Shown here: positions 1 to 42,247 of the stretch, one piece after another | How the letters are laid out: the number at the start of each line of letters is the position of its first letter | Numbering within the stretch: position 1 is the first letter of the stretch | Origin: a virus | Taxonomy: Duplodnaviria; Caudoviricetes | DNA length: 42,247 nt | IMG/VR virus record: IMGVR_UViG_3300012041_000039 | Coordinates: 1 to 42,247 of that record | Reading direction: 5' to 3' (one strand) | Notes under the pieces: model-generated | Told to the model about the DNA's origin: nothing | Database searches by the model: none | What the model saw: only the letters and a program-made list of their open reading frames with translations | Program-made: the position numbers and the translations under genes

Positions 1-213
1 CCCACTGTACTCGATAAAAACTGTGATAACTTCTTGATGGAATCTGCCATTGAAGGCGAATCAGAAACATACAAATTTCTTTATTTACAAGATTCATCTA
101 CTCCACGTCGTTACGTGTTGCGTGTTCCACCAGAAGTAACAAAGGTTCGTGAAGCAATTGCATGGACATTCGATATGACAGCGGACGAATATGCTCCAAC
201 AGTAGAGACTTAA
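1..213 (+). CDS. DUF6745-like domain protein, 3' end (partial)
   Basis: Frame 1 is open to TAA at 211-213 and reads ...QDSSTPRRYVLRVPPEVTKVREAIAWTFDMTADEY, matching the D-x-ST-x-R-x-Y-x-LRVPP...A-x-AWTF pattern of DUF6745. Not in the ORF track. Confidence 0.65.
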   Translation, partial: PTVLDKNCDNFLMESAIEGESETYKFLYLQDSSTPRRYVLRVPPEVTKVREAIAWTFDMTADEYAPTVET

Positions 214-408
214 ATGTCCGTAAAGGATATATGGTTTATTGTTATAATTCTACTTTTATTCTTGGGTTTAACACTACAGTATTCACTAGGTTATCTTAAG
301 GTGGAAGATGATTGTATAGAGAGGCGTGAGATAGCTTCATCGCAAAAAGGCCCAGAAGATGATCGTACACAAACTCTAACAGAAATAAAGACAAGGGATT
401 GTAAATGA
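214..408 (+). CDS. small membrane protein
   Basis: N-terminal hydrophobic stretch (WFIVIILLLFLGLTL); starts directly after the upstream stop; ATGA overlap with the next gene. Confidence 0.6.
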   Translation: MSVKDIWFIVIILLLFLGLTLQYSLGYLKVEDDCIERREIASSQKGPEDDRTQTLTEIKTRDCK

Positions 409-791
409 ATAATCTAACGCATAGATTCGCAGAAGAAGTACATGATTTATCAATTAAACTTCAGTACGCCATAGATCATATGACACTTGAGGAACATTGT
501 TATACGTTTCCTGATGGTGATACATGGTGGCAAACTGGTCACGAACCTAAATCAGTGAGTGCACTTGATCAACTTAGAAACATACCTATTAATGAGCTTC
601 CAACAATAAGATTACTATTTGAAGGGTGTAAGGAATCTTCATCTATCGAAGATTTAAGAATAGTGATTCATTACGCTCTTGGAGAGTTAGATCGTACTCA
701 AGAATCGATTCGTAGATGGGATGAATTCGGTCACAATCACAGTCACATGGATATGAATACATCTATTTCTGGCAAAGGCCCGCGAGTTTAA
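405..791 (+). CDS. hypothetical protein
   Basis: 128-aa ORF coupled by an ATGA overlap; no recognisable motif. Confidence 0.65.
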   Translation: MNNLTHRFAEEVHDLSIKLQYAIDHMTLEEHCYTFPDGDTWWQTGHEPKSVSALDQLRNIPINELPTIRLLFEGCKESSSIEDLRIVIHYALGELDRTQESIRRWDEFGHNHSHMDMNTSISGKGPRV

Positions 792-816
792 GTAAAAGAA
801 AGGAAGCAATTTCTAA

Positions 817-1866
817 ATGATAGCTTCTGTCGTTGAAAGAGCCACTTTCAAGCGGTGCCGTCGTAAGTGGTGGTTAACATCAGATACTCAGGAAAATCTT
901 GAGCCTATAGCATTAGCTCCCGCTCTATTGCTTGGTGGTATGATTCAGGAAGCATTAAGTTACTGGACAGAACGCCCTGATTCTGATCCAGTAGAGAGCT
1001 TCGCTAAGCTTAGCGAGAACGCTATAATTAAGTATAGCGATTTATACTATGAGCGCCATGAATTTCCTATCAGTGACCTTGAATTAGATGAAGTTTACAA
1101 GGTCATTGAATTAGGCATGGCGATGACGACTAATTATCGCGATTATTATAAAGCCCCACTACCCGCAGGTTTCCATGTAATACAAACCGAACAGCGTATG
1201 CTTGTTGATATTCCCAACACTGAACACTGGGAATGCAACAATTGCGGATATGTCTATTACGATGTAGATGTAAATTGGAAGCCCGATGATATACTTCTAT
1301 GTCAAGATGGCTGTATGCAACCAATGGTAACATGGCAATCTCATAAACTACGTGGTACACTTGATAGCCTGCTACAAAACAAAGATGGTCGGGTGTTCCC
1401 GCTAGAGCGTAAAACTTACGCCGCCCGCCCAGAAGTATCGAAGTTACAGCACGATGATCAGATGCTTGCATATGATTGGATGATTTCTAAAATCTATCCG
1501 AATCAAGTTGGTGGTACGCTGTATGATGGTTTATGGAAACGAGCTGCACCACCCAATACTAAAAGCAGTCGTACTGGACAAAAGAATACAATAGAGGATT
1601 TGTTTTATCGTGATATTTTCTATCGACCACAAGCTGAACGTGATGAGTTTGAGGCTCTATTAGCTATAGAAGTTAACGATATGTGTCGAGCTAAACAGGA
1701 ACAAGCTTACTACATTAATCGTCAATGGATGGGCTGCTTTGATTGCGGCGTAGAAAAACTTTGTAGTGCAATGAGTCGCGGTGAGGACACTACGTATATA
1801 CGTGAAACATACTACCATCCTCGACCAAGTGAAGGTTTTATGTTGTTCGAAATGGAAGCTGAATAG
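817..1866 (+). CDS. Cas4/RecB-like PD-(D/E)xK exonuclease with probable 4Fe-4S cluster and an inserted Zn ribbon
   Basis: N-terminal Cys (FKRCRRKW), nuclease motifs LRGTLD...LERKT and QMLAY, C-terminal CxxC-x5-C (GCFDCGVEKLC); extra CNNC...CQDGC insert; AAGGAAG RBS. Confidence 0.85.
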   Translation: MIASVVERATFKRCRRKWWLTSDTQENLEPIALAPALLLGGMIQEALSYWTERPDSDPVESFAKLSENAIIKYSDLYYERHEFPISDLELDEVYKVIELGMAMTTNYRDYYKAPLPAGFHVIQTEQRMLVDIPNTEHWECNNCGYVYYDVDVNWKPDDILLCQDGCMQPMVTWQSHKLRGTLDSLLQNKDGRVFPLERKTYAARPEVSKLQHDDQMLAYDWMISKIYPNQVGGTLYDGLWKRAAPPNTKSSRTGQKNTIEDLFYRDIFYRPQAERDEFEALLAIEVNDMCRAKQEQAYYINRQWMGCFDCGVEKLCSAMSRGEDTTYIRETYYHPRPSEGFMLFEMEAE

Positions 1867-2120
1867 TGTCTAGAACGACAAAAGAAATTGATGTTATAAT
1901 TAAGCGAAAGTTAGATGTTATAACGTGCGATTTTTGTGGGAAAGAATGGGCCGTATCTAGAAGAGATATAGCCGATCCTGAAGTTCCAGAAGTAGAGTTT
2001 TTACAAATAATTAAACATTCATCCAATGACTCTATTGCATGGGATGATATGTTACAAGGTGAATTCTGCTCCTTAACCTGCTTACAGAGTTGGACATATC
2101 GTATAACAGGTTGGCAGTGA
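1866..2120 (+). CDS. small Zn-finger protein
   Basis: TCDFCG...EFCSLTCL pattern; overlaps both neighbours. Confidence 0.7.
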   Translation: MSRTTKEIDVIIKRKLDVITCDFCGKEWAVSRRDIADPEVPEVEFLQIIKHSSNDSIAWDDMLQGEFCSLTCLQSWTYRITGWQ

Positions 2121-2452
2121 AATCAATTCCAATACTCAAGTATGATCCCAAAGTTGTAGTTGTATGTCCATTAATACATGATAACCCTAGTATTCATTTG
2201 CTAATTGAAGAGCAGTTAGATTGGGAGTGGATAGCTACTATTAATACTCCTGATAACCATCTAACGTTTAGCATGGTTCATAGAATGCCAATGCGAATAT
2301 TAGATTATACTGTAACTATGGACATGCAACGACCTCGAAAGTTTTACAAACAAAAAGTTAAAGAACCAATACTTCCATTAAAAACACGTGATGTGTGGAT
2401 CGAGGATTGCGACATGTTTTACATGAAACGACAAAAGGTGGTACGCATATAA
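2117..2452 (+). CDS. hypothetical protein
   Basis: Track ORF 2090..2452; the GTG at 2117 forms a GTGA overlap with the upstream stop and is the likelier start. Confidence 0.6.
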   Translation: MKSIPILKYDPKVVVVCPLIHDNPSIHLLIEEQLDWEWIATINTPDNHLTFSMVHRMPMRILDYTVTMDMQRPRKFYKQKVKEPILPLKTRDVWIEDCDMFYMKRQKVVRI

Positions 2453-3288
2453 TGGTTCGTCCTGCTATAACACAAGAAAACAAATCTAGTTTTGGCGGAC
2501 TACAAATCCGATACACGGATGATATTAAAGAAGTCGGTACTAACTGGACATTGTTCGGGCCTGCTGGGGCCGGTAAGAGCACATTTCCCTTACCATTAGC
2601 AGAAAGTGAAGAATTTGGCCCATTGTTTTATGTAGCAAGTGGTTCTGGTTTAAGTGTTGTTCAACACAAACATATACCCTATATTATCCCTGAAAAGTGG
2701 CAAGATTTACAGCGTGTTCTTGACGAATGCAAGAAATGTACACCAGAAAGTATGCCGCCATTTAAGGCTATAGCTCTTGACAACTTGAGCGAATTCATAG
2801 TGTTAGCACGATGGCATGTCTGTCCTATCAATGGTTACCCAGAAGGTACTAATGCGTTGCGTGATTGGAATAAGATCACGCAGATGGTAATCACCTATGT
2901 GCGTGAATGGCGTGATCTTACGGAACAGTTACCCATACACGTATTCTTTATGGCATGGGATTCAGATGAACGGGGTACTGCAAGTGGTGCAGGTAAATTA
3001 ACTATCGATCTTAATCCTGCACTGCAAAAAGCATACCCCGGTATAGTTGACACGATAGGTCATATTAGTGTGCCTAACCATGATCCTGATCATCGTGTTG
3101 TTAACTTTACACCTGATATGAAAGCCATTACTAAGTTCCGTCGTAATCCCTCAGCTAATGCGCGTAAGATTCCGTACGAAGTGTACTACGGACTCGACAA
3201 TTTGCCAATCGTAGATATTCTAAAAGTTATGCGCCACGATGATGTGTGGCCTGCCGATAAATACAAGCGACCTAATCGTGGTGAATAA
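2452..3288 (+). CDS. AAA_24 / Sak4-like ATPase (ssDNA annealing, recombination)
   Basis: Walker A GPAGAGKST, Walker B IALDNLSE, later DTIGHI motif; located between a Cas4-like nuclease and SSB genes; TAATG overlap gives start 2452. Confidence 0.8.
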   Translation: MVRPAITQENKSSFGGLQIRYTDDIKEVGTNWTLFGPAGAGKSTFPLPLAESEEFGPLFYVASGSGLSVVQHKHIPYIIPEKWQDLQRVLDECKKCTPESMPPFKAIALDNLSEFIVLARWHVCPINGYPEGTNALRDWNKITQMVITYVREWRDLTEQLPIHVFFMAWDSDERGTASGAGKLTIDLNPALQKAYPGIVDTIGHISVPNHDPDHRVVNFTPDMKAITKFRRNPSANARKIPYEVYYGLDNLPIVDILKVMRHDDVWPADKYKRPNRGE

Positions 3289-3589
3289 AACAACCATTGG
3301 TCATAACGATGAGTACGTATTTACAAGTTATGATAACTTCTATGATCAAAATGGTGATCCTGTAGTTACATTGTGGTTCTCACGTAATGGTCGTATAGCA
3401 GCATCAAAACAAATGAGCTTAGCCAATCATATGTTATGGCGTTTCAAACGTGTTGCTATAATTATGGGAGCTAACCCTTTGGAGTTTGAAGGTAGTATCG
3501 ATACAGACGTGGTTTTAGAACAGTTAGTAGGAAAGACAGTACGTCTAAAAGGTATAGACGCTCCACAACAATATGATAAAGAGTCCTAA
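3281..3589 (+). CDS. DUF669-like SSB paralogue (divergent)
   Basis: MLWRFKRVAIIMGANPLEFEGSIDTDVVLEQLVGKTVRLK aligns by eye with SLWSFKKTAVALGADPEAFVGEFDTDEIMVDLVGEECRIK of 3889..4287. Start placed at GTG 3281. Confidence 0.65.
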   Translation: MNKTTIGHNDEYVFTSYDNFYDQNGDPVVTLWFSRNGRIAASKQMSLANHMLWRFKRVAIIMGANPLEFEGSIDTDVVLEQLVGKTVRLKGIDAPQQYDKES

Positions 3590-3815
3590 CTTTACAGAAG
3601 TACACAGTTTCGACGTAGAATATGTACGAGTGGCAGATGGTCACACAATAGTAGTCGCTGTTACAGCAAATGTTGATTTCACTAGAGATTTCATCTCTCA
3701 CGGTAATGTCTCTATACCGATTATAGATGATGATCTTAATACTATGCGAGACATTATTGCACGTGTAGTAGACCACATCGATTTAACTATTAAAACTCTG
3801 AAAGGGGGTGGTTGA
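3573..3815 (+). CDS. hypothetical protein
   Basis: 80-aa ORF in the co-oriented gene run. Confidence 0.6.
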   Translation: MIKSPNFTEVHSFDVEYVRVADGHTIVVAVTANVDFTRDFISHGNVSIPIIDDDLNTMRDIIARVVDHIDLTIKTLKGGG

Positions 3816-3888
3816 TGTTCACTACAATTAAATAGCGAACATTGGGGCAATAAGTAAAAGAAAAAGAAAAAAGGAAAGTTAAAGAAAA

Positions 3889-4287
3889 ATGTGTCCAGTA
3901 GTTGATGGTTCCGCAATTCAAGAGTTTGAGCAGCTACCGGAAGGTATTTACCCTGCCAAGCTTGAAAAGTGGGAAAACAAGGAAACCAAGAGCGGCGATT
4001 CAATTAACGTCAACATGACCTTTGTGGTCACTGAGGGCGAGTGCGAAGGGCGTAAGGGTTTCCTTTCACGTAACCTTAAGCCGCAATCGCTATGGTCGTT
4101 CAAAAAGACGGCAGTAGCTTTAGGTGCTGATCCTGAAGCCTTTGTAGGCGAATTCGACACCGATGAAATCATGGTTGATCTTGTCGGTGAAGAGTGTCGC
4201 ATTAAGGTTGAGGAACAAAAGGAAGGCGACTACGCAGGTCGTACACAGATTACTGATGTACTGGCCGCTGCGTATGCGTTGAAGTAA
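3889..4287 (+). CDS. DUF669-family single-stranded DNA-binding protein
   Basis: FEQLPEGIYPAKL...SG...F.V..GE.EGRK...LVG..CRIKV pattern of phage DUF669 SSBs; AAGGAAAG RBS in an A-rich leader. Confidence 0.8.
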   Translation: MCPVVDGSAIQEFEQLPEGIYPAKLEKWENKETKSGDSINVNMTFVVTEGECEGRKGFLSRNLKPQSLWSFKKTAVALGADPEAFVGEFDTDEIMVDLVGEECRIKVEEQKEGDYAGRTQITDVLAAAYALK

Positions 4288-4298
4288 GCGCTTTGCGC

Positions 4299-4370
4299 TG
4301 CTGGTCTACCCGTAGGTAAGAGTGGGGGCAAAACCGAGTACGGGGAGTCAGGCTGATACCACCGCCAGCA
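4299..4370 (+). ncRNA. candidate structured intergenic RNA or cis-element
   Basis: GC-rich intergenic segment closed by TGCTGG/CCAGCA, with an inner CCCGTA/TACGGG stem enclosing GGGGCAAAA. No family recognised. Confidence 0.35.
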
Positions 4371-4379
4371 AACAAAATT

Positions 4380-4685
4380 ATGACAGGTGAAATAAGATTC
4401 ACTGTAGATTTATCAGAAGTATTAGCTAAACTAGAGGAAATAAAAACCTTAATGACTCAACAGTTTACCAATCTTAACGAATCACTTGATGCAGCCGGTA
4501 CATCTCTTGAAGAAATTGCAGAAGATTTAGGCGCTGCAATCGCAGAGATTACTGCTCTCAAAGAGCAACTCGCCGCAGGACTTACTCCCGAAGAAACTAC
4601 TGCTGTACAGGCTCGTATCGACACGCTGGTAGCTAGTCTACAAAGCGCCGCTGATATTATCGATCCCGCTGTACCACCCGCATAA
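4380..4685 (+). CDS. acidic coiled-coil protein
   Basis: Heptad-like Leu/Ile periodicity, Ala/Glu rich. Confidence 0.7.
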   Translation: MTGEIRFTVDLSEVLAKLEEIKTLMTQQFTNLNESLDAAGTSLEEIAEDLGAAIAEITALKEQLAAGLTPEETTAVQARIDTLVASLQSAADIIDPAVPPA

Positions 4686-4700
4686 AGTTTTGTCTTGCTC

Positions 4701-4728
4701 GGTACATATACTAACTAGTATATGTACC
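4701..4728. repeat. perfect 13-bp inverted repeat (candidate operator or priming hairpin)
   Basis: GGTACATATACTA-AC-TAGTATATGTACC, intergenic, just upstream of the GGAGGA RBS of the mini-ORF preceding the primase. Confidence 0.8.
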
Positions 4729-4742
4729 TATGGAGGATAAAG

Positions 4743-4856
4743 TTGAAGCGTACTAGTAAGAAATCTAAAAAGTTTATTATGAATAAAGAAGAAGCCACGG
4801 CGCTTAATAGACTTCAACAGGAAGCAATTAAAAAACTAGCAGAGGTTAAGAAATAG
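4743..4856 (+). CDS. 37-aa basic mini-ORF coupled to the primase gene
   Basis: GGAGGA RBS at 4732-4737, TTG start, MKRTSKKSKKFIMNKEEATALNRLQQEAIKKLAEVKK*; its TAG overlaps the ATA at 4853. Confidence 0.6.
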   Translation: MKRTSKKSKKFIMNKEEATALNRLQQEAIKKLAEVKK

Positions 4857-7216
4857 ATACTGCTAGTTTTCTTAAATCAGTAGTTACTACTCCTGATGGC
4901 TGGTTTAATCTAGCGCTTAGAGATGCTGAACGTGAGTGGAAGCAAAGTTGGTACAAGTGGCCCCATCAACTAGATGAAATAGTTGATGCTGCTGACAAAG
5001 CCTCGGCTGTACAAGACGTTTACTTTAGCGCTCACCTATTTGAAATTAAAGATGCACACAAACAGCATGTGCTACCGAGTCGCACTATTCAGTGCGATCT
5101 CGATAACGCTGCTGTACCACATACAAATGTGCCCTCAATACTAGTTGAAACTAGTCCTGAACGTCATCAGGGTTTCTGGTTTCTCGAATCACCTCAACAG
5201 CCTACTGACCTTGAAGCTATAAGTAAACAGGTTACTTATAGTATACCTGACGCTGACCATAGTGGTTGGTCACTAGGTCATCGTATGCGTGTACCTAATA
5301 CTTATAATCATAAGTATTCAAGTGGGCCAAAACCTGTTAAAGTTATTTCAGCTAGCCTAGAAAAATATGCTAGTTTAAAACTTCCTGATAATACAATAAT
5401 TGATCTTGATTTACCGTTAGCCGATGAATGGCAACCTACCCCGCTTATAGGCCATGGCCCGCGTGAGTTATGGCTACGCATTAAGCCCAGTTTGCCTCGC
5501 AGAGTACAAGCTGCATACGACCTGCGACAACAAGATCGTAGTGCGGCACTTTGGGCGTTAATGTTAGCGTTGTTTAGGCAAGGCTTGAGCCGCGATCAGG
5601 TATTTTGGATTGCACAAGCCAGTGCTAATAATAAATGGAAAGATAATCGTTTCCATGCTGACTTAGATCTAGCTAAAGATGTATTTCGCGCTGAACGTGC
5701 TGTCGTCGCAGGTATTGATGATGGTGGTGATGTACTTGCAAAAATCAATGATGCTCGCCGTATGCCCGGTGCACCTAACGAGCGTAGAGCTTATTTAGCA
5801 CATATAGTTAAAGAAGCTATGGCGGCAGCAGGCACATTCGTTAGTGCCGATGATGGACAAGATTGGTATATTCGTAGTGATACTGGTCGTCCTATTTTAC
5901 TGACTCGTAGTAGTGAATATCTAAATAGCCTATTAGAAACTCGTTTCGGTCTTAATGCAGTTGAACCAGAACAACGCTACGTTATAAATAATCTACTAAC
6001 ATCAGCTAAGGAAACTGGCTTGCCTGGTTTAACCAGTGCTCTAAGCCACTACGATAAACCTCAAAATGTAGTACTGCTACATACAGGTCGTCGCGATGTA
6101 CTTCGTATCGACAACAATAAAATCTCAACCCAAAGTAATGGCCACCTTAATGTAGTATTTCCTTGGCGTTTACATGAAGAACCATTTAGCCCTGACATAA
6201 ACAATCCTTTGAGTATCGATCGTATGTTCGATGAATGTTTCGATAATCTTAATGACATGCCATCGAACGAAGCCTTAGCTCTGGTTAAGTCATGGCTCTA
6301 TTTTTTATTTTTTAGAGATGCCGCCAGAGCACGTCCAATTCTTGCACTTCTAGGACAACCCGGAAGTGGTAAGACTGCTCTTTTTAATAGAATCTATACA
6401 TTATTATATGGCCCTGAAAAAGCAATTAATACTATAACTACAGCGGATAACTTCGACAGTGCAGTATCAAGTAACCCATTGGTTGTATTTGATGGTGTTG
6501 ACTCATGGGTAGGTTGGTTGCCTGATAAACTATCGCTAAGTGCAGGAGTAAGCGTCTTAGAGAAACGCAAATTATATACTGACAATGATGCTTTTACTGT
6601 ACGTCGCCAAGCTATGGTGGGTATAACTGCACACAACCCCAAATTTAGACGAGAAGATATTATCGACCGAATGATTATATTGTCATTTCATAGGTTCAAG
6701 ATATTTAAACCTAGTACTGAGATAATAGCTGAGATGGTAACTAATCGCAACCGTTTATGGGGAGGTATAGTAAATGATTTACAACTTATATTAAATACAC
6801 CAATTCCTACCGAAGAAGAGCTTCCGCGATTTCGTATTAGTGACTTCGCACGATTTGGTCTTTGGTTCGCTAGAGCACTAAACTATGAAGATGATTTCGT
6901 GGCTGCATTAAAGACTAACGTACATGAACAAACCAGTTTTAACCTTGAAGAAGAAGATGCTTTAGTAGACACGATACGTGTTTGGATACAAACTAAATAC
7001 TATGATCCAACGAGGTACTACAAAGTTAGTGAGTTATGGACAGCATGGCAAGCTAATAGTCGTGATCCTACTAACTTTATGCGACAGTATCGTAATGCAG
7101 TAATGCTTGGTAAAAAGCTATGGACTCTTCAAGAAACTCTCAATTCAGTATTTGAAGTAGAGTTTGAATCCGATCTACATACTTCATCTCGTGTATGGAG
7201 AATACAGCCTAAGTGA
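4853..7216 (+). CDS. RepB'-type primase fused to a P-loop helicase-like domain
   Basis: DVYFSAHLF, QCDLD, PSILVETSPERHQGFW, AD.SGW...RMRVPNTYNHKY (RepB' primase); DRS...ALFRQG helical domain; Walker A GQPGSGKT. The frame is open 72 codons upstream of the track's GTG 5069. Confidence 0.85.
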   Translation: MDTASFLKSVVTTPDGWFNLALRDAEREWKQSWYKWPHQLDEIVDAADKASAVQDVYFSAHLFEIKDAHKQHVLPSRTIQCDLDNAAVPHTNVPSILVETSPERHQGFWFLESPQQPTDLEAISKQVTYSIPDADHSGWSLGHRMRVPNTYNHKYSSGPKPVKVISASLEKYASLKLPDNTIIDLDLPLADEWQPTPLIGHGPRELWLRIKPSLPRRVQAAYDLRQQDRSAALWALMLALFRQGLSRDQVFWIAQASANNKWKDNRFHADLDLAKDVFRAERAVVAGIDDGGDVLAKINDARRMPGAPNERRAYLAHIVKEAMAAAGTFVSADDGQDWYIRSDTGRPILLTRSSEYLNSLLETRFGLNAVEPEQRYVINNLLTSAKETGLPGLTSALSHYDKPQNVVLLHTGRRDVLRIDNNKISTQSNGHLNVVFPWRLHEEPFSPDINNPLSIDRMFDECFDNLNDMPSNEALALVKSWLYFLFFRDAARARPILALLGQPGSGKTALFNRIYTLLYGPEKAINTITTADNFDSAVSSNPLVVFDGVDSWVGWLPDKLSLSAGVSVLEKRKLYTDNDAFTVRRQAMVGITAHNPKFRREDIIDRMIILSFHRFKIFKPSTEIIAEMVTNRNRLWGGIVNDLQLILNTPIPTEEELPRFRISDFARFGLWFARALNYEDDFVAALKTNVHEQTSFNLEEEDALVDTIRVWIQTKYYDPTRYYKVSELWTAWQANSRDPTNFMRQYRNAVMLGKKLWTLQETLNSVFEVEFESDLHTSSRVWRIQPK

Positions 7217-7701
7217 ACGACGTACTTAATAATTTAGTATTAAGAGCTTTATACTGCGAAGTATGTGGTCAATTGTTACCCGTAGCATGTGATGATGCTG
7301 ATACAGTATTGAAGCTACGAGTTGTACATGACACAAGCCATCATGTATTTCTACATGAAGATGAAGTAGCTGTATGGTATATTAATGAGAAAGGTCAACC
7401 ATCAGTACCTATTAACAACTCTATTATTCGATTGGGTGGTTGTCATGGTGCTATATTAGGATACAAAGTGAACACGTTGATAAACCGTAATGACAAAGCT
7501 CCATACAGTATAGGTACAGCAGACGAATTTATGGCTAGTTACGCATGGGATTCAGGAGTATCAGTAGAGCTTCTAAAAGAGCATGGTCGTATTCCACGAT
7601 ATGTAAGTCGTTGTGGTGATTATGATTTTCCTCATTGGGAAATGGGTTTCGAAGGAGACGACGATTTTGACAGACGTAATGAAATCGAGCCACCAAAATG
7701 A
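7213..7701 (+). CDS. hypothetical protein with N-terminal CxxC
   Basis: YCEVCG; GTGA overlap with the primase stop. Confidence 0.6.
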   Translation: MNDVLNNLVLRALYCEVCGQLLPVACDDADTVLKLRVVHDTSHHVFLHEDEVAVWYINEKGQPSVPINNSIIRLGGCHGAILGYKVNTLINRNDKAPYSIGTADEFMASYAWDSGVSVELLKEHGRIPRYVSRCGDYDFPHWEMGFEGDDDFDRRNEIEPPK

Positions 7702-7799
7702 CAACTGATACTTTACAAACTATATCCATAATTATGATAGGAATAGCTTTGTCTATACATATTATCATTGAGTTAATAAAGGATAAACATGGCAACTAA
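7698..7799 (+). CDS. 33-aa single-TM mini-protein
   Basis: ATGA overlap; MTTDTLQTISIIMIGIALSIHIIIELIKDKHGN*; below the track cutoff. Confidence 0.55.
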   Translation: MTTDTLQTISIIMIGIALSIHIIIELIKDKHGN

Positions 7800-7986
7800 A
7801 ACAGGTGATTTACGATGTTATTTAGAACCACAGTTAAAAGAAGCTTTTATAGCTCTGGCTAGTAAGTCCGACATGACACCTAGTGCTATGCTTCGAGCAA
7901 TGGTAATAGATGCTTTGCGTTTTCAGGGTTTACTACCGGAGAGTAGCAGCTATGATTTATTAAAGGGCATGGTGGTTAATGCCTGA
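7789..7986 (+). CDS. ribbon-helix-helix (CopG/Arc-like) DNA-binding protein
   Basis: Alternating strand LRCYL, helix PQLKEAFIALA, then MTPSAMLRAMV; AAGGA RBS. Confidence 0.7.
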   Translation: MATKTGDLRCYLEPQLKEAFIALASKSDMTPSAMLRAMVIDALRFQGLLPESSSYDLLKGMVVNA

Positions 7987-8299
7987 ATGTATATGTTTAC
8001 CGTTTGCAGATTATGGAAGAATTAAAACTTACGTAGAAGATTGTCCTGAGCATCGTTGTGGGCTTCATATATTTACGGATGATTTAAGTGTAACATGCTG
8101 TCTTGAAAAAGGACATGAAGGTTTTTGTAGACTTAAAAGTAAGCCACATGTATTAACTGTACAACCGTATCAAAGAAAGCGAGAAATATACGAAGAAGAT
8201 CCTGAATTTAAATCGGTATCAAGAGGCGATGGTTTAGCATTTACTGTACCCACTTGGGTAGCTGAAATATTACAGCGACACGCTAACGAGGTAGTATGA
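7979..8299 (+). CDS. Cys/His-rich hypothetical protein
   Basis: CxC...CPEH and C.L..GH.G putative Zn-binding patterns. Confidence 0.6.
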   Translation: MPECICLPFADYGRIKTYVEDCPEHRCGLHIFTDDLSVTCCLEKGHEGFCRLKSKPHVLTVQPYQRKREIYEEDPEFKSVSRGDGLAFTVPTWVAEILQRHANEVV

Positions 8300-8315
8300 T
8301 TAACAAGGTAAGTAT

Positions 8316-8840
8316 CTGATTTGGTCTAGGCTAGGACTCTACATAGTATTAGTAGTCCTAGTCAGTTTACTCAATGTAAGGGGTGTCAATGCATCTGATC
8401 GACAAACTTGCGAAGAAATACGAGGCACAGACTATTATTCATGGGAGGAACGAGAGTGGTTTCTTGTTAACTGCACAGCAACAAATAGAGCTACAGTTAC
8501 AATTGGACGAAGCTACGTCCCGCAATATGAAGGGGGAGTATGGCCCGGCGATTGGAGCGTTGATCAACTTATTGCGCTTATATGTAGTTATGGATGGCCC
8601 TGCAACGAAGCCGTTGGAGTGGTATTCGGAAACTCACGGTGTCCTTGGGGAGAATCAACAGGAAATCCTTTTGCGTACAGCGCTGGCAATTATGGATTAT
8701 TTCAAATCCATGCCGCCTCACACAGAGCCAAGTTTATCGGTGGAGAAGATCAACTCTACAACCCTACAGTTAACGTTGCAGTCGCGTTTATCATCTATGA
8801 CGAACAAGGCTGGTGGCCTTGGGGATGCCGACCGTACTAA
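8316..8840 (+). CDS. secreted lytic transglycosylase (SLT/lysozyme-like) with signal peptide
   Basis: C-terminal GES(cat. Glu)TGNP...NYGLFQI...LYNP..NVAVA...GWWPW. The frame is open back to 8304 and encodes a signal peptide (IWSRLGLYIVLVVLVSLLNVRGVNA) and a CEEIRGTDYYSWEEREWFLVNC module. Only near-cognate starts (CTG 8316, ATT 8319) are available. Confidence 0.8.
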   Translation: MIWSRLGLYIVLVVLVSLLNVRGVNASDRQTCEEIRGTDYYSWEEREWFLVNCTATNRATVTIGRSYVPQYEGGVWPGDWSVDQLIALICSYGWPCNEAVGVVFGNSRCPWGESTGNPFAYSAGNYGLFQIHAASHRAKFIGGEDQLYNPTVNVAVAFIIYDEQGWWPWGCRPY

Positions 8841-8853
8841 CACAGTTTATAAT

Positions 8854-8955
8854 TTGAAAAATTTTAATTGTGCTAATGGTCTACAGCATGTACCACATAG
8901 ATATACTTTACACGGTGAACAATGTTTTTGTAGTGGAGTCTCATTCAGTGCCTAA
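8854..8955 (+). CDS. 33-aa Cys/His mini-protein
   Basis: TTG start; C-x5-H-x2-H...CxG. It is the 3' end of track ORF 8383..8955. Confidence 0.45.
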   Translation: MKNFNCANGLQHVPHRYTLHGEQCFCSGVSFSA

Positions 8956-9124
8956 AGTTATCATGCCAACATGCAATACCTGTGGTACTTCAGATAATGT
9001 ATTTAGATGTAAAATCTGTAGTAAATGGGTATGTTTTGAATGTTTATGGTATCCTGTGCTTGATGTATGTGAACATAGAAAACCAGTGTTAGGAGTAAGC
9101 AAACCAGATTGGCTGCCCAATTAA
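8948..9124 (+). CDS. small Zn-finger protein
   Basis: Three CxxC pairs (CNTC, CKIC, CFEC) plus CEH; start likely GTG 8948 or ATG 8963 rather than 8870. Confidence 0.65.
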   Translation: MPKVIMPTCNTCGTSDNVFRCKICSKWVCFECLWYPVLDVCEHRKPVLGVSKPDWLPN

Positions 9125-9438
9125 TACTTGAAGAAAAAGTCAAAACAGAAGTTAAAGACTACTTAGAAGATTTAGCTCTACGATTACCTGATTCTACTAA
9201 ACTCGAATGGCTTCCTGAAGGGAGTAGGCTTACACTTAGAGTTTCAATGAATGTAAGTATGCGATTAAATGATTTAACTATTCCGCCTATTATACTTGAA
9301 GATCATATGTTAGACAATCTACGTTTAACTATGTTAGCATTTCTAGTAAAAGAAATATATCCCAAGCAAAGAACTTCGCAACCTTTAGATGAATGGCTTG
9401 TAGCTATGGCTAACGAAGGTAAAAACTTTGCTATCTAG
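9109..9438 (+). CDS. hypothetical protein
   Basis: 109-aa ORF in the gene run. Confidence 0.6.
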   Translation: MAAQLILEEKVKTEVKDYLEDLALRLPDSTKLEWLPEGSRLTLRVSMNVSMRLNDLTIPPIILEDHMLDNLRLTMLAFLVKEIYPKQRTSQPLDEWLVAMANEGKNFAI

Positions 9439-9673
9439 ACGAGAACGTAGATTGAGATTAACAATAAAAGAAATAGTACAGCTAATTGACGTTCGAAAAG
9501 AAATGTTGGTTGTTATAGAAAAATCACTTTCTGCAAAAGAAATAACTATGGAAATGTCTATTGGTTTAGTGGAGAGTTTTGATATACTCTTTGAGGAAAT
9601 AATTTACGGCTCTCCTACACGAAAACTAGAAGTTAAAAACGAACTACAAAAGATGCTTGGTAGCATTAAGTAA
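9428..9673 (+). CDS. hypothetical protein
   Basis: 81-aa ORF with GAAGGT RBS. Confidence 0.6.
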   Translation: MLSRRERRLRLTIKEIVQLIDVRKEMLVVIEKSLSAKEITMEMSIGLVESFDILFEEIIYGSPTRKLEVKNELQKMLGSIK

Positions 9674-9708
9674 CAATTGACGTTGGGGCAAAACAACACA
9701 GAAAGTTA

Positions 9709-12700
9709 ATGATGACTTTACCTGCCTTCACAGAAAATGCTCTGACTGTATTAGGGAAGCGATATCTTCAACCAAATGAAACTCCCGCTGAGATGTTACA
9801 GCGTGTTGCGGGAGGACATGAAGATTTTTATGAGCTTATGGCTCGTATGGATTTTCTTCCCAATTCACCTACTTTGTTTAACAAAGGTGTACCTGATAGC
9901 GGTACATATAGTGCTTGCTTTGTATTTGATATTCCTGATTCTATGGAAGGAATCATGGATACAGCTACAAAGGCAGCTATGGTACAAAAGTGGGGTGGTG
10001 GTGTAGGTTACTGTTTATCAGACATACGACCTAAAGGTTCGTACATAAAGAGTACCCACAAGTCAGCATGTGGCCCCGTAGCTGTATTAAAGATGCTTCA
10101 TAGTGTAAGTACTATGATAACTCAGGGTGGTAAACGTGCTGGTGCACAGATGGCTATACTCCATTGTGGTCATCCTGACTTGCAAGAGTTTATTCACTGT
10201 AAAGATGATGACCCTGATGCCTTAAATACTTTCAATATTAGTGTTGCACTAACCGATGATTTCATGTCGTCAGCTTATTTAGGTAATGAACCCCAAGCTA
10301 GTTTATTACGTGAAATGGCCCAAAGCGCATGGCGTACAGGTGACCCAGGAGTCTTTTTTATAGATGAGGTTAACCGAAAAAACCCTACTCCGTGGTTATA
10401 TAAAATCAATGCGTGCAACCCTTGTGGTGAACAGCCGCTAGCTACAGACGAATCATGTAATCTTGGAAGCTTAAATCTTGGTAATTATATTACTCCATTC
10501 AATGCAGTCAATTGGACAAAGCTCGAACATGATGCTCGTACCGCCACGAGGTTTCTCGACCACATACTCGATACCAATTCATTCCCTACGCAATCGATTA
10601 CCGACGCAAACAATCTTACTCGTAAAATTGGTTTAGGTGTTATGGGTTGGGCTGATATGCTCGCCATTTTAGGCATTCATTATGATACAGATGAAGCTGT
10701 AAATCTGGGCGAACAAATTATGCAGACAATCCATACGACGGCTATTACTGAAAGTCACAAACTTGCTAAAGAAAAAGGTACTTATGACGGTTGGCAAGAA
10801 GGTGAAGATTTCCGTCGTAACGCTTGTGTTACAACTGTAGCACCTACAGGATGCCAAACTGGAGAGACTTTAATTGTATCGGAAATAGGTATAGTTCGAT
10901 TAGATGAACTTGGCGATACTTATGGTGACAAATGGCAAGATTTAGGTATCAAAGTTTCTCAAGAAGGTAAGACCGAACTAGCAACTAGATTCTATATAAA
11001 CGGAAAAGCTAAAACTAAAAAGATTACACTTTCAAGTGGTATTGTATTAGAGTGTACTCCAAATCATAAGTATAGAGTTTTCAAAGATGAATCTTATGAT
11101 TGGATACGTGCAGATGAACTTAGCCCTCTAGATCGTGTTGCTACACGTATAGGTGGATATACTAATACAATTGAATATCCTTTACGACAACTTCCTATAC
11201 GATCAACTAGGAGAGGTGTTCTTCCAAAAAAGATTACTTTTCCCAGTGAAATGTCTCCAAAGTTAGCATTATTTCTTGGTATGTTCATAGGAAATGGTAG
11301 TGTACATGATAAAGGAATACGTCTACACTTTAATGATGAGCATACTGAGAAGATAGAGCTTGCTATCTCTCTCATAAAAGAACTATTCAATTGGGATTCA
11401 AAAGCTCTAAAAGAGCACACCTGTACTTCTATTTATTTATCTTCAACATCATTGAAGAATTGGCTCGATATAAATGGGCTGAATAAAAATCTATCAATAG
11501 ATGCTGTCATTCCTCCACCTATTAGAATGTCTAGTGTAGATTCTATAGAGATGTTTATAGCTGGATTGTGGATGACTGATGGTAGTATTACAGGTAACAC
11601 TAAATATATTGATACTTCTAGTTTTCAATTAGCACAAGAGCTATTAGTATGTATGAGAGCTATAGGCCAAAACGGTAGAATAACAATTTATGAAACTATA
11701 AAGGGACGAATAAGTCAAAAACCATCCTACAGAATATTCTGGAAAGATTTTGGATCTTCATCACAAGTATATGATGGAACTGGTTCTTCACGTAAGGATA
11801 AAGATTTCAAACGTAAGATACGAGAAACTTATAGTGAATTACTTTGGGATGACGTTGTTGAAATAGAAGATTCTGAAGCTGATACTTATGATATTGAAGT
11901 CCCTGAGAATAACACATATATAGCTAATAGTGTTATATCTCACAATACGATAAGTTTGCTACTTGGTGCAAGTAGTGGTATTGAACCTCACTTCGCTATT
12001 GAGTGGACACGATACATGTATCAAAACAATGAGCGTATTCCTCTTGTTGAAAAGATACCTGTTATGAGCCGTGTGCCCGCAGGTTTTGTACCAAAGACTG
12101 CTATGGAAATAGCTCCTGAATGGCACATAAAACATCAAGCAGCCTTTCAGAAATGGGTTGATTCAGGTGTTTCAAAGACAATAAACATGCCTGAATCAGC
12201 AACAGTAGAAGATATTTACAACGCCTACATAATGATGTGGCAAACAGGTTGTAAAGGTGGTACGGTTTATCGCGATAAGTCTCGTGGTACTCAAGTACTT
12301 AACGTTGAACCTCGTACTTCTATAATAGATGAAGCTTTTAGTCTTATAGATGAAGCGGCTTTTGATATAGATAAAGGTTCAGTTGAAGGTTTAACTAAAC
12401 TTGAAGCATTTGTCGATAAAATGGAATTACAAACTGGTGGTGTTATATATTCACCAGTACGACGTAAGCTTCCTGATGAACGACCTTCAATAACTCATAA
12501 GTTTCGTGTAGGTGATCAAGAAGGTTACATAACTGTAGGTCTGTTTGAAGATGGTATGCCCGGTGAATTATTCATTAGTTTAGCCAAAGATGGTTCAACC
12601 ATGCATGGTCTGTTAGAAAGTATTGGTATACTTACGTCATTGTGCTTGCAGTACGGTGTACCACTAGATCACTTAACGCATAAGATGCAAGGTATTGAAT

Positions 12701-12936
12701 TTGAGCCTCATGGTTTTACTTCCAACAAATTAATACCTCAAGCTAGCTCTATAGTGGATTACATATTTCACTACATGAGACACCGTTTTCTTCCTTGGAC
12801 ACTTGACGTAGACACGATACCTACGGAATCCTTAGTAGTTAATGGTTTGCTTTGTCCTGATTGTGGTAGCCAAACAGTACAACAAGAAGGTTGTACTAAA
12901 TGTATAAGTTCTTCATGTGGATGGTCTAGATGTTAA
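9709..12936 (+). CDS. nrdJ: class II (adenosylcobalamin-dependent) ribonucleotide reductase, intein-containing, with C-terminal TSCPD-like domain and Zn ribbon
   Basis: FLPNSPTL, SACFV, GGGVG, RAGAQM, GDPG, NPCGEQPL (thiyl Cys), CNLGSLNL, RKIGLG, APTG/TIS, DSGVSKTIN, GCKGGTVYRD; C-terminal CPDC...C..C...CGWSRC; no class I beta-subunit gene in the window. Confidence 0.93.
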   Translation: MMTLPAFTENALTVLGKRYLQPNETPAEMLQRVAGGHEDFYELMARMDFLPNSPTLFNKGVPDSGTYSACFVFDIPDSMEGIMDTATKAAMVQKWGGGVGYCLSDIRPKGSYIKSTHKSACGPVAVLKMLHSVSTMITQGGKRAGAQMAILHCGHPDLQEFIHCKDDDPDALNTFNISVALTDDFMSSAYLGNEPQASLLREMAQSAWRTGDPGVFFIDEVNRKNPTPWLYKINACNPCGEQPLATDESCNLGSLNLGNYITPFNAVNWTKLEHDARTATRFLDHILDTNSFPTQSITDANNLTRKIGLGVMGWADMLAILGIHYDTDEAVNLGEQIMQTIHTTAITESHKLAKEKGTYDGWQEGEDFRRNACVTTVAPTGCQTGETLIVSEIGIVRLDELGDTYGDKWQDLGIKVSQEGKTELATRFYINGKAKTKKITLSSGIVLECTPNHKYRVFKDESYDWIRADELSPLDRVATRIGGYTNTIEYPLRQLPIRSTRRGVLPKKITFPSEMSPKLALFLGMFIGNGSVHDKGIRLHFNDEHTEKIELAISLIKELFNWDSKALKEHTCTSIYLSSTSLKNWLDINGLNKNLSIDAVIPPPIRMSSVDSIEMFIAGLWMTDGSITGNTKYIDTSSFQLAQELLVCMRAIGQNGRITIYETIKGRISQKPSYRIFWKDFGSSSQVYDGTGSSRKDKDFKRKIRETYSELLWDDVVEIEDSEADTYDIEVPENNTYIANSVISHNTISLLLGASSGIEPHFAIEWTRYMYQNNERIPLVEKIPVMSRVPAGFVPKTAMEIAPEWHIKHQAAFQKWVDSGVSKTINMPESATVEDIYNAYIMMWQTGCKGGTVYRDKSRGTQVLNVEPRTSIIDEAFSLIDEAAFDIDKGSVEGLTKLEAFVDKMELQTGGVIYSPVRRKLPDERPSITHKFRVGDQEGYITVGLFEDGMPGELFISLAKDGSTMHGLLESIGILTSLCLQYGVPLDHLTHKMQGIEFEPHGFTSNKLIPQASSIVDYIFHYMRHRFLPWTLDVDTIPTESLVVNGLLCPDCGSQTVQQEGCTKCISSSCGWSRC
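10852..11946 (+). mobile_element. 365-aa intein with LAGLIDADG homing endonuclease in nrdJ
   Basis: Interrupts APTG|TISLL; begins CQTGET, block B LECTPNHKY, LAGLIDADG motifs FLGMFIGNGS and FIAGLWMTDGS, block F TYDIEV, ends SHN followed by Thr. Confidence 0.93.
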
Positions 12937-13172
12937 ACGTTATTGCAATAGATCCAGATGGTAAGGAATATGAATTAGGTTCAGTGATCTTCGAAGCTGA
13001 ATTCTATACTCATATGCCTGAAAGTATAACGATTAGCAATGTAAAGATTCGTGACACTGAATCTCACGAAGAGATAGCTATGTATGATTTAAGCTTATCA
13101 CAAAAGTATTTTGCAAAAGGAGAAGCTTTTAGCATAACATTCGTGATAACTGCATGGGATAAACAACCATGA
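12930..13172 (+). CDS. hypothetical protein
   Basis: 80-aa ORF overlapping the nrdJ stop and the polymerase start. Confidence 0.65.
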   Translation: MLNVIAIDPDGKEYELGSVIFEAEFYTHMPESITISNVKIRDTESHEEIAMYDLSLSQKYFAKGEAFSITFVITAWDKQP

Positions 13173-15748
13173 TTACATGTCATCCAGAGGGGGTAGTTGG
13201 TTACGGCCAACTACCCTCCGATATAATGGCTGTGGGTATCGCACCCGGTAGAGCAGAAATGAAGGATAAGAAGCCATTCGTAGGGCCAAGTGGAAAAAAC
13301 TTAGATGGCTTATTAAAATTTGTTGGATATAAACGTGAAGAAGTATTTACAACAAACTTGTATTGCCAATGGAACGATGCCCCAACTGAAGAAGAAATCA
13401 TGGGATGCTTCCCACGATTTGCTGAAGAAGTAGCTCTATGCAAACCAAAGATCATAGTTTGTATGGGTAAAATTGTAACTGAATTTCTCATGGCTGATGT
13501 TACGGGCGGTGAGAAATTCGGTTCAGTTAATGGCGGAGCTTTCTGGTCGCCACAATACAACTGTTGGATGCTATCCACTAATCATCCTGCGGCATTTATT
13601 GATCGAGGCGATGATAGTGGTTATGTAGATATAGCTGAGGGTGTTCGCGATTTCCGAAAAATACCTTTGTACTTAAATGCTCCACCCGATTTTGGTAAAG
13701 TAGATTACACAGTACTAGACACCGTAGACGCAGCAATACATCATATTAATCATTTTATGACGCATAGAAATGATGTAGTAGCTATCGACGTAGAGACATA
13801 TTACCCTGACGATGCACAGGGGCGAAAAGGCATGATCTCTATTGCCTTTACGTGTAGTTGCGGTACTTTCCACATACCGAAAGATATTATCAATCGAATT
13901 GACTATTCATCGTTAGCTGAGTTTGAGTGCAGATGGACTTATCATAACGGTCAGTTTGACCGTAATCAAATCAAGAAGTGGCTAGGCCCAGATCTACTCA
14001 TACATGAAGATACCATGCTTATGAGCTACAGTCTTGACGAGCGTGGTGGTGGAGATAAAGAAGCCGACTCTAGCGGTCAGGATCGTAGCGTAGGTATTCA
14101 TGGTCTTAAATTGTTAAGCATGGAATATCTTGGTGCAGGTCTATATGGTAAAAAAGCCAAAGATAATATCCCAGACCTTACACCTGAAGAATTAGCTTTA
14201 TACAACAGCAGTGATGCTGCATACACATATAGGCTACAGCGATACTTCGAACCTCTTCAAATTGCTGACTCCGTTCGAGATATGTATCTCAAACTTCTTA
14301 TACCTGGCGCTAATACGTTTTCGGAAATTACTGAGCGTGGAGTTTACATTGATAATGAAGCTTTAGGTGCTCTAGTAAGAGAATGGGTTCCTGAGTATTT
14401 CAGGCTTGAAGAGGAATTACAGAAAAGTGCACTAGAGCTTGGCTGGAAAGACGTTGATTTAACAGGCCATAAGTCATGGACTCGCGAATCAATCAATACT
14501 AGTAGCCCACAACAGATAGCTCACTTCATCTACGATATACTCGGTGCTCCACATATGGGTAGAGATAAGATGTACAGAAGTACCGCTAAACCCATTATTG
14601 AAATCTTAGTTAAAGAATATCCTAATCATCCCGCAAGTATATGGTTACAAATAGAATTAGAATGGCGAGGACGTGAACGTGATATTAACACATACATCGG
14701 TGGAGTTGAGCGTACTAGAGACTCCGAAGGTTTCATCCATCCAGAAGCTCTCTTACATGGCACCAGACACGGACGAGCAGCGTATCATAACCCACCAGTA
14801 CAAACTATTCCGAAAGCTCGTACAGTTGGAGAAGATCGTGCAAGAATACGCCGAATATTTAGTGCTGCGCCTCCTTCTTCTAAGAATACGGGCGAAAGAG
14901 TTTTGCTCGAAGCCGATGGTAGGCAAGCTGAACTTTGGTCTAGTTATTTTGTTTCTGGCGACGAGCAGATGCGTATCGACTTAACGACATGTGAAATATG
15001 TGAGGAACCTACACATCTTATTGGCCCTGATCTTATAGGTGACGTACATCACAATGCTTATTGTGAAGGTACATTAAAGAAACATAAATCAGATTTTCAT
15101 GGTAGAGCAGCAACCGCTGCATGGGGAGAAACCAAAGATTCAGTACCTATAACCGAATGGAAGTACATACGTGATTCGATGAAGCGTATCGTATACGGCG
15201 CTAACTATGGTGCTGGCCCTGATGCATTGGTTGAAGATCGTAAAGCGGAAGGTATCGCAGGATCTAACTATCGCTTTCTTGCTACTCGTAAGGAAGCCAA
15301 AGATTCAATTGATGCTTATCTAGCTAAATATAATATATTTAAAGCATGGCGTGAGAATGAGCGTCGTATAGTACAGACTGAAGGCGAGCAGGTTAGTCGT
15401 ACAGGTCGTAAGCGTCGCTACTATATGATTCAGTCTTACAAACAATTGAATCAAGCTATCAATACACCAGTCTCTAGCTTTGCTCACGACTTCATATTAA
15501 TGTCAATCATTGAGCTTCACAAACTTTTGGCGGAATTTGATGCCTACGTACTTTATGAAGTGCATGACTCGATAGTATTCGATATTCCGAAAATGTATCT
15601 CAAGGAATGTATCAAACTAATTGAATACGTAATGACAAAACCTCGTTGGGGTACTCCCTGTGGAATTCCTGTCGATATGGAGCTTGGTGAAAATTGGTTT
15701 GATTTGGAATCACTAGAAGATTATATGAAACATGAGGTTGCAGCATGA
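13169..15748 (+). CDS. polA: family A DNA polymerase with N-terminal uracil-DNA-glycosylase (family 4-like) domain and 3'-5' exonuclease
   Basis: UDG: VGIAPG..E....PFVGPSG, PKIIVCMG, NHPAA. Exo I/II/III: IDVET, HNGQFD, YNSSDA. Pol motif A ADGRQAELW, motif B RDSMKRIVYGANYG, motif C VHDSIVF. Confidence 0.92.
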   Translation: MITCHPEGVVGYGQLPSDIMAVGIAPGRAEMKDKKPFVGPSGKNLDGLLKFVGYKREEVFTTNLYCQWNDAPTEEEIMGCFPRFAEEVALCKPKIIVCMGKIVTEFLMADVTGGEKFGSVNGGAFWSPQYNCWMLSTNHPAAFIDRGDDSGYVDIAEGVRDFRKIPLYLNAPPDFGKVDYTVLDTVDAAIHHINHFMTHRNDVVAIDVETYYPDDAQGRKGMISIAFTCSCGTFHIPKDIINRIDYSSLAEFECRWTYHNGQFDRNQIKKWLGPDLLIHEDTMLMSYSLDERGGGDKEADSSGQDRSVGIHGLKLLSMEYLGAGLYGKKAKDNIPDLTPEELALYNSSDAAYTYRLQRYFEPLQIADSVRDMYLKLLIPGANTFSEITERGVYIDNEALGALVREWVPEYFRLEEELQKSALELGWKDVDLTGHKSWTRESINTSSPQQIAHFIYDILGAPHMGRDKMYRSTAKPIIEILVKEYPNHPASIWLQIELEWRGRERDINTYIGGVERTRDSEGFIHPEALLHGTRHGRAAYHNPPVQTIPKARTVGEDRARIRRIFSAAPPSSKNTGERVLLEADGRQAELWSSYFVSGDEQMRIDLTTCEICEEPTHLIGPDLIGDVHHNAYCEGTLKKHKSDFHGRAATAAWGETKDSVPITEWKYIRDSMKRIVYGANYGAGPDALVEDRKAEGIAGSNYRFLATRKEAKDSIDAYLAKYNIFKAWRENERRIVQTEGEQVSRTGRKRRYYMIQSYKQLNQAINTPVSSFAHDFILMSIIELHKLLAEFDAYVLYEVHDSIVFDIPKMYLKECIKLIEYVMTKPRWGTPCGIPVDMELGENWFDLESLEDYMKHEVAA

Positions 15749-15939
15749 GTATACCCTTGGTAGTTCAATGTAGTAAATGCGGTCAACGTATGATAAGTGA
15801 ATATGATACTATAGTTTCAGTAGATCCCTTTACTACTTCTAGAATAGAAATCTCTTTAGAAGCTCAATATTCAATGCTTATAATTCATATGCTAGAACAC
15901 ATAAGTAATGATTTACGATCAATAAAATTGAGTGTTTAG
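15745..15939 (+). CDS. small Zn-finger-like protein
   Basis: CSKC...H-x3-H; ATGA overlap. Confidence 0.6.
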   Translation: MSIPLVVQCSKCGQRMISEYDTIVSVDPFTTSRIEISLEAQYSMLIIHMLEHISNDLRSIKLSV

Positions 15940-15940
15940 C

Positions 15941-16099
15941 ATGACATTAGAGAAAGTTCCTTTATGGTTTAAGGAGAAACGTCCAAATGGCTATCGTTGG
16001 ATATGTAGTATTTGTGAACACTGGAATAGCGAAACTGACGAAGTATGTTTCACGTGTACCGCAAACACACGTCCTGAATGGAGTAAACCATTAAAATGA
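15941..16099 (+). CDS. 52-aa RanBP2-type Zn-finger protein
   Basis: WICSICEHWNSETDEVCFTC equals W-x-C-x2-C-x3-N-x6-C-x2-C; ATGA overlap downstream; below the track cutoff. Confidence 0.7.
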   Translation: MTLEKVPLWFKEKRPNGYRWICSICEHWNSETDEVCFTCTANTRPEWSKPLK

Positions 16100-16389
16100 C
16101 ATGGCTCGAAGAAGCAATTAAACAATTTGACGAAGAAAGAGAAAGTAGGTCTGATGCTCGTAAACAATATTACAGTGTGAAATCAACTGAATACTTAGTC
16201 CTTAAAGATTTAATAAGTAAAACAGAAGTAATGACTCTTTCCGCTAATACACAGGGTGGAAATCGAAAATGGGATCAACGTGATCCATTTCTAGATCGTT
16301 TGGCTGAATTAGTAGATGAATTTTATCCTATGTGGAAACGTACACCATCCGAAGAAGCTAAGTTTCAACAGGCTATAAATTCATGGTAA
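16096..16389 (+). CDS. hypothetical protein
   Basis: 97-aa ORF, coupled. Confidence 0.6.
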   Translation: MTWLEEAIKQFDEERESRSDARKQYYSVKSTEYLVLKDLISKTEVMTLSANTQGGNRKWDQRDPFLDRLAELVDEFYPMWKRTPSEEAKFQQAINSW

Positions 16390-16601
16390 TGTTATTTCAT
16401 TATACTGATTCATACCCTAAAGGCAGAAAGTATGTATTCCAAAACATACTTGATTTTGGTATGGGAGATGCTATATATGTATCGAATGTAGCTTGTGCAA
16501 ATATAGGTCGTAGAACACGTCGCCGTTTCCAACTATGGCACATAAAGGGTGAAGCATTAGATTTCAAAATAACCTATAAATCCTACAAAAGACATGCCTA
16601 A
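16383..16601 (+). CDS. hypothetical basic protein
   Basis: 72-aa ORF overlapping both neighbours. Confidence 0.5.
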   Translation: MVMLFHYTDSYPKGRKYVFQNILDFGMGDAIYVSNVACANIGRRTRRRFQLWHIKGEALDFKITYKSYKRHA

Positions 16602-17109
16602 AGTAACTATTCCTAATACACCATATAAAGGTAAACCCTCTGGAGCACGCTTACCTGCGCGTAGGGCATCAACTCCTAGAGGACGTGTATATCCTAAATC
16701 TCCACCGTTAGCTCCACCTAGCGATCACCGTATAATTGCTATTGATCCCGGATATACGACAGGCATTGCAGCACGCATTGATAGTAAGCTATGGACATGC
16801 GTTGCAACTACCAATGATGAAGTACTCGGCATGTTAGATACTATGGAATATGTAGTAGTTGAGCGATTTGAGACAGCAGGTCGCCTAAGCGCACCGGGTC
16901 ATCATACAATTAATTTAGTAGGTGAGATAGTGGGTTGGTGTAAAGCCAAAGGAATAAAGTATGAATTATGTATGCCACAACAACGTTGGATGATGATGAC
17001 AGAAGCTCGTGGGGCCGTAGGTACTCTCATAGAACCTTCTAAAGTTGCAAAGCACGAAACGGATGCTCTTGCACATCTTCTCGCTTTCGAGTATAGACGA
17101 CGGTGGTAA
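16594..17109 (+). CDS. RuvC-like Holliday junction resolvase (RNase H fold) with basic Pro-rich N-terminal tail
   Basis: IIAIDPGYTTGIA, VVVERF and HETDALAH acidic motifs. Confidence 0.8.
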   Translation: MPKVTIPNTPYKGKPSGARLPARRASTPRGRVYPKSPPLAPPSDHRIIAIDPGYTTGIAARIDSKLWTCVATTNDEVLGMLDTMEYVVVERFETAGRLSAPGHHTINLVGEIVGWCKAKGIKYELCMPQQRWMMMTEARGAVGTLIEPSKVAKHETDALAHLLAFEYRRRW

Positions 17110-17110
17110 A

Positions 17111-17665
17111 ATGAACGAAGAAATAGAAATTTGGAAATCAATTTCAGGATATGAAGGATTATATGAAGTATCATCTCTAGGACGAGTAAGGAGTTTAGAT
17201 AGATTAGTAGATAGTTCACAAGGATATAAAGCGAAAAGATCTGGACGTATATTAAAGCTTGGTGTTAATACTAGTGGATATTATCATGTAGCTTTATCTT
17301 ACGGTGGTGGCATAGTCATGTATAGAGTTTCCAGACTCGTAGCTGCTGCTTTTATAGAAAATCCAGAACCGATTTTCTATAACGAAGTAAACCATAAAGA
17401 TGGAATAAAATTCAATAACACCGTTGGTAATTTAGAATGATGTAATCACACGCAGAATCGTCAACACGCTATGGATTTAGGTTTGTGGAAACCTCCATAT
17501 GGAGAAAGAGCTGGTTTTGCTACTATTACCCAGGACATAGCAACTGCTATGAGAAAAGATTATTATGAATTTGGCATGTCTAATAAGAAGATCATTGAAA
17601 AATATAAAACTACAAAAGGGGTAGTTGACGGTGTAATTGGCTATAGAACCTGGATACACGAATAA
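17111..17665 (+). pseudogene. NUMOD4-HNH homing endonuclease with in-frame TGA
   Basis: EIWKSISGYEGLYEVSSLGRVRS (NUMOD4); VNHKDGIKFNNTVGNLE*CNHTQNRQHA. TGA 17438-17440 replaces the conserved Trp of NLEW. Track ORFs 17045..17440 and 17471..17665 are in the same frame. Confidence 0.85.
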
Positions 17666-17683
17666 ATTCTAAGGTTAAACGTA

Positions 17684-17899
17684 ATGGCTAAAAACATACC
17701 ACATCCTCAACTTGCAATAGAAGAATTAACATCAGCTTTAGGTTTTACGGATGAACAGAAGAGCCGAATAAGTAGTGTTAAATTACATTTATCAGCGGGT
17801 AAGATACCTACTCTTATAGTACGATATGTATTCCTTGATGATCAATTGCAAGCTTTAGTTAAATCAATTAGTAAATACAATGTGGTATTAAAAGAATGA
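17684..17899 (+). CDS. hypothetical protein
   Basis: 71-aa ORF with AAGGT RBS. Confidence 0.65.
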   Translation: MAKNIPHPQLAIEELTSALGFTDEQKSRISSVKLHLSAGKIPTLIVRYVFLDDQLQALVKSISKYNVVLKE

Positions 17900-18354
17900 T
17901 AGCTATAGCTTGTGAAGATGGTGATCTATTATTACGTTTTTCATATAACGACATAACTATTGAATGGTTTGTAGATGCTTCACAATTTCCAACTGAGGTT
18001 GCTGAAATTAAACATGATAGAGAAGTACCAGTACATGAAATACATTGGACAACAGCATTAGAAGCTGCACAATATTTGAGTGCGCTAGAGCAGCAGCAGC
18101 AGATCGAGGTGCTAACGAAGCGCGTGTCTGATATTCAGGATGACGCCGAGGCCGAGCTAAAGGAAGTTTATGCACAGGTCGAGGCGCTACAGGCCCGCGT
18201 TGCTGAGGTTCAGACAGCGGCGGGGTTGGTAATTCGTGCAGCCGATGCGATGAATCGAGTCATTGGCCGTGGCGAGATGCCCGATGCCTACGTAACCACT
18301 CGCTACGAGAGCGTGAAAGCAGAGTACGCAGCCTTAACCCGTGACGAGCAGTAA
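17896..18354 (+). CDS. hypothetical protein with C-terminal coiled coil (compositionally chimeric)
   Basis: 152-aa ORF; the 3' half is visibly more GC-rich. Confidence 0.6.
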   Translation: MIAIACEDGDLLLRFSYNDITIEWFVDASQFPTEVAEIKHDREVPVHEIHWTTALEAAQYLSALEQQQQIEVLTKRVSDIQDDAEAELKEVYAQVEALQARVAEVQTAAGLVIRAADAMNRVIGRGEMPDAYVTTRYESVKAEYAALTRDEQ

Positions 18355-18355
18355 T

Positions 18356-18463
18356 GTGGAACCCTTCATCATCGGGTTCGTTCTTGGAATGATAACTATG
18401 TTCGTTCTTGCAGTGCTCGCAGCACGGATTTATCAACAGGGCGTCCGCGACGCAGGAGGTTAA
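18356..18463 (+). CDS. 35-aa single-TM mini-protein
   Basis: GTG start; EPFIIGFVLGMITMFVLAVLAARIYQQGVRDAGG*. Confidence 0.55.
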   Translation: MEPFIIGFVLGMITMFVLAVLAARIYQQGVRDAGG

Positions 18464-18466
18464 TAA

Positions 18467-18658
18467 GTGGACTATTTACGTGTAGCTATAATTTCATTAG
18501 GTATAGCATTAGTAATTACAGGTTTATTAATAGCTTGCAATGGTAAAGAAAACATTCCTGAATGTCCTAATACAACTGTGTTAGACACACAAATGGGTTT
18601 CATTCCCGTACGTTCTGGAGATGAATGGGCATGTGTTATAGGATACAAAATTAAATGA
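18467..18658 (+). CDS. small membrane protein or possible lipoprotein
   Basis: AGGAGG RBS; hydrophobic helix ending LIAC (lipobox-like). Confidence 0.6.
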   Translation: MDYLRVAIISLGIALVITGLLIACNGKENIPECPNTTVLDTQMGFIPVRSGDEWACVIGYKIK

Positions 18659-19002
18659 GCTATCCAATTGATTTGAATGATTTAGCACAACGTATCAATA
18701 AGAATGCACGAGATCATGGATTCTGGTCTACTGATAATTATCCTACGTTTGGTGACAAGATAGCCCTTGTACACAGTGAGTTAAGTGAATCACTAGAAGA
18801 ATATCGTGATCATAAAGCATGGTATTATGAGGTTGATGGTAAGCCAGAAGGTATTGGTGTTGAATTAGCAGATGCAATAATTCGTATACTTGATATGTGT
18901 GAAGAAATGGCTCCACAGGGTTTTAACATACAACAAGCAATACTCAATAAAATGTCCTACAATGAAACACGTTCTTTTATGCATGGTGGTAAAGCTCTAT
19001 GA
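18655..19002 (+). CDS. MazG-like nucleotide pyrophosphohydrolase
   Basis: KIALVHSELSESLEE...VELADAIIRILD...KMSYNETRSFMHGGK; ExxE...ExxD motif. Confidence 0.85.
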   Translation: MSYPIDLNDLAQRINKNARDHGFWSTDNYPTFGDKIALVHSELSESLEEYRDHKAWYYEVDGKPEGIGVELADAIIRILDMCEEMAPQGFNIQQAILNKMSYNETRSFMHGGKAL

Positions 19003-19127
19003 GTGATGAAATACCTAATGAATATTATTCACTACAATGCCCAAACAAGAAATGTGGACATATGAATTTACGATGGCGAATGCTTTGCTATATCTGCGGA
19101 ACTAGACTCCATCCAGTTGTAACATAA
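18999..19127 (+). CDS. 42-aa RanBP2-like Zn-ribbon protein
   Basis: CPNKKCGHMNLRWRMLCYIC (C-x4-C-x3-N-x6-C-x2-C); ATGA and TAATG overlaps. Confidence 0.65.
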   Translation: MSDEIPNEYYSLQCPNKKCGHMNLRWRMLCYICGTRLHPVVT

Positions 19128-19780
19128 TGCAAATAGTACCAATTAGTTTTCAATTTCTTGATCCATTCACAGCAGATGATGGCATACGTATGCTTAAGAA
19201 GATTGAGCGTATAGCGCGTGTAAGTCATAGAAGTGAAGATAGAGTAACAGAAGATTCTTATGATAAGTTTCTTAGAAGTGTTGTAATGACACATGGCGAC
19301 TTAAGTGTTATTGAACACGTTAATGTTACAGTTGAAGTGGAAGTTGATCGTGGAATAACTCATGAAATAGTACGTCATCGTATTGGGGCTTATACACAAG
19401 AATCAACTCGTTTCGTTAACTACAATAAACAACCAATGAGATTCATACAGCCTCCTTTCAAATCAGCTATGACTGATTCTTTTTGGGAAGAGGCTGTAGA
19501 GCATCTAGAAGAAACCTATCTTGCATTATTGAAAGAAGGTGAACCGCCAGAAATAGCTCGCAGTGTACTACCGAATAGTCTAGCAGCTAAATTAGTCATA
19601 ACTTACAATCTACGCATGTGGCGCTATTTCTTAATCATGCGTACAACTAAAGAAGCCCATCCACAGATGAAATTATTAACAATTCCTTTGGTTGATAGGT
19701 TTAAGGAGACGATACCAATTTTATTTGAAGATATACTTCCGGAAGTGCGACAAGCAGATGCTATGAGATTACTCCGTTGA
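19127..19780 (+). CDS. thyX: FAD-dependent thymidylate synthase
   Basis: SVIEH, RGITHEIVRHRIGAYTQESTRFV (RHR-x7-S-x-R), EIARSVLPNS, NLR.WR.F...R....AHPQM. Confidence 0.93.
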   Translation: MQIVPISFQFLDPFTADDGIRMLKKIERIARVSHRSEDRVTEDSYDKFLRSVVMTHGDLSVIEHVNVTVEVEVDRGITHEIVRHRIGAYTQESTRFVNYNKQPMRFIQPPFKSAMTDSFWEEAVEHLEETYLALLKEGEPPEIARSVLPNSLAAKLVITYNLRMWRYFLIMRTTKEAHPQMKLLTIPLVDRFKETIPILFEDILPEVRQADAMRLLR

Positions 19781-20001
19781 ATATACAAGCCACATTGTTA
19801 AAACAACGTTGTAAGATTATGTCACCTATAGATTGTCTTGGTCATAATTGGCAATGTACTAAATGGCAAGGTCACGTGAAGCAGCGTGGTAATAAAACTC
19901 ATACGGCTTTCGCACCTAGTAGTTGGCATCCAGACTTTGCTATTAAATTTACAGGTGAACCTAACATGCTAACAATTGAAGAGGAGAGAAATGCGCAGTA
20001 G
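19777..20001 (+). CDS. hypothetical Cys/His protein
   Basis: 74-aa ORF with TTGA overlap. Confidence 0.5.
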   Translation: MNIQATLLKQRCKIMSPIDCLGHNWQCTKWQGHVKQRGNKTHTAFAPSSWHPDFAIKFTGEPNMLTIEEERNAQ

Positions 20002-20362
20002 TAAAGAATTAATTAAAATTGCACAACAGGGTGGTCTTATTGTTGGTAAACCATTTACAGCGTATCTACTAAATTATGAAGCAGGCACTGCCGCTCGATG
20101 TGCACAGTATGCTGTTCATACTGATGGTGTAGAATCAGAAGGTTATAGAGCACATCTACAGACAGAGATGGCAGACCTACTAACTCAAGCACGTATGTTA
20201 CTAGAATTATATGATCTTCCGTGGCAAGAAACTATGGAGATGGGTGAAGCTAAACTTATAGAAACAGCAGAGAAGTTTCAGAAGTTAAATATTAACACTA
20301 TGGATCGTATACTAGGACGCGAGCGTATAGTGCGAACACCAACACGTAGAGAAGGTGATTAA
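19991..20362 (+). CDS. second, divergent MazG-like helical protein
   Basis: NYEAG...LQTEMADLLTQARMLLELYDL resembles the E...ExxD helical hairpin; GAGGAG RBS supports ATG 19991. Confidence 0.5.
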   Translation: MRSSKELIKIAQQGGLIVGKPFTAYLLNYEAGTAARCAQYAVHTDGVESEGYRAHLQTEMADLLTQARMLLELYDLPWQETMEMGEAKLIETAEKFQKLNINTMDRILGRERIVRTPTRREGD

Positions 20363-20559
20363 TGGTTGGAACACCGTCAAGAAAAACATTATTAACAGCA
20401 GTCCGAGAGTTGGTTAATTGCTGTGAATTAGTAATTGAGGATCGAGTACCTGGCAAATACGTAGTTATCGAATGGCCGAGCATGAAGTCAGGAATCATTA
20501 CTGACGATAAGGCGACAATACGTGCCGTCGAATATGTACTGACAAGCGCCGATGACTAA
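20362..20559 (+). CDS. hypothetical protein
   Basis: AAGGTG RBS; TAATG overlap. Confidence 0.6.
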   Translation: MVGTPSRKTLLTAVRELVNCCELVIEDRVPGKYVVIEWPSMKSGIITDDKATIRAVEYVLTSADD

Positions 20560-20719
20560 CGAATCTCATATAGTTCAAAATGTTGCATTAGGAACTTGTA
20601 CGCGTTGTTTGAAACAATTTCCTAAAGAAAAGATGTACACGTTTTGGCACTATTTTGGTGGTATTAGAGTATGCAGCGATTGTTGGGATAAGCTAGAAGA
20701 GCGAGAACGTGACAAGTAA
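20552..20719 (+). CDS. 55-aa Zn-finger protein
   Basis: CTRC...VCSDCW; below the track cutoff. Confidence 0.65.
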   Translation: MTNESHIVQNVALGTCTRCLKQFPKEKMYTFWHYFGGIRVCSDCWDKLEERERDK

Positions 20720-20831
20720 ATATGTCAAACATACATGGATAAGTTTTAGAACATTTTATAAATGTTTAATTTGTGGAGAAAAATTAACTATTAATCAGGG
20801 GCCATACGGCCCGAAAGGTAAACTACATTAA
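20709..20831 (+). CDS. 40-aa His/CxxC mini-protein
   Basis: GTG start; HTW...KCLICG; TAATG overlap downstream. Confidence 0.5.
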   Translation: MTSKYVKHTWISFRTFYKCLICGEKLTINQGPYGPKGKLH

Positions 20832-21004
20832 TGCCTAAACCTGAACTTGTACACCTTAGATTTATTGATTTCGTTGCATGTGATACAGCTAAAGGTTTCA
20901 TCCAGTATAGAGTGTGGACTCGTGATCCTAACGATGTAACTTGTAATAATTGTATGCGTACTAACTTTTATAAAACAGCTAAGAAACGTCTTTCATCCAC
21001 ATAA
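20831..21004 (+). CDS. 57-aa Zn-finger protein
   Basis: H...C...VTCNNC; last gene of the + arm. Confidence 0.6.
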   Translation: MPKPELVHLRFIDFVACDTAKGFIQYRVWTRDPNDVTCNNCMRTNFYKTAKKRLSST

Positions 21005-21010
21005 TAAACT

Positions 21011-21066
21011 CGTACAAAATTCTAGTAGCTATAGCCATTAAGACTATAGCTACTAAAATTTGTACG
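21011..21066. terminator. long hairpin between converging transcription units (probable bidirectional terminator)
   Basis: Perfect arms TAGTAGCTATAG (21023-21034) and CTATAGCTACTA (21044-21055), extended imperfectly by CGTACAAAATTC / AAATTTGTACG. Confidence 0.7.
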
Positions 21067-21085
21067 GTAGCAATCAATACATACT

Positions 21086-21757
21086 TCATTTAGTTCGAAG
21101 TACAGGAATACAAAACTCGCCCGATTCATCAAGTAAACGTTCGAAATCATCAAACGTCAGAAATGCTTCACCGTTAATACCCCATGAACTTCCCCAACTA
21201 TTATGCACTCGTACGAGTTTCTTTGCTACGTTTAATCCATTTACCAGTATAGCGTGTCCGCCAACAGGCTGTCCTGTAATATGCAGTAAACCACTAGCAT
21301 CAGGATCATACATCGATTCGTACCAGTTTACACCTGCAACGCCCGGCCCAAAATAGCTTAACGCTAAGAGAGCTTCCTGCATGTCGAATGCCCAACGATA
21401 TTCTTTATAATGACCTAACTGTGTAGCTATTTTAGCTCCTGCTAAAATACTAGTACCATGATTATAGTTAACTACAGGTTGGTCGTTAGCGGGCCAAGGA
21501 TCAATAAACGTAGCCTCTCGATATATTAGCCTAGCTAACTGTAAGTCAACAGGCCAAACTCTAGGTCGTGCAGCCATTTCATGCGCCCATGCACAACCTA
21601 CACATACTCCTTCACTCAGTTGATCAAGTACCGTAGCACATGACCATGTGTAACTACGTAATGGTTTAGGTTCAACTAGAGTGCGTATAGAGTACTCTCG
21701 ACTGCGTTCATCAAACTGTGGAAGTCGTCCTAAGCTAGCAGAAAATGGTCTTGTCAT
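21086..21757 (-). CDS. papain-like (C1-family) cysteine peptidase
   Basis: DQLSEGVCVGCA (oxyanion Gln, catalytic Cys), GGHAI (His), HNSWGSSWGING (Asn); ATGA overlap supports start 21757. Confidence 0.88.
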   Translation of the reverse strand: MTRPFSASLGRLPQFDERSREYSIRTLVEPKPLRSYTWSCATVLDQLSEGVCVGCAWAHEMAARPRVWPVDLQLARLIYREATFIDPWPANDQPVVNYNHGTSILAGAKIATQLGHYKEYRWAFDMQEALLALSYFGPGVAGVNWYESMYDPDASGLLHITGQPVGGHAILVNGLNVAKKLVRVHNSWGSSWGINGEAFLTFDDFERLLDESGEFCIPVLRTK

Positions 21758-22047
21758 CGTTGCACCAAGTTCCACCACCACGGCTTAATTGTTGGGTTGT
21801 TAGCTGTTACTGTGTCGGGAGTTGCTCGACCAGTACGTGATATAACTCTCACTGTGTTCATAGTAGCTAGAGCAACTCTTGCTCCATAACCAGCTACAAG
21901 CTCACTAACTCCTGCAAGAGCAATCGCTATAGCGCCTGTTGCTATCCAATTGTATGGAGTACCAATATCTATTGCATAAGCTGAAACGAATGTTGCAGCC
22001 GTAATTAACATAGCTTGTAAACTTCTAAGTAAGGTACCTAAATTCAT
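21754..22047 (-). CDS. holin-like two-TM protein
   Basis: Two hydrophobic helices, basic C-terminal tail, downstream of the amidase. Confidence 0.6.
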   Translation of the reverse strand: MNLGTLLRSLQAMLITAATFVSAYAIDIGTPYNWIATGAIAIALAGVSELVAGYGARVALATMNTVRVISRTGRATPDTVTANNPTIKPWWWNLVQR

Positions 22048-22048
22048 T

Positions 22049-22447
22049 TTATACCTCGTTAATTATTGTAAAACTCGGCATGTTACTGCTGTCGTCCGCC
22101 GCATTAGAACCACCCGGTGAATCACTTGCGGGGCCTTGCGCATGTGTCATCGTCATTGGTGATTGTATAGCTACACTAGGATCGCGGTTAGCACCTACCA
22201 TTTGAGGTAGACGTGGCATTACACCATCACTAATTACATTGCGTGCTGTTGAACCACCACCTGCTATACTGAAGAAATTCAATACATCATTTAAGTAGGG
22301 ATTCTCTTTATCAAATATAAGTAATACAGCAAAACTACCCGCTGCAAATATAAGTGCTAACAGAGCTAACACCAACCATATTATAAGTGTTTTACTACTA
22401 GTAACATAGTCTACGGCTTGCCCCATTCGTGTGGTTGGCGGCTCCAT
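22049..22447 (-). CDS. membrane protein (holin or antiholin-like)
   Basis: Strong TM LIIWLVLALLALIFAAGSFAVLLIF directly after the amidase. Confidence 0.55.
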   Translation of the reverse strand: MEPPTTRMGQAVDYVTSSKTLIIWLVLALLALIFAAGSFAVLLIFDKENPYLNDVLNFFSIAGGGSTARNVISDGVMPRLPQMVGANRDPSVAIQSPMTMTHAQGPASDSPGGSNAADDSSNMPSFTIINEV

Positions 22448-22450
22448 ATT

Positions 22451-23380
22451 TTAAGTCCAATAACCTAATGCACTGGCTCCTTGGAATTCAACATCTTCGG
22501 CGTTTCCTGCTTTGAGTTTAATCCATCCTTTACCTGCAATACCTCCCGGCCCAACAAAGGTGTCGTCTGTTGGTATAACATGTACTTCGTCACTGTATGG
22601 TATGCCCTGCGTCGTCCAACCCATGCGTTTTGCAATGAGGCCCGAACCATGATATATCTCTACGAATCCATGTTTAACTAAAAACTCCAGTTGATAGCTT
22701 CTAGCGTCTGGAAACTTAAAGTCAGCTAGTATATTTGCCCAAGCCTCCTGTCCTTTCGCTATACGTAGACCTTGGAAATATGACGGCCATGCGTTATGTG
22801 CTACAAACATATCAGTTGCCCCTACATCATTATTAGTTAAATCATCATACAAACGTTTACGCGGCCATCCATTACCAGGACAATATGGTCTATTAACTTG
22901 GTCAAACATATAGTGACCAGCTAGCGAGTCGATATCAAATTTAAGTAAATTAAATGCTCTTACACGAGCAGCTTCTTCTATACACCATCGTTTAACACGT
23001 AAATCACTGTCGTACATAGCTTCAGGCCATATCATGTTAGTTTCGGTGGCATCTTCATGTTCAGTACTTATCAAGTAACCATTAGGATTTTGGCTATTCA
23101 TACTTTGATAAGGAGGCCATATCACCTGTGGCCCAAGCCTACCCTGTGCAAACGCTGTATCAAATATGTTTACCAGTTGAGCTATACGTCCATCTTTAGC
23201 AATAGCAAAGTGAGCACTTACTCCACTACCATTCCAAAAGGCTGCACTAATTAGTGTGCCATAGTATCCTCCTGCGGTATGATCACAGAAACCTACTCTA
23301 TCAACGTATCCTCTAGCCCAACAAACATTCTCTTGTAAACCTTGTACTTGCACAGCAAAAGGACAAATACCATTTGGCAT
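22451..23380 (-). CDS. endolysin, N-acetylmuramoyl-L-alanine amidase (Amidase_2-like) with C-terminal accessory domain
   Basis: DHTAGG, SAHFAI..DG.IAQLV...DTAFAQG, N...ISTEHE, AGH...CPG; TAATG overlap gives start 23380. Confidence 0.85.
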   Translation of the reverse strand: MPNGICPFAVQVQGLQENVCWARGYVDRVGFCDHTAGGYYGTLISAAFWNGSGVSAHFAIAKDGRIAQLVNIFDTAFAQGRLGPQVIWPPYQSMNSQNPNGYLISTEHEDATETNMIWPEAMYDSDLRVKRWCIEEAARVRAFNLLKFDIDSLAGHYMFDQVNRPYCPGNGWPRKRLYDDLTNNDVGATDMFVAHNAWPSYFQGLRIAKGQEAWANILADFKFPDARSYQLEFLVKHGFVEIYHGSGLIAKRMGWTTQGIPYSDEVHVIPTDDTFVGPGGIAGKGWIKLKAGNAEDVEFQGASALGYWT

Positions 23381-24057
23381 TATTGCCTTAATATCAATGC
23401 TAATATTATACCCGTAACAGGTAACAGTATACCAATAATACCTAAAGCTACCATCCAACTACTAGCTATACCACTACCTTGACCTTCTTGACGATCGAGT
23501 CGTTTCTGTAGCTCACCAATAAGAGCATACAACGCACGAATTTCTGTTTGGTGGTTAGTTGTTATAGCATCAATTTGTTTTGTAGTTGCAGCCTCTGACT
23601 TATCAATACTAAGAGTGAAGCTTTTATTCTGCTCACCTACAGCTTCTTTAGCAGCTTGTAAGGCGGCAGCAACGGCTGTACTGGTAGCAACAGCACTCTC
23701 TTTAACACGAGTATCACGTTCTTCAAACTGAGTTTCTATACCACGAAATAGAGCATCAACAGTAGAAAATTTCTCAAAGAGTAAATCTTTCAAGCTAGTA
23801 GTTTTAAGATCAACTTCACTAGGTACTTTATCAGCTTTTTGTTGTAATAATTCTATGGCTTTATCCATAGCATTGAGACGTGTTTCAAGTATATCTCTAA
23901 CTGCATGATCATTAGACTCAAGAAGTAATCGAGTTGCATTATCATCCGTCTGTAGTAACTCTTTCAACAACTCAATTTCTCGCATGAGTTGTTGCGTTGT
24001 TAGTACCGAAGGATCAGGTATTGGTCGAAGTCCACCGTTAATATGTTGCTCAGCCAA
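23380..24057 (-). CDS. coiled-coil protein with C-terminal TM anchor (lysis-cassette associated)
   Basis: Long heptad region, then WMVALGIIGILLPVTGIILALIL; AGGAGA RBS with TTG start. Confidence 0.7.
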   Translation of the reverse strand: MAEQHINGGLRPIPDPSVLTTQQLMREIELLKELLQTDDNATRLLLESNDHAVRDILETRLNAMDKAIELLQQKADKVPSEVDLKTTSLKDLLFEKFSTVDALFRGIETQFEERDTRVKESAVATSTAVAAALQAAKEAVGEQNKSFTLSIDKSEAATTKQIDAITTNHQTEIRALYALIGELQKRLDRQEGQGSGIASSWMVALGIIGILLPVTGIILALILRQ

Positions 24058-24072
24058 AGTTCTATCTCCTAT

Positions 24073-25473
24073 TTAAGTCCACACCATAGTCCATACAGAG
24101 TTTTGGTCTAGCCAACCTACATCGTTGGCAACTTCAACTACTACTTCGTTTATAGAATCCCATGCATAGAAATAATCTTCTGGGCCGGGATTACCAAAAC
24201 GTTCCCACATAGGATAATAAACACCATTACGCATACTTAAATAACCACCGGCCATATATCCGGTATAACCGTCGTTAATTGTACTGTGAAGATCTTCAGC
24301 AGGTTCCCATGTTTCCATATCATCAGTAGAGATTTTACGTTGAGCAATACTATAAGGAATACCAGGGAAAAAATCGTCATAACGAGTGGCTATTGATATG
24401 TCACCATTAGGTTCACAACGAATATTAATATCGTATGGCCCAATTGCTGCCCACTCGTTGCTATAGATTTGAGTTTTCTCTTCTATACTAGTGGCACCGA
24501 TAATGAAACTACGTACGTCTGTAGGTTCACTATAAGCTGACCCGTGGTTAGGATCGCCACCTCCTGTAAAGGGCCAATCGAATGCAGCTAACATTATCTT
24601 ACCATCACTACGTAGGGCACCATCGAAGTCTCGTGTATAGTCATCGTCTGTAGTACGTATGGGTTGAGCTATACTAGTTTCAACCCAACTACCATTGTAT
24701 AATTTACGACTTATTTCACCAGCACTACGATCCCAATAAATACCAATTAAATCATCATCTTCCTCGTCACTTGGAAAGAGCAGCATCATGTCACCGTTAT
24801 CATCTTCCCAAGGGCCAGGAAGTGAAACCCATGTTTCACCTTCGTCTATTGACTTAAAGAAATAGCTACCTGAACTATCATTTGTTTTCCATGTAGCGTA
24901 TATACTACCACTGTTAGCTCGTACTACAGTTCCCCATTCAGAAAAATATACACCAGTTCCACTAACGTATGGAGGATCTATAGGATTTGAAGGAGCTATA
25001 AGTCTGGTATCAATTAATAACTCATCATTTGAAGTATCAAGTTGTCCATAATGCAATCCCCAAGTAGATACATCATCACCATCTGTCCATAAAATATGTA
25101 TTTTATTTCCAGCATATGAAGGGTTCCATGCATCTGCCCATACAGTTAACCAACCATAATAATTAGATGAAATTTGTACCAAATCGCCCCATGATTGTCC
25201 ACGATCAAGACTCTTCTTATAACCGACTCCTGTAACAGCTTGATAGAAGAAGTATCCAATACTGGGACTACTAGTTGTAGCTTGTGGTGTACTATTACTA
25301 GGTATGTAACTTGGTGGACGTTTGCTGCGCTTTTCAATAATTCTAGTAACAGTTTTATTAGATACTTTAACCTCTGCACGTTCAATATTAGTTATACGAA
25401 TATCTTGTAGACGATCCGATTGTACTTTATTACTAGTACTTTCACGAAGCCACGGTATATATTTCTTAGGCAC
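24073..25473 (-). CDS. tail-tip or receptor-binding protein with Asp-box (BNR) beta-propeller
   Basis: S-x-D-x-G/M-x-T/S-W repeats SLDRGQSW, SIDEGETW, STDDMETW; last gene of the tail cluster. Confidence 0.7.
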   Translation of the reverse strand: MPKKYIPWLRESTSNKVQSDRLQDIRITNIERAEVKVSNKTVTRIIEKRSKRPPSYIPSNSTPQATTSSPSIGYFFYQAVTGVGYKKSLDRGQSWGDLVQISSNYYGWLTVWADAWNPSYAGNKIHILWTDGDDVSTWGLHYGQLDTSNDELLIDTRLIAPSNPIDPPYVSGTGVYFSEWGTVVRANSGSIYATWKTNDSSGSYFFKSIDEGETWVSLPGPWEDDNGDMMLLFPSDEEDDDLIGIYWDRSAGEISRKLYNGSWVETSIAQPIRTTDDDYTRDFDGALRSDGKIMLAAFDWPFTGGGDPNHGSAYSEPTDVRSFIIGATSIEEKTQIYSNEWAAIGPYDINIRCEPNGDISIATRYDDFFPGIPYSIAQRKISTDDMETWEPAEDLHSTINDGYTGYMAGGYLSMRNGVYYPMWERFGNPGPEDYFYAWDSINEVVVEVANDVGWLDQNSVWTMVWT

Positions 25474-27053
25474 TATACACGTACCTCAGCAATGAATTCT
25501 GTTTGACCTAACTCTTCATCAGGTTGCACACCAACTATACGTACAGCACCACTAAGCTCTCTATGATGACCTATAGGTGCATGTATAGTTACGTAGTTAC
25601 CAACTTCAAGTGCTGAGCGATCTATGTTTGCTGCAATTACTTTAATTGAAGTTTCACGGGCAAGTCGGCGGTCTTGTTCTTTGGCACTTTCACGTGCTAA
25701 CGCATTAGCACTTTCAGTTGTAACATCAATACGTGCACGTTCGTCTCTCAATGATGCAGGCAACTCCATAATATCTCGTACTACTAATTCTGGCGCTAAC
25801 TGTTGAGCTATACCACCAACGTCGTAAGCTAAAGCTACGTTGGCTACCTGAGTCATAGCCTTGCGTTCCCACATGGGACGACCAAAACCACCATATGTAG
25901 TAGTGACTTGTTTGCCTTCACTAAGATCGTGTGTCAACTCAACATCAACAAGATGTTGACCATGCCATAAATGCACATGTGCACTGAGGTCATGACCTTG
26001 CTTGTAGCCCCAATGTATTACAGTCCGTATGTATGCTGGTGTAACTTCAGTAGTGAGCCACCACTCCCAATTAGTTTCGTTGTGTAAACTCTCTAAAGCT
26101 TGAAGTATAGTTTGTCCGCCAACAAAGAAACCTGCTCCAACTGTAGGGCCAACTTCAAGTTGATCTGGCAGGAATATACCTGTATGTCCACGAGCATTCA
26201 TCTTACTAATGAGTGAACGAAATACTAACGTACTACTTACAGGCATAGTATATCGTTCGTGTTGTGGAGCAATACGCTTGCCCATAATACTAGCTATACC
26301 TAAGGCATGTAAGTTAGTAACTCCACTTCTCATGGAGTCACTCAACGTAAATATTGGCCCTACCCATGCCGGTTGATCATTACTTACTATAGTAAGTATA
26401 TTACCTTGATGTATCGTGTGGTCGTTTTCATCTAGTGCAGGTAAATCTATTGTTGCATGACCAGCAGCCATACGTTCATAGTCACGGTTTATATTCATAG
26501 CCTTGTGTGTCAAATCACGTATGCGTGGATGAGGCCACCAAGGTTCATGTACAAATACACCATACGTTGCAGGTGTATAGAAGGTAATACCAATATTACG
26601 TCTTACAGCAGTATAAGGACTACCAACTCCATGTGCTGTTAGCTGACTTAGTGTTGGAGCACCACTAGCACTACGTACAAGTACAGCAATAGCACTAACA
26701 GTTAACTTCAATAAGTTAGGGTTGCCCTGTGCACCATTAGCAGCCATCAAAGCTGATGCACTAGCAGTCAATTGACTTAAATTAGAAGTACCAGTAGCAG
26801 GATAATGTGCTATTCCACTGCTACTAACAGTTAACTGACTTAATGTTGGAGCACCACTAAGATTGTAACTGCCACCACTAGCTACTCCGTTTGCAGTGAG
26901 TTGATTGATATTAGGTGTACCAGTTGCTACAAAATCAGCTTGTCCTACTCCATTAGCAGCTAATTGATTTAATGAAGATGAACCAATAGCAGTAGCTTCA
27001 CCTACATCAAAAGTAGTTCCGTCAAATATACTAGAATCAAATATAGCAGGCAT
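25473..27053 (-). CDS. tail hub/Tal-like minor tail protein with N-terminal 20-aa repeats
   Basis: Position after Dit; about six GxPxLxQLTxxG repeats, then a hub-like region (WVGPI, LEVGNYVTI...VRIVG). Confidence 0.6.
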   Translation of the reverse strand: MPAIFDSSIFDGTTFDVGEATAIGSSSLNQLAANGVGQADFVATGTPNINQLTANGVASGGSYNLSGAPTLSQLTVSSSGIAHYPATGTSNLSQLTASASALMAANGAQGNPNLLKLTVSAIAVLVRSASGAPTLSQLTAHGVGSPYTAVRRNIGITFYTPATYGVFVHEPWWPHPRIRDLTHKAMNINRDYERMAAGHATIDLPALDENDHTIHQGNILTIVSNDQPAWVGPIFTLSDSMRSGVTNLHALGIASIMGKRIAPQHERYTMPVSSTLVFRSLISKMNARGHTGIFLPDQLEVGPTVGAGFFVGGQTILQALESLHNETNWEWWLTTEVTPAYIRTVIHWGYKQGHDLSAHVHLWHGQHLVDVELTHDLSEGKQVTTTYGGFGRPMWERKAMTQVANVALAYDVGGIAQQLAPELVVRDIMELPASLRDERARIDVTTESANALARESAKEQDRRLARETSIKVIAANIDRSALEVGNYVTIHAPIGHHRELSGAVRIVGVQPDEELGQTEFIAEVRV

Positions 27054-27986
27054 CTATTCCCACTCGCTGTAACCACGTACTGCTATTCCGCCTGCTTGAA
27101 GAGTACCAGAACCTGCTAAACGATCTAGAAAATATTCAAATATCTGTTGATCATCCAGCAGTATTGAAGCACCGTTGAAAATAATGTGAGTAGGCATAGT
27201 TGTTGTAGAACCACCTGCTCGCGCAATTGCATTAAGATCAAGACTTGCACCCTCACTACTGCCATTGCGACGAACGTAAAGGGCAAAGTCATCTGTAGAT
27301 GTATTCTCAGCGAGTCGTCCTACTGCTATAATACTAACTGCTAGAGCAGAAGTAGCAGAAGTACAATCTACATCTGTCCATGTTGCTTCATCAGCAAGTC
27401 CTGTTAAATCTTTAACTTGAACTGCATCTCTCCACTTCAATTGAAGAGCACGTGGTTTAAGAGCTATAGCATCAGCGCCTATCATTACTGTAATAGGCCC
27501 ACCGGCATAAAAAGTACCACTGGCATCTTTTGTTACTTGTAGCTCTACATATGTACCAGCACAAGTATGATCTTCAATCAGTAGTAATGACCAGTCGCCA
27601 TCAGTTGCTACAACGCTGAAACTAGTTTCACTAGCATCACTATTAACTAGTTTTGCTGTAATACCAGAACCACCAGCAGTAGTAGCAACCCAAATAAGTG
27701 TACTGAGCTTTACTCCACTTTTAACACGTGGTTCATCTGCATAAGTATAACGCTGTTTCCAACCTTCATTAACAGCATCTGTTACACATTTTATTACTTC
27801 AGTAAACTTAGCATCAAGTCCTGCTTCACCGCTAACAGGTACAGCAGTTGCTTTAGTTGTAGGTGTAGCAACATCAGCAAACCATTGTGCCTGAGTAACA
27901 AGATCGAAGCCTGCACCTATCTGTATTAATGGTGGCCACGCTTTGAATTCGTTTTGCAGGCTTGCGCCGTAGGTAATAAGCCCCAT
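27054..27986 (-). CDS. minor tail protein (beta-rich, carbohydrate-binding-like)
   Basis: Between Dit and hub; TAATG overlap at 27986. Confidence 0.55.
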   Translation of the reverse strand: MGLITYGASLQNEFKAWPPLIQIGAGFDLVTQAQWFADVATPTTKATAVPVSGEAGLDAKFTEVIKCVTDAVNEGWKQRYTYADEPRVKSGVKLSTLIWVATTAGGSGITAKLVNSDASETSFSVVATDGDWSLLLIEDHTCAGTYVELQVTKDASGTFYAGGPITVMIGADAIALKPRALQLKWRDAVQVKDLTGLADEATWTDVDCTSATSALAVSIIAVGRLAENTSTDDFALYVRRNGSSEGASLDLNAIARAGGSTTTMPTHIIFNGASILLDDQQIFEYFLDRLAGSGTLQAGGIAVRGYSEWE

Positions 27987-30316
27987 TATAGCCACCTATT
28001 TCGATGTACTTCAGTTATATCTATCAAACCTGCTCCTGCACCAACACCTACCATATCGAATTTATATGTATTAGTGCCGGGCTTGTTATAAAACCAATCT
28101 TTGGGATTACTTGGGAGTATTGCAAATGGTACTTCTACATTACGTAGTAGATCAGTTACTACATGATTAGCACAATCGATTTCTAACTCTTCTGTTAACT
28201 TCATAAGGAAGGCTATATCGATGTAATCAAGTGTAGTATTATTCGTGAGACGTCCATTAAGAAAATACAGGTTTTGTTGGCTACCTATTACTATCTTTGG
28301 TACACGGTTGGTATCGAAGTTTACTGTAATATCATCTATACGAGTTACAGCATTTGTGCCATCTCGTATATCATCATGTACTTCGTTAAACTCTTCGCCT
28401 TCAAGGTCAACACCAATAGGTATCTCTACATTAAGTCGCAACCTAAATATAGGTATGGCTGCTATGCTACCAACTACGTAGATACCTTCATAGCCATCAC
28501 GGTCAACTCCATACACCGTGAAATTCATAGCAGCTTGAGTACTAATTACACCTTTTTCTTGATTATGTGATGTATTAGTACGTGAAGTTTCTACTCTACT
28601 ATATACAGGTAATATACTTAACATACCAAAGTCTCCCTCTTGTACGAGATAACCTTGTATGTTACGACCTGTTAATACACGTTGTGTAGTCATGCTTTCG
28701 TTTTCAGTACCTAAAGCATTAGGAAATGTATTACTTAATTCTGTTTCTACGTTAGAGTTTTGTACTGCTTCAAAGTTTTGTACTTCAAAAACTGCATGTC
28801 CTATGCTAACATCTTCATCTATTACAGTAACACCAATATTTCCTGGAACATTAAATGTTAGAAACGGTACACCTAAATCTACTGATTGTATTTCACTACC
28901 AGCAAATTCTAATGTCCAGTTGAAGTCAGTACGTACAACACGACGTCTATAACTATAACCTTCAATAGGTATTGGAGTAGCACTAACAGTACTCAAAGTT
29001 AGTGTCATACTTGCACCAATCATACTGAGTGCACAGGGTACTTCAAGTATAGCATTGTTAGCTAGCAGTTTAGCAGCTTTAGGTGGTGTATTCTCAAATA
29101 CTATACGGCCACTTTCCTCATAGCTACTTATGTATTGTGATGCCACGTTATCTTCGCTATAGTCACGTCGCCATGTACCTGATCTGCGATCAGCAGCGTT
29201 ATAGAATGGCCCAGGAAATACCCAACTATCGTTGGTACTGCTTGCTAAATTAATTACTGGTTGGCGATCCACTGGTTCACTAGCTGGTTGAGCAACAGAG
29301 TAATCCCACATCAAATATAAGTTACTGTGTTCTACCCAATAAGCAGTTGTAGTTGCTGTGTGGCTAGCTGCTGTAGTACCCAGGGCACCACGACCCCCCG
29401 TAGGTATAGTTAATGTAGTAGCAGTACGCTCACTATATTGTATACATTCATTGTCAATTATGAAGAAACCACTAGCAGGCCAACCTGCTAGACCTTCAAC
29501 ATTATCAACATCAATAACACCTGTAGCACTATTAGTGATGTTATCAGCTAGTGTAAATGTTTTACGTGGTCTAAACTGAAGATTAACCCAAAGTTTATTA
29601 CCACTAATATATCGTGGTAGATCAACTCCATTATGTACTACTCGTACAGCAGCCGATGGAGTTATGCTATAAGTACTTAAGTCCGCTATTAATATAGGAT
29701 AACCATCGCCTGTATGATCGTATAGTGGTAATTCTGATTTATTAGCAATTACTATATGTCGAAACTTTGTCCAACCATCAGCATTACTAATAAGTGTCGT
29801 AGGCTTCAATGTAAATACAGGGCGGTTTCGTGCGCTTGTAGGATTACTTATTGCAAAGGTTTGACCAGTTGCAGTTATGTTTGTAACTACAGGTGTAGCA
29901 TCAGAGTCAGCTTCCCACAAACCAGTACTAGCACGTATAGCAACCTTGAATATTATTTCATCAGTTGCTACAACTCCTTCAACATTACACAGAAGTTTAC
30001 GCAGTGCAGGACTACCTTCACCATAATTATCATAGGCTGTTAAATAGCCAGGAGGTTCTTCCGGACTAAATATCTGTTTAATACCATCAACATTTGCTTG
30101 CGTTAAATCATGTATACGTACTTCAAGTACAAATCTAAAACCATCCGGCTGACTTCTAACAAATGTAGGAAATTGTCCTGATATTTCTGCTTCTATAGTT
30201 TGTGCTCTAAACGTTTCAGCAGCAATACTCTCACCCTCTATGAGTAAAGACTCATAGGGTGATTTATCATTTATGTTTACACCGCGAAATTGAGAAATCT
30301 TTAAGTATGCGGCCAT
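27986..30316 (-). CDS. distal tail protein (evolved Dit-like) with large insertions
   Basis: Directly after the tape measure gene; C-terminal LEIDCANHVV...WF..KPGTN...RNRWL typical of Dit; internal FFIIDNECIQYS...RGALGTTAASH module. Confidence 0.7.
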   Translation of the reverse strand: MAAYLKISQFRGVNINDKSPYESLLIEGESIAAETFRAQTIEAEISGQFPTFVRSQPDGFRFVLEVRIHDLTQANVDGIKQIFSPEEPPGYLTAYDNYGEGSPALRKLLCNVEGVVATDEIIFKVAIRASTGLWEADSDATPVVTNITATGQTFAISNPTSARNRPVFTLKPTTLISNADGWTKFRHIVIANKSELPLYDHTGDGYPILIADLSTYSITPSAAVRVVHNGVDLPRYISGNKLWVNLQFRPRKTFTLADNITNSATGVIDVDNVEGLAGWPASGFFIIDNECIQYSERTATTLTIPTGGRGALGTTAASHTATTTAYWVEHSNLYLMWDYSVAQPASEPVDRQPVINLASSTNDSWVFPGPFYNAADRRSGTWRRDYSEDNVASQYISSYEESGRIVFENTPPKAAKLLANNAILEVPCALSMIGASMTLTLSTVSATPIPIEGYSYRRRVVRTDFNWTLEFAGSEIQSVDLGVPFLTFNVPGNIGVTVIDEDVSIGHAVFEVQNFEAVQNSNVETELSNTFPNALGTENESMTTQRVLTGRNIQGYLVQEGDFGMLSILPVYSRVETSRTNTSHNQEKGVISTQAAMNFTVYGVDRDGYEGIYVVGSIAAIPIFRLRLNVEIPIGVDLEGEEFNEVHDDIRDGTNAVTRIDDITVNFDTNRVPKIVIGSQQNLYFLNGRLTNNTTLDYIDIAFLMKLTEELEIDCANHVVTDLLRNVEVPFAILPSNPKDWFYNKPGTNTYKFDMVGVGAGAGLIDITEVHRNRWL

Positions 30317-30319
30317 ACA

Positions 30320-33300
30320 CTAATATCCTTGATACAACATGTCAAGATAATCACGTGGCATACCTTGTGCTCCACCTGCAACATTGATAGTAATAGGTGC
30401 AAGGTTAAGCATACGCTTGTTGTTATTAGTTGTTGCACCTATAGGATAAACATGTCCGTTACTATCTGGTACGAACAATTCTCGCTTACCGTTTTCACCA
30501 ACCCAATAAGCTTGTTGAGCCTGTACAGGCCCACCGAACGCGCGTGCACCCGCAGCACGTTGTTCAGGAGATGTAAGGTGTTCTAAATCTTGTTTTGCTC
30601 TATCAGCTTGTTGCTTGTTAATAGAAGCCAACGTTTGTGTTGCTTTTTCAAGTTCCACGTTAAGCTTTATAAACTTCTCAACTATACCTTGAGTTTCAGT
30701 ATTAAGAGCTTCTTGACTCTTTACTAAAGGATTAGCTATATCTGCTTGAAGCTTTAATATAGTATTAGCTTCATCAAGAGCAATCTTATGATCTTCTAAT
30801 TTTTTAAGATCTTCATCTAGCTTTGCAACATGATCTTCTATACCTTGTCGTGCTACATCGTATGCTTTTTGTTGTGCGACACCACTACGCTCAATTTCTT
30901 CTCTTGATGTTTGAAGTGCTCTCTGTTGATCTTGTAATCCTTGAACATATAGTTGTTCATTAGTTTCACGATCAAATCTTGTTAAAGCATCTTGTTGTTT
31001 TTTCTGTTCTTTAGCTGCGTTCTCAGCATTAAGTGCAGCGTCTAGATTAGCTTTTACAACATCACGTTGTGCTTGAGCATATGCTTCCCTTGCATCTTCT
31101 ATTTCACGAACATAATCAAATTCAGCCTTTGCGTGATCTTTCTTGGCTTTTACAACATCTTCGTTATATTCCCGCATCTTCTTGGCCCATTGCGCCGCAT
31201 CCCAAGCTTCTTCTTCTCGCTTGGTCATCTTCTTGGGCTTAGGAGGATCGGGCATATCGGGCATAAAATCTTTAAGTCCCGGTTTCCCCTCTTTTAGAAG
31301 AGACTCTAAATCTTGACCTAGACGTTTGACACTTTTTGCTAGACTAGCAGATTCGAATTGTCGTTGCATAACATCAAAAGCATCAACTGCCTTTTGTGCT
31401 GCACTGACTTGCATATCTGCAACCATTTCAGCACGTTGCTCAGCGCGATCTCTTGCAGCAATTTCTCGCTGATAACTATCAATTTGTTCGTCTATAACTC
31501 GTATCTGAGAATCAATAGCATCAGTTTGCGCATCAATAGCATCCGCAGCGGCTTGTGCTGCTCTATCTAGGTTTCTCAAATTAACTTCAGCAGCAGCACG
31601 ATCAGGTCGTTGTGCTTGCTTCAATTGCGTTATATCTATATCAGCCCGCATCATCTCGCGCGTTGGGCCTTTGAACAGATCATCAAGAGCTTTTTGATTC
31701 TCTGTTATTTCAGTCGTCTTTTTAGTAACTTCTTGTTGGGCTGCTTGCATAGCTTTATTCAAAGTTACTACGAGTATATCACCCAGTTGATTCGCACTAC
31801 CACCAGCGGAATCCATATCACTCTTGAGGCCGCTAATCTCACCTTGAAGAGCCTGCATATCTCTTTCAAGATTACGAAACATTTCAGTATCTTCACGACC
31901 TGTATTAGCAAGTCGTGAAGCACGATTTTGAAGTATTGCTAACTCTTCATTAAGATCTTCTAAATTAGGTGCATTAGTTTTAGTTGCATTATATGCTTGG
32001 TTAGCAGCAATAAGTGGGCCAATTACTGGAAGCCCTCTAATAGCACCACCAAGTCCAGCCGTTGCAATATCACTACCACTAACACCTGTTTGCTTTACAA
32101 CAAATTCAATTAGTTTAGTTGTAGGCATTGCTTCTATAGCATCAATAAGTAACTGTACAGCCGATTTACCATTATTGGCAGCTTCGACTATAGCATCGCT
32201 CCAACCTTTAACACTAGTACGAAATTCATCAGAACCTATAAGTTTGTTAAGTCCAATTAAAGATTTCTTAAACTCTTCAAATATAGGTTGAGTGAATACA
32301 CCTGCAATCTCTTGAATATTACGGCGAGCTATAGTAAGTTGTCCACGTGCAGTTTGTGCTTGTAATTCAAGCATTCCACCGAACTGCCCTTTCATACCTT
32401 CGAGTATGATCTGAGCAGCACGCTTACCAGTAAGACCAAACTTCAAGGCATCATCTTGTATTTGGTCAATACTAGCACCAGTTGCTTCAGTCAAATATTG
32501 CCACGCACCAACACCAACTTCAGTTAACTGTCGTATGTCCTGACTATTTAGTTTGGCGCTTTGACCAATCTGTCCTATAGCATAACTAATACGTTGTACT
32601 GAATCCTCAAAGGGTCGAGGCATTGAAGCCGCAGCATTAGCAATGATTTCCAAGTTAGGTATGACATCTTTTAAGTCCATGCCACGTGCAACGAATTCTC
32701 GTGCAGCATTAACACTAATTTCAAAGCCCAATGCTGTCTTACGAGTCCATGCATATATCTCTTCCATGAATTTAGTTGCAAGCGGTGCGCTTTTAAGTAC
32801 GCCAGTAAAGGCTACTGTAGCAGTTTCCTTAAAGGCGTTGAAGTCATATCCAAGCTTGCCTATTACAGCACCAAGTCCAACTATAGCTACACCAGTAACG
32901 GTTGCAGCGGTACGTACTGCACCACTAGCAAGGGCTGCTTGCATAAAGCTGGCTCTGGTAGTTGTACCCATAGTTTGTGCTGCTTTACCAGCAGCATTGT
33001 GAGCACTCTCTATTTGACCTTTGCCAGTTTGTATGGAGCGTACTAACTCCATATGACTTTGCTTAGTTACATTATCAGCTTGTGCTGATACGGTAGCATA
33101 GTTGCGTCGAGAATCACCCAACTGTTTACTGAGAGTAAGCTCTTTCTTCTGTAAACCTTCTATTTGTGTTTGACCTTGTGCCGCAGTACTAATGCGCTTT
33201 TTATCAATAGCTATTTCAGTATTAGTTAGAGCTTGTTTAGCATCTAATACATCTCTAGCATTTTTAATACGCAAATTCTTAAGATTTTCATCATCACGAT

Positions 33301-34006
33301 TGATGATTTTACTTGTATCAACTGATCTATTATTATATGTTTTTCTAGCATCGTTAATATCACGGTCAATATTATCGAGACGAGTTTGCATCCGTAGCAG
33401 GTCTGCTTTACCTTTTAATGATTCTCTATCAGCAGTAGCTTCTACTTTAGCTAGATCAGCAATAACTACTTTTCTGTTAGCTAATAATTTATCTCTACGA
33501 GTTAGTGCTGTTGCTTCGGCTTCAAGAGCAGCTTGTCTACGTCTTGCTGCTGTTAAAGCTGCATCCGACTCAGCTTTTTGGGCACTTAATTCAGTATCAC
33601 GAAGTTTCTTTCGTGCATCGTTAAGCTTCTCTACACCAGCAATACGTGCTTGTTCAGCTGCGTCACTGATAGCAGTTTTAGTTGTACTTATTTGATTACT
33701 TACTTGGTCACGTGCTCTCTTAGCTTTAGTTACTTCTTCTAGGGCTCTACGTTCAGCTTTACTAGCTGCTTCAGTTTCACGAACACCACGCTTGCGTACA
33801 GCTTCAATATTTTTATGAACTTGTGCAGTTACAGTTTCAAGGTTTTTCTCACTACGTCCTATGAGAGCATTAGCAGCAGCCTGTTGACGACTAGCACGGT
33901 CAGCCGTAGCTGCGGCACGATTAATGTCGCGCTCTATAGCATTAACAGCACGATTAGCTGCATATATAGCTGTGAAAAGTATACGAAGCTCAGCAACAGT
34001 CGCCAT
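30320..34006 (-). CDS. tape measure protein
   Basis: 1228 aa, Ala/Lys/Gln-rich coiled coil; MATVAELRI start; AIGQIGQSAKLNSQDIRQLTEVGV tape-measure motif; C-terminal RAFGGPV...VGENG..ELFVP. Confidence 0.93.
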   Translation of the reverse strand: MATVAELRILFTAIYAANRAVNAIERDINRAAATADRASRQQAAANALIGRSEKNLETVTAQVHKNIEAVRKRGVRETEAASKAERRALEEVTKAKRARDQVSNQISTTKTAISDAAEQARIAGVEKLNDARKKLRDTELSAQKAESDAALTAARRRQAALEAEATALTRRDKLLANRKVVIADLAKVEATADRESLKGKADLLRMQTRLDNIDRDINDARKTYNNRSVDTSKIINRDDENLKNLRIKNARDVLDAKQALTNTEIAIDKKRISTAAQGQTQIEGLQKKELTLSKQLGDSRRNYATVSAQADNVTKQSHMELVRSIQTGKGQIESAHNAAGKAAQTMGTTTRASFMQAALASGAVRTAATVTGVAIVGLGAVIGKLGYDFNAFKETATVAFTGVLKSAPLATKFMEEIYAWTRKTALGFEISVNAAREFVARGMDLKDVIPNLEIIANAAASMPRPFEDSVQRISYAIGQIGQSAKLNSQDIRQLTEVGVGAWQYLTEATGASIDQIQDDALKFGLTGKRAAQIILEGMKGQFGGMLELQAQTARGQLTIARRNIQEIAGVFTQPIFEEFKKSLIGLNKLIGSDEFRTSVKGWSDAIVEAANNGKSAVQLLIDAIEAMPTTKLIEFVVKQTGVSGSDIATAGLGGAIRGLPVIGPLIAANQAYNATKTNAPNLEDLNEELAILQNRASRLANTGREDTEMFRNLERDMQALQGEISGLKSDMDSAGGSANQLGDILVVTLNKAMQAAQQEVTKKTTEITENQKALDDLFKGPTREMMRADIDITQLKQAQRPDRAAAEVNLRNLDRAAQAAADAIDAQTDAIDSQIRVIDEQIDSYQREIAARDRAEQRAEMVADMQVSAAQKAVDAFDVMQRQFESASLAKSVKRLGQDLESLLKEGKPGLKDFMPDMPDPPKPKKMTKREEEAWDAAQWAKKMREYNEDVVKAKKDHAKAEFDYVREIEDAREAYAQAQRDVVKANLDAALNAENAAKEQKKQQDALTRFDRETNEQLYVQGLQDQQRALQTSREEIERSGVAQQKAYDVARQGIEDHVAKLDEDLKKLEDHKIALDEANTILKLQADIANPLVKSQEALNTETQGIVEKFIKLNVELEKATQTLASINKQQADRAKQDLEHLTSPEQRAAGARAFGGPVQAQQAYWVGENGKRELFVPDSNGHVYPIGATTNNNKRMLNLAPITINVAGGAQGMPRDYLDMLYQGY

Positions 34007-34009
34007 AAG

Positions 34010-34578
34010 TTACTTTATACCTGCCAATTTTCTGGCTTCTATTTCATTGTAAAGTATTAACAAGGTACGCTGTTTTGCAGGCAACTGAGCATATTCATTG
34101 AGTGTCATATGTACGCCACTTCGAACCATCATATAAACAGGAAACAATTCGGGCAGTATCAAGTCAGCAAGGAGTGCCGCTCTAATGTCTGCGAGTTTCC
34201 TAAAGGGATTGTATTTTTCTCAACGATAATACCAAATATCCAGTTGACTGTAGTCTCGTCAAGCAACAATTTGTTTTCAGTTGTACAAGGTAAGTTGTCA
34301 TAGTTTGGGCCATGCCAACCTTGTACAGCGTGCTTAATAACAAAGGCTTTATCGTACAATTCTTTAGGGTCTGGTTCAGTAGTTTTTACTTCATCAGACG
34401 GCCCACTACGAATCATGTCAATGACTTCCGAGCCTAAAGCACCAAGTCGCTTCAGGCTACTAATACTTTGCACGTTACGTGCATCATCTAGTTCTAAACC
34501 ACTTAACTGACGAATCTCAATAAAGTTACCTGGTTCGTGGGGGATCTCTATCGATTCAATTGTATTTCCAACGATCAT
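34010..34578 (-). CDS. tail assembly chaperone G (34159..34578) and -1 frameshift product GT
   Basis: Between tail tube and tape measure; slippery C CCT TTA at 34207-34201; the -1 frame is open (RKLADIRAALLADL...EARKLAGIK*) to TAA at 34012-34010, 3 nt before the tape-measure ATG. Confidence 0.85.
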
Positions 34579-34580
34579 CT

Positions 34581-34649
34581 TATTGCCCCTTTTCTGAGGA
34601 GAGAGTGCTAAGAGTGCTGGGGCAATACGAACACCTTAGCACTCTCTCC
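34581..34649 (-). promoter_or_regulatory. hairpin with loop complementary to the downstream RBS (predicted pseudoknot)
   Basis: 15-bp perfect stem (34649-34635 with 34612-34598); loop UAUUGCCCC (34627-34619) is the exact complement of GGGGCAAUA (34589-34581), 2 nt before the chaperone AUG. Confidence 0.7.
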
Positions 34650-34679
34650 ATGAACATGGTTGCTACAGCTAGCTAAAAG

Positions 34680-36038
34680 CTAAACCATAGCAGAGACGTT
34701 ATTTGTTACTTTAACTCTAAACAAGTTAGTTGCATCTGTACTTTCAACCAGTTCCATTTCGATCATTTCCTGACCCTCGAATTCGCCTATCTTGAACAGA
34801 CTACCAAGATTATGCTTAAGGATCATATCCCACTGGCATTGCCTACCAGAAGTACCGTCAGCCTGAATACGCACTGCTCTCAGTGTTTGAGCTTCAGCAG
34901 CAGTTTGTTCAACAGTAAACTGTCCACTATTGGGCTTTACAAGCATCCTGATTCGCACAGTGAGATGTGTGTTCTCGCTGCTGATGACAGCGCTTGTAAA
35001 GTCGAGATCTGCACGTCCATCGGTAGTGAATATAGGCGCATAGCCTGTGTTCCACACAATCTCCCAACCAAGTATCTGACCAACAATTTGAGTGTTACCA
35101 AGGTTTGCCCACGAGCTATCAATATAAACACTACTACTACTACTTAGTGCAGCTTCAGCAGTTGGTGCTGTTAATGCCGCAGTTAAAGTACTACTCTGTA
35201 TACGACGACCAAAACCTTCAGCCGTAAATAGCACTGGTTGGTTCTGTTGACCACGCCACGTAATACTGCTCAATAAGCAATACGCAGCTTCCTGATCAAT
35301 AGGTGTTACACCATCAGTAATACGTCGTTCGTATGTCCACGTATCAAGGTCAGGATTACCAGTGGGATCACGAGTAAACGTGTAAACATACGGGCCTGCA
35401 CCTGTTGGCAATCCAGTACTTCGATTAACACTCTGTGATAACCAATTAGGTGCTTGTTCATAGAAGAAAGGTGTTTCAGGAATAGTAAACCTGACACCAC
35501 GTTCGATAACAACTTCTCCACCCTTCCACCGCTGAATCAAACCACGCAGCAACGGTGGATGATATACACTATCAATAGGTTCAACGTCCCAGTTTGCAAC
35601 AAGTATTTTCGATGTAGCAGGTACAGCCGTACCTTTACTAAGACCACCAAGCAGTGTAACAGCACTAAATACGTTACTAACAGCAGTAAACGTTTCAGTA
35701 GTAGCGTATGCATTAGGATCAGTACCACTGAGTCGTGCCGTAATACGCATTACGTTAGCAATAAATGCCGCAGCTGTTACTTGAGTATGAGGCGTATTCC
35801 AACCATCAGTACCATTGATAGCGGCAAGTATATTAGCTTGTGCCGCAGCAAGGTTAACACCAACGTTAACTTGTCCGCTAATAGCTGCTCCTGATGCAAC
35901 AAAAGTAAATACCTTGTTACCAATAGTAAAAGTATCACCTGCTGTGGGTAACGTATCAACTGTTAGATTAACACCAGCAGCAGCCGATTCTTTACCCCAT
36001 TGAAATGTTCTAAGGTCAGTTATCGCAGGACTAACCAT
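34680..36038 (-). CDS. major tail (tube) protein with inserted accessory domain
   Basis: FQWGKES start, G..PYVYTFT, TWTYE...A.C.LSSITW...V.FTAEGFG tube-like pattern; upstream of the chaperone and tape measure. Confidence 0.8.
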   Translation of the reverse strand: MVSPAITDLRTFQWGKESAAAGVNLTVDTLPTAGDTFTIGNKVFTFVASGAAISGQVNVGVNLAAAQANILAAINGTDGWNTPHTQVTAAAFIANVMRITARLSGTDPNAYATTETFTAVSNVFSAVTLLGGLSKGTAVPATSKILVANWDVEPIDSVYHPPLLRGLIQRWKGGEVVIERGVRFTIPETPFFYEQAPNWLSQSVNRSTGLPTGAGPYVYTFTRDPTGNPDLDTWTYERRITDGVTPIDQEAAYCLLSSITWRGQQNQPVLFTAEGFGRRIQSSTLTAALTAPTAEAALSSSSSVYIDSSWANLGNTQIVGQILGWEIVWNTGYAPIFTTDGRADLDFTSAVISSENTHLTVRIRMLVKPNSGQFTVEQTAAEAQTLRAVRIQADGTSGRQCQWDMILKHNLGSLFKIGEFEGQEMIEMELVESTDATNLFRVKVTNNVSAMV

Positions 36039-36342
36039 TATCTACTTCTTTCTTTTCCTCATCGTTTGGTTGTGCATTTACATGACGACGACCAGAGGAA
36101 TCTATCTGCGTCTTTTCCTGTGTATCGGTTTCTTCAGCCTCAGCTTCAGCTTTTTGTTGCGTACCATATATACGATCAGTAACACGCTCCCATAAACCGC
36201 TTCGCTCAAGCGATCCTAATTGATCAGGGAATTGACCATTTATCTTTGCACTAGCTTCTGCAAACTCTTCGTCGGTCATATCACGGTTAGGTACACCGAT
36301 TATACCTTCAACACCTAACTCATTGCCTTTATATACCCACAT
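36031..36342 (-). CDS. hypothetical protein in tail operon
   Basis: YKG...GVPNRDMTDEEF N-terminal module, acidic tail; AAGGTG RBS. Confidence 0.65.
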   Translation of the reverse strand: MWVYKGNELGVEGIIGVPNRDMTDEEFAEASAKINGQFPDQLGSLERSGLWERVTDRIYGTQQKAEAEAEETDTQEKTQIDSSGRRHVNAQPNDEEKKEVDNG

Positions 36343-36354
36343 TTAAGACACCTT

Positions 36355-36531
36355 TCAAGGAGCTACTACAGCAACAACAAAGAATGCTAAACCAAAACCC
36401 AACAGATTTATTTCTTTTAATGCTTCCGCATCATCTACTTTCAATCCAATTAATACGAAGCATATAATTGCTAGAAGTGCAAAGAAATATCTCCAACTCC
36501 ATACAAAATTACGTACCACTGGTGTGCTCAT
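36355..36531 (-). CDS. 58-aa two-TM membrane protein
   Basis: ATGA overlap with the terminator gene, AAGGAG RBS; MSTPVVRNFVWSWRYFFALLAIICFVLIGLKVDDAEALKEINLLGFGLAFFVVAVVAP*; below the track cutoff. Confidence 0.7.
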   Translation of the reverse strand: MSTPVVRNFVWSWRYFFALLAIICFVLIGLKVDDAEALKEINLLGFGLAFFVVAVVAP

Positions 36532-36971
36532 GAAAAATTAATAGGCTCCTTTATATAAACATGAAGATGCAAGTCTAACCCGACAAACGTTTTACCCCAT
36601 GTTATGTTTACGAGCGTTGGCGAACCTCCCGTCAAATCGTGGTGACTTATAGTACCACCTAACGTCAAATTGGTATTAAACTTAGCAATAATAGCATCCA
36701 TGAATGCACCAGCTATTTCTGCTGCGTATGATTGATCCGCATCAAGTATAGCTAATTGCATATGAATGTCGTATTCAGTTTCAAGCAGTCCGGGCATTCG
36801 TATTAACGGAAGCAGAGTCCATGTATTAATAAAACATGGTGTGTCAGGCAATTCACTTGCTTCAGCAGGTATAGTATGATATGCACGTATTACTCTCATA
36901 GCACGTGGCTCAGTAATTTCTATTGTTTCTTGCAAAGCTTGCAAGTATACCAGAGTATCTCTAATACCCAC
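36528..36971 (-). CDS. tail terminator/completion protein
   Basis: About 150 aa, upstream of the tube gene; TPCF...N.TLGG pattern. Confidence 0.65.
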   Translation of the reverse strand: MGIRDTLVYLQALQETIEITEPRAMRVIRAYHTIPAEASELPDTPCFINTWTLLPLIRMPGLLETEYDIHMQLAILDADQSYAAEIAGAFMDAIIAKFNTNLTLGGTISHHDLTGGSPTLVNITWGKTFVGLDLHLHVYIKEPINFS

Positions 36972-37444
36972 TAAAACCTACCAAATGTAAACTTAGTAAT
37001 CTTAGCACCTGCCAGTCTCATTCTTTCACGAAGATAAACGTCGGCCGCAACGGCAGCTTGAGACATAAATAATTTTCCTGCGAAGCCTTTACGTCCAATA
37101 GATTGTGCAAGCATATATAGTTGTGATTCTGCAAATCCATGACGTATTCCCCAACCAGCTATATGAGCTACTGTTGGTGGTGTAGCTCCTGGCGCTCTAC
37201 CATATTCTTGTACTACCATATATGCTTTTGAAGTAGTAACCTCTGCGTGTAATCCATGTACTTCAGCGTGTATACTTCTCTTACCAGCACCTAAATCTTC
37301 AGGGGCTTCATGTCTAGCTATCTGAACAGTATATTCAGCTACTTCCCTAATTATATCGTTGGCTTCTGCACCTAGAGCACGACTAAATTGTCCAAGATTA
37401 TTACGTGCTTGTTTATCACCTTGAATTTCTATTTTTAAAGGCAT
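36971..37444 (-). CDS. HK97 gp10-like neck protein
   Basis: APEDLG...RSI...Y....EYG...G.....FM..A motif. Confidence 0.75.
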   Translation of the reverse strand: MPLKIEIQGDKQARNNLGQFSRALGAEANDIIREVAEYTVQIARHEAPEDLGAGKRSIHAEVHGLHAEVTTSKAYMVVQEYGRAPGATPPTVAHIAGWGIRHGFAESQLYMLAQSIGRKGFAGKLFMSQAAVAADVYLRERMRLAGAKITKFTFGRF

Positions 37445-37800
37445 TATGGGCCTCTTGAAGGATGTATATAGACGTCACCGAAACTTAATTCAGCATCGTT
37501 GGTATCATCCCAGAGTTCATGATAATGCACGCCAGCAGGTAAATTAGTATAATCACCGGGGTTAACAGTAATAGTTACTAGATTAGTATTAGGCCCACTC
37601 TTAGAGAGTCCTCCACCGACGTTGCTATTAAGAGCTAAATACACTGTACTGCTATTCTTCTCTTTACGTATCTTCCACGTTAATAAACTGGCATTAAGAT
37701 TAACTGTATTACCCGCAGCATCCGTCACCGTAATAACATAAAATTTCCGTTCGAAACGAAACCACATATCATCTCTAGTAATATTAGCTCTTATGGCCAT
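37444..37800 (-). CDS. BppU-N-like beta-sandwich virion protein
   Basis: ITVTD..G..VNL...W.I...VTITV...D...L..G.HYHEL pattern. Confidence 0.55.
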   Translation of the reverse strand: MAIRANITRDDMWFRFERKFYVITVTDAAGNTVNLNASLLTWKIRKEKNSSTVYLALNSNVGGGLSKSGPNTNLVTITVNPGDYTNLPAGVHYHELWDDTNDAELSFGDVYIHPSRGP

Positions 37801-40800
37801 TTATAGTATCCCACTACCTATTAGTGTATCATCATGTAAGCCATTACCATTCACAAGATCATCATTCATACCATTACCTACGTTGGAATCATCGTTTATA
37901 CCCGATAGATGTTTAGTATCGGTAAGTTTACCTAATAGATGGATAGCTGTGGTAGCTATAGTCAATCCTAAAGCACTAACTATTGCAAGTGCACCAAGAG
38001 CCGCAGCACCGCTACTAGTAAACGGATGAATAGCATCACCACTAGCCGTTAATTGGCTTATACTCGCTGTACCAGTACTAGTTATTTGAAGTAATGCACT
38101 ACCAGAAGCTGTAGCTTGAAGAAGTGTGCTACTACCAGTAGCACTAAATATATTAACCGCACTACCTTGTGCAGTTAATTGATCGAGTATAGTATTTCCA
38201 TTAGCAATCTGTTGATGTAATGCAATACCGTTGCAAGTCAATTGATTTATAACACATAGAGCACTACCTGAAGGTTGCATAACAAACGTGCCGTTACACG
38301 TCAATTGACTTATAGTACAAACACCTGTGGCAGTTTGCGTAAGCACAGCACTGCCATTACAAGTCAATTGGTTTAGGGTGCACAGACCAGTACCCTCAAA
38401 GGTAAGCACTTGTGCATTACCAACACACGTCAACTGCATGAGAGTACATACACCAGTAGCGCTATGCGATTGTACAGCAGAACCTATAGCAGTTAACTGA
38501 CCAAGCGTATTGCTTCCAGTAGCCGAATAGGTTTCTAGCGCATTGCCACTGCAAGTCAATTGCTCGATTGTTACAATGCCAGTACTTGTTGGATGCATCA
38601 CAGCAGTACCCAAACAGGTCAACTGATTTATACTAGCAGCGCCAGTAGCAGTTTGAGTTTGTATTGCTATGGCACTAGCGGTTAATTTCATTAACAGACA
38701 CGTACCAGCAGCAATAACATCGAACGTAGTATTTGCGCTACCACTAGCTGTAAATTGGTTAAGTGTGATTGTACCAGTTGCTGTTTGGGCATGTATAGCA
38801 ACACCGATACAAGTCAGTTGCTCCAAGGTACACAGGGCTATAGCACTAGGCTGTAACGTTGCACTACCTGTGCAAGTTAATTGGTTTAATATACAAACAC
38901 CCGTAGCACTCTGTGCATGTAGAGCAACACCTGTACAAGTTAGTTGATCTAGTAGAGGTGCACCCGTTGCACTTGGCTGGAGAGTTGCGCTACCAATGCA
39001 AGTTAATTGCTCAAGAGTTGTAGCACCACTAGTTGTAATAACGTGCAACGCCGTGCCCGAACAAGTTAATTGCATAAGTGTGCAAGCACCTGTAGAGATG
39101 TACGACTGTATAGCTTGCCCCACAGCGGTTAGCGCTTGTAATGCGGTAGCGCCACTACTAGTAAACGGATGAGTTGCCGCACCGCTCGCTGAGAGTTGCT
39201 CAAGTGTAACGCTACCGCTGGCAGTTTGTTGATGTATAGCCGTACTCGTACACGTCAACTGCATTAACGTGCAAATACCAGCAGCAGTTACACCCGTGGT
39301 AACACTTGCTGAACCACTTGCTGTAAGTTGATCGAGTGTAGTTGCACCACTTGCAGTTTGTTCATGCACAGCGGTTGCTGTACAAGTTAGCTGATTAATG
39401 GTACATAAACCATTAGCACTAGGTTGTAGTGTAGCTGAACCACTGCAAGTTAACTGGTTAAGTAGCGGAGCACCAGTAGCAGATTGCTCGTGCACAGCCG
39501 TGCCATTAGCTGTTAGTTGTTCGAGCGTAATAGCACCGCTACTAGTGAATGGGTGAGTAGCGCTACCTATACAGGTTAGCTGGTCTAGTGTCGCGGCCCC
39601 CATAGAGGTCTGTGCGTGTATAGCACTGCCCGTGCAGTTCAACTGATCTAAAGTGCACAGACCACTAGCCGAGTAAAGCACTCCTACCGCACCAGATGCA
39701 TTACATGTTAATTGTGATAGTGTAGCGGCTCCCGATGCAGTTTGTGAAAGCACAGCCTGAGCGTTTGCCGACAACTGCGATAGCATGGGGTTGCCGCTCG
39801 AAGTAAATGGATGTGTGACAACACCTAAACAAGTCAACTGATCAAGAGTACAGACTCCCGTAGCTGATTGAGTTTGTATAGCAGCACCCGTACAAGTCAA
39901 TTGACTTATAGTACATAGACCTGTAGCTGTATAACTTTGAAGTACCACTCCACTAGCAGTCAACTGATTAAGAATTACAACACTCGTAGCACTCGGTTGT
40001 AGTGTTGCATTGCCCGTACAAGTTAGCTGTGAGATAGTCGAAGTGCCTGTAGCAGTTTGAGTTTGAAGGGCATTTCCACTAGCAGTTAATTGATTTAGCG
40101 TAGATGTACCACTAGATGTTTGCGAGTGAATAGCACTACCCTGTACAGTTAATTGACTAATTGTAACATTACCTGTAGCAGTAGGTGCAGCTACTACTGT
40201 GGCTGATCCACTTGCGGTAAGTTGATTAATCAAAGGAGTACCGCTAGCAGTTTGCTGATGCACAGCACTAGCTAATGCTGTCAACTGACTTATAGAAGGT
40301 GCACCAGTGGCAGTTTGTACGTGCGTAGCAACTCCTGATGCCGTTAGCTGAGATAACGTGGTTACAGCAGTACCACTTGGTTGCTGCACAGCAACCCCAC
40401 TAGCAGTTAACTTAGGTAGAGGCAATGGCTGCGCTATAGGTGTACCTAGTTCAGTAGGTAGTGAACTAGTAACTGTACCAGCAATACTACTTATAGTATC
40501 AACATCTCCATTAGCACCGAGATACATATTGAATACTATAGCTTGTGGTACAATGAGTTCAGGCGGAGCACCACGTGCAAGTGCAGCAAACGCAGTAGCA
40601 CCTATATCAGTATACCATATTGATACAACACCTATAAGACCATTAAACTGTAGATTAGTTGCAACTGGAGGTATCTCTCGTCCACCAATTTGATCTTCAC
40701 TAGCTGTTGGAGTACTAGGAGTATATGTAATTGTCGTAAATGCAGCTGCTGCTCCATTATCAGCCGCACCATTTAGATAGGGTGTAAGAGTATCACCATT

Positions 40801-41466
40801 AAAATCATAAACACCGCCAACACTCTGCCAAACTTTAGGAGTAACAGTAACTATTCCAGATTGTAAACGTAAAGTTTCAGCAGATGCTGCTTTGCCAGCT
40901 AATTGTACTCTACCTAGACTACTAATATTTAATCGTATGCCTGTGACTGCTTCATCTATCCAAGCTTGGAATATAGTATTACCGTCTATAGCATCAAATG
41001 AATGAAGATTAATCCAAGCATGTATACTTATTTGTGTAGCACCACTTAATATTGGATTTAGAGAATTGATACCAAGAGAATAATAATTTGCTATATCTTT
41101 AGTAAAATGACGCGACAACACTGTCCAAGGAGCGATAATAGTATGTACTGCAACGCCGCTTGCAGTTAATTGATTTAATAACGAAGCTCCTGAAGCCGTT
41201 TGAGTATGTACTGCACTAGCTGTTGCTGTCAATTGGTTAAGAGTAGCAGAACCTGTTGCACTCTGCCTATGAACAGCAACAGCTAAAGCGGTAAGTTGAG
41301 GAAGAATAGACGTACCAGTACCTATTTGTGCATGAATAGCTGTACCAGTTGCAACTAGTTGTGATAGAGTAGGAGTACCCGCAGCCGTGTATGGGCCAGC
41401 AAATACTGATGGCCGATGTCTATAGACATTTCGTCTGCTAGGAAATGAGCGACCAGCGCGAGCCAT
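37801..41466 (-). CDS. 1221-aa virion fibre-like protein: LamG/ConA-like domain within roughly 45 20-aa repeats
   Basis: Tandem xATGxxTLxQLT(A/C)xGxAxxx repeats; LamG-like ISIHAWI...WQSVGGVYD...YLNG...QIGG...FNGLIGVVSIW. Confidence 0.8.
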   Translation of the reverse strand: MARAGRSFPSRRNVYRHRPSVFAGPYTAAGTPTLSQLVATGTAIHAQIGTGTSILPQLTALAVAVHRQSATGSATLNQLTATASAVHTQTASGASLLNQLTASGVAVHTIIAPWTVLSRHFTKDIANYYSLGINSLNPILSGATQISIHAWINLHSFDAIDGNTIFQAWIDEAVTGIRLNISSLGRVQLAGKAASAETLRLQSGIVTVTPKVWQSVGGVYDFNGDTLTPYLNGAADNGAAAAFTTITYTPSTPTASEDQIGGREIPPVATNLQFNGLIGVVSIWYTDIGATAFAALARGAPPELIVPQAIVFNMYLGANGDVDTISSIAGTVTSSLPTELGTPIAQPLPLPKLTASGVAVQQPSGTAVTTLSQLTASGVATHVQTATGAPSISQLTALASAVHQQTASGTPLINQLTASGSATVVAAPTATGNVTISQLTVQGSAIHSQTSSGTSTLNQLTASGNALQTQTATGTSTISQLTCTGNATLQPSATSVVILNQLTASGVVLQSYTATGLCTISQLTCTGAAIQTQSATGVCTLDQLTCLGVVTHPFTSSGNPMLSQLSANAQAVLSQTASGAATLSQLTCNASGAVGVLYSASGLCTLDQLNCTGSAIHAQTSMGAATLDQLTCIGSATHPFTSSGAITLEQLTANGTAVHEQSATGAPLLNQLTCSGSATLQPSANGLCTINQLTCTATAVHEQTASGATTLDQLTASGSASVTTGVTAAGICTLMQLTCTSTAIHQQTASGSVTLEQLSASGAATHPFTSSGATALQALTAVGQAIQSYISTGACTLMQLTCSGTALHVITTSGATTLEQLTCIGSATLQPSATGAPLLDQLTCTGVALHAQSATGVCILNQLTCTGSATLQPSAIALCTLEQLTCIGVAIHAQTATGTITLNQFTASGSANTTFDVIAAGTCLLMKLTASAIAIQTQTATGAASINQLTCLGTAVMHPTSTGIVTIEQLTCSGNALETYSATGSNTLGQLTAIGSAVQSHSATGVCTLMQLTCVGNAQVLTFEGTGLCTLNQLTCNGSAVLTQTATGVCTISQLTCNGTFVMQPSGSALCVINQLTCNGIALHQQIANGNTILDQLTAQGSAVNIFSATGSSTLLQATASGSALLQITSTGTASISQLTASGDAIHPFTSSGAAALGALAIVSALGLTIATTAIHLLGKLTDTKHLSGINDDSNVGNGMNDDLVNGNGLHDDTLIGSGIL
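37975..40430 (-). repeat. degenerate 60-bp (20-aa) tandem coding repeat array, about 40 units
   Basis: QLT recurs every ~20 residues; DNA is diverged at synonymous sites; boundaries approximate. Confidence 0.85.
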
Positions 41467-41469
41467 ATA

Positions 41470-41982
41470 TTAAATCTCGATTACTACGTAACAAAGCGCG
41501 TTAACAGCAGCAACAGCATCAACACGTACTTTAGTAAAGAACGTTCCTGGCTTCATGTAAGGACGTTCACCTAATGGAAATTGAAGTACGTAACCTACAG
41601 CTGGATCAATAAGTTGAGCATCAAACATTCGTGAAACAGTAGGTGAGTTCTCATTGCTACTTGTATAACCAGTATTTGCTGTACCAACAAGTACTAAGTT
41701 GGTTACAGGATCACCACCTTGAACAGCGGCTTCATCAAGTCGATGAATACCGGCAGTAACATGTGCTGTTACAGTAGCTGCTACATCTTGTTCTAATAAT
41801 TCAACAATAGTTTTTGCTGCCATAGCGGCAGCATCAAAGCTAATACCCCACTCAACTATATGGGCACCAAGTGTAGCTGAAATCTGTATCTGCAACAGCG
41901 TCTTAAGCGCTGTACCCGTAGTAACTGGTACAATTGCTGCCGTTGTAGGAGAGGGTGCATTGTAGATTTTATAACGTGCCAT
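41470..41982 (-). CDS. putative virion structural protein
   Basis: 170-aa beta-rich, Thr/Ala-rich ORF with AAGGAG RBS in the structural operon. Confidence 0.6.
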   Translation of the reverse strand: MARYKIYNAPSPTTAAIVPVTTGTALKTLLQIQISATLGAHIVEWGISFDAAAMAAKTIVELLEQDVAATVTAHVTAGIHRLDEAAVQGGDPVTNLVLVGTANTGYTSSNENSPTVSRMFDAQLIDPAVGYVLQFPLGERPYMKPGTFFTKVRVDAVAAVNALCYVVIEI

Positions 41983-41991
41983 AAGACTCCT

Positions 41992-42246
41992 TTACCAAGT
42001 TGCAGCACGTTTAACTGCTTGACTTCTAACCAACGACTTAGGATAAGGTGCTGCTGCTACTTCAGCGAATTCAGCTTCAACCATAGCACAATCAAGATAC
42101 TGGTCTGGGTTAGCGTCAACAGCGGCGGGAGAACCAAATCTCAGACGCAATGCGTTTAGCTTGGCGGCCGTCCATGCAGCCCCCGATGATGGAGCTACGT
42201 CGTAACATTTACGAACATAGCGGAGAGTCGTAGTGCCTGCGATTGT
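41992..42246 (-). CDS. putative virion protein, 3' end (partial)
   Basis: Open frame ...APSSGAAWTAAKLNALRLRFG...SQAVKRAATW* running off the window edge. Confidence 0.6.
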   Translation of the reverse strand, partial: TIAGTTTLRYVRKCYDVAPSSGAAWTAAKLNALRLRFGSPAAVDANPDQYLDCAMVEAEFAEVAAAPYPKSLVRSQAVKRAATW

Positions 42247-42247
42247 C

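Follow-up and report, generated by a model that had tools for sequence, protein, structure and literature searches.

What does a phage DNA polymerase copy when it departs from its family at a residue that reads the template? The question is raised by a gene for a uracil-DNA glycosylase (UDG) fused to a family A polymerase (PolA), located in a viral DNA stretch of 42,247 nucleotides (the window), which an earlier note had proposed to encode a replicase for non-canonical bases. The open reading frame and every motif quoted in that note were found at the positions it gave. The gene and its domains are:

13169..15748, + strand: UDG-exonuclease-PolA gene, an ORF of 859 aa with no internal stop (protein P0001)
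13169..13678, + strand: UDG domain, family-4-type (Pfam UDG, residues 11-144, 74 bits)
13772..14254, + strand: 3'-5' exonuclease domain, motifs I-III intact (Pfam, residues 202-362)
14480..15700, + strand: family A polymerase domain (Pfam PolA, residues 438-844)

Each of the three Pfam matches was above its cut-off, and the arrangement of N-terminal family-4 UDG, exonuclease and polymerase in one chain places P0001 among the phage UDG-PolA fusions in the broad sense. Between 12900 and 16100, no differing letter or gap was found in contigs of 4/4 runs, one of which is possibly the source of the window. The predicted structure (pLDDT 87, pTM 0.88) adopts the Klenow fold (Z 29.4, rmsd 3.5, 559 aligned) and also resembles Bst Pol I.

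To locate the unusual residues, P0001 was mapped on E. coli PolA (L001), whose numbering is used below for the replaced positions:

14765..14812, + strand: TGR segment RHGRAAYHNPPVQTIP, with R668 kept (R536), T666 changed to His, N675 to Pro and N678 to Thr
14915..14938, + strand: motif A, DGRQAELW, with D705 and E710 kept, R712 changed to Trp and Y706 to Gly
14990..15091, + strand: CxxC...C...H insertion after motif A (residues 608-641), also in P0002, P0003 and P0052
15170..15208, + strand: motif B, with R754, K758 and Y766 kept and F762 changed to Tyr (Tyr676, codon 15194-15196)
15449..15490, + strand: motif 6 NQAINTPVSSFAHD, with N845 kept, Q849 changed to Ser (15473-15475) and A853 to His (15485-15487)
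15563..15568, + strand: motif C, HD

Specifically, D583, E588, R668, K672, Y676 and Y680 of P0001 correspond to D705, E710, R754, K758, F762 and Y766, and N765, S769 and H799-D800 to N845, Q849 and H881-D882; in the exonuclease, D207/E209/D264/Y345/D349 correspond to D355/E357/D424/Y497/D501. Motifs A, B and C thus carry the D, E, R/K/Y and HD of family A polymerases, and the earlier claim that all catalytic residues are intact, those of the exonuclease motifs included, was confirmed, as were Ser at the Q849 position (Ser769) and Tyr at the F762 position (Tyr676). The R668 contact, which had been thought altered, is the Arg of HGR (R536); together with N845, Y766, D705, E710, R754, K758 and H881-D882 it is kept in 21/21 members of the clade described below. 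The earlier note overlooked His773 (the A853 equivalent) and the Cys-rich insertion at residues 608-641, which is possibly a metal-binding loop.

Nor do the four segments deviate together, as had been suggested, since their changes are of different age. The changes in the TGR segment, the motif A Trp and the GIAPG motif of the UDG domain are older, are common to relatives that keep Q849, and mark a wide uncultured lineage of about 90 representatives with Q849, whereas the Gly at Y706 is private to P0001 (1/21 clade members). The non-canonical-base idea was meant to fall if the same substitutions proved common in homologues from phages with unmodified DNA. For three of the four deviating segments they are indeed common in relatives, which carry very different modification genes; for Q849 the clade's genome context consists of a single contig that is 51% complete.

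The loss of Q849 itself was confirmed; it is a rare change that has become fixed in one clade. Ser or Ala occupies the position in 21/21 members of this Q-less clade, which are 42–91% identical, against Gln in 142/143 other relatives (L070, ambiguous at 849, was left out of the counts); His853 occurs in 21/21 and Tyr762 in 19/21 members. P0232 had been aligned as Q-less and was rejected, as it has Gln. In a supported tree (IQ-TREE fast mode with SH-aLRT), the clade is nested in one of 58 tips (SH-aLRT supports 99 and 100) in which His853 is present in 57/57 ungapped sequences, and the 31 tips outside the Q-less group have Gln849 and Phe762. The order on the tree is that His at A853, one turn after Q849, was fixed first, while Q849 loss, F762Y and the end of T666 conservation all map to one branch. 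An order in which Q849 was lost before F762Y arose was considered and discarded, because both members with Phe762 sit nested within the clade and are probably reversions. His853 is not required for Q849 loss, because five other phage PolAs (P0161, P0219, P0222, L076, L077) have Ser without it. We note that the search for relatives was seeded with UDG-PolA and so favoured fusions. A metagenome search for other contigs of the Q-less clade returned nothing beyond two distant loci and the window, and the sole match in a genome search for Q-less relatives was a chance match, not a PolA. In the open-licence literature we found no description of a motif 6 that lacks its Gln naturally. P0001 is a new form within the known UDG-PolAs.

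Of the two minor-groove contacts, Q849 touches the base of the template and R668 that of the primer; recognition depends on the latter. Q849A leaves substrate recognition unaffected (PMC3347538). Replacing Gln with Ala at this site slows synthesis and increases proofreading, and base choice is not relaxed; Q849A is an antimutator, and the corresponding Pol gamma mutant combines slower synthesis with increased exonuclease activity (PMC4773887). Tyr762 has been linked to faster dNTP use and to lytic phages. We consider it probable that P0001 is a canonical-base replicase of a probably lytic phage, in which His and Tyr would offset the lost Gln and the UDG domain would catch uracil slowly. His773, which should lie a single helical turn from Ser769 and was already fixed before the Gln was lost, would have made Gln dispensable, and Tyr762 may then have restored speed.

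The clade could instead copy a base that replaces a canonical one, such as Z, hmU or some unknown modification in the minor groove; removal of Q849 would make room for it, and the responsible genes would lie in the half of the genome that the contig lacks. The surrounding genes are:

817..4287, + strand: PD-(D/E)XK exonuclease, Sak4-like annealing protein and SSB, belonging to the replication module of the next entry
4853..7216, + strand: primase-helicase, in a replication module conserved in the lineage
9709..12936, + strand: NrdJ class II ribonucleotide reductase with LAGLIDADG intein
16594..17109, + strand: Holliday junction resolvase
18655..19002, + strand: MazG-like pyrophosphatase (phrog_3301; weak dUTPase_2 match)
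19127..19780, + strand: ThyX thymidylate synthase (106.5 bits, above the TIGR02170 cut-off of 87.9)
19976..20362, + strand: second probable MazG-like pyrophosphatase, a high-scoring lead

ThyX and NrdJ sit in the same module as the UDG-PolA gene. The window is a fragment, because the run contigs overrun its left end by ~130 and ~480 bases. In this 51%-complete contig, the search that had been recommended for purZ, datZ, hydroxymethylase, dCMP deaminase and deazaguanine genes found no PurZ or datZ, no ThyA/hydroxymethylase (no PF00303 match) or dCMP deaminase, and no QueC, FolE, TGT, HD, GT2 or 2OG oxygenase, with ThyX present. Modification genes may lie elsewhere in the genome, as the contig is 51% complete and is the only readable one of the Q-less clade. 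Among 14 wider-lineage records, PurZ was found in 0, the ThyA family in 0 and ThyX in 5. QueC (3/14), GT2 (5/15), 2OG oxygenase (2/15) and C5 methylase (1/14) occur in the wider lineage, and these modification-type genes count against a canonical-base reading.

That Q849 loss is fixed across 42–91% identity and falls together with F762Y and a relaxed T666 would fit a substituted base, as would the hmU-type or deazaguanine genes of the nearest cultured UDG-PolA phages, the two MazG-like genes and the roughly half of the genome that is unseen. However, both DpoZs, SP-10, PMBT14 and StAshley all keep Q849, Y766 and N845 are kept here, ThyX is present, PurZ and the ThyA family are each at 0/14 in relatives, and the modification genes of cultured examples lie close to the polymerase, a region that is complete in the window. 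We regard this explanation as quite unlikely. Kinship to DpoZ, for which an alignment had been advised, did not hold up either: the only substitution common to both DpoZ clades is Y766F (PMC8599892), whereas Tyr680 (the Y766 equivalent) is found in 21/21 clade members; both DpoZs keep Q849; and the NCBIfam model phage_DpoZ_1, whose cut-off is 500 bits, gives P0001 a score of 19.4. With R668, N845 and Y766 kept, the DpoZ signatures absent and ThyX present, a non-canonical-base replicase was not borne out. A narrower version, in which an undescribed clade rebuilt its minor-groove network (His853 in, Gln849/Thr666 out, Tyr762 in) to copy a minor-groove-modified base independently of DpoZ, with synthesis genes in the unsequenced half, is in our view very unlikely, and this is probably not a new genetic alphabet.

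The composition of the window provides a further line of evidence. Six-base palindromes occur at 0.77 of expectation, and GGWCC at 0 observed against 23.5 expected. Restriction-site avoidance was rejected as a test against Z or hmU, given that phiVC8 and Wayne (Z) and Goe9 (hmU-type) avoid A/T-containing sites, and its remaining use is as a weak test against deazaguanine, with four loci as controls. It bears on the suggestion that Q849S accompanies 7-deazaguanine DNA, which stems from L076 and L077 (one lineage, and the only other Q849S PolAs with readable context) adjoining Vut_1 and DUF3310 genes, L076 also adjoining QueC. The window avoids G-containing restriction sites and the four loci with deazaguanine-type genes do not (ratios 0.84–1.02); moreover, the QueC-bearing L035, L037, L038 and StAshley keep Gln849, and the 51%-complete contig holds no QueC, FolE or TGT, nor did tblastn with the L076/L077 neighbours match anything in it. 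This suggestion appears extremely improbable.

With regard to the UDG domain, the reported change of motif A from GEAPG to GIAPG is real: Ile24 (13238-13240) occupies the position of the catalytic Glu, which is absent across a clade of 131 tips. No description of GIAPG in a UDG, PolA or phage context was found in the open-licence literature. P0001 shares the family 4 scaffold, the equivalents of E47, F54, N80 and H155 (Glu30, Phe37, Asn63, His139) and motif B HPAA (H139-PAA). It departs from family 4 in motif A (GE(A/G)PG), and its TIGR00758 match of 91.6 bits falls below the cut-off of 125.3. Like family 5 (GLAPA) it has a nonpolar second residue in motif A, but GIAPG, HPAAFI and Glu30 stand where that family has GLAPA, HPSPLN and Gly at E47, and the GEQPG and KRRIH loop of UdgX are both absent. 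The domain is thus a hybrid of family 4 and 5 motifs, with three conserved Cys (4, 66, 80) instead of four and no CxxC; His5 might be a fourth Fe-S ligand.

It is possible that such a UDG is catalytically dead and helps a canonical polymerase by guiding the template or supporting processivity, a role that has been suggested for the UDG of N4-like PolAs. The missing Glu of the 131-tip clade is consistent with this, as are the CxxC, missing in 16/16 core sequences and present in 39/42 GEAPG relatives, the motif B His, replaced in 15/91 wider members, and the crippled Glu mutants of related enzymes: E44A is inactive (PMC9796141) and E52N is ~75-fold down (PMC10359453). Yet Glu30, Asn63 and His139 are invariant in the Q-less clade (Glu30 in 19/19 ungapped members) and kept in 85, 89 and 76 of 91 in the wider group, which argues for selection on the uracil pocket, and a Leu at the motif A Glu position does not prevent activity in family 5 UDGs. 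We consider a dead domain rather unlikely. Tth E47, the equivalent of Glu30, blocks T and hmU (PMC9796141). In the canonical-base reading that we prefer, the pocket would still select uracil and bar T and hmU, and the Glu-less enzyme, like family 5 enzymes with their nonpolar residue there, would work as a slow glycosylase or sensor, presumably scanning the template before it reaches the polymerase active site. Its action, combined with that of ThyX and the MazG-like enzymes, would prevent uracil from persisting in T-containing DNA. The loss of motif A Glu in tested enzymes (E44A, E52N) counts against the slow-glycosylase step.

Altered selectivity and uracil-coupled replication had been offered side by side; the second gains from UDG-PolAs of the kind shown to excise uracil during replication (PMC13697223), while the non-canonical-base part was not supported. 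In the same source, SP15-like UDG-PolAs remove dU from the template and then synthesise past the resulting abasic site, so that Q849 loss could be an adaptation to extension past UDG-made abasic sites, where Gln has no base to contact. Four of the six Q-less sequence sets are UDG fusions (the Q-less clade, P0161, P0219, P0222), a share that the UDG-PolA-seeded search favours; L076 and L077 have Q849S without a UDG Pfam match. Considering also that the great majority of intact-Glu UDG-PolAs keep Q849 (44/44 in the alignment) and that a Glu-less UDG should make fewer abasic sites, we find this adaptation highly doubtful.

Q849 has been regarded as near-invariant, and its loss prevents Pol gamma from replicating long DNA. 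The Q-less clade and its sisters in the intermediate state (His853, Gln849 and Phe762) will be beneficial as a series for testing how PolA reads the template minor groove, and Q-less PolAs are a lead toward enzymes that accept unnatural bases in the template. Among UDG-PolAs, the wider GIAPG lineage forms a large group between active (SPO1, SP15) and degenerate (N4) forms; being intermediate, it can be used to test uracil sensing without the catalytic Glu.

Compared with known systems, P0001 shares its N-terminal family-4 UDG, exonuclease and PolA, and the UDG-site His, with the SP15-like enzymes (YerA41, phiLo, SP-15; PMC13697223; PDB 9qhs, 9qlh), and probably also the layout with UDG ahead on the template. 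Those proteins have 1100–1300 aa, their definition asking for 1000 aa or more, Inserts 1 and 2 and an added C-terminal domain, and both Glu and His, whereas P0001, at 859 aa, has no room for these elements and keeps only His139, with Ile in place of Glu; the structures compare at Z only 15, and the 51%-complete contig shows no T-hypermodification genes, PolX or ligase. The UDG-PolAs of the hmU phages SPO1 and SP-10 have the same three-domain order and a similar length, and residues 69-850 align at 24% identity. Q849 and Phe762 are retained in them where P0001 has Ser and Tyr, and their genes have a homologue of dUMP hydroxymethylase or thymidylate synthase nearby where the P0001 phage has ThyX; SP-10 falls outside the supported GIAPG clade at a tree distance of 3.9, which argues against an SPO1-like grouping. 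N4-like PolAs (cluster 17, PMC10201439) are likewise UDG-PolAs of 800–900 aa without UDG catalytic residues, from phages without known DNA modification, but they have Phe762 and UDG deletions, in contrast to Tyr676 and the kept His/Asn/Glu/Phe pocket of P0001; the sister lineages of P0001 do have Phe. DpoZ (phiVC8-like, Wayne-like) is also a phage PolA that has diverged, with residues altered close to the active site, though with Y766F, Q849 kept, no UDG and purZ alongside, none of which is seen with P0001 in its 51%-complete contig. Finally, Klenow Q849A and Pol gamma Q1102A/Q1009A lack the same residue as the Q-less clade; the engineered mutants synthesise slowly, act as antimutators and kill flies (PMC4773887), whereas in the Q-less clade the loss is natural and fixed.

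Every motif described in the earlier note was located at the position it quoted, and P0001, the window's fused polymerase, carries UDG, 3'-5' exonuclease and PolA domains that each score above the Pfam cut-off:

13169-15748, + strand: UDG-exonuclease-PolA gene, stop-free frame of 859 aa
14990-15091, + strand: CxxC...C...H insertion 3' of polymerase motif A, possibly a zinc loop

The gene was letter-for-letter identical, wherever covered, in contigs from 4/4 runs compared (three labelled freshwater sediment and one groundwater; one run may be the window's source). The AlphaFold model was confident (pLDDT 87, pTM 0.88) and matched Klenow (Z 29.4), family 4 UDG (21.6), UdgX (21.4), DpoZ, the divergent PolA of Z-genome phages (20.6), family 5 UDG (18.5) and phiLo (15.1). 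No cultured phage was close, the top match among 50,697 records sharing 25% identity over 97% of the protein. The insertion occurred only in P0001 and its homologues P0002, P0003 and P0052 (165 relatives checked), scattered across the tree.

P0001 retains R668 (as R536), N845, Y766 (E. coli PolA numbering) and every polymerase and exonuclease catalytic residue. We set 18 close relatives against a further set of 147, excluding bacterial Pol I matches and two distant matches. The Tyr, Pro and Thr of the TGR segment, the motif A Trp and the non-Glu UDG motif were all common in the further set, with the UDG Glu missing in 91 of the 135 having a residue at that site; Q849 was present in 142 of 143 ungapped sequences. 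Among 83 lower-ranked matches (mostly bacterial Pol I), 78 had Gln at 849 and the other five fell outside the search pattern. Only six positions were conserved outside but lost inside the Q-less clade, the 21-member subgroup without Q849 of the GIAPG lineage (a wide uncultured UDG-PolA group without the UDG motif A Glu), and three of these lie in the polymerase site: T666, F762 and Q849. Across the 21 clusters of the clade (42-91% identical), position 849 held Ser in 19 and Ala in the other 2, 762 was Tyr in 19, 853 was His in all 21, and 666 was Asn (8), Val (8), Thr (4) or His (1). Gly at Y706 was private to P0001 (1/21).

The Q-less sequences formed a single clade (FastTree support 0.999; SH-aLRT 100, from a tree omitting 12 of 58 sequences as redundant or partial and adding four outgroups). 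His853 was gained first, because it is fixed across the enclosing clade (57/57 ungapped sequences), whose 31 members beyond the Q-less group retain Gln849 and Phe762; Q849 loss and F762Y fall together on one later branch. A strict need of His853 for Q849 loss is disfavoured, since five homologues (P0161, P0219, P0222, L076 and L077) have Q849S without it. The StAshley polymerase has Gln and His together.

In KlenTaq, this Gln touches the template base (N3/O2) and, via water, the incoming dNTP, and the Arg touches the primer base (PMC6125688). One review describes substrate recognition as unaffected by Q849A and the primer-side contact as most important (PMC3347538), and Q849A is reported to reduce T:G misinsertion (PMC10520511). 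The equivalent Pol gamma mutant is described as slower, with raised exonuclease activity and failing rolling-circle replication, and as lethal in flies (PMC4773887), and Tyr762, common among phage PolAs, has been tied to lytic phages and more efficient use of dNTPs (PMC6302109). On these data, Q849 loss is therefore expected to alter speed, not alphabet. His773 and Tyr676, at positions 853 and 762 of P0001, would offset the loss. Natural Q849 loss following His853 gain is a real but modest oddity.

The window is a tailed-phage fragment (51% complete) whose left half holds an exonuclease, Sak4, SSB, primase-helicase, class II RNR, the polymerase, a resolvase, two MazG-like genes and ThyX, a replication module shared by relatives. 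Lysis and tail genes occupy the right half on the opposite strand, and no gene for head or packaging functions could be recognised in this 51% complete fragment.

4853-7216, + strand: primase-helicase
9709-12936, + strand: class II ribonucleotide reductase with LAGLIDADG intein (~residues 384-747)
17045-17665, + strand: NUMOD4-HNH endonuclease, in-frame TGA at 17438-17440
37801-41466, - strand: structural-region protein, 1221 aa, many degenerate ~23-residue repeats (phrog_7816 match, function unknown)

The primase-helicase has 72 codons of open frame before its first GTG and probably starts at ATA, since relatives align from 4853, an ATA codon 3' of a GAGG motif. The NUMOD4-HNH gene is probably a pseudogene, because a relative's alignment spans the TGA.

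The proposal that P0001 replicates non-canonical bases was not supported. Y766F is given as the sole change common to both DpoZ clades (PMC8599892), whereas P0001 retains Tyr; both DpoZ sequences compared keep Q849. The DpoZ profile scored 19.4 on P0001 against a cut-off of 500. A six-frame search of the 51% complete contig found no PurZ, ThyA family, dCMP deaminase, QueC, HD_3, HD, 2OG oxygenase, GT2, FolE or TGT; ThyX was above its cut-off. We also searched 14 of 26 GIAPG-lineage loci (15-81% complete; duplicates and most short ones excluded), all keeping Gln849 where visible. PurZ and the ThyA family were found in 0/14, ThyX in 5 (four above cut-off), dCMP deaminase in 2, QueC in 3 and C5 methylase in 1; with the window included, 2OG oxygenase was found in 2/15, GT2 in 5/15 and the HD family in 0/15. 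Modification genes thus vary across the lineage, and its shared motifs therefore mark descent, not one base; the genes probably act post-replication. GT2 glycosyltransferase and 2OG-Fe(II) oxygenase genes occur in two GIAPG-lineage phages, G004 (L007:10448-11879) and G011 (terminal repeats, 57.6 kb). In the latter, five GT2 matches accompany a C5 methylase, possibly as a cytosine hypermodification system. In the QueC-bearing relatives L035-L038 the UDG motif B region was unaligned, and their UDG may be shortened or split.

Several restriction sites were depleted in the window (observed/expected: GGWCC 0/23.5, GAAGAC 0/12.6, CTGCAG 0/10.3, GCATGC 0/7.9, GGGCCC 0/7.5), and GAGACC was likewise entirely missing. 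Control phages showed that such avoidance does not exclude Z or hydroxymethyluracil (hmU), and we rejected it as evidence against them. Modified G is weakly disfavoured, because four loci with deazaguanine-type genes avoid sites little (0.84-1.02 vs 0.77 for the window). The locus L082 also lacks GGWCC, GAAGAC and GAGACC, a hint that the hosts carry many similar restriction systems. A lead in the opposite direction, toward deazaguanine, comes from two PolAs of one lineage, with Q849S acquired independently of the Q-less clade, that lie beside Vut_1, which, with DUF3310, we take to be linked to deazaguanine:

L076:6080-11566: PolA with Q849S, no UDG match; neighbours Vut_1, DUF3310, QueC
L077:5336-9610: PolA with Q849S, no UDG match; neighbours Vut_1, DUF3310

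Both have an unnamed gene of 234-245 aa immediately upstream.

When aligned to T. thermophilus UDGa, the UDG domain places Ile24 at E41, Glu30 at E47, Phe37 at F54 and Asn63 at N80, with His139 within HPAA; Glu30, Asn63 and His139 are invariant across the Q-less clade. CxxC is missing in 16/16 core sequences vs present in 39/42 GEAPG relatives. The motif A Glu of UdgX and DR0022 is described as activating the nucleophile, its loss crippling the enzyme; family 5 UDG has Leu there, and E47 excludes T and hmU (PMC10359453, PMC9796141). Judged from sequence, the P0001 pocket would be specific for uracil, turning over slowly or not at all. Both ThyX and the MazG-like genes are consistent with a phage excluding uracil from T-DNA.

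The earlier interpretation stands in part: Q849 loss is real, but a modified-base replicase is less likely than a canonical one. P0001 is most likely a canonical-base replicase from an undescribed UDG-PolA lineage; a modified-base role is improbable, keeping some weight because half of the genome is unseen. Neither the GIAPG lineage nor natural Q849 loss was described in any paper met in our literature search, which covered main texts of open-licence papers. UDG-PolA fusions are already described in N4-like phages, where the UDG is degenerate and the phages are, according to that source, not known to modify DNA, and in SPO1, SP-10 and SP-15 (PMC10201439); SP15-like enzymes are reported to remove dU from the template and read through the abasic site (PMC13697223). 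P0001 resembles these known fusions in layout, but it lacks some defining features of each of the SP15-like, SPO1-like and DpoZ enzymes and departs from the N4-like ones at position 762.
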